Shown piece after piece: positions 1-45,409 of a stretch of DNA of 45,409 nt. The DNA is from an uncultured Hyphomonas sp. GTDB taxonomy: Bacteria; Pseudomonadota; Alphaproteobacteria; Caulobacterales; Hyphomonadaceae. How positions within the stretch are numbered: position 1 is the stretch's first letter; each line of letters begins with the position of its first letter. The translations under genes and the position numbers were made by a program. A model generated the notes under the pieces. That model did no database searches, was not told the DNA's origin, and worked only from the letters and a program-made list of their open reading frames with translations. The DNA lies in NCBI GenBank assembly GCA_964443965.1, contig CAYUFN010000003.1, forward strand, positions 1-45,409, written 5' to 3'.

Positions 1-73
1 CGCCGTTCACGTCAATCAGGACATGGTCGGTGCCGATGGCGGCTATGGTTCCGGTGAGGCGGCCTATGATCAT
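1..73 (-). CDS. ruvA: Holliday junction branch-migration protein RuvA, first 24 codons only (gene runs off the window start)
   Basis: Minus-strand frame from ATG at 73..71 reads MIIGRLTGTIAAIGTDHVLIDVNG, which fits the canonical RuvA N-terminus (MIGRL.G...LI.V.GVGY). The ATG overlaps the ruvC TGA (72..70) in an ATGA junction, and ruvC-ruvA order is conserved. Confidence 0.7.
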   Translation of the reverse strand, partial: MIIGRLTGTIAAIGTDHVLIDVNG

Positions 74-567
74 GCTGCCACTCCATGTCTTGGCTTGTGG
101 TGGGCAGCGCAAATGGCGCATGCCAGCGCATCTGCGGCGTCCTCGCTCATTTTTCCAGCGCGCGGCAAGAGGCGCGCGATCATGAATTGCACCTGTTTCT
201 TATCGGCTGCGCCTGTTCCAACAACCGAGAGCTTAATCTTACGCGGAGCATATTCGCCAATTTCGAGACCCTCGCGCGCAAGGGCTGTCATCGCAGCGCC
301 ACGTGCCTGTCCAAGCTTCAAGGCGGCGCGCGCATTCACATTTACAAGCGTTTCCTCAACGCCTGCATAGTCTGGCTTGTGTTCAATCACGAGGCCGGAC
401 ACAGCGGAGAAAATATAGGCCAGCCGCTTGCCGAGCGGATCATCTGTCGGCGCTTTGATTACGCCATGCGCGACATGGGAAAGGCGCGGCCCCGTCACAT
501 CGATAATGCCCCAACCGGTATGGCGAAGGCCCGGATCAATGCCGAGGATTCGAATGGTCTCTGTCAT
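70..567 (-). CDS. ruvC: crossover junction endodeoxyribonuclease RuvC
   Basis: ORF track 70..585. MTETIRILGIDPGLRHTGWGII matches the RuvC N-terminal catalytic-Asp strand (GIDPG). I prefer Met-7 (567) as the start because homologs begin just before this strand. Confidence 0.92.
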   Translation of the reverse strand: MTETIRILGIDPGLRHTGWGIIDVTGPRLSHVAHGVIKAPTDDPLGKRLAYIFSAVSGLVIEHKPDYAGVEETLVNVNARAALKLGQARGAAMTALAREGLEIGEYAPRKIKLSVVGTGAADKKQVQFMIARLLPRAGKMSEDAADALACAICAAHHKPRHGVAA

Positions 568-743
568 GGCTCTAGCTATGCGCATTGAGGGTTAACCAAG
601 GGTAAAAGGTTTCTGTTTTGTTCACATGAATCACTATGAGCTGCGCCGGGCTGGGAGGCAAGAGGTAAGCAGATAAGCTGCGCACGGATACTAACGCAAA
701 TGTGATGTAGGTCTGAACATACAGCTAAAGGTTTCGCGCTTAT

Positions 744-1283
744 ATGAGAACCATGATGACAAAAATACACACACCTGATCTTTCTCGCCGGGTCCTGCTC
801 CTCAGTGGGGCAGCAAGCCTAATGCTGGCGGCCTGCTCACGCCGGGGAGCGGCGAATGCCACAACCGAAACTGGTGAGGACCGGTTTGCCAATTCTGATT
901 TTCGCGATTGGAGCCAGGCCCAGTGGAAAGAAGTGCTTAGCCCAGCAAGCTTTTATGTCTTGCGAGAGGCCGGCACAGAGCGCCCTTGGACCTCGCCCCT
1001 GAATGATGAAAAGCGCGCCGGAAAGTTCCATTGCGCGGGCTGTGATTTGCCATTGTTTGACGCAGCGACAAAGTATGACAGCCGCACGGGTTGGCCGAGC
1101 TTCTTTGATACAATCAAGGAAAACATTGGCACCAGCACCGATTATAAGATCGGCTATGCGCGTACCGAATATCATTGCGCGCGCTGCCTTGGGCATCAGG
1201 GACATTTATTCAATGATGGTCCTGCACCAACACGTCTGCGCTATTGCAATAATGGTGTCGCGCTGAAATTTGTCCCGGCTTAG
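744..1283 (+). CDS. msrB: peptide-methionine (R)-S-oxide reductase MsrB with Tat-like lipoprotein signal peptide
   Basis: Two CxxC zinc motifs (CAGC, CARC), GHQGHLFNDGP and the catalytic RYCNNG motif. The N-terminus LSRRVLLLSGAASLMLAAC combines a twin-arginine motif with a lipobox (LAAC). Confidence 0.9.
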   Translation: MRTMMTKIHTPDLSRRVLLLSGAASLMLAACSRRGAANATTETGEDRFANSDFRDWSQAQWKEVLSPASFYVLREAGTERPWTSPLNDEKRAGKFHCAGCDLPLFDAATKYDSRTGWPSFFDTIKENIGTSTDYKIGYARTEYHCARCLGHQGHLFNDGPAPTRLRYCNNGVALKFVPA

Positions 1284-1364
1284 CCCAGGGTTACTCTTCA
1301 CAATCCCTGCCAAATAGTCTCTCTTATGTCTTGAAAAACAAGACGCTGCGGGAGGCTATGCGCC

Positions 1365-3311
1365 ATGAGTGATGATTTAGTATATAAAGTGCCGACAGGC
1401 TTTGCAGAAGCGGCCAATCTCAGCCCCGAAAAATATAATGAGATGTATGCTGCCTCGTTGGCTGATCCGGATGCGTTCTGGGGTGAGCAGGGCAAGCGTC
1501 TGGATTGGATGACGCCTTACACAAAGGTCAAGAACACAAGCTGGGACAAGGCCAACCTCGCGATTAAATGGTATGAAGACGGCGTTCTGAATGTGACGGC
1601 GAACTGCATTGACCGCCATGCTCACGGGCCGCGCGCAGATAAAGTCGCTTTACTTTGGGAAGGGGACGAGCCGACTAACAGTAAGGCGGTGACCTATCGC
1701 GAATTGCTCGGCGAGGTCTCGCGCTTTGCCAATGTGCTCAAAAAGCTTGGCGCAAAGAAAGGCGACCGTATCACCATCTATATGCCGATGATTTTGGAAG
1801 CGGCCTATGCCATGCTCGCCTGCGCGCGCATTGGCGCGGTGCACTCGGTAGTGTTTGGCGGGTTTAGCCCTGAAGCGCTGGCTGGCCGGATAACCGATTG
1901 CGACAGCCGTTTTGTGATCACCGCTGATGAGGGCCTGCGCGGCGGACGGATTGTGCCGCTAAAAGTGAACGCGGATGCGGCGTGCGAGATTGCGGGCATT
2001 GTCGAGGCGCAGCTTGTCGTCCGCCGAACGGGCAATACGGTAGGCTGGACAAAGGGCCGGGACCACTGGCTGCATGAAGTTGCCAGCGAGGTGTCCGATG
2101 ATTGCCCGCCCGAGCCGATGAGCGCAGAAGATCCGCTCTTTATCCTCTACACATCTGGCTCAACCGGAAAACCCAAAGGTGTGCTCCACACGACCGGCGG
2201 TTATCTTGTCTGGGCGTCGATGACGCACGAATATGTCTTCGACCTGAAAGAGGATGACGTCTACTGGTGTTCAGCTGATGTTGGCTGGGTGACAGGTCAT
2301 TCCTATATCGTGTACGGACCATTAGCCAACGGCGCGACAAGCTTGATGTTTGAAGGCGTGCCGACCTATCCTGATGCGTCCCGCTTCTGGCAGGTATGTG
2401 ACAAGCACAAGGTGTCGCTCTTCTATACCGCGCCGACCGCCATCCGCGCACTCATGCGCGAGGGGGCAGGGCCGGTTGAGGCGACAGACCGTTCAAGTAT
2501 CCGCTTGCTGGGAACGGTAGGTGAACCGATTAATCCAGAGGCGTGGGAATGGTATTTCCACACTGTCGGAGAGGGGCGTTGCCCGATTGTCGACACCTAT
2601 TGGCAGACCGAAACGGGCGCGTGCATGATGGTGCCGCTACCGGGCGCAACGGATATGAAGCCAGGCGCGGCCAGCCATCCTTTCTTTGGCATACAGCCTA
2701 AGCTCGTGGATGCGGAAGGGGCCGAACTGCACGGCGAAACCGAGGGTAATCTCATCATCACGGATAGCTGGCCAGGGCAAATGCGCACCGTATACGGAGA
2801 TCATCAGCGCTTCATCGACACATATTTCTCGACCTATCCGGGGAATTATTTCACAGGTGATGGCTGCAAGCGCGATGCTGATGGCTTTTACTGGATCACA
2901 GGTCGCGTCGATGATGTTATAAATGTTTCAGGCCACCGCATGGGCACGGCCGAGGTGGAAAGCGCGCTCGTCAGCCATGACAGCGTCGCAGAGGCTGCCG
3001 TCGTTGGCTATCCGCACGACATCAAAGGTCAGGGCATTTATGCCTATGTCACCCCGATTGCGGGGGTGACGGCAGATGAGGATTTGAAAACCGCGCTCGT
3101 CAAACACGTCCGCAAGGAAATCGGCCCGATTGCATCGCCGGACCTCATTCAGTTTGCGACCGGCTTGCCGAAAACGCGTTCCGGAAAAATCATGCGGCGG
3201 ATTCTGCGCAAAATTGCCGAGGACAGTTTCGACAATCTCGGTGACACCTCAACACTTGCCGAACCTGCTGTCGTCGATGACCTGATCGAAAATCGGCAGA
3301 ACCGAGGTTAA
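1365..3311 (+). CDS. acs: acetyl-CoA synthetase (AMP-forming)
   Basis: 648-aa ORF with [14 protein letters not shown]-binding motif, WWQTETG-like YWQTETG and the C-terminal [11 protein letters not shown] motif. GGGAGG Shine-Dalgarno lies 9 nt upstream of the ATG at 1365. Confidence 0.97.
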
Positions 3312-3500
3312 ACTTGAGTAGAGAAACCCCTGACCCTGAAGAACCGAGTCGCTTTTTAAGCAGCTTTGTTGAGATGTTAGGTTTGTTTGGTTGCTTGATA
3401 TTTGCTAAGCAAGCCGTGACCGATGCTCACATTGCGCTTAGCGCCTCATACCTATATGAGAAGGGCAACAAATAACCCTCTACTAGCGGAGCCCTCCCAT

Positions 3501-6173
3501 ATGGCATCTCTCGACAGCTTCAAATCCAAGTCGACCCTCACCGTAGGCGATAAGACCTACACATATTATTCGCTGGCAAAAGCGGCTGAAAACGGCTTGG
3601 GCGATATTTCGCGCCTGCCTGCCTCTCTCAAGGTTCTGCTTGAGAATATGCTTCGCAATGAGGATGGAAAATCGGTCACAAAGGACGATATTGTGGCATT
3701 TAAGACATGGCTCGACAATGGCGGCTCGGTTACACAAGAGATTGCCTATCGCCCGGCGCGGGTCTTGATGCAGGATTTTACCGGGGTTCCTGCCGTGGTT
3801 GATTTGGCTGCGATGCGCGATGCCAGCCAGAAGCTTGGCGGCAAAGCGTCTGCGATTAACCCGCAAGTCCCTGTTGATCTCGTTATCGACCATTCGGTAA
3901 TGGTAGATAATTTTGGCGGCAAGGACAGTTTCAAGCGCAATGTTGAGCGTGAATATGAGCGCAATGGTGAGCGCTATGAGTTCCTGCGCTGGGGCGGTTC
4001 GGCCTTTGAAAACTTCCGCGTTGTACCCCCGGGTACTGGCATTTGCCATCAGGTGAACCTCGAATATCTTGGCAAAACGGTCTGGACCAAGGATGAGGGC
4101 GGCGAAACGGTTGCCTATCCTGATACCTGCGTCGGTACAGACAGCCACACAACCATGATTAATGGTTTGTCAGTGCTCGGTTGGGGCGTTGGTGGGATCG
4201 AGGCGGAAGCGGCTATGCTTGGCCAACCTGTGTCCATGTTGATCCCAGAAGTGGTCGGGTTCAAGCTGACCGGAAAACTCCCAGAAGGGGCGACCGCGAC
4301 AGACCTTGTGCTCACGGTTACTAAAATGATGCGTGACAAGGGCGTTGTGGCTAAATTCACTGAATTCTTTGGGCCGGGCCTTGCCAATCTGACGCTGGAA
4401 GATCAGGCAACGCTCTCGAACATGTCTCCCGAGTTTGGCTCAACCTGTGCTTTCTTCCCCGTTGATGAGGAAACGCTGACATATCTTGGTGACACAGGCC
4501 GTGAAACGGCGCTGGTCAAAGCCTATGCTGAGGCGCAAGGATATTGGCGTCCAGACATGGAAGAGCCGATCTTTACCGATACGCTTGAGCTTGACCTTTC
4601 TACTGTTCAACCGTCCATCTCTGGGCCGAAACGCCCGCAGGATCATGTGCTCTTGTCTGATGCGGACACAGCGTTCCTTGAGGCCATGCAAAAGGAATTT
4701 GGTACTGATCCAGCTGATAAGAAAGAAATCCCTGTTGATGGCGAAGGTTATACGGTTACCCATGGGGATGTGTTTATTGCTGCGATTACCTCCTGCACGA
4801 ACACATCCAATCCAAGCGTTCTGATCGCAGCAGGTCTTGTCGCGCGTAAGGCGGCGGCCTTGGGCCTGAACCGTAAGCCGTGGGTGAAAACATCTCTCGC
4901 ACCGGGCTCTCAGGTCGTCACCGATTATCTCGATAAGGCGGATTTGACCAAAGACCTTAATGCGCTCGGTTTCAATCTGGTCGGCTATGGCTGCACAACA
5001 TGTATCGGTAACTCCGGTCCGTTGGCTGCCCCGCTTTCAAGAGCGATTGCAGAGGGTGATCTTGTGTCTTGCTCAGTGCTGTCTGGTAACCGAAATTTTG
5101 AGGGCCGGATCGGGCCGGATATTAAAGCCAACTATCTCGCTTCGCCGCCACTGGTTGTGGCCTACGCGATTGCGGGTTCACTTAAGGTCAATGTTGCCAA
5201 GGACAGTCTCGGAAAGGACAAAGATGGTAATGATGTTTATTTGAAAGATATTTGGCCGACGAATGCTGAAATTCAAGCGATCATGCGCGAAGCGGTGACG
5301 CCTGCCATGTTTGCAGAGCGTTATGGTGATGTTTTCAAAGGTGATGAAGCCTGGCAGGGGATTGAGGTCTCCGGAGGCCAAACTTATGATTGGCCGTCTG
5401 AATCGACCTATGTGCAGAACCCACCTTATTTCGATGGCATGACAATGGATATTGAGGCACCAGCTGATATTCACCATGCGCGTGTGCTTGGCTTGTTTGG
5501 CGATTCGATCACCACGGATCACATTTCTCCTGCGGGAAATATCAAAGCAGATAGCCCGGCTGGCGAGTATCTGCGTGCGCATAAAGTGCCGATCATGGAG
5601 TTTAATTCCTATGGGTCGCGACGAGGTAATCATCAGGTGATGATGCGCGGTACATTTGCGAATATTCGCATAAAGAACCTTATGGTGCCTGGCGTAGAGG
5701 GGGGGATCACTAAGCATCACCCGTCTGGTGATGTGATGCCAATTTATGATGCGGCAATGCGCTATAAGGAGCAGAATGTGCCCTTGGTTGTTTTTGCCGG
5801 AAACTTATATGGAAATGGCTCGTCGCGCGATTGGGCAGCCAAAGGCACAATCCTGCTAGGTGTGCGTGCTGTAATTGCCGGATCATTCGAACGTATTCAT
5901 CGCTCGAATCTAATTGGTATGGGTGTTTTACCGCTTGAGTTTGCAGAAGGTGCAAGTGCCGATAGCCTTGGTCTAACGGGCGAAGAGCAGGTCACGATTG
6001 AAGGTATTAATGACATCAAGCCACGCCAAACGCTCGACGTGCAGATTACAAAGGCGGATGGTTCGAAAATTGTTGCCAAGACAACCGTGCGGATTGATAC
6101 GGAGAATGAGCTAGATTATTATCGAAATGGCGGCATCCTGCACTATGTTCTTCGAAATCTAGCCGCTGCTTAG
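3501..6173 (+). CDS. acnA: aconitate hydratase AcnA
   Basis: About 890-aa frame with aconitase signatures ([56 protein letters not shown]). Start placed at the ATG at 3501 (MASLDSFKS...) rather than the track start at 3423, because homologs begin near this point. Confidence 0.96.
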
Positions 6174-6190
6174 CTTTAAACACAAATACC

Positions 6191-6226
6191 AAAACGCCCT
6201 TCATAACCGTGAGGGGCGTTTTTTGT
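6191..6226. terminator. bidirectional rho-independent terminator between convergent acnA and the DUF4340 operon
   Basis: AAAACGCCCT (6191..6200) pairs with GGGGCGTTTT (6213..6222) around a 12-nt loop. It is flanked by an A-run on the left and a T-run on the right, so it can terminate both strands. Confidence 0.8.
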
Positions 6227-6234
6227 GTTTTACT

Positions 6235-7254
6235 TTAGCGCCTGACAATCGAGCGTACGGGCGGCGTGAATTCATTCCAATCAAACTCAGTTAGTCGAAA
6301 CGCCCAGCCTTCCGCTTTTGTGTTGATCGTCTCAGCTCGCCGTGCGCCTTCACCTGCCTCGACAGCGCGTAAAGTTATGTAAAAGCCTTCAGGTTCACGG
6401 TAGGTGGAAACGTCTACTTCTAAGCCATCATGTGTTGATGTAATGTGACGCCCGACACGGCGCGTTTCAAGTGCGCTGGCAGGTTTGACATCGATTGGGG
6501 CAAGCCGGCTTAGCGCAAGCGCAGGACCTGAAGTCGTCAAACGGCTGATCAACTGGTCTGATTCATATGGAGGAGCAGGACGAAAAGCGCGCGCGCCTGC
6601 TCCAGGCTCCCGGCTGAGGTAAAGGCTCTCGCCACGTGCATCAGTAATGCGCACCGCCCCAATTACGTCTGTGGCCATATCAACAATATTGAGGTCGAGC
6701 CATGCTTCGCGCGTATAGAGCGGAGGGAGATCGCCAACAAGTCGAAAAGCGGTTGTTTCATCGGGACGACGTGCATACAGACGATCTTCGCGCCTGCCTG
6801 TGATAAGTGAGCTTATCACGGTGTCATCTTGGGCAATGACTTCAATATAGGCACCATTCCCGCCATTGGATGGATCCCCAAGGCCGATTAGCTTTAGCTT
6901 AGCGGGATCTGTTGTGCGTTTGGCACCCCATTCAAGACTGATTAAGCCCTCTGCCAGAGCAGCTAGACGATCTGGGCGCACTGGATAATTTCCAGATTCA
7001 ATCATGCCCCAGTCCTTGCCGCCTACTTGCCTGCGTTTGAGCGTATAAGAGCTATCGCCTAGACGCACGCGGATGATTTTTGCCTTGTCAATTGTTTGGC
7101 TCAGGCGCGGGAAAACAAAATGGCCTGTGCGTGGGCTACCATTATATTTTGCATGATTTGATAAGTTAAAGACACTCAATATAAAGAGACTAATCGTTGC
7201 AATGCTCAATCCCAGCAAAATGGCCTTGCGTTTGCCCTTGCGTATCTGGTTCAT
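6235..7254 (-). CDS. DUF4340-like membrane-anchored protein, last gene of the ABC/GldG-like operon
   Basis: 339-aa ORF with an N-terminal TM anchor (KAILLGLSIATISLFILSVF). It has a 4-nt overlap with the upstream GldG-like gene. Position and size match the DUF4340 partner usually found after GldG-like genes; family assigned by context and by eye. Confidence 0.65.
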   Translation of the reverse strand: MNQIRKGKRKAILLGLSIATISLFILSVFNLSNHAKYNGSPRTGHFVFPRLSQTIDKAKIIRVRLGDSSYTLKRRQVGGKDWGMIESGNYPVRPDRLAALAEGLISLEWGAKRTTDPAKLKLIGLGDPSNGGNGAYIEVIAQDDTVISSLITGRREDRLYARRPDETTAFRLVGDLPPLYTREAWLDLNIVDMATDVIGAVRITDARGESLYLSREPGAGARAFRPAPPYESDQLISRLTTSGPALALSRLAPIDVKPASALETRRVGRHITSTHDGLEVDVSTYREPEGFYITLRAVEAGEGARRAETINTKAEGWAFRLTEFDWNEFTPPVRSIVRR

Positions 7255-9134
7255 GTTTGTAACCTCTTTTTGCGCAACCAGATAAAGAAGCCAAGTAATA
7301 CAACAATTAATGGCCCGCCCCAGATATTCAGTAGGCGAAGTGTATTTTCTAGCCCATCAATCTCGCGGCGAAAATCTCTCTCAATGGCGCGTAAACGTTC
7401 GCGTGTTTCAAGAACGCTTTGGCGGAGTTCCCCAAGCTCTTGACGTTCTTCAGGGGTGAGGTCTGCATCAAGGTCTCCAGAGAAGAAACCGCCTGTCGCG
7501 CCAATTGTTTGCAATTCTTCTAGCCGACTCTGCGCCTGATCCAGTCTGTTTTCCAAGCGGGCCTGCTCATCAAAAAATTCATTCTGCGCCTTCTCCCTCA
7601 TGGCTTCAACACGAACCATTGGTCGCAGGTTGGGCGCGCGCGAGCGTAGTTGCAAAAGGTCGCTCCCGCCTGTCAGATTGTCCAGTGCATTCATAATAAA
7701 AGTTGCATTCTCCGCATATGGTGATCCTGAGCGGTGGTCGATATGGAAGGCATCATCGAGCATATCTGTATCTGCCAGAACAATGATTTCTGCCGGTTGA
7801 TTGCTAAGGTTGCGGTGCGGGCCTGCAGATTCACCCGAAAGACGAGCAAGCTCAGCGGCAACGGGATCACCGGCTTGGCTGATTGGTGGCCCAGATGGAA
7901 AAGCGGTCGTCAGGTTTCCTGATAATCTCGCTGCTAAGATCAAAGATGATTCAAGCGCGGAGTAAGCTTGCAAGACATCTTTTGGTGGCGCGTTCTGAAG
8001 CGCCAGATCTGGTGTGATGTAAGATGGTGATACGCTTGTAAAAAGTAGAGGGGTTGAAACGATTCCCGCTTTATCAAAAATCTTTAGTGCACCTGCCGCA
8101 CCTAAGTTTACAGTCAGGGACAATGGTGCGGTAATGGTATCTTCGAGGGCCATTGATCCGCGAGAAACCCCAATGAAAAGAGGCTGAGGGGCCTCGATTG
8201 TGCGGCCGTCCTCGGTGGTTGTAACGGTTAATGCGTTGCTGGCATCAGCAGCGACGTTTTCTTCAAGAGTGATGCCCCAAGCATCGCCAAGAATACCTAA
8301 GTCAGAGCGGGTATTTTGTCTGCCTGTACCGAAAATGCCACTTGCCTGTGCAATTGTTGAGGCAGGGTCGACTAGAATGAGGGCGCGACCTTTTTCAAGA
8401 ATGAATTGATCAATCAGGTAGGTCTGGCTTTCGGTAATGTTTGGCGCATGTGCGATGAGCAGGGCGTCAATTTCACTGGGAATGCTGGTAAAGTCGTCCT
8501 GAAGCGTTACGATGTTATATAAAGCAGCTATTTCACGCAGGATAAAGTAACCACCACTCTGTCCGTCTCCCTCCATATTAGGTAATTCAGTAATAATGCC
8601 GATCGTGGCAGGCTCAGGATTATCCAGACGTGCAACCAGACGAGTTAGGTCATATTCAAGTGTGGATTCACGCTCAGGCGCTAAAAAGGGGATGACAAGC
8701 TCATCATCAACAGCATTTCTGCCAATCAGACCAAAATACAGCGGGTCAGTCCCATCTGTAGCAACGGCAGTTATGCCTGCTGCCAAGGCTTGATCTTCAT
8801 CAATAGAGAATGGCGTTGGATCAATTTCAGCTAAGCGCAGATTTGCGCCGCCGAGGCCCTCATACGATTGAAGGACTTCTCTGACACGTTGCGCATAAGC
8901 CCGCACTGCCGGATAATCCTGGCCGACGCGGCGGGTATATACCAGTGTCAGGTCAATTGGTTCAGAGAGTTTCTGAAGCGTGGTTCTTGTTCCCTGACTT
9001 AATGTGAATTGCTTATTCTGTGTAAAGTCAATCCTCGCGCCTGCCGACAAAGACTGGACCAGTGTGTTAATGAGCAAAAAGATTATTAAGATCAGAGTGC
9101 TGATAGCAGGGATAAAAAAGCGATCAAACATCAT
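7251..9134 (-). CDS. GldG-like ABC-transporter auxiliary protein (ABC-type uncharacterized transport system)
   Basis: N-terminal TM segment, large extracytoplasmic body, C-terminal coiled-coil-like stretch (EKAQNEFFDEQARLENRLDQAQSRLEELQ) and a final TM segment (IWGGPLIVVLLGFFIWL). Start set at the ATG at 9134 (MMFDRFF...), which abuts the permease TGA, rather than the track start at 9179. Confidence 0.75.
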   Translation of the reverse strand: MMFDRFFIPAISTLILIIFLLINTLVQSLSAGARIDFTQNKQFTLSQGTRTTLQKLSEPIDLTLVYTRRVGQDYPAVRAYAQRVREVLQSYEGLGGANLRLAEIDPTPFSIDEDQALAAGITAVATDGTDPLYFGLIGRNAVDDELVIPFLAPERESTLEYDLTRLVARLDNPEPATIGIITELPNMEGDGQSGGYFILREIAALYNIVTLQDDFTSIPSEIDALLIAHAPNITESQTYLIDQFILEKGRALILVDPASTIAQASGIFGTGRQNTRSDLGILGDAWGITLEENVAADASNALTVTTTEDGRTIEAPQPLFIGVSRGSMALEDTITAPLSLTVNLGAAGALKIFDKAGIVSTPLLFTSVSPSYITPDLALQNAPPKDVLQAYSALESSLILAARLSGNLTTAFPSGPPISQAGDPVAAELARLSGESAGPHRNLSNQPAEIIVLADTDMLDDAFHIDHRSGSPYAENATFIMNALDNLTGGSDLLQLRSRAPNLRPMVRVEAMREKAQNEFFDEQARLENRLDQAQSRLEELQTIGATGGFFSGDLDADLTPEERQELGELRQSVLETRERLRAIERDFRREIDGLENTLRLLNIWGGPLIVVLLGFFIWLRKKRLQT

Positions 9135-9907
9135 CAACCTCGCCTGCGCGCGGCCCACAAGCCACCCAACAGAGACCAAAGCGCAATAAAGCCCAGAAAA
9201 TAAATGAGGGTGCGTAGTTCCAAAACGCCACGCTGAGCTGTCTCAAAGTGTGTCATAAAAGATAGCTGAGCGATTTGCTCTGCGATGAGTGGACCGAACG
9301 CATCACCAACGCCTGCCAGTACCAGCGGCCATCCTGCAACTGTGAACAGGAAGGCAATTGTAACTGAAATAACAAAGGCCGTGACTTGAGACTGCGTTAA
9401 GGCTGAAACAGCAGCACCAAGCGAAAGATAACAGCCAGCCATCAAAAAGCTCATGAAGTAAGCCAGTGCGATAGCTGCATTGTCGGCAGGCCCCAGATAG
9501 TTGACGCTAATCCACATCGGAAATGTCAGCACGAGCGTGACACCTGCAACTGTCCATGCAGCAAGGAGTTTCCCCAACATGATGCCACCAAGACCTACTG
9601 GGAGTGAAAAAAGCAGCTCGTCGGTTCCGCTGTTTTGTTCATCAGACCATAGCCGCATTGCAAGCGCGGGTAAGAAGATCATATACAACCAGGGGTGCCA
9701 GATGAAAAAGGGCGTTAAATCAGCACGGGCTGTATCGAAAAACCGGCCAACCTCCCAAGTAAATACGCCGATCGCCAAGAGGAATACGGCCATAAAAATG
9801 TAGGCCATTGGCGTGGTGAAATAGGTGTTGACTTCGCGTTTGTAGACAGCGGTAAAACCGGTAAACAAGTTGCTAATCTGTGTGTTTAGAGAAGACTTAT
9901 TTGTCAT
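9134..9907 (-). CDS. ABC-2 type transporter permease
   Basis: 257-aa polytopic hydrophobic ORF (about 6 TM segments). It has a 4-nt overlap with the upstream ATPase gene. Confidence 0.85.
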   Translation of the reverse strand: MTNKSSLNTQISNLFTGFTAVYKREVNTYFTTPMAYIFMAVFLLAIGVFTWEVGRFFDTARADLTPFFIWHPWLYMIFLPALAMRLWSDEQNSGTDELLFSLPVGLGGIMLGKLLAAWTVAGVTLVLTFPMWISVNYLGPADNAAIALAYFMSFLMAGCYLSLGAAVSALTQSQVTAFVISVTIAFLFTVAGWPLVLAGVGDAFGPLIAEQIAQLSFMTHFETAQRGVLELRTLIYFLGFIALWSLLGGLWAARRRG

Positions 9908-10638
9908 ACGGTTAGTCTCTCATTCGGGTTTGTTAACTCGCTAAAAACGCTCTCAAGGCCCCCATTATCAGCGGCTGAGGCCGCAAGCGCTTTTGGCGTG
10001 TCGTCAGCAACAATGCGTCCCCGGTCGATGATCGCCACGCGCGAGCACATCGCTGGCACTTCTTCGAGTGTATGTGTTGTAATGAGAATTGCTTTTTCTG
10101 CGGCCATACGCGTAATCAAGGCACGCACGGCGCGCTTCTGATTAGGGTCCAAGCCATCTGTTGGTTCATCCAGGAGCAAAACAGGTGGGTCTGTAAGGAT
10201 AGCCCCAGCAAGACCAACTCTCCTGCGAAACCCTTTAGAGAGCTCCCCGATGCGTTTGCCTGTGACTGCGCCAATGCGCGCATCAGCAGTTACACGTTCA
10301 ACGGCATTCTTACAGTCTTTGCTGCTTAAACCTCTGGCGCGCGCCAAGAACTGCAAGAAACCGGGCGGTGTCATGTCTTCATAGAGGGGTGCGCCTTCGG
10401 GCAGATACCCCAGCGCGCTTTGAGCAGCCCGGCGATGATACGTAATCGAGTGGCCGTTGATCAGTGCATCGCCGTCATCAGGTGTTAGGACGCCTGCAAT
10501 CATGCGAATCGTCGTGGATTTACCTGCACCGTTAGGCCCTAGAAACCCCAATACATCCCCTTTGTTGAGAGTAAGAGAAATCTTGTCCACAGCGCGTGTG
10601 CCGCCAAAACTTTTCGTTAGACCAGCCAGTTCAAGCAT
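9904..10638 (-). CDS. ABC transporter ATP-binding protein
   Basis: Walker A GPNGAGKST, Q-loop, signature LSKGFRRR and Walker B LLLDEPTDGLD. First gene of a four-gene operon. Confidence 0.93.
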   Translation of the reverse strand: MLELAGLTKSFGGTRAVDKISLTLNKGDVLGFLGPNGAGKSTTIRMIAGVLTPDDGDALINGHSITYHRRAAQSALGYLPEGAPLYEDMTPPGFLQFLARARGLSSKDCKNAVERVTADARIGAVTGKRIGELSKGFRRRVGLAGAILTDPPVLLLDEPTDGLDPNQKRAVRALITRMAAEKAILITTHTLEEVPAMCSRVAIIDRGRIVADDTPKALAASAADNGGLESVFSELTNPNERLTV

Positions 10639-10728
10639 TTTCCCTCAAGCGCTTAATATACATCACTGATTATCTCTAACGAGGCTTGCCAGTTTTGGCC
10701 AGAGGGACTCGCTGATGAGACTTATTGT

Positions 10729-10757
10729 AAAAAATAACCCCACCAGATCTGGCGGGG
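10729..10757 (-). terminator. orphan rho-independent terminator on the minus strand
   Basis: Minus strand reads CCCCGCCAGATCTGGTGGGG (10-bp stem, one mismatch) followed immediately by TTATTTTTT. No annotated minus-strand gene lies upstream of it. Confidence 0.55.
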
Positions 10758-10996
10758 CTATAATACTCTACAATTAATTGCCGGATGGCAATTTATCAAA
10801 CGCCCCAGGGGCTGGGGGGCTGATGGGTCTGGGATGCTTGATGTACATCACCTTCCGACCCCTTCAACATGGAGGTGTTGCAAGGCGGTGACAAGGTCGA
10901 AATAAGGCAATTTCGTGGCCCAGCATTAAATCGCAGCAATTTATTGCGCTTCCGAATTAATGTGGCACTATAGTTTCAGCAGAAAACAGGGCTTCT

Positions 10997-11341
10997 ATGA
11001 GTAAGATTATACCGTTTGACCCAAAATTGCCCAAGGCCAACCCGCGGGTTGTGTTGCACAGAACGGAGTTGAATAAAATTTTGAGTGTGTACGGACATAT
11101 GGTTGCGAGCGGAAAAGCGCGCGACTACGCGATTGATATGCTCGAAGATCGAGCCGTGTTCTCAATGTATAGACACGCTGCTGAAAGGCCGACTTGGCGT
11201 ATTGAGAAAATACCTGCGCTTGCGCGCAAACAAGGCGAATGGGTTATCTCGGGTATGAGCGGACAAGTGCTAAAGCGCGGGCATGACTTAAAACAAGTGC
11301 TACGGGTTTTTGAGCGGTTTCGCATGAGCATTGTTGATTAA
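10997..11341 (+). CDS. DUF2794-like conserved alphaproteobacterial protein
   Basis: 114-aa ORF; VVLHRTELNKILSVYGHMVASGKARDYAID...FSMYRHAAERPTWRIEK matches my recollection of the DUF2794 family. No search was run. Confidence 0.7.
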   Translation: MSKIIPFDPKLPKANPRVVLHRTELNKILSVYGHMVASGKARDYAIDMLEDRAVFSMYRHAAERPTWRIEKIPALARKQGEWVISGMSGQVLKRGHDLKQVLRVFERFRMSIVD

Positions 11342-11351
11342 GTTTGGGACA

Positions 11352-12713
11352 ATGATGGAACAATGGTTAACGATTTTGCCGCCTGTGCTGGCGCTGGCGC
11401 TTGCTGTCAGGACACGAAATGTCTATTGGGCGCTTGGTGGGGCAATCTGGGTTTCAGAGATGCTCATCGCCGCAGGAAATCCTTTCACAGGATTGTTGAG
11501 CAGTATTGACCGGGCAGTCAGCGTTTTTGAGAGTAGATACAATACCCGCGTACTCTTATTTTGTCTAATTATTGGAGCGCTTATTGCTTATATGCAGAAA
11601 TCCGGCGGCATTGCCGCGCTAGTTGAAAAACTGGTTCATTCAGGCGCAGCCAATACGCGCAAGAAAGCAGGTTTAGTAACAGCTTTGACGGGTAGCGCGC
11701 TGTTTATGGACACAAATGTAAGCCTGTTATCAACAGGTATTATGGGGCGGCCACTTTTTGATCATTTGAAGATGAGTCGCGAGCGCCTGGCCTATATTAT
11801 AGATTCAACATGTGCGCCGATTTCTATCCTGATCTTGATCAATGGCTGGGGCGCGTATGTTTTGGGTTTGATCGGGGGATATGGATTCGATGACCCGGTA
11901 GGCTTATTAGCGGCGACCATCCCGTTAAATTTCTATGCCTTGCTGACACTTTCTGGTGTCTATCTGACTGTTGCAACTGATAAGGTGATTGGGCCGATGA
12001 AGCATGCTGAAACGCGGGTCGAAATTGAAGTCAGTGAAGAGAGCATTATGCCAACCAAAGCACGCTTTATGGCCGTTCCCCTGTTGATTGTTGTGCTTGG
12101 TACTATCGGGTTTATGGTCTGGACGGGTCAGGGCAATATTATGGAGGGTGCGGGCGCTCAATCCATTTTGTGGGCGGTTGTCCTTGCGACCGGCGTCTCG
12201 TTCCTCTTGTTGCGCTTAAATGGCGGATACAAATCAGAATCACTAATCAAAATGGGATTTGAAGGTGTCGGCGACCTTTTACCGGCGGTTACGGTGATCT
12301 TTCTTTCTCTGGCTCTTGCAAGCAGTTTAAGTGCCCTGGGCACAGGCGCTTTCATGGCGAGCATGGCTGAGGGGTTTCCTGTTCCTGCGCTTTTGCCTGC
12401 AATTTTATTTATTTTGGCAGGCGTCACCAGTTTTGCGACGGGTACAAGCTGGGGTACATATGGTATTCTTGTGCCGATCGCGCTGCCGATTGCTATCGGT
12501 GCAAATATTCCGCCAGAGCTTGTTTTAGCGGCTGTTATGGGTGGGGGTGTTTTTGGTGACCATTGCTCCCCTATTTCTGATACCTCGATAATAGCGAGTT
12601 TTGCGGCAGGAACCGATCATATAAGTCATGTGCAAACCCAGCTGCCCTATGCATTGATCGGCGCATTAGGAGCAGCTTTGCTGTATATAGTTGCGGGATT
12701 CTTGATGGTTTAA
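11352..12713 (+). CDS. Na+/H+ antiporter NhaC-family membrane transporter
   Basis: Polytopic membrane ORF with the GDHCSPISDTSI motif typical of the NhaC-family C-terminal domain. I prefer the ATG at 11352 over the TTG at 11331, which would overlap the upstream stop codon. Confidence 0.8.
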   Translation: MMEQWLTILPPVLALALAVRTRNVYWALGGAIWVSEMLIAAGNPFTGLLSSIDRAVSVFESRYNTRVLLFCLIIGALIAYMQKSGGIAALVEKLVHSGAANTRKKAGLVTALTGSALFMDTNVSLLSTGIMGRPLFDHLKMSRERLAYIIDSTCAPISILILINGWGAYVLGLIGGYGFDDPVGLLAATIPLNFYALLTLSGVYLTVATDKVIGPMKHAETRVEIEVSEESIMPTKARFMAVPLLIVVLGTIGFMVWTGQGNIMEGAGAQSILWAVVLATGVSFLLLRLNGGYKSESLIKMGFEGVGDLLPAVTVIFLSLALASSLSALGTGAFMASMAEGFPVPALLPAILFILAGVTSFATGTSWGTYGILVPIALPIAIGANIPPELVLAAVMGGGVFGDHCSPISDTSIIASFAAGTDHISHVQTQLPYALIGALGAALLYIVAGFLMV

Positions 12714-13398
12714 TCCACTCTATCGTACTTAGTTTGGCCTTTCGGGAGCAGGGAAAAAGCGCCGATTAAAGGTTTGAGACCAAGCAAGTGTCAGCTTATA
12801 TGCCTCTCAACATGCATAAGTTGACCTATGGTGATAAGGTTATGTGACTGTTTTGCAATGCGGCCCTTCAGCCAAAGCGAGGGGCGGTATGCGTTCAACA
12901 GTTTTAGGCGTTTGAAATAGCATTTCAGCTTGGATAAAGCGTAGCTTTATTGTGACGCATCGCTCAGGACCCTTCGTAGAGATGCTGGGATGTGAGTAAT
13001 TTAGCATTACGACCTGCAGCAGTGCACACGCCTGGAGGGCATGGCATGCGGTCGCTTGGTAGTTTTTTTGCACTTAGGCGTGTGGGGTTTCTTTGCGCCT
13101 TAAGCGAAAACTTTTTACCCCCTATGGGCTCTGTAAATTCAAACTTACTCCGCCTCTGGAATATTCGCTTAAGGGTTGCAGGTAATTATCATCTGCATAC
13201 GGCTTAATTGCAGCCTTCATAATTAGTTAATTTTAATGAGACCTTAACACTAACTTAGAAAAAGTATTAACCACAAGATGTCAGTTTTAGTATGACTTTT
13301 AATATTTTAGCCCTACTCAATACGTTGTTATTAAGCATGGTATGACGAGGTATTCCGCTTAAAATGATGTGGTATGACCAGTTTCGGCATGGGCTTTT

Positions 13399-14052
13399 TT
13401 AGCTGGTGACACCTGTCCCAATTGGACAAAATACGCCTGTACCTCCAAGGCCACAATAACCGCCAGGGTTTTTGTCCAGGTATTGCTGGTGTTCTTCTTC
13501 GGCATAATAAAAGGATTTTGCAGGCGAAATTTCAGTTGTTATCGTTCCGGAATGACCTGCTGCCTGCAGGGCCTCCTGATAATCCACCTTTGCTTGGTGG
13601 GCAAGCGTGCCTTGCGTTTCGGTTGTGTAATAAATGGCTGAGCGGTATTGCGTGCCGACATCATTTCCTTGCCGCATACCCTGCGTTGGATCATGGCTTT
13701 CCCAGAAGACTTTCAATATCGCTTCAAAGCTAATTTCTGCGGGATCATATATGACCCGCACTGCTTCAGTATGACCAGTCCTGCCTGAGCAGACTTCACG
13801 ATAAGTGGCGTTAGGGGTATGACCGCCCGCATAGCCCACCGCTGTTAACCAGATGCCCGACATTTGCCAGAACTTACGCTCAGCCCCCCAGAAGCACCCT
13901 AAGCCAAACCATGCCTCCTCAAAACCTTCCGGACACGGAGAGTGCAGCTCACGGTTGAATAGGGTGTGGAATGTGACGTCAAGGATGGATGTTTGCCGTC
14001 CAGGCAAAGCGTTTTCAGGGGTTGGAATAGCAGCAGACTTCTTTGTAAACAA
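13399..14052 (-). CDS. msrA: peptide-methionine (S)-S-oxide reductase MsrA
   Basis: ALPGRQT...[14 protein letters not shown] catalytic motif and full-length similarity to E. coli-type MsrA. No signal peptide. Confidence 0.95.
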
Positions 14053-14135
14053 AACAGGCTCCGATCTTAAGACTTTTTCTATCTAGGCCTTATGTAAAGG
14101 GAACGCAATTCACGTTGTTATTGCCATAGAAGGGC

Positions 14136-14163
14136 TTGCACAGATTGGCAGGGGGGCTATAAG
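14136..14163 (+). promoter_or_regulatory. putative sigma70-type promoter of tRNA-Ser
   Basis: TTGCAC (14136..14141), a 16-nt spacer, then TATAAG (14158..14163). The hexamer ends 12 nt before the mature tRNA 5' end. Confidence 0.4.
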
Positions 14164-14175
14164 GCGCTCACAATT

Positions 14176-14265
14176 GGTGAGGTGGCCGAGTGGTCGAAGG
14201 CGCACGCCTGGAAAGTGTGTAGGCAGGCAACTGTCTCCAGGGTTCGAATCCCTGTCTCACCGCCA
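14176..14265 (+). tRNA. tRNA-Ser (anticodon GGA)
   Basis: GGTGAGG acceptor stem pairs with CCTCACC, followed by a discriminator G and encoded CCA. The anticodon stem CACGC/GTGTG carries loop CTGGAAA. There is a long variable arm, and the T-arm is GGTTCGAATCC. Confidence 0.95.
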
Positions 14266-14415
14266 GTATTTTGCTCTCTGTGTAGCATATATCGGCGTCA
14301 GTTCACGCTGATTTGATAGCAAAACCCACCTGCATAGCCGCGTATTTTATAGATCATTAACCGCGATACGGCATCCTGTTTCGGTAGTTAGACATATCAC
14401 GCAACTGGAGACATC

Positions 14416-14898
14416 ATGTTACGCTCAGCTCTTTTAGCAACCATCATGTTTGGTTCTGCCTATACGCCTGCTTTTGCACAGGAATTTACGGCAGTCTCAA
14501 CGATTGAACGGATGGTAACCACCGAAAATGCCGATGGAAGTGTTTCAGTAGAATTTCTGAAGGCCGAACGGGTAACCCCAGGGGAAAACCTCTATTATCA
14601 GCTCATTTACAACAATGCATCATCGGAGAATATCGAGGATGCAAGCCTGGTCATGAATGTGCCGCCAGAAGTGACTTATTCTGAAAATAGTGCAGAGATT
14701 GCAGGTAAAGACGTTCAGGTGTCCTTTTCAACTGATGGCGGACAGACATATGCTCCCCGAGGCGAGCTGAAAGTAACAATTGGCGGCCAGCCCCGCGCAG
14801 CAGTTTCTGAAGATATTACAAATATACGCTGGACCTTTAACGAGCCAATTGCGCCAGAAACAGAAGGCTCAGTGGGGTTTACAGCGATCGTTCGTTAA
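14416..14898 (+). CDS. small secreted single-domain DUF11-like protein (P1)
   Basis: Signal peptide MLRSALLATIMFGSAYTPAFA|QE and a GGAGA Shine-Dalgarno 5 nt upstream. PGENLYYQLIYNNASSENIEDASLVMNVPPEVTY fits the DUF11/TIGR01451 repeat pattern (PGd.v.Y.i...N.g...a.nv.v.d.lP.gl.y). Confidence 0.75.
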   Translation: MLRSALLATIMFGSAYTPAFAQEFTAVSTIERMVTTENADGSVSVEFLKAERVTPGENLYYQLIYNNASSENIEDASLVMNVPPEVTYSENSAEIAGKDVQVSFSTDGGQTYAPRGELKVTIGGQPRAAVSEDITNIRWTFNEPIAPETEGSVGFTAIVR

Positions 14899-14926
14899 CG
14901 CTGTAATCTACCGATTCTATTACACA

Positions 14927-14953
14927 AATGCGGGTCCCATTGGGGCCCGCATT
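14927..14953 (+). terminator. strong stem-loop after P1 (terminator or attenuating hairpin)
   Basis: AATGCGGGTCCC / GGGGCCCGCATT forms a 12-bp stem (one G-U pair) 29 nt after the stop codon. The downstream T-tract is weak (CATATTT). Confidence 0.55.
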
Positions 14954-15083
14954 CATATTTACATTAACACTTGTTTTTAATGCTTTTTTTGCCAGATAGC
15001 GTGGTTTTTCTTGGTTAAATTAGCCGCATTTTAAGCTTTTTTAGGTACTCACAGCGGGTAGATTAGTCTGGAGAGGCCACACA

Positions 15084-16388
15084 ATGCTAGAAATAACAAA
15101 CCGCGCACACATGCCGCGCTCAATCAGAATGTTAACTGCGCTAGGGGCTGTAATGGCCTTTGCTGGCGCTGCACACGCTCAAGGCACCGATGCTGGACGC
15201 ACGGTTTCAAACACATTTACGCTGGACTACAGCGTCAACGATACACCTCAACCGCCAATCACTAATGAAGGGGGTGTACCTGGTGCGCCAGATGGCCCGA
15301 CCGTCTTCACCGTAGATCGGCTTATTGACTTGACCTTGACTGAAACCAATTCACCTCAACTTGTCGCGCCTGGGACACTTATTGCCGTTGATGGCGGCGG
15401 TGCATTGACATCCGATCCTGATCTTCAGCCGACTGTGCTGTCATACACTGTGACGAATACGGGTAACGACAATCAAGCTTATTCATTCGATATCTCAAGC
15501 CCAACTGGTACTTTTGCTGCAACCGGCTTTCGTATCTTTTACGAGGACGCTGCAGGTAATTTTGTAGAGCTTGCGGAGGTGGCTGCTGGATCTGGAGCGA
15601 CAACTCAAGTTACCGAAGACATTCCAGCTGGCGAAACGCGTAATATTTTTGTCCTTGCCGATATTCCTGCTGGTGCGAACAATAATGAGTTCGACGACAT
15701 TATCCTAACGGCTGAAACACGCGATCCAGAGTTTTGGGCGTTTGAGGGCCAGTTCACCACAGGGTTCAATCCTGATGGCACGGTCAATACGACGCCAGTC
15801 GCAGCACCTTCGCCGAATGCAACAGCTGGTGAAACAACAGGAAACGATGCTGGTGGCGCAAACGACCTCGTCAACGCCGCACAAAACGTCTTTGCTGATG
15901 GATCTGGTACAGCTGATGGAGACGCGGACGGTTTGTTCTCCGATACTGCGCAATACATCATTGCGGCACCAAATCTAACAGGTGTCAAAACGGTTGCCGT
16001 TATTGCAACAGACGGTGCGGCGATTACCTGTGGTGATTTCAGTGTAGCTGCTGTTTCTCCAAACGAGTTCACCACACCGGGTGCTTGTGTTGAATACACA
16101 ATTACAGTCACAAATAATGGTGCTGATGATGGCGCTGGGAACCCGCTACCTGCAGCGTCTGTTCTGGCAACTGGTATTGACGTTGTCGATATCTTGCCAC
16201 CGGAGCTTACATTCCTAAGTGCGCAGGCTCTTGGCTTTACTGTGGCGCCTACAGCTGATGCTCCGCCAACTGCAAATACTGTCTGTGATGGTACTGCTGG
16301 AACATGCCGTGTCGCATTTATCGATGGCGAACTAGCAGCTGATCCAGCTGCGCCCGGAGCAGTTGTTATAAGGGCACTCGTTCAGTAA
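15084..16388 (+). CDS. secreted protein with C-terminal DUF11-like domain (P2)
   Basis: Signal peptide ...LTALGAVMAFAGAAHA|QG and a GGAGAGG Shine-Dalgarno 7 nt upstream. The C-terminal module PGACVEYTITVTNNGADDG...VVDILPPELTFLS is DUF11-like. The protein is Thr/Ala/Gly/Asp-rich with paired cysteines. Confidence 0.8.
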   Translation: MLEITNRAHMPRSIRMLTALGAVMAFAGAAHAQGTDAGRTVSNTFTLDYSVNDTPQPPITNEGGVPGAPDGPTVFTVDRLIDLTLTETNSPQLVAPGTLIAVDGGGALTSDPDLQPTVLSYTVTNTGNDNQAYSFDISSPTGTFAATGFRIFYEDAAGNFVELAEVAAGSGATTQVTEDIPAGETRNIFVLADIPAGANNNEFDDIILTAETRDPEFWAFEGQFTTGFNPDGTVNTTPVAAPSPNATAGETTGNDAGGANDLVNAAQNVFADGSGTADGDADGLFSDTAQYIIAAPNLTGVKTVAVIATDGAAITCGDFSVAAVSPNEFTTPGACVEYTITVTNNGADDGAGNPLPAASVLATGIDVVDILPPELTFLSAQALGFTVAPTADAPPTANTVCDGTAGTCRVAFIDGELAADPAAPGAVVIRALVQ

Positions 16389-16417
16389 TCTGAATATAAA
16401 ATAACACTATTAAAAAC

Positions 16418-16458
16418 AAGGCTCTCGCGCTGTAAAAAGTGCGGGAGCCTTATCATTT
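16418..16458 (+). terminator. rho-independent terminator after P2
   Basis: AAGGCTCTCGC / GCGGGAGCCTT forms an 11-bp stem with a 12-nt loop, followed by ATCATTTT. Confidence 0.65.
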
Positions 16459-16578
16459 TCAAGGGCTTTCTAAGCGGATTGTTAACTCTGTTGAGGTATG
16501 ATCTGTACAAGTTGCGAGTAGTCGAAAACGGCACCGCTGAATAAAGCGCCCAAAGAGGCGCGGGTTGATGAATGGGTT

Positions 16579-19500
16579 ATGATGATGGGCTTCCTCCCAA
16601 ATCTCATACGTGTATGGTGCGTAATGTTATGTGCGATGGTCTGGATGCCAATCGCACCCGTGCACGCTCAGCCAGCTACTGGCACTGAGATTCGAAATAC
16701 CGCAACGGTCTCATTTAATCAGGGCGCAGGGCGTCTGACCCTTACAACAAATGAAGTTGTCCTGGTGCTTGAAGCAGCGCGCACAGCATCCACAATTGAA
16801 TTTTTCCGCTTCGCCCCAAACTCAGATGTCGGCATTACGACGATGATCAATGGAAGTCAGTTTAGCCCATTGGGAGACCTGAACGGGCCTTTTATAGGTA
16901 TCGGCCCGCCAATATCCTCTAACGGACTTTTACTTGATCTTTCCGGCCCTGTGACCCTTACATCAGCGACACGCTATTTGGCTGGTGAGCTGATGTTCAT
17001 CCGTGTTCAAGACCCAGGCCAAAATAGCTCTCCGTCAATTATTGAAACTTTGACTGTTCGCGTTACTGCAAGCACAGGCGATGAAATCGTCTTGCAGTTA
17101 TTTGAATCTGGCCCCGATACAGGTGAGTTCTTTGCTTATATTCCATCTTCGCCCGACCCTACAGAGCTAAATGATAATACATTATCTACACCAGACAACA
17201 CACAACTGACCGCAACTTATGCGGATTCCTTTGATGCTAGCGATATTTCGATAGATACCGCTATTATTGATCCGTTTAGTCGAGTATTTGATAGTATTAC
17301 CGGCGAGCTTCTCAATAATGTTCGGGTCACGATTGTGGACTTGGATACTGGGCAGCCGGCAGATGTCTGGGGTGTGGCCGGTGTATCCAGTTTCCCGTCA
17401 ACTGTTGAGACAGGGACAATTGCGATTGATAGCGGCGGCCTGCAATATCCGCTTGGGCCTGGTGAGTTTGTCTTTCCTGTCTTGGAAGAAGGCAATTATG
17501 AGCTGCAACTCGCGACCCCGGAAGGCTATGTCTTTGCCTCCATTCTTACAAATGGGCCGTTTGATACCCTCGATAACGCACCATTCAGGGTTATTCCGGG
17601 CTCATTTGGGGAAAGTTTTCGTGTTGAGGAACTTGGACCTTTAAACTTTGATGTGCCCCTTGACGGCGTAGGTGAGCTTGTTGTGACAAAAGAGGCGGCC
17701 ACCAGCGTTGGCGCTGTGGGTGACTTTGTTCCCTATACCGTAAATATTGAGAACAGAAATGAAGCTGCGGTTGTTTTGCGGGTGCGAGATGTTTTACCAC
17801 AAGGCTTGCGCTATCAGGAGGGAACGGCGCGACTTGATGGAGTATCTATTTCGGATCCAGATATATCGCTCGATGGATCTACACTTACGTTCGATGGAGG
17901 CGTGATAAGATCGGCTGAGTCTGCTGCGCTGACCTATGTTGCGTTAGTGTCTGCTGGCACGCCTTTAGGTGAGGCTGTGAACGAGGCTTTTGCCCTTGAT
18001 GGAGCAGGGAATACAATTTCCAATCGCGCAGAGGCGGCAATTATTATTCAAGAAGATTTATTGCGGTCAACGCTGACCATCATCGGGCGTGTGGCTGAGG
18101 ATGCCTGCCGCCCAGACCAGGAGTGGGCGCGTGATATTGAGAATGGTATCGGCGTTGGAGGTGTTCGCCTCTACCTGGAAACTGGCGATTATGTTGTGAC
18201 AGATGAAGATGGCCTCTATCATTTTGAGAACGTGCTGCCAGGCACGCATGTCGTGCAAGTTGATGAAGAAACACTACCAAAAGGTTATGAGCCAGTTATC
18301 TGCGAAGAAAATACGCAGTATGCAGGCAGCGCGATCTCTAAATTTGTAGATGCGACAGGTGGGACGATCTGGCGGGCAAACTTCTATCTGGAGCGCACAG
18401 GAGATTTGGAGGTCGAAGAGATTGATGAGCAATTCAGCGATGGCCTGGAATATCTTGAATTTGACGATACCTGGCTTGATGAACAAGATGACGCTGTTGA
18501 ATGGGTGTATCCTGACACAACTCGCACGCCCTCTACGCTGAGTGTCAATATCGGTATCAAGCATGGCGCTTTTGATCGCGTAAAAATGACACTTAACGGC
18601 CAGCCTGTACCAAGCTTAAATTTTGGTGGGACTGACACGTCGTCGAACCGTCAAGTTGCGATAAGTAGGTGGCGTGGGCTGGATATCCTTAAAGGACGCA
18701 ACATTGTTAAGGCTGTTGTTGAAGATCAATTTGGAAATGTGCGCACCGAACTAAGTAAAGATATAAGATTTATATCTGAGGTCGAAAGCGCTACTCTGGT
18801 TGATGATCAATCAAGACTTGTGGCTGATGGGCGAACAAATCCTGTTATTGCGGTACGCTTAACAAACTCAGCTGGCCGTGCGGTTCATGCTGGTCGTCAG
18901 GTAAATATAGACCTTGCGCCGCCATATCGCCTGCAAAGTACTGAAAACTTTGAAGGGCAGGCGGCTGTGGACGCTGCATTGTCAACCACAGCGAGCGTCG
19001 AGGTTGGGCCTGATGGGATCGCATATGTCCAGCTGGCTCCAACTCTGGAGACTGGCAAGGCGCGCCTGTTCGTCACGCTGGATAATGCACCACAAGAGGA
19101 AATTGAAGTCTTCTTGCGCCCTGAGAAACGCGACTGGATTCTCGTTGGCCTCGCTGAAGGCTCTCTTGGGTTAGAACGCCTTGATGGACCAGGTACGATT
19201 GACGCGAACGATCTTCTCAATGAAGGGCGCCTGGCCTTCTTTGCCAAAGGTGTGATCAAGGGTGACTGGCTGCTGACGCTGGCTGTGGATACAGCCAAGC
19301 GTCGCGGGGATGCCGATGGGGATCTTTTTGGAGGCCAAATTGATCCAAATGCATTCTATACCCTCTATGGCGACCGAACTTTCCAGGATAAAGAAGCTGA
19401 GAGTCGTTACCCGCTTTACGTCAAGCTGGAGAAGGGAACGTTCCAGGTCTTGTTTGGCGACTATGATACTGATTTGAATGATACCCAACTTGGTCGTTAT

Positions 19501-21657
19501 AATCGCCGCTTATCCGGTTTGCGTTCAGTTTATGAAGGGGATAATGTTTCGTTCTCTGCATTCGCGGCTGAAACCAATCAGGGTTTCCAGCGCCAAGAAA
19601 TTGCAGCTGATGGAACATCTGGAACCTTCACTTTAGATGCTGCGCCTCTTATCAGAAATTCGGAGACAATTACTGTCGAAACACGTGATCGTTTCCGTCC
19701 TGATATTGTTGTTAGCACTTTAAATCTTGCGCGATTTGTCGATTACGATATCGATTTCAACACTGGAGAGATTATCTTCCGTCGCCCAATCGCGGCGACA
19801 GATGCTAGCTTCAATCCGAATGTGATTGTTGCCGAGTATGAGACCTCAGCTGCTGTTGAACGTAATATCATTGCCGGTGGACGGGTGGCTGTGCGCGCAT
19901 TGGACGATCGTATTGAGGTTGGCGCGACCTACATTCGGGAAGAGGGGAGTGACACTGTTAGTGATGCTGTTAGTCAGTTAGCTGGTGTTGATCTAACCAT
20001 ACAGATCGATAGCAAAACTGAGCTGCATGCAGAATATGCTGTCACTAAAAATGATAGCGCGGTTCAGGCGACCGGCGAGCCAAACGAGGCGGATGCTTTA
20101 TTGGTCGAAGTAATCCGGCGCCAGGAGGCTTTAACTGTGGGTGCCTATTACCGCGAAGATGAAGCAGGCTTTGGTCTTGGGCAGCAATCTTCTGCAACGA
20201 CAGGAGGCGTGCGTCGATTTGGTGCGACGGTTAGCGCTGAAATTGGCAAGGAGCGCAGCGAGGAGTCTACGCGCCGGGCCAGACATTATGTTGAAGCTGA
20301 AGCTTATCGCGAAGAAAGCCTGCAAACCGGTGATACGCGAAATGTGATTGAGGGCGCGTTGCGCAGAGATGGACCCCTGCTCAATGCCAGCATTGGTTTG
20401 CGCACGATCGAAGAAGACTTTGAAGCCTTGGAAGATGGTGCGCGCCGTTCAACTTTGATTACGAGTTCTGTCAACAAGAACTTTGCAAAGTGGGGGCTGA
20501 ACCTTTCAGCAAGTCATGAGCAACCGCTTGGGGGTGAGGATGAGTCAACCAGCTTCCCGCAACGTACAATTCTCGGCGTTGATAAGACGATTACGAAAAA
20601 GGCAACGCTTAACGTTCGCCACGAAATTCTTGATGGCGATAACGCTGATGGGAATAACACAGCGATTGGTGTAACAGTTCAGCCATTCAACGGCACCACC
20701 GTGACAGCCGCTGCTGACCTTATTACGCAAGATAGCGCGCGCCGTATTGGGGCAACTGTTGGGGTTGATCAGGTTATCCGTATCAATGAGAATTGGTCAG
20801 CAGGTATAGGCGTCGCGCGGCGTGCGAATATTTCTGATACAGGCACACCACTTGATGTTCTGCCTGATGCTGCACTCTCGCCTTTAGAAACGGCGCCAGC
20901 TAGCCCGTTAACACAGACGAATGCATTCACATCTGCCTATCTTGGTCTGGGCTATACGGGCGAAAAGACTGCGGCAGCGACACGTTATGAAATTCGTGAC
21001 AGTGCGCTTGGTACCCGTCACGCAGCAACCTTCGGGGCAGCCAGAGAAGCCAATGATGTGCTCTCTTATGCCTTGGCCAGCAGGCTTGAGGCCAATAATG
21101 CTGACGAGGCGAATGATACATTGCGCTTTGATTCGCGCCTTGGTCTGGCTTATCGCCCGCGTGCCAATAATGGGCCTGTGATCTTCAACCGATTTGATGC
21201 CTCATATAACCGCGTGACAGGGCAATCTGAGACTTTCAAGCTGGTCAATAATTTTGCGATCAATAGCTATATTGGTAAGCGGACCCAATTGACGGCTTTT
21301 CACGGGTTCAAATACAATAAATCAAACTTCCTTGGTGACTCATTTGACTCTGTCACCAACCTGATTGGTGGTGAAGTGCGCTATGATGTGACGAGAAAAA
21401 TTGATCTTGGTTTATCTGGCTCAGCATTGATTTCCGATAGTGGGCAGACCGATTATCAAATCGGCCCTTCTGTAGGGTTTTCACCAGTAGAGAACACCTG
21501 GTTAACTCTCGGTTGGAATGTAAAAGGCTTTAATGACAATGACTTCGAAGCTGCTGAATTTACGCGTGACGGACCATTTATTAAGCTCCGGGTAAAGTTT
21601 GACCAACATACTGCGCGCGGGCTGCTGGATAGAATTTCTCCCCGCGGTCGTAATTGA
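16579..21657 (+). CDS. giant secreted protein with N-terminal Ig-like/CnaB-like/DUF11 modules and a ~830-aa C-terminal predicted outer-membrane beta-barrel (P3)
   Basis: 1692-aa uninterrupted ORF with signal peptide ...[11 protein letters not shown] DUF11-like module covers aa ~365-485 ([33 protein letters not shown]). CarboxypepD_reg/CnaB-like motifs include [34 protein letters not shown]. A Big_1-like module is [23 protein letters not shown]. The C-terminal part is dominated by short amphipathic strands and ends near [10 protein letters not shown]. Confidence 0.85.
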   Translation: [1692 protein letters not shown]

Positions 21658-21686
21658 TAAGTCGGCATGTGCGCTGAGGGGTATAA

Positions 21687-24600
21687 TTGGGCAATAGGGC
21701 AGACATAAGATCGCTTTGTTATGCGAAGCTTTTTAAGGGGGCGAGGCAGGCAGCAATTATTTTGCTGGCGGGCTTCTTTGCGCTGACGGCGTCTGCCCAG
21801 ACGGTGACATACTCTGAGAACTTTACCGCCGGCGTTGCGAATGATCCGGGCAGTCCCCAAGTCGATAATTGGGAAGCCTTTCGGGACGGTCTTACGGCGA
21901 CATATACAAATATCACCGTTGGTGGTTCGCAAGGGCCTGATGTTTCCTGTTCAGATCCGGCTGCGATTGCTGCGATTACGACAGCCCTGAATACAGATGC
22001 GACCGCCTCGGTACCTTGTGATGGCAGAACATGGAATGTGGGAACATGTATCGGAACCAACGAGCTCTCAATTGATGTTGGGGTTTGTACATGTCAGGGG
22101 GCGAGCCCTTTTACCTTGCGCCCGGATGTTGATGCAGGGAATGCAGCGTGGGGAGGGATCGGTGCAACGTGTGGCCCCGGCGCTTCGGGTGCAGGCTCGA
22201 ATGTGGACCAAACACTAACTGTCTCCGTTACCGAGCCTGCAAGCATCCCTGATCTTTCACTGTCTATTGCACCAGCGAGTTTGTCTCCCTCGGTAGGCGC
22301 GAACACATTTCTTGACATTCTTCTTGATAATAGCGGTTTAACCGCTGCAACTGGCGTGGAGGTCTCTGCGTTGTTGCCGTCGGGCTTAACGTTTGTGTCT
22401 GATGATTCTACGGGTGCTTACAATCCATCGACGGGCATCTGGAGTGTTGGGAACGCGGCATCTGGGAGCACGCAGCGCTTACGGCTTCTTGTGAACGTTG
22501 CGCCAGCAGGAAGCTATACAATGAATGCAGAGGTCACCGCTGCGAATGAGGTTGATTTCGATTCAACTCCTGGGAACGCTGCTACAGCCCCCGGAGAAGA
22601 TGATAGTGATGTTGTCACATTAACGCCAGTCACGCCGCCACCGCCACTTTTCTGTCTCGGTCGTCCGATACAGCCACTTGTATTTACCGATCCAGTTGTT
22701 GAAAGCCCCGGCGCGAGCATTGCTGCGCCACAAGTTGGTGATGTTTTCCGCTTTCCTGAGGTTTCGCCTGGTGTTGATGCGCTTGTTGAAGTAGCAGCTT
22801 TTAATAATGGCGCAAGCTTGGCTGGAATTGATAATGATGGAACGGCGATTGCCCCCATTGGGGTGCCTGATAACTTTCAGCCGACATTGGTTGGCCCTGC
22901 TGGGGACGTATCAGTTGATTTTCAAATCACGATTGTTGCGACCGGTACCAGCATTCCCGGGACGCTCGATTTTGCGGGCAGTGCGATTGATGTAGATGGC
23001 GATAGTGGAAGCTTACGCGAATACATTGAAGTTTCGAACAACATTGTTGAATTTGCGCTAAATGGCGTCATTTTTGATGATCCGGCAGATCCCGCTGATG
23101 TTCCTGATGATACGCGTTTGATCACGCAAGCCAACTCACCGCCAGACCCGACAGCTTCAGCCCCATCATCTGCTGCTCGCATAAGATTTGAGGCTGAGAC
23201 CGTCGATACGGCGGCGAGCATCAATCCGGATGAGCCAAGAAATATTGCTGCGGCTTTCTTTACCGATGTCTCTGTATTTGAATACAGGATAGGTAAATTC
23301 GGAGGGGCCACGACGGGGCGCTTAAATTCCCTGGCATTTAATTGTCCAGCCATTGATCCAGGTGCCGGAGGGAGCTCACCAGTCTTGGAAGAAGACTTTG
23401 GTGATGCCCCCTTTGATGCGGTCACGAACCCAGGGTACGGGAACCCGATTCACGTCATTGATCCAGCAGCGCCAACCGTTCAAATAGGGGCTTTGAATAC
23501 AGGTGAAACTGAAGCTGGAAACAGTGCAACCGCCTCATCAGATGCAGGTGATGACGGTGTTACAATCGGTGGCTTAAGCTTGCAGGGGCAAACTCTTCAA
23601 GGGCTGGCCCCGGCAACAATATCTGTTGCTGTTACCAATGCGTCGGCTGATCCAGGTTTGCTGCAGGTCTTTATTGATTGGAATATCGATGGAGATTTTG
23701 ATGATGCGGGCGAGCATGTGGTCGTCGATGAGCAAGATGCTGATGATGATGGGCTTATCACGCTGAACATTACCCCGCCCGCTACTACGGTTGCCGGTAC
23801 GAGTTTTGCTCGCTTCCGTTGGGCAACCAGTGCGGTTGATGTACAGGAGGCTGTTGCTGATGGTGAGGTTGAGGACTACCAGATTGTATTGCTCGCTGCG
23901 CCGCCTGCAGACCTGAACCTAACGCTAACTGCATCAAATGTGGCGCCTGTCCCGGGTGAAACAATCAGCTTGACGGTAACGATTAATAATGAAGGTCCTA
24001 GCACTGCAAGCGGGATTACCACAACAATCCCTTTACCTGCCGGCCTGACCTTCGTTTCCAGCGATGCTGGCGCAAACTATGATGAGACAACAGGTCTTTG
24101 GGTTGTGCCAGGTGATTTGGCAAATGGTGATAATATAATTTTGACGATACAGGCGACGGCTGTCGCGCTTGGAACGAGTAACCTTTTGGCGGAGATCACC
24201 ACAGCTTCGCCTAGCGATCCGGACTCAACGCCAGGAAATGCTGGTACCGTACCGGCCGAAGATGATACGGATACAGAAACAATTACTGTTGTGTCCAGTC
24301 CGCCTGTCTGTCCAGCAGGATTGAATCTGTCTGCGACCGGAGGAACGGCAGTTAGCGTTACATCGGAAACGGGTATCGATAATGCAAACTTTGCGCTTGG
24401 GGCGCTTTCCTCAGCAGGTACCGCGCCACCTGATCCGACCGCTGCTCTCCTGAATCTGAGCGGCAGTAGCGTTCTCGTGCTTGATCTGGGTGTAGTTGTA
24501 CCTGAAAATGCGCTTTTAACATTTTCGCTCGCACGGGACGATGATGTCGCCGTTAATAACACTATGCTGGAAATTCGTGGGTCTCTTGATGCGTCTGCAT

Positions 24601-25238
24601 TTCCTGATGTGTTTGGCGTTTACAGCACAGGATCAACGACTGGATTTATCGCAAACGCGCCGCAAAATACAATTGAGCATATTACTGTTGCTGTGCCATC
24701 GGGCGGTCTGCAGTTCTTACAGTTCGATATTTTGACTGGTGATAATGCTTTCGTAGATGGGATAAGCTTTACTCAGTCCTGTGTGCCAGGTGCAGAGCTT
24801 GAAGGCGTGAAAACTGTCGAAGTTTTTGATCCGCTGGGTGAGGGCTTGTTTGCGCTACCTGGAAATGATGTGACCTATACGATCACTATTAGTAACATTG
24901 GTGGCGGGGATACAGATGATGATAGTATTTTCCTGATTGATGAGCTGCCGCCTGAAGTCGTGTTCTTTAATGGTGACGCAGATGGTCCGGGACCTGGCCT
25001 GGATCCTGTAAATTTTGCAGAACTAACGGCCACAGGGCTAGACCCATTCGTGTTTAATGACAGTGTGCGCTTTGCAGGTGTTGGATCGGCCCCAGCGGAT
25101 TTTGATGCTTGTGGCTTAGTGCCCCAACCTGGATATGATCCAGATGTTCGGTATGTCTGTTTTAATCCTCAGGGGATGATGCAAGCAGGAGACCCGGACC
25201 CGAGTTTTGCGCTCTCTTTCCGGGTGCGTATCCAGTAA
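21687..25238 (+). CDS. large secreted multidomain protein with a Cys-rich N-domain, three DUF11-like modules and a GEVED-motif domain (P4)
   Basis: 1183-aa ORF starting at TTG 21687, with a GAGGGG Shine-Dalgarno 5 nt upstream, 30 nt after the P3 stop. Signal peptide ...FFALTASA|QT. DUF11-like modules lie at aa ~188-315, ~740-869 and ~1035-1183. The stretch DFGDAP...FARFRW...GEVEDY (aa ~567-735) is the GEVED-domain signature. Confidence 0.85.
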   Translation: MGNRADIRSLCYAKLFKGARQAAIILLAGFFALTASAQTVTYSENFTAGVANDPGSPQVDNWEAFRDGLTATYTNITVGGSQGPDVSCSDPAAIAAITTALNTDATASVPCDGRTWNVGTCIGTNELSIDVGVCTCQGASPFTLRPDVDAGNAAWGGIGATCGPGASGAGSNVDQTLTVSVTEPASIPDLSLSIAPASLSPSVGANTFLDILLDNSGLTAATGVEVSALLPSGLTFVSDDSTGAYNPSTGIWSVGNAASGSTQRLRLLVNVAPAGSYTMNAEVTAANEVDFDSTPGNAATAPGEDDSDVVTLTPVTPPPPLFCLGRPIQPLVFTDPVVESPGASIAAPQVGDVFRFPEVSPGVDALVEVAAFNNGASLAGIDNDGTAIAPIGVPDNFQPTLVGPAGDVSVDFQITIVATGTSIPGTLDFAGSAIDVDGDSGSLREYIEVSNNIVEFALNGVIFDDPADPADVPDDTRLITQANSPPDPTASAPSSAARIRFEAETVDTAASINPDEPRNIAAAFFTDVSVFEYRIGKFGGATTGRLNSLAFNCPAIDPGAGGSSPVLEEDFGDAPFDAVTNPGYGNPIHVIDPAAPTVQIGALNTGETEAGNSATASSDAGDDGVTIGGLSLQGQTLQGLAPATISVAVTNASADPGLLQVFIDWNIDGDFDDAGEHVVVDEQDADDDGLITLNITPPATTVAGTSFARFRWATSAVDVQEAVADGEVEDYQIVLLAAPPADLNLTLTASNVAPVPGETISLTVTINNEGPSTASGITTTIPLPAGLTFVSSDAGANYDETTGLWVVPGDLANGDNIILTIQATAVALGTSNLLAEITTASPSDPDSTPGNAGTVPAEDDTDTETITVVSSPPVCPAGLNLSATGGTAVSVTSETGIDNANFALGALSSAGTAPPDPTAALLNLSGSSVLVLDLGVVVPENALLTFSLARDDDVAVNNTMLEIRGSLDASAFPDVFGVYSTGSTTGFIANAPQNTIEHITVAVPSGGLQFLQFDILTGDNAFVDGISFTQSCVPGAELEGVKTVEVFDPLGEGLFALPGNDVTYTITISNIGGGDTDDDSIFLIDELPPEVVFFNGDADGPGPGLDPVNFAELTATGLDPFVFNDSVRFAGVGSAPADFDACGLVPQPGYDPDVRYVCFNPQGMMQAGDPDPSFALSFRVRIQ

Positions 25239-25280
25239 AATTTGTTTTCTTTCAAGCGGACTTGCTCTAGCTAAGCCCTT

Positions 25281-25919
25281 ATGAGTGTTAAACTGAAAAT
25301 TTGCGGGTTATCGGAGCCTGAGACTCTGCGCGCAGCGGTGCAGGCGGGGGCTGACTGGATTGGTTTTGTTTTCTTTGAACAAAGTCCACGCAATGTTACT
25401 TTAGCAGCTGCTGAAAGCTTGCTTTTGGGCATGGGGACGGCCGCGCCTGTTGGGTTAATGGTAGACCCTGATGATGTGATGGTGCGCGATGTGTTAGGAC
25501 TTGGTATTCGCACCCTGCAGCTACACGGCAGTGAAACACCTGCACGTGTACGCGAGATTCAAGTGCTGGGCGGCGTTGACGAGGTATGGAAAGCCATTGG
25601 TGTTGCTTCCAAAGATGATCTGGCCTTTGCCGAAACTTATGCTGATGTGGCTGATCGTTTATTGCTGGATGCCAAGCCGCCAAGCAAAGCTGCTGTGCCC
25701 GGTGGAGCGGGCGAGGCGTTTGACTGGGCTTTACTGAAAGACTGGACCGCGCCAATGCCATGGCTTCTGGCAGGCGGGCTGACACCGGAAAACGTACAAG
25801 AGGCGATCACTGCGACAGGCGCGCGCGCTGTGGATGTCTCCTCTGGCGTTGAGCGCGCGCGTGGGTTAAAGAGTGCACAGAAGATTAGAGAGTTCATCGC
25901 GGCGGCAAAACAGCCTTAA
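25281..25919 (+). CDS. trpF: phosphoribosylanthranilate isomerase
   Basis: MSVKLKICGL..., LQLHG and LLAGGL motifs, located directly upstream of trpB. Confidence 0.93.
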   Translation: MSVKLKICGLSEPETLRAAVQAGADWIGFVFFEQSPRNVTLAAAESLLLGMGTAAPVGLMVDPDDVMVRDVLGLGIRTLQLHGSETPARVREIQVLGGVDEVWKAIGVASKDDLAFAETYADVADRLLLDAKPPSKAAVPGGAGEAFDWALLKDWTAPMPWLLAGGLTPENVQEAITATGARAVDVSSGVERARGLKSAQKIREFIAAAKQP

Positions 25920-25968
25920 ACATGGCCTTAAGGAACTTTAGGCACCCAGAACAACAAATGAGTGAGTT

Positions 25969-27180
25969 ATGAGCCAGACCAATACGTGGGATCAATATCC
26001 AGATGAAAATGGCCGCTTTGGTGCGTTTGGCGGGCGCTATGTTGCCGAAACACTGATGCCGCTGATCCTTGATCTGGAGGCTGAATATAAGGCCGCCAAG
26101 CAAGACCCGGCTTTCAAGGCGCAGATGGATGATTTATGGGCGCATTATGTTGGCCGGCCAAGCCCCTTATATTTTGCCGAACGGATGAGCGGGCATTATG
26201 GCAAGGCGAAGATCTATTTCAAACGCGATGAGCTGAACCATACCGGCGCGCACAAGATCAATAATTGTCTTGGGCAGGTTCTCCTCGCCATGCGTATGGG
26301 TAAAACTCGGATAATCGCCGAAACTGGCGCAGGCCAGCACGGCGTGGCGACGGCGACCGTGTGCGCACGCTTCGGCTTGAGATGCGTGGTGTTCATGGGT
26401 GCAACCGATGTTGAGCGCCAGAAACCAAATGTCTTCCGTATGAAACTGCTCGGCGCAGAGATTGTACCTGTCACCTCTGGCACGGGCACTTTGAAAGATG
26501 CGATGAACGAGGCCTTGCGTGATTGGGTAACGAATGTTGACGAGACATTTTATTGCATTGGCACGGCGGCAGGCCCGCACCCTTATCCACAATTGGTACG
26601 TGATTTTCAGTCTGTCATTGGCCGCGAAGCCCGTGCGCAAATACTCGAACGGGAGGGGCGCTTGCCCGACGCTGTGATGGCATGCATTGGCGGAGGATCA
26701 AACGCAATTGGCCTTTTCCATCCTTTCCTTGAGGATGAAAGCGTCAAGCTGATCGGCGTGGAAGCCTCTGGTCACGGCGTGGAGACGGGCATGCATGCAG
26801 CCGCGCTCAATGGCGGGGAGCCGGGTATTCTGCATGGGAATAAAACCTATCTCTTGCAGGATGAAGCCGGACAAATCTTTGATGCCCATTCTATTTCAGC
26901 CGGACTTGATTATCCGGGCATCGGGCCAGAGCATGCTTTCCTGTTTGAAACAGGGCGGGCTGAGTATCTCTCCTGTAAGGACACCGAAGCGCTGGAAGCC
27001 TTCCAGCTTTGCACGCGCCTTGAGGGGATCATCCCTGCGCTTGAACCCTCTCACGCGCTCGCCCGTTTACCTGAGGCGCTCGGACGTATTCCAGACGACG
27101 GCCTCCTTATCATGAACCTCTGCGGACGCGGCGATAAGGACGTCTTCTCAGTGGCAGAGCATTTGGGCGTAGAGATTTGA
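25969..27180 (+). CDS. trpB: tryptophan synthase beta chain
   Basis: [17 protein letters not shown], the PLP-lysine region [11 protein letters not shown], and GGGSNAIG. Confidence 0.97.
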
Positions 27181-27346
27181 GGGTTTTATAATCTCGCTCT
27201 GGCTGTTTGGCACGCTGGATTGGCTGCAGCAAAGAAACGCTTTGTCTTTGAGAGTGCCTTTAAAGCCTAAACCCGCGCTTACCTCTCGACGTATTTCCCA
27301 AAAGCTGTAAAAGCAAAAACTTAGATTTGAATCTCCGGAATAAAAT

Positions 27347-28171
27347 ATGCCAACTTCCCGTATTTCCGCTCGCTTCGAAAAAGTACAGTCAGAAAGTCGC
27401 GCGGCGCTTGTATCCTATCTCATGGCGGGTGACCCTGATCTGGAAACCTCTTTTGAGGCGATGTGTGCGTTACGCGATAATGGCGCGGATATTATCGAGC
27501 TTGGCGCGCCCTTTACCGACCCTATGGCCGATGGTGCCAGTATTCAGCTGGCAGGTCAGCGCAGCCTGAAGGCGGGTACAAAGCTGGCTGATGTGTTCAG
27601 CCTGGCAGCCCGCTTTCGCGAAACTGATACCGAAACCCCCCTTATTCTCATGGGGTATGCTAATCCGGTTCATGCAATGGGTTATGCAGCGTTCGCAAGT
27701 GCAGCCGCGGGCGCGGGTATTGACGGAACGATTATTGTGGACTTGCCACCTGAAGAGGATATGCCTCTTCGTGCAGCTTACAGGCAATACGGTCTCTCGG
27801 TTATTCGTTTGGCGACACCGACAACTAATAAAGCGCGTATGAAGACCGTTGCTGATGGGGCCTCCGGTTTTTTATATTTTGTCGCGGTGACAGGTGTCAC
27901 CGGTGCTGGATCAGCTGATCCCCAAGCGATAAAAGCGAATGTGGACATGGCGCGAAGCGTATCTGGCTTGCCAATTTGCGTTGGCTTTGGGGTGCGCACA
28001 GGTGAGCAGGCGGCGGCCATGGCTGAAATTGCTGATGGGGTTGTCGTGGGTTCTGCTTTTGTTGACCACGCTGCCAAAGCAGCCGAATCTGGCAATGGCG
28101 CAAATGTAGCAAAAGGCATGGGCCATTTGGCGAAAGAGCTGAGTACGGCTATAAAGTCAGCAAAGCGATAA
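27347..28171 (+). CDS. trpA: tryptophan synthase alpha chain
   Basis: ALVSYLMAGDP, IELGAPFTDPMADG, GFLYFVAVTGVTG and VGFGV motifs. Confidence 0.95.
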   Translation: MPTSRISARFEKVQSESRAALVSYLMAGDPDLETSFEAMCALRDNGADIIELGAPFTDPMADGASIQLAGQRSLKAGTKLADVFSLAARFRETDTETPLILMGYANPVHAMGYAAFASAAAGAGIDGTIIVDLPPEEDMPLRAAYRQYGLSVIRLATPTTNKARMKTVADGASGFLYFVAVTGVTGAGSADPQAIKANVDMARSVSGLPICVGFGVRTGEQAAAMAEIADGVVVGSAFVDHAAKAAESGNGANVAKGMGHLAKELSTAIKSAKR

Positions 28172-28202
28172 ACTGTCCTGTGAGAATGGATTGGAACGGT
28201 AA

Positions 28203-28346
28203 ATGAGATTTGCGCTATTCAAATACGGATTTAAGGCTGGTTTTAGGGATGTGACTGATAAGCAGCTCCAGAAAGCGGCCTTTGCGGGCACCCTGATCGG
28301 TTGTGCCGTGACATTGATCGTGTTTACCACTAAAGCGGGCCTTTAA
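28203..28346 (+). CDS. candidate 47-aa small membrane protein (not in ORF track, unverified)
   Basis: ATG at 28203 to TAA at 28344..28346 translates MRFALFKYGFKAGFRDVTDKQLQKAAFAGTLIGCAVTLIVFTTKAGL, an amphipathic basic N-terminus followed by one hydrophobic helix. It fills most of the 215-nt trpA-accD spacer. The Shine-Dalgarno is weak. Confidence 0.25.
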   Translation: MRFALFKYGFKAGFRDVTDKQLQKAAFAGTLIGCAVTLIVFTTKAGL

Positions 28347-28386
28347 AGGCTGGTACTAAAGGCGACTCTAGGAGTTTCAGAACGAG

Positions 28387-29367
28387 ATGAATTGGCTTTC
28401 AAATATTCGCCCGCCGGGTTTGAAAAACCTACTTGGTAAGCGTGACACGCCTAGCGACCTCTGGGTGAAGTGTCCTAAAAGTGGTGAACTTGTCTATAAA
28501 ACCGATCTTGAGGAAAACTGGTGGGTAACGCCTGCGGGCGCACATATGCGCATCTCTCCACGTAATCGGTTTCGGCTTTTGTTTGATCAGCAACGCTGGG
28601 AAGCCATCGCGCTCCCGCCTGCCCCACGCGATCCTTTAAAGTTTAAAGACGATAAAACATATACAGCGCGTCTGAAGGCAGCGAAAGCCAAAATTGATGG
28701 CCGTGAAAGAGTCGAAAAAGACTATGGTGGCGACACGATACGTCAGGATGACTGCATGGCGGCTGCTTTTGGTAAGGTAAATGGCTCTCCGGCTGTGATC
28801 CTTGTACAGGACTTTGCCTTTATGGGGGGCTCACTAGGTATGGCTGCCGGTGAAGCTTTTGTGGCAGCAGCGCAGATGGCCGTGGCCAAGAAAGCTGCTT
28901 TTATTATTGCAACTGCCTCCGGCGGGGCACGTATGCAGGAGGGCACGCTCTCCTTGATGCAGATGCCGCGTACAACTTTAGCAATTCAGGAAGTGCGTGA
29001 GGCTGGTTTGCCATATATTGTGCTTCTTACCGATCCAACCTCTGGGGGGGTCTCTGCCTCATATGCCATGCTTGGGGACGTACATATTGCCGAACCAGGT
29101 GCGATGATCGCGTTTTCAGGGCCGCGAGTGATTGAGCAAACTATCCGCGAAAAATTGCCCGATGGTTTCCAGCGCTCTGAATTTCTGCGCGAAAAAGGTG
29201 TCGTTGATATTGTATCAGACCGACGCGAGCTAAAAGATGTTATTGGGCGCGTAATTGGGCACTTGATGCCCAAGAAACGCCGGAAGGCTGATAGTATTGG
29301 TACCGACATTGTTGCTCCGCCCAGCATGCCTGATGCGGCGCCTCCAGATGGGGATACGCCTGCTTGA
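28387..29367 (+). CDS. accD: acetyl-CoA carboxylase carboxyltransferase beta subunit
   Basis: LWVKCPKSGELVY N-terminus, the FAFMGGSLGMAAGE carboxyltransferase motif and SGGARMQEG. Confidence 0.95.
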   Translation: MNWLSNIRPPGLKNLLGKRDTPSDLWVKCPKSGELVYKTDLEENWWVTPAGAHMRISPRNRFRLLFDQQRWEAIALPPAPRDPLKFKDDKTYTARLKAAKAKIDGRERVEKDYGGDTIRQDDCMAAAFGKVNGSPAVILVQDFAFMGGSLGMAAGEAFVAAAQMAVAKKAAFIIATASGGARMQEGTLSLMQMPRTTLAIQEVREAGLPYIVLLTDPTSGGVSASYAMLGDVHIAEPGAMIAFSGPRVIEQTIREKLPDGFQRSEFLREKGVVDIVSDRRELKDVIGRVIGHLMPKKRRKADSIGTDIVAPPSMPDAAPPDGDTPA

Positions 29368-30617
29368 GCCGCGCATCCGCTGAGCTGGAAGCAGCACTTA
29401 AACGGTTCGAAACGCTCTACCCAAATAAAATAGACCTTTCTCTTGAGCGGATTACGGCCGTGCTGGAAACACTGGGTCGTCCGCAGGATAAGCTACCGCC
29501 TGTTATTCATGTTGCTGGTACAAATGGTAAAGGGTCGACGTGTGCATTTATGCGGGCAATGGCCGAAGCTGCGGGTTTAAAAACACACGTGGCCATTTCT
29601 CCCCACCTTGTGAGATTTAACGAGCGTGTCCGCCTTGCAGGCAAGCTCGTTGAGGATCAGCCGATGATTGGTTGGCTGGATCGCGTTTATGCAGCTGTTG
29701 GCCCCTCAGGTCAGATCACACATTTTGAGGCCGCCATGACGGCAGCTTTTCTGGCGTTTAGTGAGATTGAAGCAGACTTGTTAATTTTAGAAACGGGTCT
29801 TGGTGGCCGCTTTGATGCCAGTAATGTTGTTGATCGACCAGCTGTGAGTGTTATCACGCCAGTTGATTATGATCATAAAGCCTATCTTGGGAATGATCTG
29901 TCTCGCATTGCCTGGGAAAAGGCAGGGATCATTAAGCAAGGATGCCCTGTCGTATCAGCGCAACAAAGCTTTGTGCCGTCAGGTGTTATTGCTGAAGAGG
30001 CTTTTGCGCTCAATGCGCCACTAACCGTCCTGACGCCTGCAGACATTGAAAACGCCCCAAAAGAGCGTGCTCTGATTGGATGGCATCAAGCCGAAAATGC
30101 GGCGCTTGCCGCAAAAGCGCTCGGGGTCTGGGGAGATAAGCGGGTGACTGCCAGTGCGATTGAGGAAGGTGCACGGCGCGCGGTTTGGCCGGGGCGTATG
30201 CAAAAGCTGGAAGCAGGTCCCGTCACAGCATTTTCGCCAGGTAAAGAGGTTTGGCTTGATGGCGGGCATAATCCGCATGCGGCCAGAGCGGTTGCAGCCT
30301 ATCTTGAAAGCCTTCCCGGTGAGACGGTTCTTATTAGTGCAATGATGGCGGGTAAGGACGCGGTTGGTTTTTTTAAAAGCTTTTCCCGGCTCAACTGTAA
30401 GGTCATAACGTGCCCGAATGCAGGCGGGCATAACGGCGCTGATCCTGCCCTGTTAGCGGAGGCGGCGCTAGAGGCCGGCCTTGAAGCCGTCGCGTGTCAA
30501 ACCTTTAAAGGTGCGATGCAAATCGCAAACCTAACGACCACTTTGCGCATCCTTATTTGTGGTTCGCTCTATCTTGCTGGAGATGTGCTGGCGCTCAATG
30601 AGCAATTACCTGATTAA
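29364..30617 (+). CDS. folC: bifunctional folylpolyglutamate synthase / dihydrofolate synthase
   Basis: HVAGTNGKGST P-loop, ETGLGGRFDA and DGGHNPHA motifs. The TTG start overlaps the accD TGA (TTGA junction). Confidence 0.92.
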   Translation: MSRASAELEAALKRFETLYPNKIDLSLERITAVLETLGRPQDKLPPVIHVAGTNGKGSTCAFMRAMAEAAGLKTHVAISPHLVRFNERVRLAGKLVEDQPMIGWLDRVYAAVGPSGQITHFEAAMTAAFLAFSEIEADLLILETGLGGRFDASNVVDRPAVSVITPVDYDHKAYLGNDLSRIAWEKAGIIKQGCPVVSAQQSFVPSGVIAEEAFALNAPLTVLTPADIENAPKERALIGWHQAENAALAAKALGVWGDKRVTASAIEEGARRAVWPGRMQKLEAGPVTAFSPGKEVWLDGGHNPHAARAVAAYLESLPGETVLISAMMAGKDAVGFFKSFSRLNCKVITCPNAGGHNGADPALLAEAALEAGLEAVACQTFKGAMQIANLTTTLRILICGSLYLAGDVLALNEQLPD

Positions 30618-30717
30618 AGCAAGTTTCACTTATTTTCTTTAATATAAATCTACCTGAATGATCTATTTATTGGCGGCGGTTGAGAGCTGGCGTGAGTGCT
30701 GCGGAAAGTGGGAATAG

Positions 30718-32109
30718 ATGTATTTTCGACAAAATGATGAGGGTAATGTTGCAATGATGATTGCTTTATCATTGCTGCCAATCATGATGCTGATTGTTTT
30801 GGCCGTTGAATTTAGTCGTCAGCAGGTCAATGAAAGAGAAGCGTCAGCATCCCTGGATGCAACAGTCCTTGCCGTTGCGATTGAACAGGCTCGAAATGGC
30901 GGTACTGCCGCTGACTTACAGACTTATGCGCAGGCTTACTTCGATAGCAATATTCCTGCGCAGGCAGGCGTAACGTATGAGCCACTTGCATTATCGATGA
31001 CTGGTGACCAGGAAATTACATTAGAATTGGTCGGCCGTATGCCTTCAGCAATGCTTGGAATATTCGGCGCCGAAAAGTTGGAATATTTTCTGGAAACATC
31101 TGCTGTTGCAGGCGATCCACCAGAGCTGGAGATAATGCTCGTTGTTGATGTGTCAAATTCCATGTCCGGTCCGCGGATTACTGCATTGCGTAATGCGGTG
31201 GATGCAATGGTTGATGAAGTGATTGACCCTGAAAATGAACTTATTCGCGTAGGGATGGTACCCTTCAATAATTACGTCAACGTTGGTGTTTCTAACAGAA
31301 ATGCCTCATGGCTAGATGCACCAGATGATAGAGTAACAGAAGTTGAAAGCTGCCCGATAGATTTCACCGCATCAGAAGGTGCAGGGTGTAGCTTTCGAAC
31401 AGTTTGCACTCAGGATGGACAGTTTGGAAACGGCAGCGAAGGCTGTGTCACGGAAACATCATGCTCATCTGGGGGAGACCCTATCATGCAGCCTTGCACA
31501 ACCATAGAGATTGAACGATCTTGGCTTGGCTGTGTCGGGTCTAGAGAGGCCCCCTTGAATATCACCGATAACGATTTCGCCAGCAACCCAGTTCCAGGTA
31601 TTAATTCGCGTTCAAATCAGGAATGCCAAGATGGAAATGAAATCCTGCCATTAACACATGAAGCTTCAGATATTAAATCAGCAGCAGCACAATTAGAGCC
31701 CAACGGGTTCACTTACATAGCGCCAGGAATTGTTTGGGGTCTTAGGGCGCTATCACAGGATGCTCCGTTTGACACAGCTAAAATTGGTAACCCTAAAGAT
31801 GGACAGATCATGATTGTTCTTTCTGATGGTGCCAATACACGCTCAAAGAACATAGATGGTGTTCGCCACGAGGGAAGTGATCTTGCGGCTGCTAATTTGG
31901 ATACGCTTGCTGCTTGCGATGAGGCGAAGGATGCCAAGGTTGAAGTTTTTACAATTGATTTTGGTATCAGTGACCCAGTGACCGAAGCCTTGCTAAGGGA
32001 TTGCGCGACAAGCCCTGAGCATGCATTTGAAGCTGATACGGCAAACCAACTTGTCTCGGTATTTCGCGCGATCTCCGGACAGTTCAGCGAAGTGAGACTC
32101 TCCAACTAA
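30718..32109 (+). CDS. TadG/TadE-like N-terminal domain protein with vWA domain
   Basis: N-terminus EGNVAMMIALSLLPIMMLIVLAVEFSR is typical of TadG-like pseudopilin-type proteins. LVVDVSNSMSG is a vWA MIDAS (DxSxS) motif. A Cys-rich insert lies between the vWA halves. Confidence 0.8.
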   Translation: MYFRQNDEGNVAMMIALSLLPIMMLIVLAVEFSRQQVNEREASASLDATVLAVAIEQARNGGTAADLQTYAQAYFDSNIPAQAGVTYEPLALSMTGDQEITLELVGRMPSAMLGIFGAEKLEYFLETSAVAGDPPELEIMLVVDVSNSMSGPRITALRNAVDAMVDEVIDPENELIRVGMVPFNNYVNVGVSNRNASWLDAPDDRVTEVESCPIDFTASEGAGCSFRTVCTQDGQFGNGSEGCVTETSCSSGGDPIMQPCTTIEIERSWLGCVGSREAPLNITDNDFASNPVPGINSRSNQECQDGNEILPLTHEASDIKSAAAQLEPNGFTYIAPGIVWGLRALSQDAPFDTAKIGNPKDGQIMIVLSDGANTRSKNIDGVRHEGSDLAAANLDTLAACDEAKDAKVEVFTIDFGISDPVTEALLRDCATSPEHAFEADTANQLVSVFRAISGQFSEVRLSN

Positions 32110-32129
32110 GATTGCACGGTGAGCGGGCA

Positions 32130-32795
32130 CTAGGCTGATGTGAGCATTGCCTTTACGTGTTTGAGTAGATCGTCAAACATTTTAGTTGTCAGGCGTTTTG
32201 TATTCACATTATAGCGGGAGCAGTGGTAGGAAGCGATTAGTTGTATTGAGCGACCATTAAATACTGTCTTTGCTTCTGCGCCATGCCCGAACGGAACTGC
32301 CTTCAGTTTTAACGCTAAAGCGCGCAGGGTTGCCTCATGCGCGACACGGCCAAGCGTTAAAATTAGTTTTAAATTTGGCAGCGCCTGAATTCTCGCTTTT
32401 AAGTAGGGTTGGCAATTTCTTATCTCATCTGCGATCGGCTTGTTCTGTGGGGGAACGCACCTCAGAGCATTTGTGATCATTACATTGTGTAGTTGAAAAT
32501 CATCCCGCGCATCAGCGCTATAGGTGCCGCTTGTGAGATTTTGCATCGTAAGGGCCTGGTAAAGGAAGGTGCCAGATGCGTCGCCTGTAAATGTACGCCC
32601 AGTACGGTGCGCGCCGCGCAAGCCAGGCGCAAGACCAACAATAAGAAGCTCGCCAGCTTCATCCCCAAAGGAGGGCACTGCGCCATTGTACCAATCAGGT
32701 TCTTTTTGATACGTTTCCTTGCGAAGAGCAACAAGCCGAGGACAACGCCTGCAAGCCTTGGCAGGTTCAGGTGGAGCGGGGTGAGCAGGCATCAT
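32130..32795 (-). CDS. uracil-DNA glycosylase superfamily protein, family 5 (UdgB)-like, 4Fe-4S type
   Basis: GLAPGLRGAHRTGRTFTGD resembles the family-5 motif A (GLAPA..G.NRTGR.FTGD) and SYHCSRYN resembles motif B. Four Cys (CRRC, RCVPP, NCQPY) could ligate a 4Fe-4S cluster. Confidence 0.8.
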   Translation of the reverse strand: MMPAHPAPPEPAKACRRCPRLVALRKETYQKEPDWYNGAVPSFGDEAGELLIVGLAPGLRGAHRTGRTFTGDASGTFLYQALTMQNLTSGTYSADARDDFQLHNVMITNALRCVPPQNKPIADEIRNCQPYLKARIQALPNLKLILTLGRVAHEATLRALALKLKAVPFGHGAEAKTVFNGRSIQLIASYHCSRYNVNTKRLTTKMFDDLLKHVKAMLTSA

Positions 32796-32828
32796 ACAGC
32801 CCTAAGACACTCGCCTACTAACTGCAAG

Positions 32829-33116
32829 CTATCCAGCCTTCATATTATGGATAGTGGAGACAAGATCACCTATTGTTTTCATCTCGCTGATCATTTCCAT
32901 CGGGAAGGCAATTTCGTAAGCGTCTTCAACTTCCATGACAAGATCAAAGATTGCAACAGAATCTACTTCTAAGTCTGTAATAATGTTTGTATCCGTGCGC
33001 ATGATAATGTCGTGGCGATTAAATGGTGTCAGCAGGTTGCAGATTTTCTGTAGCACCGGATCCTGATCGGATGTAGCGAGTGTTAGTGGTTGAATGGCAG
33101 TTGATAGATGCGGCAT
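32829..33116 (-). CDS. orphan acyl/peptidyl carrier protein-like protein
   Basis: ITDLEVDSVAIFDLVMEVEDAYEIAFP...TIGDLVSTI matches the carrier-protein helix II region, with the phosphopantetheine Ser in DSV. The stop lies 33 nt upstream of the UDG start on the same strand. Confidence 0.7.
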   Translation of the reverse strand: MPHLSTAIQPLTLATSDQDPVLQKICNLLTPFNRHDIIMRTDTNIITDLEVDSVAIFDLVMEVEDAYEIAFPMEMISEMKTIGDLVSTIHNMKAG

Positions 33117-33287
33117 AGCCCGAGATCCTTGTAGTCAAACCCAAGCTTATGGTTTACAGTGAAGATATAAAATGTAAACACGATGACTGAATTACATAAA
33201 TGTTAACCCTTATTCGCGGCACTCCTCTATAGACCGTGCGGGCCCTGCCCATTAAGAACAATTGTTCTGGCTACAGGAGTAAGTGCT

Positions 33288-34712
33288 TTGACGATATCCA
33301 CCATAACACGAATATCCCCCTTCTTGCTGTCCGCAGTGATGCTAATAGCTTCACCTGTATTTGCGCAGGAGGCGACACTATCACCCAGCATCGTGAAAGG
33401 TGCTGAAGGCCTGATAGAGCGCGGCTTAAAGGATCAAGTCGGACTACAGTTTGTTGAGGACCTGACAACCGAGATTGGTCCACGCCTGGCGGGATCTGAT
33501 GCTGAGGCAAGAGCACGTGATTGGGCGGTTGCCGAGCTGAAAGCGCTTGGCTTTTCCAATGTACGCGTTGATAACTTCACTATACCCTTCTGGAGTCGTG
33601 TTAAAGAAAGCGCGCATGTCGTTTCTCCTGCACCGCAAAACCTTGCCATCACCATGCTTGGTGGGTCTCGTTCAACACCTGAAGGTGGGATTACAGCTGA
33701 AATTGTTCGCTTTGCGTCCCTTGCTGCATTACGTAGCGCGGCCTCGGAACAAATTTCCGGGAAGATTGTGTTCCTGGATGAACGCATGACACGCACGCAA
33801 GATGGTTCAGGCTATGGTCCGGCTGTGGCTAAACGGCGTAATTGTACGGCTATCACGATTGAACTTGGCGGTGCGGCTTGCTTGATCAGGTCTGTTGGGA
33901 CAGATGATCACCGCTTTCCGCACACAGGAATGATGGCGCGTGGAGAGGCCATTGGGGCTGGGCCCGGCGCGGCTCTTTCGGCGCCAGATGCTGACCAGTT
34001 GGCTCGTTTGCTGGCGCGTGGTCCGGTCATGGTTAATCTTGATCTTTCTGTTGAAACGCGTCCATCAGCACCTTCAGGCAATGTGATTGCTGAAATCCCC
34101 GGACGCGGCGCGCAGGCTGATGAAATTATACTTCTTGGGTGTCACCTTGATAGCTGGGACCTTGGTACGGGCGCAATTGATGATGGCGCAGGCTGTGGTA
34201 TTGTTGTCGGTGCGGCCAAGCTGATTGGGGATATGCCCGGGCGTACAAGGCGCACGATCCGGGTTGTTCTCTACGGTGCAGAAGAAGTGGGCTTATTGGG
34301 CGGGACTGCCTATGCAGAGGCGCATGCTGATGAGCTAAACAAACATGTTTTGGCCTCGGAGTCTGACTTTGGTGCAGACAAAATTTGGCAGTTTCAAACA
34401 AATTTTGGAAGCGGTGCGCTTGGCTACGCTGGTGCGATGCAGGCTCAACTTACTTCGCTAGGCATTAATGCCGGGGATAATAATGCATCTGGTGGCCCTG
34501 ATATTGGTGTGTTGCGCCGGGCAGGTGTACCGGTTGTCACGCCACGTCAGAACGGACTGGACTATTTTGACCTCCACCACACACCAGATGATACGTTCGA
34601 TAAGATTGAGCCGGAGGCATTTCGTCAAAATGTCGCTGCGTACGCTGCATTTGCATGGATTGCTTCAGAGACGGGCTGGGATTTCCGTAAAACCGCAGCT
34701 GAAGAAGACTAG
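33288..34712 (+). CDS. secreted M28-family zinc aminopeptidase (PA-domain type)
   Basis: Signal peptide ...MLIASPVFA|QE (TTG start). Metal ligand motifs are LGCHLDSWDLGTGAIDDGAG, GAEEVGLLG and DLHHTPDD. Confidence 0.85.
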   Translation: MTISTITRISPFLLSAVMLIASPVFAQEATLSPSIVKGAEGLIERGLKDQVGLQFVEDLTTEIGPRLAGSDAEARARDWAVAELKALGFSNVRVDNFTIPFWSRVKESAHVVSPAPQNLAITMLGGSRSTPEGGITAEIVRFASLAALRSAASEQISGKIVFLDERMTRTQDGSGYGPAVAKRRNCTAITIELGGAACLIRSVGTDDHRFPHTGMMARGEAIGAGPGAALSAPDADQLARLLARGPVMVNLDLSVETRPSAPSGNVIAEIPGRGAQADEIILLGCHLDSWDLGTGAIDDGAGCGIVVGAAKLIGDMPGRTRRTIRVVLYGAEEVGLLGGTAYAEAHADELNKHVLASESDFGADKIWQFQTNFGSGALGYAGAMQAQLTSLGINAGDNNASGGPDIGVLRRAGVPVVTPRQNGLDYFDLHHTPDDTFDKIEPEAFRQNVAAYAAFAWIASETGWDFRKTAAEED

Positions 34713-34738
34713 GTGCTCTATTATTTGCACAGTCATAA

Positions 34739-34766
34739 AACCCCTCTTGTTTGGGCAAGAGGGGTT
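34739..34766. terminator. rho-independent terminator between convergent M28 peptidase and trxA
   Basis: AACCCCTCTTG / CAAGAGGGGTT forms a perfect 11-bp stem with loop TTTGGG. The minus strand continues with TTTTAT, which best fits trxA; the plus-strand tail is weaker. Confidence 0.8.
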
Positions 34767-34789
34767 CCTTCATTCGTATCACGGCGTCT

Positions 34790-35107
34790 TTAGGCGTTTT
34801 CAGACACCCAATCAGTGATGCGCTGCTTCGACATTGCGCCCAGCTGTGTGGCAACAACCTTGCCATCCTTAAACATCATAAGTGTTGGCAGGCCACGCAC
34901 ACCGTATTTAGACCCAGCCATTGGGTGATCTTCAACATTGATCTTTACAATCTTGACCTTGCCGGACAGTTCGTCAGAGACAGCTTCCAGATGTGGTGCC
35001 ATTTGCTTACAAGGGCCACACCATTCTGCCCAAAAGTCCACAACAACAGGAATATCGCTCTGTATTTCGGCGTCAAAATTATCATCAGTGATTTCTATGG
35101 CGGCCAT
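34790..35107 (-). CDS. trxA: thioredoxin
   Basis: 105 aa with the WAEWCGPCK active site. Confidence 0.96.
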   Translation of the reverse strand: MAAIEITDDNFDAEIQSDIPVVVDFWAEWCGPCKQMAPHLEAVSDELSGKVKIVKINVEDHPMAGSKYGVRGLPTLMMFKDGKVVATQLGAMSKQRITDWVSENA

Positions 35108-35163
35108 TTCTGCCTCCTTCTTTAACTGTTCAGATCACTAGATAGTCGAGATGATTGTATTTT

Positions 35164-38100
35164 TCAAACAGCTACACTGGAATGTGAGATTGCCTCTGCT
35201 AACAAGTCCGCTGGCAACTCCATCAGTTTTGGACCGTCTGTCCATGCGAGCGCGACGCGAATCTGGTGGCTTGGATAAGCTTCTGCCAAAACGGTCGCAT
35301 AAGCGCCCATTTGTGCTAGATATGCCCGTCCTACATCTTTGGCGCGCTTTGGTGGTGGTCTGTCTGTTTTGAAGTCGATTATAAACACCTCGTCCCTGGT
35401 CACGACCAATCTGTCGACACGGCCATTAATGATAATGTTTGCAGGTAAGCTTGGCGCAGTTCCAATAATAGGAGCCTCAGCGCGCCCACCTTCTGCAAAG
35501 ACTTCAGCAAAAGCAGGGTCGTTCAAGAGTCCCATCGCCGCGCTTAGCATCTCAGTGCGTGCGGCCTTGCTTAAGCTTGTATCCCGCGCCAGGAACGCTG
35601 CACCTTCAGCTGCCCGTTGTGGAGCAGGTAAGGCTGGTAATCGCTCTAACAGAGCATGAATCAACCGCCCACGCTTTAATCGATCCATACGATCAGCGCT
35701 CAAAGGTGGCATAATTGGTGTTTCGCCAGGGATAAGCGCGCTTGGCGCGGTGACTTTTATGCCCGTGTGCGCAGTAGGCGCACGCATGGTCAGCCATTTG
35801 GGGAGTTCTTCTTCTGCTTCTATTGTGTCGCGTGTAGATGAAGATGTTTGTGGCTGCATACCAAATCTGCAGAAAACGGGGCGCTCATCATCTCCTAAAG
35901 GCAGCTCTCCAAGTATACCGGCCATGGCTTCAGCGCAGAGCGCATACCAGGAGCCTTTTCTAAAACCGTCGCCTGCTGGTTTGTCATTGTTAGGTTTTGG
36001 TTTGGTTCCTGCCCAAGCGCCGAACACCATTAGTCTATCTTGTGCCCGTGTCAGGGCAACGTATAGCAAACGACGATGCTCAAGCAGGGTGCGTTTAGTC
36101 AAATCTTCGCGGGCAAGTACGCTTTGGTCTGTGTCGGTATCTTTTGCGCCAATCCATGCCGGTGCACCCATGATGCTGACCAGAGATGGCTTGATTGGTT
36201 TGGGTGCACTTGTTGTGTCGGGCAAAATAACGATAGGGGCCTGCAGGCCTTTTGCGCCGTGCACAGTCATGACCCTGACTTCGCCGTCAGCGGCTGCAAG
36301 GTCACGCTTGATCTTTGTGCGATCAAGGGTCATTTGTGCAACGAAATCTTGCAAGCTAGCGGCGCTTTTCGCGTCATGTGCCATCGCCCGACTGAGCAGG
36401 GCCTGGACCGGATCGCGCATGGGAGACCCAAGCCGCGCAGCAAGGCGCTCCCAGCCTGAGATGCCCTGAGCATCTGGCACAGTCAGAACAAAGGAGAGGA
36501 ATTCGTAAGCGGGCAGATGCGCGCGTGCGATCAGGCTTTCCAGAAAGGCTTTAACTGGCAGATGCGCAGCGTTTGATGAATTTTGAAGCCGGGCCCAAAG
36601 ACTTCTTTGACCGCGCTGATAGGCGAGTGGAAAGAGGTGCACATCATCGTCTACAAGGTTACCGAATGGGCCACGCAGGATTTCTGCCAGCGTTAGGTCA
36701 TCGGTCGGTAACAACACAAAACGGATGAGATTGAGGCAATCCTGCACGCCAATATGATCAGCAAGGACAAGCCTGTCTGCGCCCGCTACAGGAATCGACT
36801 TAGCCTTCAGTGCATCTATGAGGGCATCAAATAAACCGCCTGTACGCGTGTTTACGAGTATTAAAATATCGCCCGCATTTGCAGGTCGTAAATACCATTT
36901 ACGATCATCTGTTTCTGTCCAGACCATATCACCACGTTTCAAAAGTGCATCAATCTCAGCGGCGACTTGTTTGGCAAGCTGGTTCTTGGGGCTTGTTGCG
37001 CTTTGGGTGTCTTTTGGTGCTTCCCATGGCACTGGCTCTGCATCAGGTGTTGGCACGTCAATTGGCCAAAGCTCGACGCTACCAGGCTGATTGGCGCGGC
37101 GCGCCGTGTGACGGGTGAGATTAGCTTCTGCTACCGGGCCAGAAATATAGGGGTGCCCATCAACATCGCCGCACTCAGATATTTTATCCACAAAGCTGAG
37201 AATCTCTGGAGATGATCTAAACGACATCGCCATTTCCGGCAGTTCGGCTTTGCCGAATGCATCGCGTGCCTTGGCTTCAAACACTTGCCGTTCACTGAGG
37301 AATTTCTGCGGATCGGCTCCTTGAAACGAATAGATTGATTGTTTTTCATCCCCAACGACAAAAAGTGTTCGTGGGTCTTGCGGTTTATCTGCACCTTGGC
37401 CAGCGAAAAACTCGGTTGTCAGGGCGTTTAGCAAGCCCCATTGTTCAGGGCTTGTATCTTGCGCCTCATCAAGTAGGACATGTGTCAGTCCGCCATCAAG
37501 TTTGTAGAGCACCCAGTCTGCGGCTGCTTTGCGGGTCAGCAAGGCATATGTCATCGCGATCAGATCGTCGAAATCGATGGCTGCCCGCTCGCGTTTCAAA
37601 GCTCTGTAATGGCTTAAAATGGGAGCGCTCAAGATCAGTAGAGCGCGTGTGCGAGCGAACAGCTTTGCGGCCTTCAAATCTGCATCAAGCTGTTTAACAC
37701 GCAAGACTTCGGAGCCTTCAGGAAGTTCCTTCGTTTGGAAGAGTGAAGCGATGCCCGCATTTGCAAGTGGGCCTTTGGTGGCTATGGATGCACGAAATGT
37801 TCCGGCTCCAGTAAAGAACATCGAGCGATAAATGGTCCATTTCTCTTCAGGTGTTTTGGCCGCTAAGACGGCACGTAAGAGTTTTGCATTCGTCTTCGAC
37901 CCTTTCGCGCTATCAGCCTCAAAAACAGCCACCGCATCAACAAGCGCCTGTACGGGCAAGTGTGCCATTGCGTGATTGATCAATTCGGTTTCATCCATAT
38001 CAGGAGGACTTAGTGCTGTTCGCAAAGCCGCATCCATTTGTGCCGGGTCATTGTTATGCTTATCGGCAAAAGCGAGAATGTGTGCGGCGTTGGCCTTTGC

Positions 38101-38730
38101 GATGTCAAGCCCGGCCATCGCGCCCAGCCCGCCGCCAGCAAATGAAACATAGTCAAGCGCGTCGGGGGCTTCTTTGTCAGCAGCTTCCAATCCAAATGCT
38201 AGCGCGTTCTGCCAAAGGGCCCCGGCCTCAACCTCATCTATTTCCGTAAACCCTGGCGCAATTTCAGCCTCCAGGGGGAAGCGACGTAAAACGCGTGCGC
38301 AGAAAGCATGAATTGTTTCGATGCGTAGCCCGCCGGGTGTTTCCAGCGCACGGGCAAATAAAGCGCGCGCATTACGAATTTCATCATTGCTATAGGGTGT
38401 ACCTGCCCGACCTTCCAGTTCGGTCAGTTCTTTGCGTAAGTCTGCTTCTGCCATAACGGACCAACCGCCTAGCCGACTAAACAGGCGTTGCAACATCTCA
38501 TTGGCGGCAGCCTTTGTGTAGGTGACACAGAGAATAGAATCAGGCGCTGCGCCTTTTAAGAGAAGCCGTGCAACGCGGTCGATTAAGACTTTGGTTTTAC
38601 CCGATCCGGCATTGGCCGAAACCCAAACGGGGTGGGCAGGGTTTGCGGCAATTGCCTGTGCTCGGCTGGCGGCTTCATAATCCGTGCTGGGCGGACACGC
38701 GATTGGGGGTATCTCTGCTTTCTGTGTCAT
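35164..38730 (-). CDS. addA: double-strand break repair helicase-nuclease AddA (alphaproteobacterial type)
   Basis: UvrD-like Walker A ANAGSGKTKVL, DEAQDTSP, VGDEKQSIYSFQGA, VMTVHGAKGLQAP and a C-terminal PD-(D/E)xK nuclease (IIDFKTDR). Confidence 0.93.
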   Translation of the reverse strand: MTQKAEIPPIACPPSTDYEAASRAQAIAANPAHPVWVSANAGSGKTKVLIDRVARLLLKGAAPDSILCVTYTKAAANEMLQRLFSRLGGWSVMAEADLRKELTELEGRAGTPYSNDEIRNARALFARALETPGGLRIETIHAFCARVLRRFPLEAEIAPGFTEIDEVEAGALWQNALAFGLEAADKEAPDALDYVSFAGGGLGAMAGLDIAKANAAHILAFADKHNNDPAQMDAALRTALSPPDMDETELINHAMAHLPVQALVDAVAVFEADSAKGSKTNAKLLRAVLAAKTPEEKWTIYRSMFFTGAGTFRASIATKGPLANAGIASLFQTKELPEGSEVLRVKQLDADLKAAKLFARTRALLILSAPILSHYRALKRERAAIDFDDLIAMTYALLTRKAAADWVLYKLDGGLTHVLLDEAQDTSPEQWGLLNALTTEFFAGQGADKPQDPRTLFVVGDEKQSIYSFQGADPQKFLSERQVFEAKARDAFGKAELPEMAMSFRSSPEILSFVDKISECGDVDGHPYISGPVAEANLTRHTARRANQPGSVELWPIDVPTPDAEPVPWEAPKDTQSATSPKNQLAKQVAAEIDALLKRGDMVWTETDDRKWYLRPANAGDILILVNTRTGGLFDALIDALKAKSIPVAGADRLVLADHIGVQDCLNLIRFVLLPTDDLTLAEILRGPFGNLVDDDVHLFPLAYQRGQRSLWARLQNSSNAAHLPVKAFLESLIARAHLPAYEFLSFVLTVPDAQGISGWERLAARLGSPMRDPVQALLSRAMAHDAKSAASLQDFVAQMTLDRTKIKRDLAAADGEVRVMTVHGAKGLQAPIVILPDTTSAPKPIKPSLVSIMGAPAWIGAKDTDTDQSVLAREDLTKRTLLEHRRLLYVALTRAQDRLMVFGAWAGTKPKPNNDKPAGDGFRKGSWYALCAEAMAGILGELPLGDDERPVFCRFGMQPQTSSSTRDTIEAEEELPKWLTMRAPTAHTGIKVTAPSALIPGETPIMPPLSADRMDRLKRGRLIHALLERLPALPAPQRAAEGAAFLARDTSLSKAARTEMLSAAMGLLNDPAFAEVFAEGGRAEAPIIGTAPSLPANIIINGRVDRLVVTRDEVFIIDFKTDRPPPKRAKDVGRAYLAQMGAYATVLAEAYPSHQIRVALAWTDGPKLMELPADLLAEAISHSSVAV

Positions 38731-41700
38731 CTAATCGTCCCCATCACTCGCTTCACCCGCCCATTCCAGTCGCCTTGCGAGGTGGTCATAGTCACCTGCA
38801 TATTGGGACTTTAGCTTTATGCGCGGAACAGATCGGTAGATCACGTCCGGTGCGCGGTACTCCGTGATCAGTTTGATCAGCATCTCCTTGGCGTTATCAG
38901 TCAAATCGTCCGCGTCTTCGGCGCTCTTTGTGATCGGACTTGCTTCAAACCTGAACCGCACAGATACATAGCCAAAAGCGCGGCTGGGTGCTTGTGGAAT
39001 GATTGTTCCATTTGCATCTTGCATTTCGCCATCGCGCGCGATCAGCGACAGGAAAGGGAGCTGTTGTTCGAAACCTGCCTCGATTTGCTTGCGCGTTTTG
39101 CCTTTGCCCGTTTTAAAATCGATAATCGAGTATGTCCCATCACCGTGCTGCTCGATGCGGTCAGCTGTGCCACTGAGTTTGAAAGGTTCACCTTCTACTG
39201 TGAAAGTTATTGCGCCGCGAATTTCAGGCCAGGCGTTTTTCAAATCCTGTTGCCGCTCTGTCCACCAGGCGAAATACTCTTGTGCTGTCTTTGCGTAGGC
39301 GGCACGATTGGCAAGGATCAAATGTTCTGGCTCGCCTGCCGCGCGTAATTCATGCAAGATGCGTGCATGTAGCGCGTGTGCTGTTTGTTCGCTTGTGGGC
39401 GCAGTATCAAAATCTTCCAGCGCTTTGTGGATTGCTGTGCCGCGAGGGCGTGCGTCCAGCTCGGCATTAAGGGCGTCAAGTTTCTTGAGTTTTAAAATAT
39501 TGCCTGCATAGATTGCATAAGGATCACGCTGTAGCGTATCGATCCGGGTGACCGAAAGCTGCTTGGGGCGTGCGCTGAGGGGCGGGGTTGGCTTTGGTTC
39601 GCTCTTTCCTGCATCAATTGTTTGCCTATCGCGTGTCAGTGCTTTGGCCCAAAGTTTCAGATCTCGCGCAGGCTGCGGGGCCAGTGCCTCAACCGCTTCT
39701 TGTTGGCCAAGTGCGCCTTCACTCAGTGTTTTCAACCGGAGGATCCACCGTGAGGCAACGGCAGGTGCGTCGTCGCGGCGGCCGGAATATAACATCGTTA
39801 CATTGGGCGCGCAGGCCAGCTGGGCAAAGTCGTGTGCTGCCAAGCCCAATCTGGCTTCCGGAGCGGGAAGGCCCAATTCTTTTCGAAAGCGGCGCGGCAG
39901 AAAAGCATCGGCTTGGGGATAGTTTGGCCAAACTGTTTCATTGAGACCAGCAAGGATGATCCTGTCAGCAGTTTGCAGGCGCGCTTCCAGAGGGCCCCAA
40001 ATACTCAGCTGTGGATGTGGGATAATATCTTCACTTATCGTTACGCCAGCCGTTAGCGCTTCAAAGATCTCTGTAAAGTGTCGTACATTTAAATGCGCCA
40101 AATGCTCGGTTACGGCGATCGCCGATTCTAATGTTTGTGACACTGCTTCGCCATCTCGCCCGGCCCAAGGGTGCTGCGTCCCACGGCTCAATCCATTGAT
40201 CAAAGCGACAAGATACTCCGTGGCTTTAGTGCCTGTGATGGCGTGATCAGGATCAGACAGGGGAAGGGCTTTATCTGCGAGTTTTTGTAAAGGGATTAGC
40301 AGTGCGCGAGCGCTTTCTTCAGCGCCAGCCGATAAGCGTGTATGCTGGCTTGCATTCATCTCTTGCGTGTGGTGAGAGAGCGAGGCCAGCAAGTCGGAAA
40401 GATCCTGCCAGCGGCGTGGGCCGCGCAGATAGTTAATTTCTAACGCCTCAACAGCATTAGCATCTACATCCACATAGCTGTGCTTTAAGAGGGCTGTAAG
40501 CGCGACCGGGTTCCCCGTATCTATCGCCCAGTTGAGCGCCAGCAGAGCCAGCGACCCGGCGGGTGTACGGCCTAATGGTATCCCGCTTGAGGGTGGAACA
40601 TCCAAGTCCCATCGCTTGAGGAGGGCACTCACCTGTCTGGCAAGCCCGGCATCAGGCGTAATCAGGGCGGCGGTCGTACTAGGTGTCTCCAGCGCTTCAC
40701 GTAGCGCGAGTGCCGCGAACAAGGCCTCTTCAGCTTCATCTTCTGCTTCTAGAATGGTGAGTCCAGACAGGGCCTGTGTTGCAAAAGCATGTGGAATATT
40801 TGGCGCTGCCATCTCGTTAAGCCGTGCAAGCCAGTCGGCCGTTTGGCTGGCGGGTGCAAGGCTTTCATGCAGAAGACGTCGACGCGCATGCGCGGGTGCT
40901 TCCAGAGTGATATGCGGCCAGATCGGAACTTCTTGTGCTGTTAATTCTAGCGTTTTTAAGGTCCCGGCCAGTGAGAATTGTGGGTGGTCGGGCGCACCTG
41001 CAAATTTATCAGCGCGCCGCTCGGTAATCTCCGTCCACATGCTGGCTGGGGCATCCAGGTCAAGCCCAGGCAAGATGACCAGTCCTTGCGGCATGGCCTG
41101 TGCCGCTAGCATTAATTGCTGTGTCGCGGGTGTTGCCCCGGTTGAGCCAGCCACAATAAAGGGCCCTTTTGGCGGACGCGTGCGCAGCCTGTTCGCCACG
41201 GCATGTGCGACTTGCAGGCGACGATCAAAAGGGTCGCTTGCGCCATTCTTAGCTAACCACTTTGGCCAGTCCTCGGTCACGATTTTCAAGAATGTGACGG
41301 AGTCTGCCCAATGCTCTGCAAGGTCCGTTTCCTGAACAAGGTCTGGCAATCGTCCCCAATCGACACTACCAGCAAGGCTTGCAGAGTCCAGGAGACGACC
41401 AAGTTCGCGTGCGGCTGCTAATATAGAGGTGGGTGGAATAGAGAGACCACGCGCCTGATAAAATTTTTGCACAAGCGAGGCGAGTGTACCCAGCCGTCTT
41501 GCCGGAGAAAGCGCAGGCCCCAAATGGGTTAAAGCTTCTTCTGCGCCACTTGGTGGTTCCTGTGTTTCAAGATCACCTAGCGCACGAATATCCGGGGGCA
41601 GAATCGTATTCCCACCAGCTTGTTTGTGCAGCGCCAAGGCGAGGGCACGCGCTGAGCGGCGGTTGGGCACATAGATCAGCGCATCAGCAAGAGCGGCCGG

Positions 41701-41820
41701 GTGATTATTCAGGTTAAACTCTTCGGCTAAAGTTGCGCTAAGGGCGCCAAGAAAATCAGTGCCAGGCGGTATCGTCCATACGCTAGGTGCCCCTGGTGCA
41801 AAAATCCCTGTCTTGCTCAC
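38731..41820 (-). CDS. addB: double-strand break repair protein AddB (alphaproteobacterial type)
   Basis: 1029-aa ORF immediately upstream of addA (TAG then ATG with no gap). C-terminal RecB-like nuclease motif SIIDFKTGK and a degenerate N-terminal P-loop AGSTGATPAT. Confidence 0.88.
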   Translation of the reverse strand: MSKTGIFAPGAPSVWTIPPGTDFLGALSATLAEEFNLNNHPAALADALIYVPNRRSARALALALHKQAGGNTILPPDIRALGDLETQEPPSGAEEALTHLGPALSPARRLGTLASLVQKFYQARGLSIPPTSILAAARELGRLLDSASLAGSVDWGRLPDLVQETDLAEHWADSVTFLKIVTEDWPKWLAKNGASDPFDRRLQVAHAVANRLRTRPPKGPFIVAGSTGATPATQQLMLAAQAMPQGLVILPGLDLDAPASMWTEITERRADKFAGAPDHPQFSLAGTLKTLELTAQEVPIWPHITLEAPAHARRRLLHESLAPASQTADWLARLNEMAAPNIPHAFATQALSGLTILEAEDEAEEALFAALALREALETPSTTAALITPDAGLARQVSALLKRWDLDVPPSSGIPLGRTPAGSLALLALNWAIDTGNPVALTALLKHSYVDVDANAVEALEINYLRGPRRWQDLSDLLASLSHHTQEMNASQHTRLSAGAEESARALLIPLQKLADKALPLSDPDHAITGTKATEYLVALINGLSRGTQHPWAGRDGEAVSQTLESAIAVTEHLAHLNVRHFTEIFEALTAGVTISEDIIPHPQLSIWGPLEARLQTADRIILAGLNETVWPNYPQADAFLPRRFRKELGLPAPEARLGLAAHDFAQLACAPNVTMLYSGRRDDAPAVASRWILRLKTLSEGALGQQEAVEALAPQPARDLKLWAKALTRDRQTIDAGKSEPKPTPPLSARPKQLSVTRIDTLQRDPYAIYAGNILKLKKLDALNAELDARPRGTAIHKALEDFDTAPTSEQTAHALHARILHELRAAGEPEHLILANRAAYAKTAQEYFAWWTERQQDLKNAWPEIRGAITFTVEGEPFKLSGTADRIEQHGDGTYSIIDFKTGKGKTRKQIEAGFEQQLPFLSLIARDGEMQDANGTIIPQAPSRAFGYVSVRFRFEASPITKSAEDADDLTDNAKEMLIKLITEYRAPDVIYRSVPRIKLKSQYAGDYDHLARRLEWAGEASDGDD

Positions 41821-41823
41821 CGA

Positions 41824-42549
41824 CTATGTCTCCCCATGGCACTTTAGCCACATCTCGGCATCCTTTACCGCATCCGGTGTGCCGACATGTAGCCAGAAGC
41901 GCTCCATGACGTAGCCTCGTATGCGGGCCTCCTGGTATAGCGGGGCCCAGATTTTTTTGGCTGAAAAAGGTTTTATGGGCGTGTGATCGTAAAGCTGAGG
42001 CTTGATAAGTCGTACACCGGCATAGGCCCAGGGCGCCTCTAATGCGTTGCCACGCGGGGTTAGCTTACCATCCGCATCGCTCGAAAAGTCGCCCGGGCCC
42101 GGGAACCCGAGGGCTTGCCCCTTATCGGCTAGCAATAGCAAGATATCCATCTTATCGGTATCGTAGATAGCGACCATCTCTTGTAATGGCGCGGGTGAGG
42201 CGGGTGCCCAGAACGCATCCGTGTTGACCACAAAAATTGGGTCATCTCCCAGAAAGGGCCGCGCCTTGGCAAGGCCACCACCGGTTTCAAGCACCTCTTC
42301 ACGTTCGTCTGATAGGGTAATCTCTATATCGGTACGTGTCTTGAGGTGGGCCTCGACCAGATCAGCACACCAGTGAACATTTACGACAGCACGTTGCACG
42401 CCTGCAGCGACCAACTCATCAAGGGCGCGGTCTATGAGTGATTTGCCATTGATCGAAATAAGAGGCTTTGCCGTTTTATCTGTTAACGGACGCATGCGTG
42501 TGCCCAGGCCGGCAGCCAGCACCATGGCGGTATGTGGCATCTGCTTCAT
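41824..42549 (-). CDS. nucleotidyltransferase, MurU-like (N-acetylmuramate-1-phosphate uridylyltransferase family)
   Basis: MVLAAGLGTRMRPLTDKTAKPL sugar-nucleotidyltransferase motif, with a 4-nt overlap with the upstream kinase-like gene. Assignment rests on family and synteny. Confidence 0.75.
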   Translation of the reverse strand: MKQMPHTAMVLAAGLGTRMRPLTDKTAKPLISINGKSLIDRALDELVAAGVQRAVVNVHWCADLVEAHLKTRTDIEITLSDEREEVLETGGGLAKARPFLGDDPIFVVNTDAFWAPASPAPLQEMVAIYDTDKMDILLLLADKGQALGFPGPGDFSSDADGKLTPRGNALEAPWAYAGVRLIKPQLYDHTPIKPFSAKKIWAPLYQEARIRGYVMERFWLHVGTPDAVKDAEMWLKCHGET

Positions 42550-43640
42550 TGGTCTGTCTCAAAGATAAAGGGGGCTGTTTCTCGCACAAAATCAGCCATG
42601 CCTGCGCAGGCTGGATGGGCAAGATTCTGGGCGAGGTGATATTTCTGGCGCGGCATAAAATCGAGATAGCGGGTTTTCTTATCTCTTACAGCAAGGCGGG
42701 CAAACAGGCCGGTAATACGTAGCGCGTTGAGCGCTCCAAGGACAGCCAGCCGGGTATCGAACGCTGCGCGTGTTTTACCTGTGCCATCCAGATAGGTATG
42801 AATGGCCGCCTCGCTCGCCTCATAGCTAACGGTGCGGCGCGCGTCCTGGACAAGCATTGCCATTTCCCAGCCATCCCAGCCGTTCACGGCATCCTGAAAG
42901 TCAAGCAGACCCACGCGAGCACGGCCTTCGCGATCCGGCAACCAGAGCAGGTTCTCAGCATGATAATCGCGCAAACTGAAATCGCGTGGGAAGCTCAAAG
43001 CTTGTGCGACAAGGGCTTCACGTTCGGTTTCCCAACGAGCAAGCTGAGCATCGCTTAGTGTCATGCTGGATTCAAGGTGTGGCAGCCATTCGGGGAAAAT
43101 ATCTGCGTTTACGCGCAGGGCCAGCCCATCATAATCAAGGATTGGCCAGTCAGTCAGCTTTGCCGGAGCTGGTTCTGCATGGAGAGCGGCCATCACACTG
43201 GCAGCGGCGGTATAAAGTACGATTTCGCCTTGATCGCCCCGCTCAATCAAACGGGCAAATTCGCGGCCTTCGCCAAAGTCTTCAATCAAGGCAAATCCAG
43301 CCTTAGCATCCTCAAACAGTACGCTTGGAGCTGAAAACCCTCGGTTTCGCAAATATTTGGCGATCGCTGTGAATGCATCCACCCGTGATGCGGCCAGGCG
43401 TGAGGTGGCGTTCCAGCCCATTTGAAGCCGGGTAGCCTCATCTGCCTCTGGTGGGCAGGGGGCAGCCTCTATGCGCGGCGCGTCCATTAAAAGGGTACTG
43501 CTGCCATCAGCCCGTTTCAAGCGGAAATAGCGCCGGGTAGAGGCGTCTTGCCCAAGTTGCGTGCGCTGGGCCTCCTCCCAGCCTGTACCGGAAAGGAAGC
43601 TGGCTATCTCTAATGCGCGCGAATCAGAAGGTGAAGTCAT
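42546..43640 (-). CDS. aminoglycoside-phosphotransferase-fold kinase, AmgK-like (anomeric MurNAc/GlcNAc kinase family)
   Basis: APH-fold catalytic loop LRDYHAENLLWL and LLDFQDA, paired with the MurU-like gene. Confidence 0.72.
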   Translation of the reverse strand: MTSPSDSRALEIASFLSGTGWEEAQRTQLGQDASTRRYFRLKRADGSSTLLMDAPRIEAAPCPPEADEATRLQMGWNATSRLAASRVDAFTAIAKYLRNRGFSAPSVLFEDAKAGFALIEDFGEGREFARLIERGDQGEIVLYTAAASVMAALHAEPAPAKLTDWPILDYDGLALRVNADIFPEWLPHLESSMTLSDAQLARWETEREALVAQALSFPRDFSLRDYHAENLLWLPDREGRARVGLLDFQDAVNGWDGWEMAMLVQDARRTVSYEASEAAIHTYLDGTGKTRAAFDTRLAVLGALNALRITGLFARLAVRDKKTRYLDFMPRQKYHLAQNLAHPACAGMADFVRETAPFIFETDQ

Positions 43641-44082
43641 AAATGCGAGTTTGCCAGTCTTCGCCGTGAGCTTCCAGCCTTAGTTTGCGACCACCCTCAT
43701 ATGCGGTTAAATGCACATCCAGTCGCCACGCGGGAAGCTGGTCGCCTGCTTGCTCTGGCCACTCAACCAGAGCAAGCCCGTCTTGTGTTTCATCCCAGCC
43801 AAGTTCTGTCAGCTCATTGGCACTTTTGAGGCGATAAAGATCATAATGGAAGATTTGAAAGGTCGGTCCGTCATAAATTTGTACCAGCGTATAGGTGGGG
43901 CTGGGTACCTCTGTTTCTTCTCCCATCAGTGTCGAGATCAGTCCGCGCGATAGCGTGGTTTTGCCTGCACCTAATCCGCCATAAAGAGCCACAATGTCGC
44001 CCGCACGCAAAAGTGCAGCGAGTTTTGCTCCGGCTTGTCGCGTTGCAACGTCATCTGAAAGAAAGGTCTCAATCTGGCTCAT
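43624..44082 (-). CDS. tsaE: tRNA threonylcarbamoyladenosine (t6A) biosynthesis protein TsaE
   Basis: 152 aa with GGLGAGKTTLSRG Walker A, PSPTYTLVQIY, HYDLYRL and LVEWPE motifs. Confidence 0.92.
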   Translation of the reverse strand: MSQIETFLSDDVATRQAGAKLAALLRAGDIVALYGGLGAGKTTLSRGLISTLMGEETEVPSPTYTLVQIYDGPTFQIFHYDLYRLKSANELTELGWDETQDGLALVEWPEQAGDQLPAWRLDVHLTAYEGGRKLRLEAHGEDWQTRIYDFTF

Positions 44083-44120
44083 AGCAGCGCGTTTAGCGGC
44101 TTTCAGGCAGGGCTGACAAG

Positions 44121-45023
44121 CTATCCGCGCGGATGGGCTGCTGCATGAATCTTTTTCAGGCGGGTTCCATCGACACCAGTATAGACCTGCGTTGTGGAAA
44201 GTGAGGCATGACCAAGCAGAGTTTGAATCGCACGCAGGTCTGCACCATTGGCCAACAAGTGCGTGGCAAATGCGTGACGCAGGGCATGCGGTGTTGCCGT
44301 TGCAGGCAGGCCAAGCTGACCGCGGAGGTTTTGCACCAATCCCTGGATGATGCGCGGGTTTAAGCCTTTGCCTCGGACGCCGCGAAATAGCGGCTCTGAG
44401 CGCTTTAAGTCATAAGGGCAAAGCGAGACATATTCGGCCACTGTATCGCGCACAATCGGAATCGTTGGCAAGATGCGAATTTTGCCGCCTTTACCTTTTA
44501 TGCGCAGGCGCTCAGGCAAGGGTGTATCTGCCCCGGTCAAGCTTAGCGCCTCGGAAATCCGCAACCCGACGCCATATAGCAAGGAGAGTACGGCGGCATC
44601 CCGCGCGCCCACCCATGGCGCTTTGTCCGGGTCGTCATCGGCTAGCGCAATCATATCCTTGGCGACATCGACAGAGACCGGGCGTGGCAGGCGCGCTTTG
44701 CGCTTGGGCCCCTGTAGATAATGAATTTCAGCGTTTGGCAGGCCATGTGCGCGATCTAGCCAGCGATAAAGTGCCTTAATCGAGCTTAAGAGCCGTGCAA
44801 TTGAGGTGTCTGAGACACCCTCTCGGCGGCGATGGGCAATAAAGGCGCGAATATCTTGCGCACGCAGTTTTGAGAGCGATTTCAGCGTTACGGCGCGCTC
44901 TGTATAAGCTGCAATAAAGCCCAAGAACCCGGCTAGATCGGAGGTGTAAGCCTCCACCGTATGTGCAGCCATACGGCGCTCATCGCGGATATAAGACACA
45001 AAAATGGGGAGGACATCGTTCAT
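44121..45023 (-). CDS. xerC: tyrosine site-specific recombinase XerC
   Basis: 300 aa; RISEALSL, HALRHAFATHLL (HxxR) and LGHASLSTTQVYT (catalytic Tyr). Calling it XerC rather than XerD rests on the C-terminal pattern only. Confidence 0.85.
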   Translation of the reverse strand: MNDVLPIFVSYIRDERRMAAHTVEAYTSDLAGFLGFIAAYTERAVTLKSLSKLRAQDIRAFIAHRRREGVSDTSIARLLSSIKALYRWLDRAHGLPNAEIHYLQGPKRKARLPRPVSVDVAKDMIALADDDPDKAPWVGARDAAVLSLLYGVGLRISEALSLTGADTPLPERLRIKGKGGKIRILPTIPIVRDTVAEYVSLCPYDLKRSEPLFRGVRGKGLNPRIIQGLVQNLRGQLGLPATATPHALRHAFATHLLANGADLRAIQTLLGHASLSTTQVYTGVDGTRLKKIHAAAHPRG

Positions 45024-45115
45024 ACAGGTACTATGTACGAGGCGGGTTAAGAGGAAGTAAGAATGATGGCTGCCTGGCTTGATAAACCTCCTTTTTTTCT
45101 CTCCCTCTCAATTGC

Positions 45116-45217
45116 CATCCCGGGCAGCGCGACGTGCGGACCCGGACCCCAGCCTGCATATTCGGTCTTTCCGGCGCTGGGTCTTGGATGTTTTGCTTCA
45201 CGCGACATTCCGGGATG
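45116..45217. repeat. ~102-bp imperfect palindromic element
   Basis: CATCCCGG (45116..45123) is the reverse complement of CCGGGATG (45210..45217). The inner arms GACCCCAGC and GCTGGGTC also pair, giving a long imperfect hairpin upstream of xerC. Confidence 0.45.
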
Positions 45218-45409
45218 ACAAAGTTTAAGAGGCTTGCGCATAATTTCCCTCCTGCGTCTTTGCACGGCCCCGACCGTGCAATCTATCTCTTGTGACTTAC
45301 ATCGGGTGATGGGTCCCACGGGCGGGGCCGTGGGAGGACTCCAAGAGGAGATTAGGTTTTGTATCTTCCAGCACGCGCATCCGCGCGCAAGCATAAGCAT
45401 GCGTCGGGC

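Follow-up and report, generated by a model that had tools for sequence, protein, structure and literature searches.

In a four-gene locus (P1–P4) within the 45,409-nucleotide stretch of DNA analysed here (the window), we found that the Lys–Asp–Asn triad of the CLIPPER (DUF11) domain is split between protein ends: P2-like and P4-like proteins end with the Lys and the Asp, and P2-like and P3-like proteins begin with the missing Asn strand. This finding is new. The reading that we favour, and to which we give about an even chance, is a modular fibre in which P4 or P1 would form the tip, followed by P2 and the P3 stalk; the pieces would be joined by strand complementation and a covalent lock, and a P3 barrel would anchor, and perhaps export, the whole. 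No description of such a four-gene system was found in the literature searched. As the sequence-only reading had proposed, neither P3 nor the gene set matched a characterised secretion or pilus family in Pfam, NCBIfam, PDB-sequence or Foldseek searches.

The P1–P4 locus and its cassette

Four same-strand open reading frames fill the interval from tRNA-Ser to trpF, at exactly the positions claimed from the letters alone; trpB and trpA follow trpF. The features are as follows.

14176–14265: tRNA-Ser(GGA), upstream of P1
14416–14898, + strand: P1, 160 aa, exported, single CLIPPER-like domain
14927–14953, + strand: hairpin 3' of P1, 12 bp, G+C-rich, terminator- or attenuator-like
15084–16388, + strand: P2, 434 aa, signal peptide, donor and acceptor
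15180–15320, + strand: P2 N-terminal 'donor' strands, mature residues 1–47, QGTDAGRTVSNTFTLDYSV...PTVFTVDR
15966–16385, + strand: P2 C-terminal 'acceptor' CLIPPER, invariant Lys (GVKTVAV) and Asp (VDILPPE)
16418–16451, + strand: hairpin 3' of P2, 14 bp with T-rich tail, intrinsic-terminator-like
16579–21657, + strand: P3, 1692 aa, with signal peptide, donor strands, Ig-like stalk and C-terminal barrel module
16669–16782, + strand: P3 N-terminal donor strands, QPATGTEIRNTATVSFNQGAGRLTLTTNEVVLVLE
17671–17994, + strand: P3 internal complete CLIPPER, triad VVTKEA / VRDVLPQG / AVNEAFAL
19066–21654, + strand: P3 C-terminal module, about 860 aa, predicted giant outer-membrane barrel
21687–25238, + strand: P4, 1183 aa, adhesin-like, variable, Cys-rich N-terminus
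P4 residues 189–299 and 741–852: complete CLIPPER domains without the triad
P4 residues 659–733: GEVED domain (Pfam)
24789–25235, + strand: P4 C-terminal acceptor, CLIPPER-like, Lys (EGVKTVEV) and Asp (LIDELPPE)

We regard P1–P4 as real genes because full-length homologues exist (46–89% identity) and because the P3 C-terminal module is matched by 2920 representative clusters at 50% identity, always at the protein C-terminus. All four N-termini read by eye as signal peptides, in agreement with the earlier assignment, with cleavage between AFA and QE (P1), AHA and QG (P2), VHA and QP (P3) and ASA and QT (P4); these and the conserved Cys pairs of the P2 family fit an extracytoplasmic location. 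The hairpins that had been noticed behind P1 and P2 are both stable (−23.1 kcal/mol, z −4.1, with an equally stable fold in 0 of 200 shuffles for P1; −26 kcal/mol, z −4.7 for P2), and P4 indeed starts 30 nt past the P3 stop, at a TTG preceded by GAGGGG. The flanking genes are housekeeping genes and, as had been stated, no chaperone, sortase, secretin, T1SS or T9SS gene was found in or beside the locus. Genes for a GldAFG-like ABC transporter lie 4–8 kb upstream of the locus on the opposite strand; none occurs in the gene lists of the marine-contig, Pseudomonadales-MAG and further metagenome and MAG cassettes described below.

The genes belong to a recurring cassette—one or two P2-like genes, a P1-like gene (product about 160 aa), a giant P3-like gene and, in some, a gene for a large CLIPPER/DUF11 protein—of which about ten were found, including examples in Alphaproteobacteria, Gammaproteobacteria and one cyanobacterial plasmid. 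The orthologues are syntenic rather than scattered: in Hyphomonadaceae MAGs they share one chromosomal site, and elsewhere the cassette is kept in unrelated neighbourhoods, namely on a marine contig (gammaproteobacterial by gene context), in a Pseudomonadales MAG, in further metagenome and MAG loci (L013 has two in tandem) and on plasmids of Acinetobacter haemolyticus and Picosynechococcus.

A proposed split CLIPPER domain

P2 ends in a DUF11-type domain, as the sequence-only reading had it (Pfam DUF11/CLIPPER above threshold at residues 319–386). The domain stops at ...VVIRALVQ, ahead of the Asn-bearing last strand, and the P4 acceptor likewise ends at ...SFALSFRVRIQ without that strand. Across 71 aligned P2-family sequences (33% mean column identity), 23 columns are invariant, among them N11 of the N-terminal strand and both K270 and D337 of the C-terminal domain; in the donor region, the invariant columns are A5, V9, N11, F13, L15, T41, F43, V45 and D46. 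K270, D337 and N11 are the canonical CLIPPER triad positions (K8, D42 and N93 in a DUF11 HMM built in this analysis; Lys715, Asp748 and Asn806 in the CLIPPER crystal structure 9IFR (PMC12617251)).

The acceptor Lys and Asp were found, by eye and pattern search, in 15 of 16 P2-like and 11 of 11 P4-like proteins (nine of the latter by exact A-strand pattern; the window's P4 and L014_978 by eye), and every acceptor examined ends one strand short of the Asn strand. Almost every P2-like and P3-like protein opens with this strand; the donor pattern missed two with doubtful starts (the 527-aa and 2772-aa genes of L013). The Asn of the P3 donor strands is at least 90% conserved in homologues, and distant full-length P3-like proteins carry the donor motif within their first 110 residues in 84 of 124 cases, versus 16 of 496 background windows.

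Appending donor strands to acceptors gave a modest gain in profile matching. The P2 C-terminal domain alone aligned to positions 2–58 of 114 of Pfam DUF11; the alignment extended to 2–102 with its own N-terminal strand (+0.2 bits) and to 2–98 with that of P3 (35.6 bits, +4.7 bits), and reversed-strand controls gave no extension (2–58/59). With hhalign, the P2 N-terminal strand raised the aligned columns from 45 to 101, across the junction (reversed control, 44). The P4 acceptor gained 3 bits in Pfam DUF11 with an aligned stretch that was no longer, our own DUF11 HMM scored the P2 strand much the same in reversed as in native order, and the N-terminal strand by itself gave no significant alignment to CLIPPER.

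In the favoured fibre, the C-terminal CLIPPERs of P2 and P4 would present the Lys of the isopeptide bond, on strand A, together with the catalytic Asp of the D.LP motif, and P2 and P3 would offer, just past signal-peptide cleavage, the missing strand (G..I.N.A...Y) and the one after it. At each joint, the proximal protein would insert its N-terminal strand into the unfinished C-terminal domain of the distal one and complete the fold. The Asn would then lie beside the Lys and Asp, and an isopeptide bond forming spontaneously between the two molecules could lock them together. A possible, although rather unlikely, alternative is the same adhesin system without a chain: the P2 N-terminal strands would complete the protein's own C-terminal domain in cis, as a discontinuous or circularly permuted CLIPPER, the P3 strand would sit in the first domain of P3, and P1, P2 and P4 would each be a distinct surface or cargo protein that the P3 barrel exports or docks, like a two-partner or translocon–cargo system. 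Cis packing fits the AlphaFold2 monomer of P2 equally well, since this compact and confident model (pLDDT 92.9, pTM 0.83; all-beta, with a generic tandem Ig-like fold) has an ordered N-terminus, and the weak HMM gain points the same way. Furthermore, in plasmid systems of Rhizobiales, the partner of a giant CLIPPER_2 adhesin is an outer-membrane protein of 1260 aa; it shares homology with part of the P3 barrel but lacks a donor motif, so the barrel family can serve an adhesin without split domains. However, the tally of donors and acceptors argues for joining in trans. P4-like proteins retain the Lys and Asp of the terminal domain with neither a donor nor any cis Asn strand; P3-like proteins have the conserved Asn strand and no cis acceptor, their sole recognised CLIPPER being already complete; the two internal CLIPPERs of P4 have lost the Lys and Asp, whereas the strand-less terminal one retains both; and donor and acceptor counts match a linear chain in every cassette.

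The small protein, the predicted giant barrel and the candidate variable head

P1 had been read as a DUF11-like beta-sandwich. It matches our own DUF11 HMM (8e-16), but the likeness is weak, and neither Pfam nor NCBIfam reports it above threshold (TIGR01451, E 0.018). The C-terminal half is conserved (T(H/N)IRW...G.VSFRA.V(R/K), then the stop), and a donor strand is absent. Because the conserved Lys and Asp are also absent, its place in the fibre is a guess: it might be a small cap, a tip alternative to P4 or a chaperone-like partner. Were P1 instead the major subunit that polymerises into an usher-like pilus needing no chaperone, with P3 as the pore, P2 as the adaptor and P4 as the tip adhesin, its pilin size (about 140 aa mature), its position as first gene before a strong hairpin (as in major-pilin genes) and its presence in every complete cassette examined would fit; so would FimD among the Foldseek matches of P3 and the beta domain inserted into the P3 barrel, which recalls an usher plug. 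We consider this improbable, given that P1 carries neither half of the split triad, that P3 has no sequence or profile similarity to ushers (TM about 0.2) and that the window contains no PapD-like chaperone.

P3 has one complete internal CLIPPER (Pfam DUF11/CLIPPER above threshold at residues 367–471), whose K, D and N columns hardly vary across homologues; the P3-family profile matches 9IFR (E 1.2e-8). The C-terminal ~860 residues had no match in Pfam, NCBIfam or PDB sequences in single-sequence or profile searches. AlphaFold2 predicts an all-beta module with some 38 long strands in antiparallel order (pLDDT 75, pTM 0.63), a small beta domain inserted past the first ~7 strands (module residues about 181–250) and a last strand, GPFIKLRVKF, that resembles an outer-membrane beta-signal and precedes a short helical tail. 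Foldseek matched it solely to SlpA (best match, E 3e-9, TM 0.23), MtrB, LptD, SprA, FimD and TonB-dependent transporters, all weakly (against every solved barrel, TM is about 0.2). Taken together, DSSP, pTM and Foldseek suggest that the module may be a single closed barrel of about 38 strands; the model and its matches are barrel-like rather than soluble repeats, in line with the outer-membrane strands first read there.

The N-terminal regions of P3-like proteins range in length from about 800 to more than 2100 residues; cadherin domains and isopeptide-stabilised CLIPPER domains occur in them. Some P3-like proteins have one to three OmpA domains, of the kind that binds peptidoglycan, inserted ahead of the barrel and behind the stalk, so that the N-terminal region of P3 could be partly or wholly periplasmic. 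In Acinetobacter, a separate gene for an OmpA-domain protein adjoins the giant-protein gene. Both arrangements fit an envelope setting for the system and, with SlpA as best match, would also suit a structural role of P3 in the envelope, as an outer-membrane–peptidoglycan tether or surface-layer base likened to Deinococcus SlpA, with a periplasmic Ig-like region and P1, P2 and P4 as associated envelope proteins. This role also seems to us to have little probability: the TM to SlpA is only 0.23, Pfam finds no OmpA domain in the window's own P3, cadherin and isopeptide-stabilised CLIPPER domains are typical of extracellular stalks, P4-like proteins bear lectin or GEVED heads, and we take the N-terminal regions, from their number of domains, to be too long for the periplasm. 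Nutrient uptake—P3 as a very large TonB-dependent or SusC-like transporter with an N-terminal carboxypeptidase-regulatory-like domain, and P1, P2 and P4 as surface binders—is very improbable and largely refuted by missing plug and TonB-box signatures: a CarboxypepD_reg/SdrD_B match (Pfam, P3 521–573), PGAP labels of 'TonB-dependent receptor' on some partial homologues and the transporters among the Foldseek matches are set against no Plug or TonB_dep_Rec Pfam match at E < 0.1, no TonB-dependent transporter in the PDB profile search and no lipobox in P1, P2 or P4.

P4 bears the three DUF11-like modules and the GEVED domain ascribed to it, the third, C-terminal module by our own HMM (9e-11) and the rest by Pfam. 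In fibrillar adhesins, GEVED is always preceded by a CshA_NR2-type adhesive domain (PMC10952558). No known anchor was found in P4, which is an optional and variable member of the cassette: among close relatives it is missing in two loci (L001, L007) and shorter in two (L003, L004), and its equivalents in other cassettes bear other heads, such as an L-type lectin (E 2.7e-41). The varied heads and the losses fit an exchangeable tip.

A proposed fibre and its likeness to pili

In the modular fibre that we favour, the locus would be a self-contained, Sec-dependent builder of a fibrillar adhesin with its anchor in the outer membrane. P3 would be the base, its giant barrel probably inserted by BAM and its N-terminal ~800 residues forming a stalk of Ig-like domains, presumably exposed at the surface; P2, a candidate linker or shaft subunit, would join this stalk to P4 as the variable adhesive head, in the order P4 (or P1) ← P2 (single or repeated) ← P3. 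Within the cassette, nothing but the P3 barrel is a candidate conduit across the outer membrane, through which the stalk and the folded Ig-like pieces might pass. The polarity of donor-strand complementation proposed here is that of chaperone–usher pili, and the split CLIPPER domain would give the analogy with pili a concrete candidate mechanism.

Gene layout and domain content of P1–P4

The four co-oriented ORFs that the sequence-only reading placed between tRNA-Ser and trpF were recovered with exactly the coordinates it gave, and the hairpins it drew behind the two small genes are both stable:

14176–14265, tRNA-Ser(GGA), one border of the locus (trpF-trpB-trpA at the other)
14416–14898, + strand, P1, ORF of 160 aa
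14927–14953, hairpin after P1 (−23.1 kcal/mol, z −4.1)
15084–16388, + strand, P2, ORF of 434 aa
16418–16451, hairpin after P2 (−26 kcal/mol, z −4.7)
16579–21657, + strand, P3, ORF of 1692 aa
21687–25238, + strand, P4, ORF of 1183 aa with a TTG start

The P4 start codon lies 30 nt past the P3 stop, the gap reported earlier, and is preceded by a Shine-Dalgarno-like GAGGGG; no stable hairpin was found behind P3 or P4. Judged by eye, the N termini of all four products read as Sec signal peptides, in line with the earlier reading; the cleavage sites are of the AxA|Q type and a lipobox is absent. The flanking genes are housekeeping genes. Horizontal acquisition beside tRNA-Ser was considered and rejected; we regard the core locus as resident because its GC content (0.49–0.52) equals that of the flanks and its site is conserved in relatives.

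Three other regions of the window deserve mention. A GldAFG-like operon of this alphaproteobacterium lies at 6235–10638 (− strand), 4–8 kb upstream of P1–P4; its products are an ABC ATPase, an ABC-2 permease, an auxiliary protein resembling GldG (ABC_transp_aux and DUF7088) and a DUF4340 protein. The gene lists of the cassette loci L009, L012, L013 and L018–L020 contained no GldAFG-like genes. Between folC and a uracil-DNA glycosylase gene, at 30718–32109 (+ strand), an orphan gene encodes a TadE/G-like protein that has a von Willebrand A domain; the window holds no further tad genes. The region 35164–45023 (− strand) carries an AddA/AddB-type helicase–nuclease pair, an NTP-transferase and phosphotransferase pair (AmgK/MurU-like) and a XerC/D-type recombinase, ordinary housekeeping genes unconnected with the P1–P4 finding.

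Pfam and NCBIfam HMM searches of P1–P4 identified CLIPPER (DUF11, PF01345) and GEVED domains and no secretion or pilus family. PF01345 scored above its gathering cut-off (24.6) in P2 (25.4 bits), P3 (31.4 bits) and P4 (137.5 bits), P4 also matched GEVED as claimed, and P3 matched an SdrD_B/CarboxypepD_reg-like domain. Of the proteins for which DUF11-like domains were proposed before, P2 and P4 pass Pfam, whereas P1 stayed below threshold in both databases and was reached only through a DUF11 HMM built in this analysis (8e-16), which also matched the third, C-terminal module of P4 (9e-11). The internal CLIPPER of P3 has an intramolecular Lys-Asp-Asn triad whose three residues are nearly invariant, and the domain adjoining the barrel reads, by eye only, like bacterial Ig group 1. 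With the P2 model, Foldseek retrieved nothing more specific than generic tandem Ig folds, namely integrin legs and, at low TM, chaperone–usher pilin fusions of the donor-strand-complemented kind; these do not support pilin kinship. Single-sequence searches of the PDB with P3 and P4 gave only noise; a search with the first CLIPPER of P4 gave spurious armadillo-repeat matches and missed the CLIPPER crystal structure 9IFR.

The P3 C-terminal module and the distribution of the cassette

Residues 830–1692 of P3 had no match in Pfam or NCBIfam, nor among PDB sequences, whether searched as a single sequence or as a 59-sequence family profile; the P3 family profile found 9IFR alone, through the internal domain. 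AlphaFold2 on the 59-sequence alignment (pLDDT 75, pTM 0.63) modelled the module as about 38 long antiparallel strands, with a small beta domain inserted past the first approximately seven, and Foldseek against the PDB returned only large outer-membrane barrels (SlpA, MtrB, LptD, SprA, FimD and TonB-dependent transporters; probability 1.0, TM ~0.2). Because the matches are exclusively large barrels at this TM, the fold class is clear and a specific relative is absent. The outer-membrane strands that the sequence-only reading saw in the last ~830 residues are thus matched by a barrel-like prediction with no soluble repeats, and the model suggests a single closed barrel of about 36–38 strands. 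Throughout the family the last strand, GPFIKLRVKF, is conserved, and it resembles an outer-membrane beta-signal. Behind this ...LRVKF strand, at the P3 C terminus (21595–21654), P3 and its relatives bear a conserved 20-residue tail, DQ.TA.GLL.RISP, predicted to be helical; outer-membrane proteins usually end at a terminal aromatic residue. An exhaustive HMMER scan with the module matched 2920 representative clusters (50% identity) at E ≤ 1e-3, of which 1125 were at E ≤ 1e-30. Among the best 150 of the 2920 matches, nearly all have the module at or near the C terminus, and most of the proteins are 1600–3000 aa long.

The four genes recur as a cassette. A genome-contig scan with a single protein query reached close Hyphomonadaceae relatives only; distant loci were recovered through contigs encoding homologous proteins. 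In Hyphomonadaceae MAGs, P1-P2-P3 occupy a common chromosomal site. At this site in close relatives, P4 is missing from two loci (L001 and L007), in which trpF directly follows P3, and is shortened in two more (L003 and L004). Of the parts of the system, the adhesive head seems to be the one that evolves fast and can be dispensed with. Elsewhere the neighbourhoods are unrelated, and loci were found as follows:

L009, marine gammaproteobacterial contig, detectable homologues of P1, P2, P3 and P4
L012, Pseudomonadales MAG, cassette
L013, MAG, two tandem cassettes
L014, Acinetobacter haemolyticus plasmid, cassette
L017, Picosynechococcus plasmid, cassette
L018–L020, three further contigs, cassette

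The gene order is one or two P2-like genes, a P1-like gene of ~160 aa and a giant P3-like gene; most cassettes also have a gene for a large CLIPPER protein on one side or the other. The orthologues are syntenic and not scattered, and the cassette occurs in Alphaproteobacteria, in Gammaproteobacteria and on a cyanobacterial plasmid. A 194-aa gene of the marine contig L009 matches P1 at 1.8e-22. The tandem MAG locus (L013:2599–28319) has two complete cassettes, one of 1248, 164, 527, 408 and 2772 aa followed by one of 913, 162, 405 and at least 1554 aa, which suggests that the whole system was duplicated and diversified inside one genome. Heads of the large CLIPPER protein vary, with GEVED in the window and an L-type lectin in L019, one of the further contigs. 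Some P3-like proteins contain 1–3 OmpA peptidoglycan-binding domains between stalk and barrel; on the A. haemolyticus plasmid p4, a separate gene (L014:14602–15684), located between those for the giant barrel protein and the large CLIPPER protein, specifies an OmpA-domain protein of 360 aa that may have a lipobox (LLSAC). The occurrence of fused and separate OmpA domains suggests that a peptidoglycan tether is part of the system. Marine Alpha- and Gammaproteobacteria commonly carry the system, which is plasmid-borne in Acinetobacter and cyanobacteria; on account of this distribution it may have a role in particle attachment and biofilm formation.

Rhizobiales plasmids, of Nitratireductor (L015:1381–10748) and Sinorhizobium meliloti (L016:1–10757), carry a different, two-gene system, in which a giant CLIPPER_2 protein (DUF7507 ×13) is translationally coupled, through overlapping stop and start codons, to an outer-membrane protein of ~1260 aa. 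The latter, named 'TonB-dependent receptor' or hypothetical by PGAP and without a Pfam match, is homologous to residues ~21–370 of the P3 barrel module; about 20 other plasmids, mostly alphaproteobacterial, give similar partial matches. We rejected identity with the P1–P4 system, as the donor motif (the Asn-bearing N-terminal strand) is absent, the adhesin C terminus differs and the barrel is shared only in part. Pfam did not bear out a guess that an OmpA-like domain closes this adhesin.

A split CLIPPER triad

In the CLIPPER structure, an intramolecular isopeptide bond links a first-strand Lys to a last-strand Asn, with the Asp of a 'D.LP' motif as the catalytic residue (PMC12617251). Among 71 P2-family sequences (mean column identity 33%), the few invariant residues include the Asn, Lys and Asp of this triad, at opposite ends of the protein: the first strand past the signal peptide (VSNTFTLDY) holds N11, and the C-terminal domain holds K270 and D337 and ends (...VVIRALVQ, then stop) just ahead of the expected Asn strand. 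In the cassettes examined, nearly all P2-like and P3-like proteins start with 'G..I.N.A...Y/F' and a second strand, and in P2-like and P4-like proteins the final strand is the one preceding the Asn strand, behind a Lys...Asp-bearing domain. The donor motif occurs within the first 110 residues of 84 of 124 distant P3-like proteins, as against 16 of 496 control windows. Conservation of Lys and Asp in P4-like proteins refers to 11 sequences taken from the loci; a homologue search with the 149-aa acceptor domain of P4 gave only 4 close matches.

Appending candidate strands extended the domain match. Alone, the P2 C-terminal domain aligned to positions 2–58 of the 114-position Pfam DUF11 profile; with its own N-terminal strand appended it reached positions 2–102, with that of P3 positions 2–98 (35.6 bits), and with reversed strands it stayed at 2–58/59. 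Against complete P3-internal CLIPPERs, hhalign extended from 45 to 101 columns across the junction (reversed control, 44). The score gains were modest (~3 bits for the P4 acceptor), and with the home-built DUF11 HMM a reversed P2 strand scored like the native one, long insertions having broken the alignment. The reading of a split triad is supported because the appended N-terminal strands lengthen the Pfam and hhalign matches and the reversed strands do not. Judged by sequence, the terminal domains of P2 and P4 are truncated CLIPPERs from which the Asn strand is missing.

The strand completing P2 could come from P2 itself or from a neighbour. In favour of completion in cis, with the N-terminal strand of P2 folding back onto its own C-terminal domain, is the AlphaFold2 model of the P2 monomer, whose compactness and ordered N terminus such a fold would also produce. 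Completion in cis fits the other subunits less well: P4-like proteins have a terminal domain with Lys and Asp and no Asn strand in cis, their internal CLIPPERs having lost both residues, and P3-like proteins have a conserved Asn strand although their sole recognised CLIPPER is already complete. This bookkeeping of donors and acceptors favours joining in trans: with the P2s and P3 as donors and the P2s, P4 and possibly P1 as acceptors, the sequences would make up a linear chain, tip ← P2(n) ← P3. It is as if an ancestral adhesin of tandem CLIPPERs had been cut within its domains and the pieces were now exported separately. We give assembly through a trans split-CLIPPER joint an even chance, and hold a covalent Lys–Asn lock at the joints to be somewhat less probable than that.

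Proposed assembly and comparison with known systems

In the assembly that we propose, P1–P4 would all be exported by Sec and the P3 barrel would insert into the outer membrane, with the N-terminal stalk reaching the surface. P2 would dock on the N-terminal strand of P3, P4 or P1 on that of P2, and a Lys–Asn bond would lock every joint. The barrel is the sole candidate conduit in the cassette, and its predicted size would admit folded Ig-like domains. A position of the stalk outside the cell is suggested by its varying length, by the isopeptide-stabilised CLIPPER and by cadherin domains in relatives; the OmpA insertions in P3-like proteins suggest that the segment beside the barrel lies in the periplasm. 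We infer this topology, as well as export route and stoichiometry, in the same way as trans joining and the covalent bond. P1 lacks the conserved Lys and Asp, and its role is for that reason a guess: a cap, an alternative tip or a chaperone-like partner.

We consider it likely that P1–P4 form a conserved and so far undescribed system for a surface adhesin or fibre anchored in the outer membrane. The sequence-only reading of a candidate surface-fibre or adhesin assembly locus is supported, with a concrete split-CLIPPER mechanism proposed in addition. That reading knew of no functional description of such a gene set; in the literature searched, neither the cassette nor a split or intermolecular CLIPPER nor the barrel family proved to be described, and several 'DUF11' matches were prefix artefacts (for example, DUF1134).

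None of the known assembly pathways accommodates the system, in keeping with the sequence-only reading. Four were set aside as follows: the window has no sortase, and the beta-strand that closes P1, P2 and P4 is followed by neither an LPXTG motif nor a hydrophobic tail; the lipobox Cys of type V (Bacteroidia) pilus precursors, lipoproteins processed by a protease, is absent and there is no Pfam type V pilin match; P3 has no Plug or TonB_dep_Rec Pfam match and its PDB profile search was negative for TonB-dependent transporters; and by Pfam and NCBIfam P1, P2 and P4 have no T9SS Por_secre_tail or CHU_C C-terminal domain, SprA appearing only as a generic Foldseek barrel match (TM 0.17). Autotransporters and inverse autotransporters (type Va/Ve) combine, like P3, a barrel and an Ig-like stalk in one polypeptide, and peptidoglycan-binding domains occur in some relatives. 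However, their barrels have 12 strands, about a third of the size predicted for P3, they offer no counterpart of the stalk–OmpA–barrel order or of the extra subunit genes, and no Autotransporter or intimin-type beta domain was matched by Pfam or NCBIfam in P1–P4.

Described CLIPPER fibrillar adhesins (for example, Acinetobacter silvestris B9T28_05395, PDB 9IFR) have PF01345 domains in common with P2, P3 and P4, one of which, the P3 internal CLIPPER, matches 9IFR, and follow the same head–stalk–anchor logic; through GEVED, P4 resembles CshA-type NR2-GEVED adhesins, but without their known anchors. Each of these adhesins is one polypeptide, its isopeptide bonds are intramolecular and its anchor is OmpA-like, CHU_C, Por_secre_tail or LPXTG, whereas here there are three to four genes, a triad that would be split between proteins and, as the predicted anchor, an uncatalogued giant barrel.

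Chaperone–usher pili (type 1, P and Csu/CupE) have several features in common with the system: Sec-exported subunits, hairpins behind the small subunit genes, a tip adhesin without a donor strand, as proposed for P4, and a large outer-membrane barrel with a small inserted beta domain as the platform, as predicted for P3. In these pili an incomplete Ig-like fold is completed by the N-terminal strand of the next proximal subunit, and the analogous split between a truncated C-terminal CLIPPER and an N-terminal strand is seen here by sequence. The element missing here would be the last two strands of a CnaA-like CLIPPER, carrying the isopeptide Asn, and the joints are predicted to be covalent. Usher barrels have 24 strands; that of P3 is far larger (~38 predicted strands) and is fused to the base stalk of the proposed fibre itself. 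No PapD-like chaperone is present (no PapD_N or PapD_C match in P1–P4 or the 20 flanking ORFs scanned), which, with the lack of a sortase by Pfam in the same ORFs, bears out what had been said of chaperones and sortases in and beside the locus. The P3 C terminus has no Pfam match to the usher PF00577 at E < 0.1, the family profile found neither FimD nor PapC among PDB sequences, and Foldseek placed FimD at TM ~0.2.

The proposed joint itself has its nearest counterparts in BsaA (TasA family, Clostridium perfringens) and archaeal threads, in which, according to published accounts, an N-terminal strand inserts into the neighbour's beta-sheet and is locked by a spontaneous, sortase-free intermolecular Lys–Asn isopeptide bond. 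The likeness is one of mechanism only: those subunits have a TasA/camelysin-like or thread-subunit fold in place of CLIPPER, the BsaA triad is N-E-K and not K-D-N, no Peptidase_M73/TasA match was found by Pfam in P1–P4, and they form homopolymers without a barrel anchor, as against the hetero-modular chain proposed here. BsaA and archaeal threads belong to organisms without an outer membrane. SpyTag/SpyCatcher-type pairs, laboratory constructs from CnaB/CnaA domains of Gram-positive proteins, likewise separate a strand with one reactive residue and reconstitute the bond in trans; here the split would be natural, conserved and used for assembly.

More tentatively still than the covalent lock, we propose that diderm bacteria of at least two phyla possess an unrecognised chaperone- and sortase-free fibre pathway, in which self-locking natural split CLIPPER modules, counterparts of SpyTag/SpyCatcher, are exported through and anchored by giant stalk-fused barrels. 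Were this so, the 2920 clusters would define a large uncatalogued family of giant outer-membrane barrels, the cell attachment of many CLIPPER, GEVED or lectin adhesins without a known anchor would be explained, and protein ligation would gain tools in natural split-isopeptide pairs whose partner specificity is built in. Even with non-covalent or cis joints, the conserved barrel-plus-adhesin cassette would still be an undescribed envelope system. With the joints as proposed, it would add a new class to the Gram-negative surface fibres (chaperone–usher, type IV, curli, type V and Tad), and one with covalent joints, which are so far known from sortase-assembled Gram-positive pili, BsaA fibres and archaeal threads.

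Follow-up and report, generated by a model that had tools for sequence, protein, structure and literature searches.

The 36-strand SprA (PDB 6H3I) has been described as the largest known single-chain barrel (10.64898/2026.03.07.710327); it is the T9SS translocon, which is confined to Bacteroidota-type lineages (10.1101/2022.10.09.511469). Giant outer-membrane barrels with 38 and 40 predicted strands (families 002 and 003) were described in silico in 2021 by Solan et al. (PMC8346858); like the protein P3 described here, these are predicted single-chain barrels larger than the solved ones and have no known function. In Deinococcus, the trimeric SlpA/SDBC (PDB 8AE1, 8AGD and 7ZGX) has a periplasmic wall-binding SLH domain followed by a giant C-terminal barrel of 30 strands. 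The ushers FimD and PapC have a large 24-strand barrel with an insert and periplasmic sandwich domains, and are encoded after small Ig-like genes. Type V secretion (Va and Ve) joins Ig-like adhesin domains and a barrel in one chain, with a Big_1-like domain adjacent. CLIPPER fibrillar adhesins, such as B9T28_05395 of Acinetobacter silvestris, carry a stalk with the CLIPPER/DUF11 domain that is also found in P3, and in the published domain scheme their chain ends at an OmpA-like anchor with no barrel (PMC12617251; PDB 9IFR), whereas the family of P3 goes on to a predicted barrel of about 840 aa.

The window, the whole stretch of DNA that was analysed, is 45,409 nucleotides long and comes from an uncultured Hyphomonas sp. 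P3 is encoded by an ORF at 16579..21657 (+) with an ATG start and 1692 aa, and is a predicted Sec-exported protein with an N-terminal chain of Ig-like domains and a C-terminal predicted barrel. A sequence-only reading of this DNA had given the same coordinates, and every peptide quoted in it was found in P3 at or near its claimed coordinates (RVTIVDLDTGQPADVWG at aa 249-265, GNYELQLATPEGYVF at aa 305-319, an acidic stretch at aa 611-638 or nt 18409-18492, the peptide starting LGLAYRPR at aa 1521-1546, LTAFHGFKYNKSNF at aa 1571-1584, WLTLGWNVKGFNDNDF at aa 1641-1656 and GPFIKLRVKF at aa 1665-1674). In a conserved operon P3 comes third, after p160 and p434; these operon partners were absent from the sequence-only reading. 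The features of the locus, with the domains of P3 as modelled by AlphaFold2 (AF2), are:

14416..14898, + strand: p160, 160 aa, secreted (signal peptide), a single CLIPPER/DUF11-like domain and an Asp-box-like FSxDGGxTF motif
14927..14953, + strand: terminator-like GC-rich hairpin after p160, dG -21.9 kcal/mol
15084..16388, + strand: p434, 434 aa, secreted, C-terminal DUF11/CLIPPER domain (Pfam DUF11, E 1.9e-5)
16418..16451, + strand: intrinsic-terminator-like hairpin between p434 and P3, 14-bp stem then a T-rich tail, dG -26.0
16579..16668, + strand: predicted Sec signal peptide of P3, aa 1-30, predicted cleavage between VHA and QP
16669..17283, + strand: D1, aa 31-235, all-beta, AF2 pLDDT about 80-94, 28-46% identity across phyla
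17284..17670, + strand: D2, CnaB/CarboxypepD_reg-like beta-sandwich, aa 236-364, AF2 confident
17671..18048, + strand: D3, DUF11/CLIPPER (CnaA-like) domain, aa 365-490
18049..18399, + strand: D4, SdrD_B/CnaB-like domain, aa 491-607
18400..18513, + strand: acidic linker, aa 608-645, low AF2 confidence
18514..19122, + strand: D5-D6, two Ig-like domains, aa 646-848, AF2 confident
19123..19647, + strand: C1, start of the C-terminal module, aa 849-1023, at most 8 AF2 strands of mixed confidence
19648..19827, + strand: C2, conserved insert of about 60 aa in the strand series, aa 1024-1083
19828..21600, + strand: C3, 32 consecutive long antiparallel strands with short turns (AF2 DSSP), aa 1084-1674, core of the predicted barrel
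21601..21657, + strand: basic tail of 18 aa, DQHTARGLLDRISPRGRN, then the stop codon; conserved, predicted helical
21687..25238, + strand: p1183, 1183 aa, secreted, two DUF11 domains and GEVED, starting 30 nt past P3

The signal peptide was predicted by eye from its n/h/c-region pattern. Behind it, AF2 gave a confident model of aa 31-848 (pLDDT 86), a row of beta-sandwich domains, adhesin- or pilin-like, and the six Ig-like domains in these models bear out the modular, Ig-like N-terminus of the sequence-only reading. The DUF11-like and second CnaB-like modules named there both scored above the Pfam gathering score: D3 matched PF01345 at aa 367-471 (31.4 bits versus 24.6), and D4 matched SdrD_B at aa 524-573 (30.2 bits versus 29.7). 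The family profile also matched the CLIPPER crystal structure 9IFR (E 2.3e-8); as judged from these matches, PF01345 membership is a classification of one domain and not of the whole protein. The first CnaB/CarboxypepD_reg-like module is weak in P3 itself (D2, E 0.028) and clear in its counterpart in the relative P0146 (CarboxypepD_reg, E 6.8e-11). The Big_1-like module does lie before the barrel, as had been claimed, and the match itself is sub-threshold (D6, aa 735-848; Pfam Big_1 E 0.0026, Invasin_D3 E 0.0034). D1 had no Pfam match even at E<=10. The linker that follows D4 falls below pLDDT 50 at model residues 581-587. All six domains align across phyla with a conservation equal to or above that of the barrel strands, D4 being the best-conserved N-terminal domain (44-70% identity across phyla). 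The sole cysteines of mature P3, C510 and C575, are both in D4 and are invariant in 43 sequences, which suggests a disulfide made outside the cytoplasm.

The C-terminal module of 844 aa (aa 849-1692) was modelled by AF2 with 32 confident strands plus as many as 8 of lower confidence, at most 40 in total, at an overall pLDDT of 69 and pTM of 0.49. The strands of C3 have a pLDDT of about 80-90 and a mean length of 12.5 residues, versus 6.9 in the Ig-like part, and the final one is the beta-signal-like GPFIKLRVKF with its terminal aromatic residue. The basic tail behind this strand is present as described earlier, with 18 residues rather than 17; segment residues 828-838 are predicted to form a helix, and the consensus is KFDQxTAxGLLDRISP (36 sequences), of which KFDQ is retained in distant relatives. 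Conservation peaks in C1, C2 and D4. C1 is the best-conserved part of P3 (46-62% identity across phyla, with R851, W853 and G857 invariant) and gave no match in Pfam and PDB searches. C2 (40-65% identity across phyla) has a pLDDT below 50 at segment residues 176-235 and may be a plug or gate. For the 235 residues with the highest conservation (aa 849-1083), the model is mostly of low confidence.

When aa 849-1692 were searched with Foldseek, the best 50 matches were almost all outer-membrane barrels with a probability near 1, led by SlpA (E 9e-8) and followed by TonB receptors, LptD, MtrB and FimD; the TM-scores of these matches were low, about 0.2. Hydrophobic and polar faces alternate along the C3 strands in a per-strand face analysis, which is supportive at most since such alternation also occurs in beta-sandwiches. 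Counts of alternating-hydrophobic windows did not separate known barrels (LptD, FimD and FhuA) from soluble beta proteins and were set aside. Aromatic residues make up 7% of the barrel region, versus 14-15% in the LptD and FhuA barrels, and charged residues occupy about 15% of its hydrophobic-face positions. Mean-field DCA, run on a shallow alignment of 333 family sequences (about 263 effective) over 548 strand columns, recovered neighbouring hairpins weakly, at scores of about 1-2 versus a mean of 0.33 for non-adjacent pairs, and paired no early strand with the last; at this alignment depth the missing signal does not count against closure. No sequence match of aa 849-1692 to any Pfam or NCBIfam family or PDB structure was found, and permissive Pfam and PDB profile searches with aa 849-1108 across 18 relatives gave no homology. 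The large barrel-like region of about 830 aa in the sequence-only reading agrees with the AF2 strand count and with the Foldseek matches, and the lack of plug and usher motifs noted there agrees with the sequence tests for autotransporters, ushers, TonB receptors and LptD, which were all negative. Its size had been likened to that of ushers, LptD and TonB receptors; the region is, if anything, larger, since the predicted 32-40 strands exceed their 22-26. Taken together, the models predict for aa 849-1692 a very large outer-membrane barrel with between 32 and about 40 strands, which would equal or surpass every single-chain barrel solved so far. This strand count is in the same range as that of the families of Solan et al. 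(PMC8346858).

In a search with the 844-aa module, 2911 representative clusters (50% identity) matched at E<=1e-3, far beyond chance, and 1119 still matched at E<=1e-30. Among the matches listed, the module is positioned at the C-terminus or close to it. The hosts include Caulobacterales, Parvularculaceae, Desulfobacterota, Gamma- and Zetaproteobacteria and Nitrospirota. The family core of 840 aa has no Pfam model and no informative name, and the family is unnamed; a literature search for a characterised member or a 40-stranded barrel yielded nothing apart from the in-silico prediction of 2021 and the paper on the CLIPPER domain. An OmpA peptidoglycan-binding domain was found in 63 of 119 distant representatives, about 274 aa N-terminal to the barrel module, and in none of 120 close relatives; it is absent from P3 too. 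In many distant relatives, it follows D4 and precedes the pair of Ig domains next to the barrel, in the region of the acidic linker. Since OmpA domains are periplasmic, this puts at least that pair of Ig domains in the periplasm as well, and by this comparison of sequences D5-D6 of P3 are probably periplasmic.

The gene order p160-p434-P3 was the same in Desulfobacterota and Pseudomonadales. Of 59 loci, 55 have a p434-like gene immediately upstream of the P3 homologue and 52 have a p160-like gene upstream; p160 is conserved into Desulfobacterota and Gammaproteobacteria, and 17 of its 18 members had weak DUF11 matches. When p160 and p434 were compared with the P3 N-terminus by BLASTP, no similarity was found, and we rejected the idea that they are copies of P3 domains. 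The hairpin after p434 recurs at -15 or stronger in 61/61 related loci and at -20 kcal/mol or stronger in 56/61, compared to 4/61 in controls (coding and shuffled), and a hairpin of -20 or stronger follows p160 in 18 of 40 related loci versus 4/61 controls. There was no hairpin after P3 in the gap to p1183. Known pilus operons have a leaky terminator behind the gene for the major subunit, which ensures that this subunit is made in excess. The hairpins are consistent with abundant subunit genes preceding a low-copy assembly gene, and they could instead mark separate transcription units. Of 66 loci, 18 have a counterpart of p1183 (Pfam DUF11 E 3e-40, GEVED E 4.5e-12) directly downstream of the P3 homologue, and at one locus (L089) a CLIPPER protein of 3242 aa takes its position; p1183 is an accessory gene that may encode a cargo or an adhesin. 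Neither a chaperone gene nor one for an ATPase or other energy coupling was conserved in the operon.

The reading that we prefer, with a probability of roughly 45%, is that P3 is the outer-membrane platform of an uncharacterised, conserved cell-envelope system, and we infer that it would serve as the platform or conduit of a surface-fibre or adhesin system. P3 would be exported by Sec, and its C-terminal 840 or so residues would be inserted in the outer membrane as one very large barrel of at least 32, probably about 40, strands, which would hold the highly conserved N-terminal segment of the module and the insert of about 60 aa as a possible gate or plug. The two barrel-adjacent Ig-like domains would remain in the periplasm, as would the OmpA domain in half of the distant relatives. 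By standard barrel geometry, 32-40 strands would give a lumen with a backbone radius of about 29-37 Å, which could admit folded Ig-like domains. The barrel may then be both conduit and anchor, displaying folded CLIPPER/CnaB-type domains on the surface, with p160 and p434, apparently made in excess as structural subunits, as the displayed proteins. Where present, large CLIPPER adhesins such as p1183 could be further cargo, and possibly so could the D1-D4 stalk of P3 itself.

For such a conduit the passage of folded substrates through the lumen of SprA, likewise a very large single-polypeptide barrel, is the working analogy. P3 had no Pfam, NCBIfam or PDB match to SprA, and SprA was outside the Foldseek best 50. 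SprA works with PorV, Plug and an inner-membrane motor; no gene matching T9SS components was found in the P3 operons examined. The layout of the operon, with a hairpin after the putative major subunit gene, is that of pilus operons with ushers, but there is no homology, at least 32 strands are predicted rather than 24, no PapD-like chaperone is encoded, and the subunits are CLIPPER/CnaA-like rather than incomplete Ig folds with donor-strand extensions. P3 could also be a divergent usher, TonB-dependent receptor, LptD or SprA, since usher, TonB-receptor and LptD members are among its Foldseek matches and the conserved insert after the first strands recalls the plug of ushers and TonB receptors; we regard this as highly improbable. 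No Pfam or NCBIfam match to Usher, Plug, TonB_dep_Rec, LptD or SprA was found, PDB profile searches were empty, and the predicted strand count exceeds 26. In hhalign, the C1+C2 profile (aa 849-1108) had a probability of 0.6% against FimD and 0.1% against FhuA; with Pfam, PDB and hhalign all negative, the idea of an usher or TonB-receptor plug was rejected at the sequence level. The Plug domain (PF07715) and the 22-strand TonB_dep_Rec barrel (PF00593) were absent by Pfam, and the Foldseek TM-scores with TonB-dependent receptors were 0.11-0.19. The matches to LptD, which has 26 strands and an LptA-like jellyroll, were generic (TM about 0.2). In the operons scanned, in the window and at distant loci, the genes had DUF11-type matches or none, and no PapD-like chaperone gene was among them.

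The order of signal peptide, CnaB/CLIPPER/Big_1-like sandwiches and C-terminal barrel is that of a self-contained autotransporter-like adhesin, in which D1-D4 or D1-D6 would be a passenger exported through its own barrel and the neighbouring genes would encode independent surface proteins. The long cadherin arrays at the N-terminus of the relative P0162, adhesin-style, agree with this. However, across phyla the conservation of the core N-terminal domains equals or exceeds that of the barrel, unlike in passengers, and the variable passenger joined directly to a barrel by a pore-spanning linker, which marks type Va, is absent, a periplasmic OmpA domain lying between the two in the 63 of 119 distant relatives. 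The predicted barrel, with at least 32 strands versus 12 in type Va, is about three times larger than in type V, and a Pfam scan at E<=0.01 gave only families of the beta-sandwich type and no barrel family at all, neither the autotransporter beta-domain (PF03797) nor IAT_beta (PF11924) nor Usher (PF00577, which in ushers goes with PapC N- and C-terminal domains). The order is also reversed relative to type Ve, the Big_1-like module being N-terminal and not C-terminal to the barrel, and the partner genes are tightly co-conserved with P3. Because of the N-terminal conservation, the OmpA domain in relatives and the conserved operon, the framing as a passenger with its own barrel is doubtful.

A structural envelope tether or large pore is an equally unlikely identity for P3. 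Its whole N-terminal chain would then be a periplasmic stalk as in SlpA or OmpM, with p160 and p434 as its partners in the periplasm and no secreted product. Foldseek ranks the 30-strand barrel complexes of Deinococcus SlpA first (E 9e-8 to 1.6e-6), the whole P3 chain is highly and evenly conserved, and half of the distant relatives repeat the SlpA logic with an OmpA domain that binds peptidoglycan and precedes the barrel, a combination of stalk and OmpA-type anchor that they also share with the CLIPPER adhesins. On the other hand, the TM-score with SlpA is about 0.24, P3 has no coiled coil, and neither P3 nor any of the 120 close relatives has OmpA, SLH or another wall-binding domain. Extracellular stalks and adhesins are where CLIPPER, CnaB, GEVED and cadherin domains typically occur (PMC12617251), and giant adhesin-like CLIPPER genes recur downstream. 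Far less probable, although its few aromatics, many charged residues, moderate model confidence and Foldseek TM-scores of about 0.2 fit, is that the C-terminal region is a soluble or extracellular beta-rich structure which AF2 and Foldseek render as an up-down meander. This is countered by the 32 unbroken long antiparallel hairpins with short turns that match nearly only outer-membrane barrels, by the beta-signal-like last strand and the adjoining OmpA domain in relatives, and by the independent prediction of outer-membrane barrel families with 38-40 strands (PMC8346858).

If the platform reading is true, the family includes membrane barrels that are among the largest built from one polypeptide, at 32 to about 40 strands versus 36 in the solved record holder, and raises the questions of how BAM folds so large a barrel, how a lumen several nanometres across is gated, and how folded CLIPPER/CnaB stalks, whose domains may carry isopeptide or disulfide cross-links, are displayed on a Gram-negative surface without sortase. 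A bolder and more tentative proposal is that the p160-p434-P3 operon with its optional giant CLIPPER adhesins could be an unrecognised outer-membrane secretion and assembly pathway, in which folded CLIPPER/Ig-like proteins, disulfide- or isopeptide-cross-linked, would cross a single-chain barrel with some 40 strands, exceeding the 36 of SprA, and be anchored as a surface fibre without chaperone, ATPase or known secretion component; such a pathway would be widespread in Pseudomonadota, Desulfobacterota and Nitrospirota. The family has about 2900 clusters at 50% identity in several phyla, and its conserved three-gene operon is open to direct testing. Barrels of 38-40 strands had already been predicted (PMC8346858); that paper does not cover the operon, the N-terminal architecture or the OmpA variants found here.

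Some members of the family appear short, at about 1000 aa. In both long contigs that were checked, the gene is split over neighbouring fragments, a probable effect of frameshifts in long-read assemblies, and we therefore do not count the short members as evidence of stand-alone barrels. A cultured carrier of the family is Hellea balneolensis DSM 19091.

Structure prediction points to a very large barrel at the C-terminus of P3, the 1692-aa protein. In the AF2 model of aa 849-1692 (the barrel module; mean pLDDT 69, pTM 0.49), the confidence was 80-90 at aa ~1082-1675, where DSSP assigned 32 long strands in succession, averaging 12.5 residues and connected by turns of mostly 2-9 residues. Upstream of these strands lie 8 more of mixed confidence, and a highly conserved insert of ~60 aa (aa 1024-1083) was poorly modelled. 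One face of the strands is hydrophobic and the other polar, the last strand has Phe as its terminal residue, with a short conserved helix after it, and the aromatic content of the barrel region is low compared to that of LptD and FhuA. A coevolution analysis (DCA), run on an alignment too shallow to tell a closed barrel from an open sheet, gave no closure signal. When the C-terminal model was compared to the PDB with Foldseek, 136 matches were obtained at E<=1e-3, and the best 50 were almost all outer-membrane barrels; the closest were the Deinococcus SlpA complexes, which have 30 strands, and TonB-dependent receptors, LptD, MtrB and FimD came next. The TM-scores were only about 0.1-0.25, which is expected if the size of the P3 barrel is unlike that of every template. 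From this model, we infer a single-chain outer-membrane barrel of at least 32, probably about 40, strands, and the "unusually large" barrel proposed in the sequence-only reading has support and appears, if anything, understated. The largest solved single-chain barrel is SprA, with 36 strands (10.64898/2026.03.07.710327; 10.1101/2022.10.09.511469), and P3 may be among the giant barrels with 38 and 40 predicted strands (families 002 and 003) described in silico by Solan et al. 2021 (PMC8346858). It is very improbable that the module is no membrane barrel at all. By sequence, aa 849-1692 gave no Pfam, NCBIfam or PDB sequence match, even with family profiles and permissive thresholds.

The P3 reading frame (16579-21657, +) is present as claimed, and each of the peptides quoted for it was found at or close to its assigned position, except that the tail after GPFIKLRVKF has 18 residues and not 17. 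The database gene call P0001 is 15 residues shorter (1677 aa), which would put its first residue at Met16 (window 16579-16626). Since that start would leave the signal peptide without a charged n-region, the ATG at 16579 fits better; by eye, the first 30 residues look like a Sec signal peptide that would be cleaved after VHA (aa 30). The modules that had been proposed downstream fared differently: DUF11/CLIPPER (aa 367-471) and the second CnaB-like module (SdrD_B, aa 524-573) exceed the Pfam gathering thresholds, the first CnaB/CarboxypepD_reg-like module scores weakly in P3 itself though clearly in a relative, and the Big_1-like match exists but is sub-threshold (E 0.0026). DUF11 was recently renamed CLIPPER, a CnaA-like stalk domain which is able to carry an isopeptide bond and is found in Gram-negative adhesins bearing OmpA-like anchors (PMC12617251). 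The AF2 model of aa 31-860, built from a 43-sequence alignment, is confident (mean pLDDT 85.8) and shows a string of beta-sandwich domains (D1-D6) with a disordered acidic linker. The Foldseek matches of this half were multi-domain adhesins and pilins (UafA, SdrD, RrgB, EbpB and PrgB) and macroglobulin-type domain strings. Mature P3 has just two cysteines, C510 and C575; both lie in D4 (aa 491-607) and both are invariant, which points to a disulfide that forms outside the cytoplasm.

P3 is a real and strongly conserved feature. At E<=1e-3, a search with the barrel module returned 2911 clusters (representatives at 50% identity), of which 1119 were still matched at E<=1e-30. Among the matches listed, the proteins are mostly 1600-3000 aa long and carry the module at their C-terminal end or close to it. 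Close relatives are full-length (about 1650-1950 aa) and come from Hyphomonadaceae, Henriciella, Hellea, Robiginitomaculum, Algimonas, Parvularculaceae and Marinicaulis, with Hellea balneolensis DSM 19091 as a cultured carrier. Distant members occur in Desulfobacterota, Gamma- and Zetaproteobacteria, Nitrospirota and others, where they are annotated only as "hypothetical protein" or "OmpA family protein". Every P3 domain can be aligned across these phyla; identity is highest in D4 (44-70%), aa 849-1023 (46-62%) and the insert at aa 1024-1083 (40-65%), and is 30-45% in the barrel strands proper. Because all domains align and D4 and aa 849-1083 are the most conserved, the alignments indicate the profile of a conserved machine rather than of a variable adhesin passenger, which makes the earlier description of the N-terminus as passenger-like doubtful. 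Of 119 distant representatives, 63 have an OmpA peptidoglycan-binding domain, and all 120 close relatives lack it; the domain lies at a median of 274 aa ahead of the barrel module, between D4 and D5-D6, in the chain region matching the acidic linker of P3. OmpA-type domains are periplasmic, and since this domain precedes D5-D6 in the distant relatives, D5-D6 (aa 646-848) are most likely periplasmic in P3.

P3 comes third in a conserved gene unit, p160-p434-P3, whose features in the window are as follows.

14416-14898 (+), p160, one CLIPPER-like domain
14927-14953, terminator-like GC-rich hairpin after p160, frequent in related loci
15084-16388 (+), p434, C-terminal DUF11 domain (Pfam)
16418-16451, terminator-like GC-rich hairpin after p434, kept in related loci
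16579-21657 (+), P3
21687-25238 (+), p1183, secreted, two DUF11 domains and GEVED, TTG start, 30 nt downstream of P3

A p434-like gene is immediately upstream of the P3 homologue in 55 of the 59 loci with enough flank, and a p160-like gene is upstream in 52 of the 59. Desulfobacterota and Pseudomonadales share this order, and their loci often have one or two DUF11-type genes in addition. Both p160 and p434 carry signal peptides. The p160 alignment (A5) has invariant motifs, including an Asp-box-like FSxDGGxTF, and an EDITHIRW motif, kept from Alphaproteobacteria to Desulfobacterota, and contains no conserved lysine suggestive of an isopeptide bond. A large CLIPPER/GEVED protein lies directly downstream of the P3 homologue in about a quarter of the loci (18/66), reaching 3242 aa in one (L089); p1183 has neither a barrel nor an OmpA anchor of its own. 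After p434, a strong GC-rich hairpin with a T-rich tail was present in all 61 related loci; it was -20 kcal/mol or stronger in 56/61, compared to 4/61 coding or shuffled controls, and the stem sequences vary from locus to locus. Comparable hairpins are frequent after p160, and the P3-p1183 gap in the window has none. These results suggest that the small genes are under conserved attenuation or are transcribed separately at a high level. Pilus operons likewise have small structural genes, each with an attenuator-like hairpin, and then a large low-copy assembly gene, a likeness that is suggestive but falls short of proof.

The anatomy, predicted fold class, family breadth, synteny, hairpins and OmpA variants were established directly, and from them we infer, at slightly less than even odds (about 0.45), that P3 is an outer-membrane platform or conduit by which p160, p434 and CLIPPER adhesins are displayed on the surface or anchored via the lumen. 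BAM would insert this barrel (32 or more strands, probably about 40), D5-D6 would stay on the periplasmic side, and the conserved aa 849-1083 would form the functional core, maybe a gate or plug. By standard barrel geometry, the backbone radius is about 29-37 Å for 32-40 strands, and the lumen could be broad enough for folded Ig-like domains. Through it, p160, p434, the optional giant CLIPPER adhesins and perhaps D1-D4 of P3 itself would reach the surface or be anchored there. That the operon represents a new secretion or assembly pathway is a tentative proposal, less likely than not but with a substantial chance of being right.

A self-contained, autotransporter-like adhesin would also combine adhesin-like domains with a barrel, but the N-terminal domains are conserved like a machine and not like a variable passenger, and this reading is unlikely. 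We consider it similarly unlikely that P3 has a structural role alone, as a tether or a pore whose arm lies in the periplasm. It is extremely unlikely that P3 is a divergent form of an usher, a TonB-dependent receptor, LptD or SprA, as it failed the sequence tests that define each class. Those that define type Va and type Ve autotransporters were also negative, and the sole class for which P3 qualified was CLIPPER-domain-containing protein. In the literature searched, we found no description of the p160-p434-P3 operon and no characterised family member.

The P3 island has ordinary housekeeping surroundings, with a GC content of about 0.49-0.52, close to that of its flanks. The genes trpF and trpB directly follow the operon (25281-27180), as in the related Henriciella locus L001. 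Upstream is a four-gene ABC-2 transporter cluster (6235-10638, -; ABC_tran, ABC2_membrane_2, ABC_transp_aux/DUF7088 and DUF4340), also present in L001 (2169-6569), which may reflect no more than synteny within the lineage, or else a functional link. In locus L002 (1-7676), a divergent Tad pilus cluster (RcpC, secretin, TadE, ATPase) adjoins the unit. Short-looking members of about 1000 aa on long-read contigs (L089, 6925-12994; L090, 8492-13090) have small adjacent fragments with CLIPPER or OmpA matches upstream, and are probably giant genes disrupted by frameshift errors, not genes that are split in nature. Two Gammaproteobacteria-type loci (L084, 1-3804; L085, 1-5285) have candidate regulators divergently upstream of the operon: a response regulator of the OmpR type and a hybrid protein of ~2000 aa (Ser/Thr kinase, AAA_16, GAF, HisKA).
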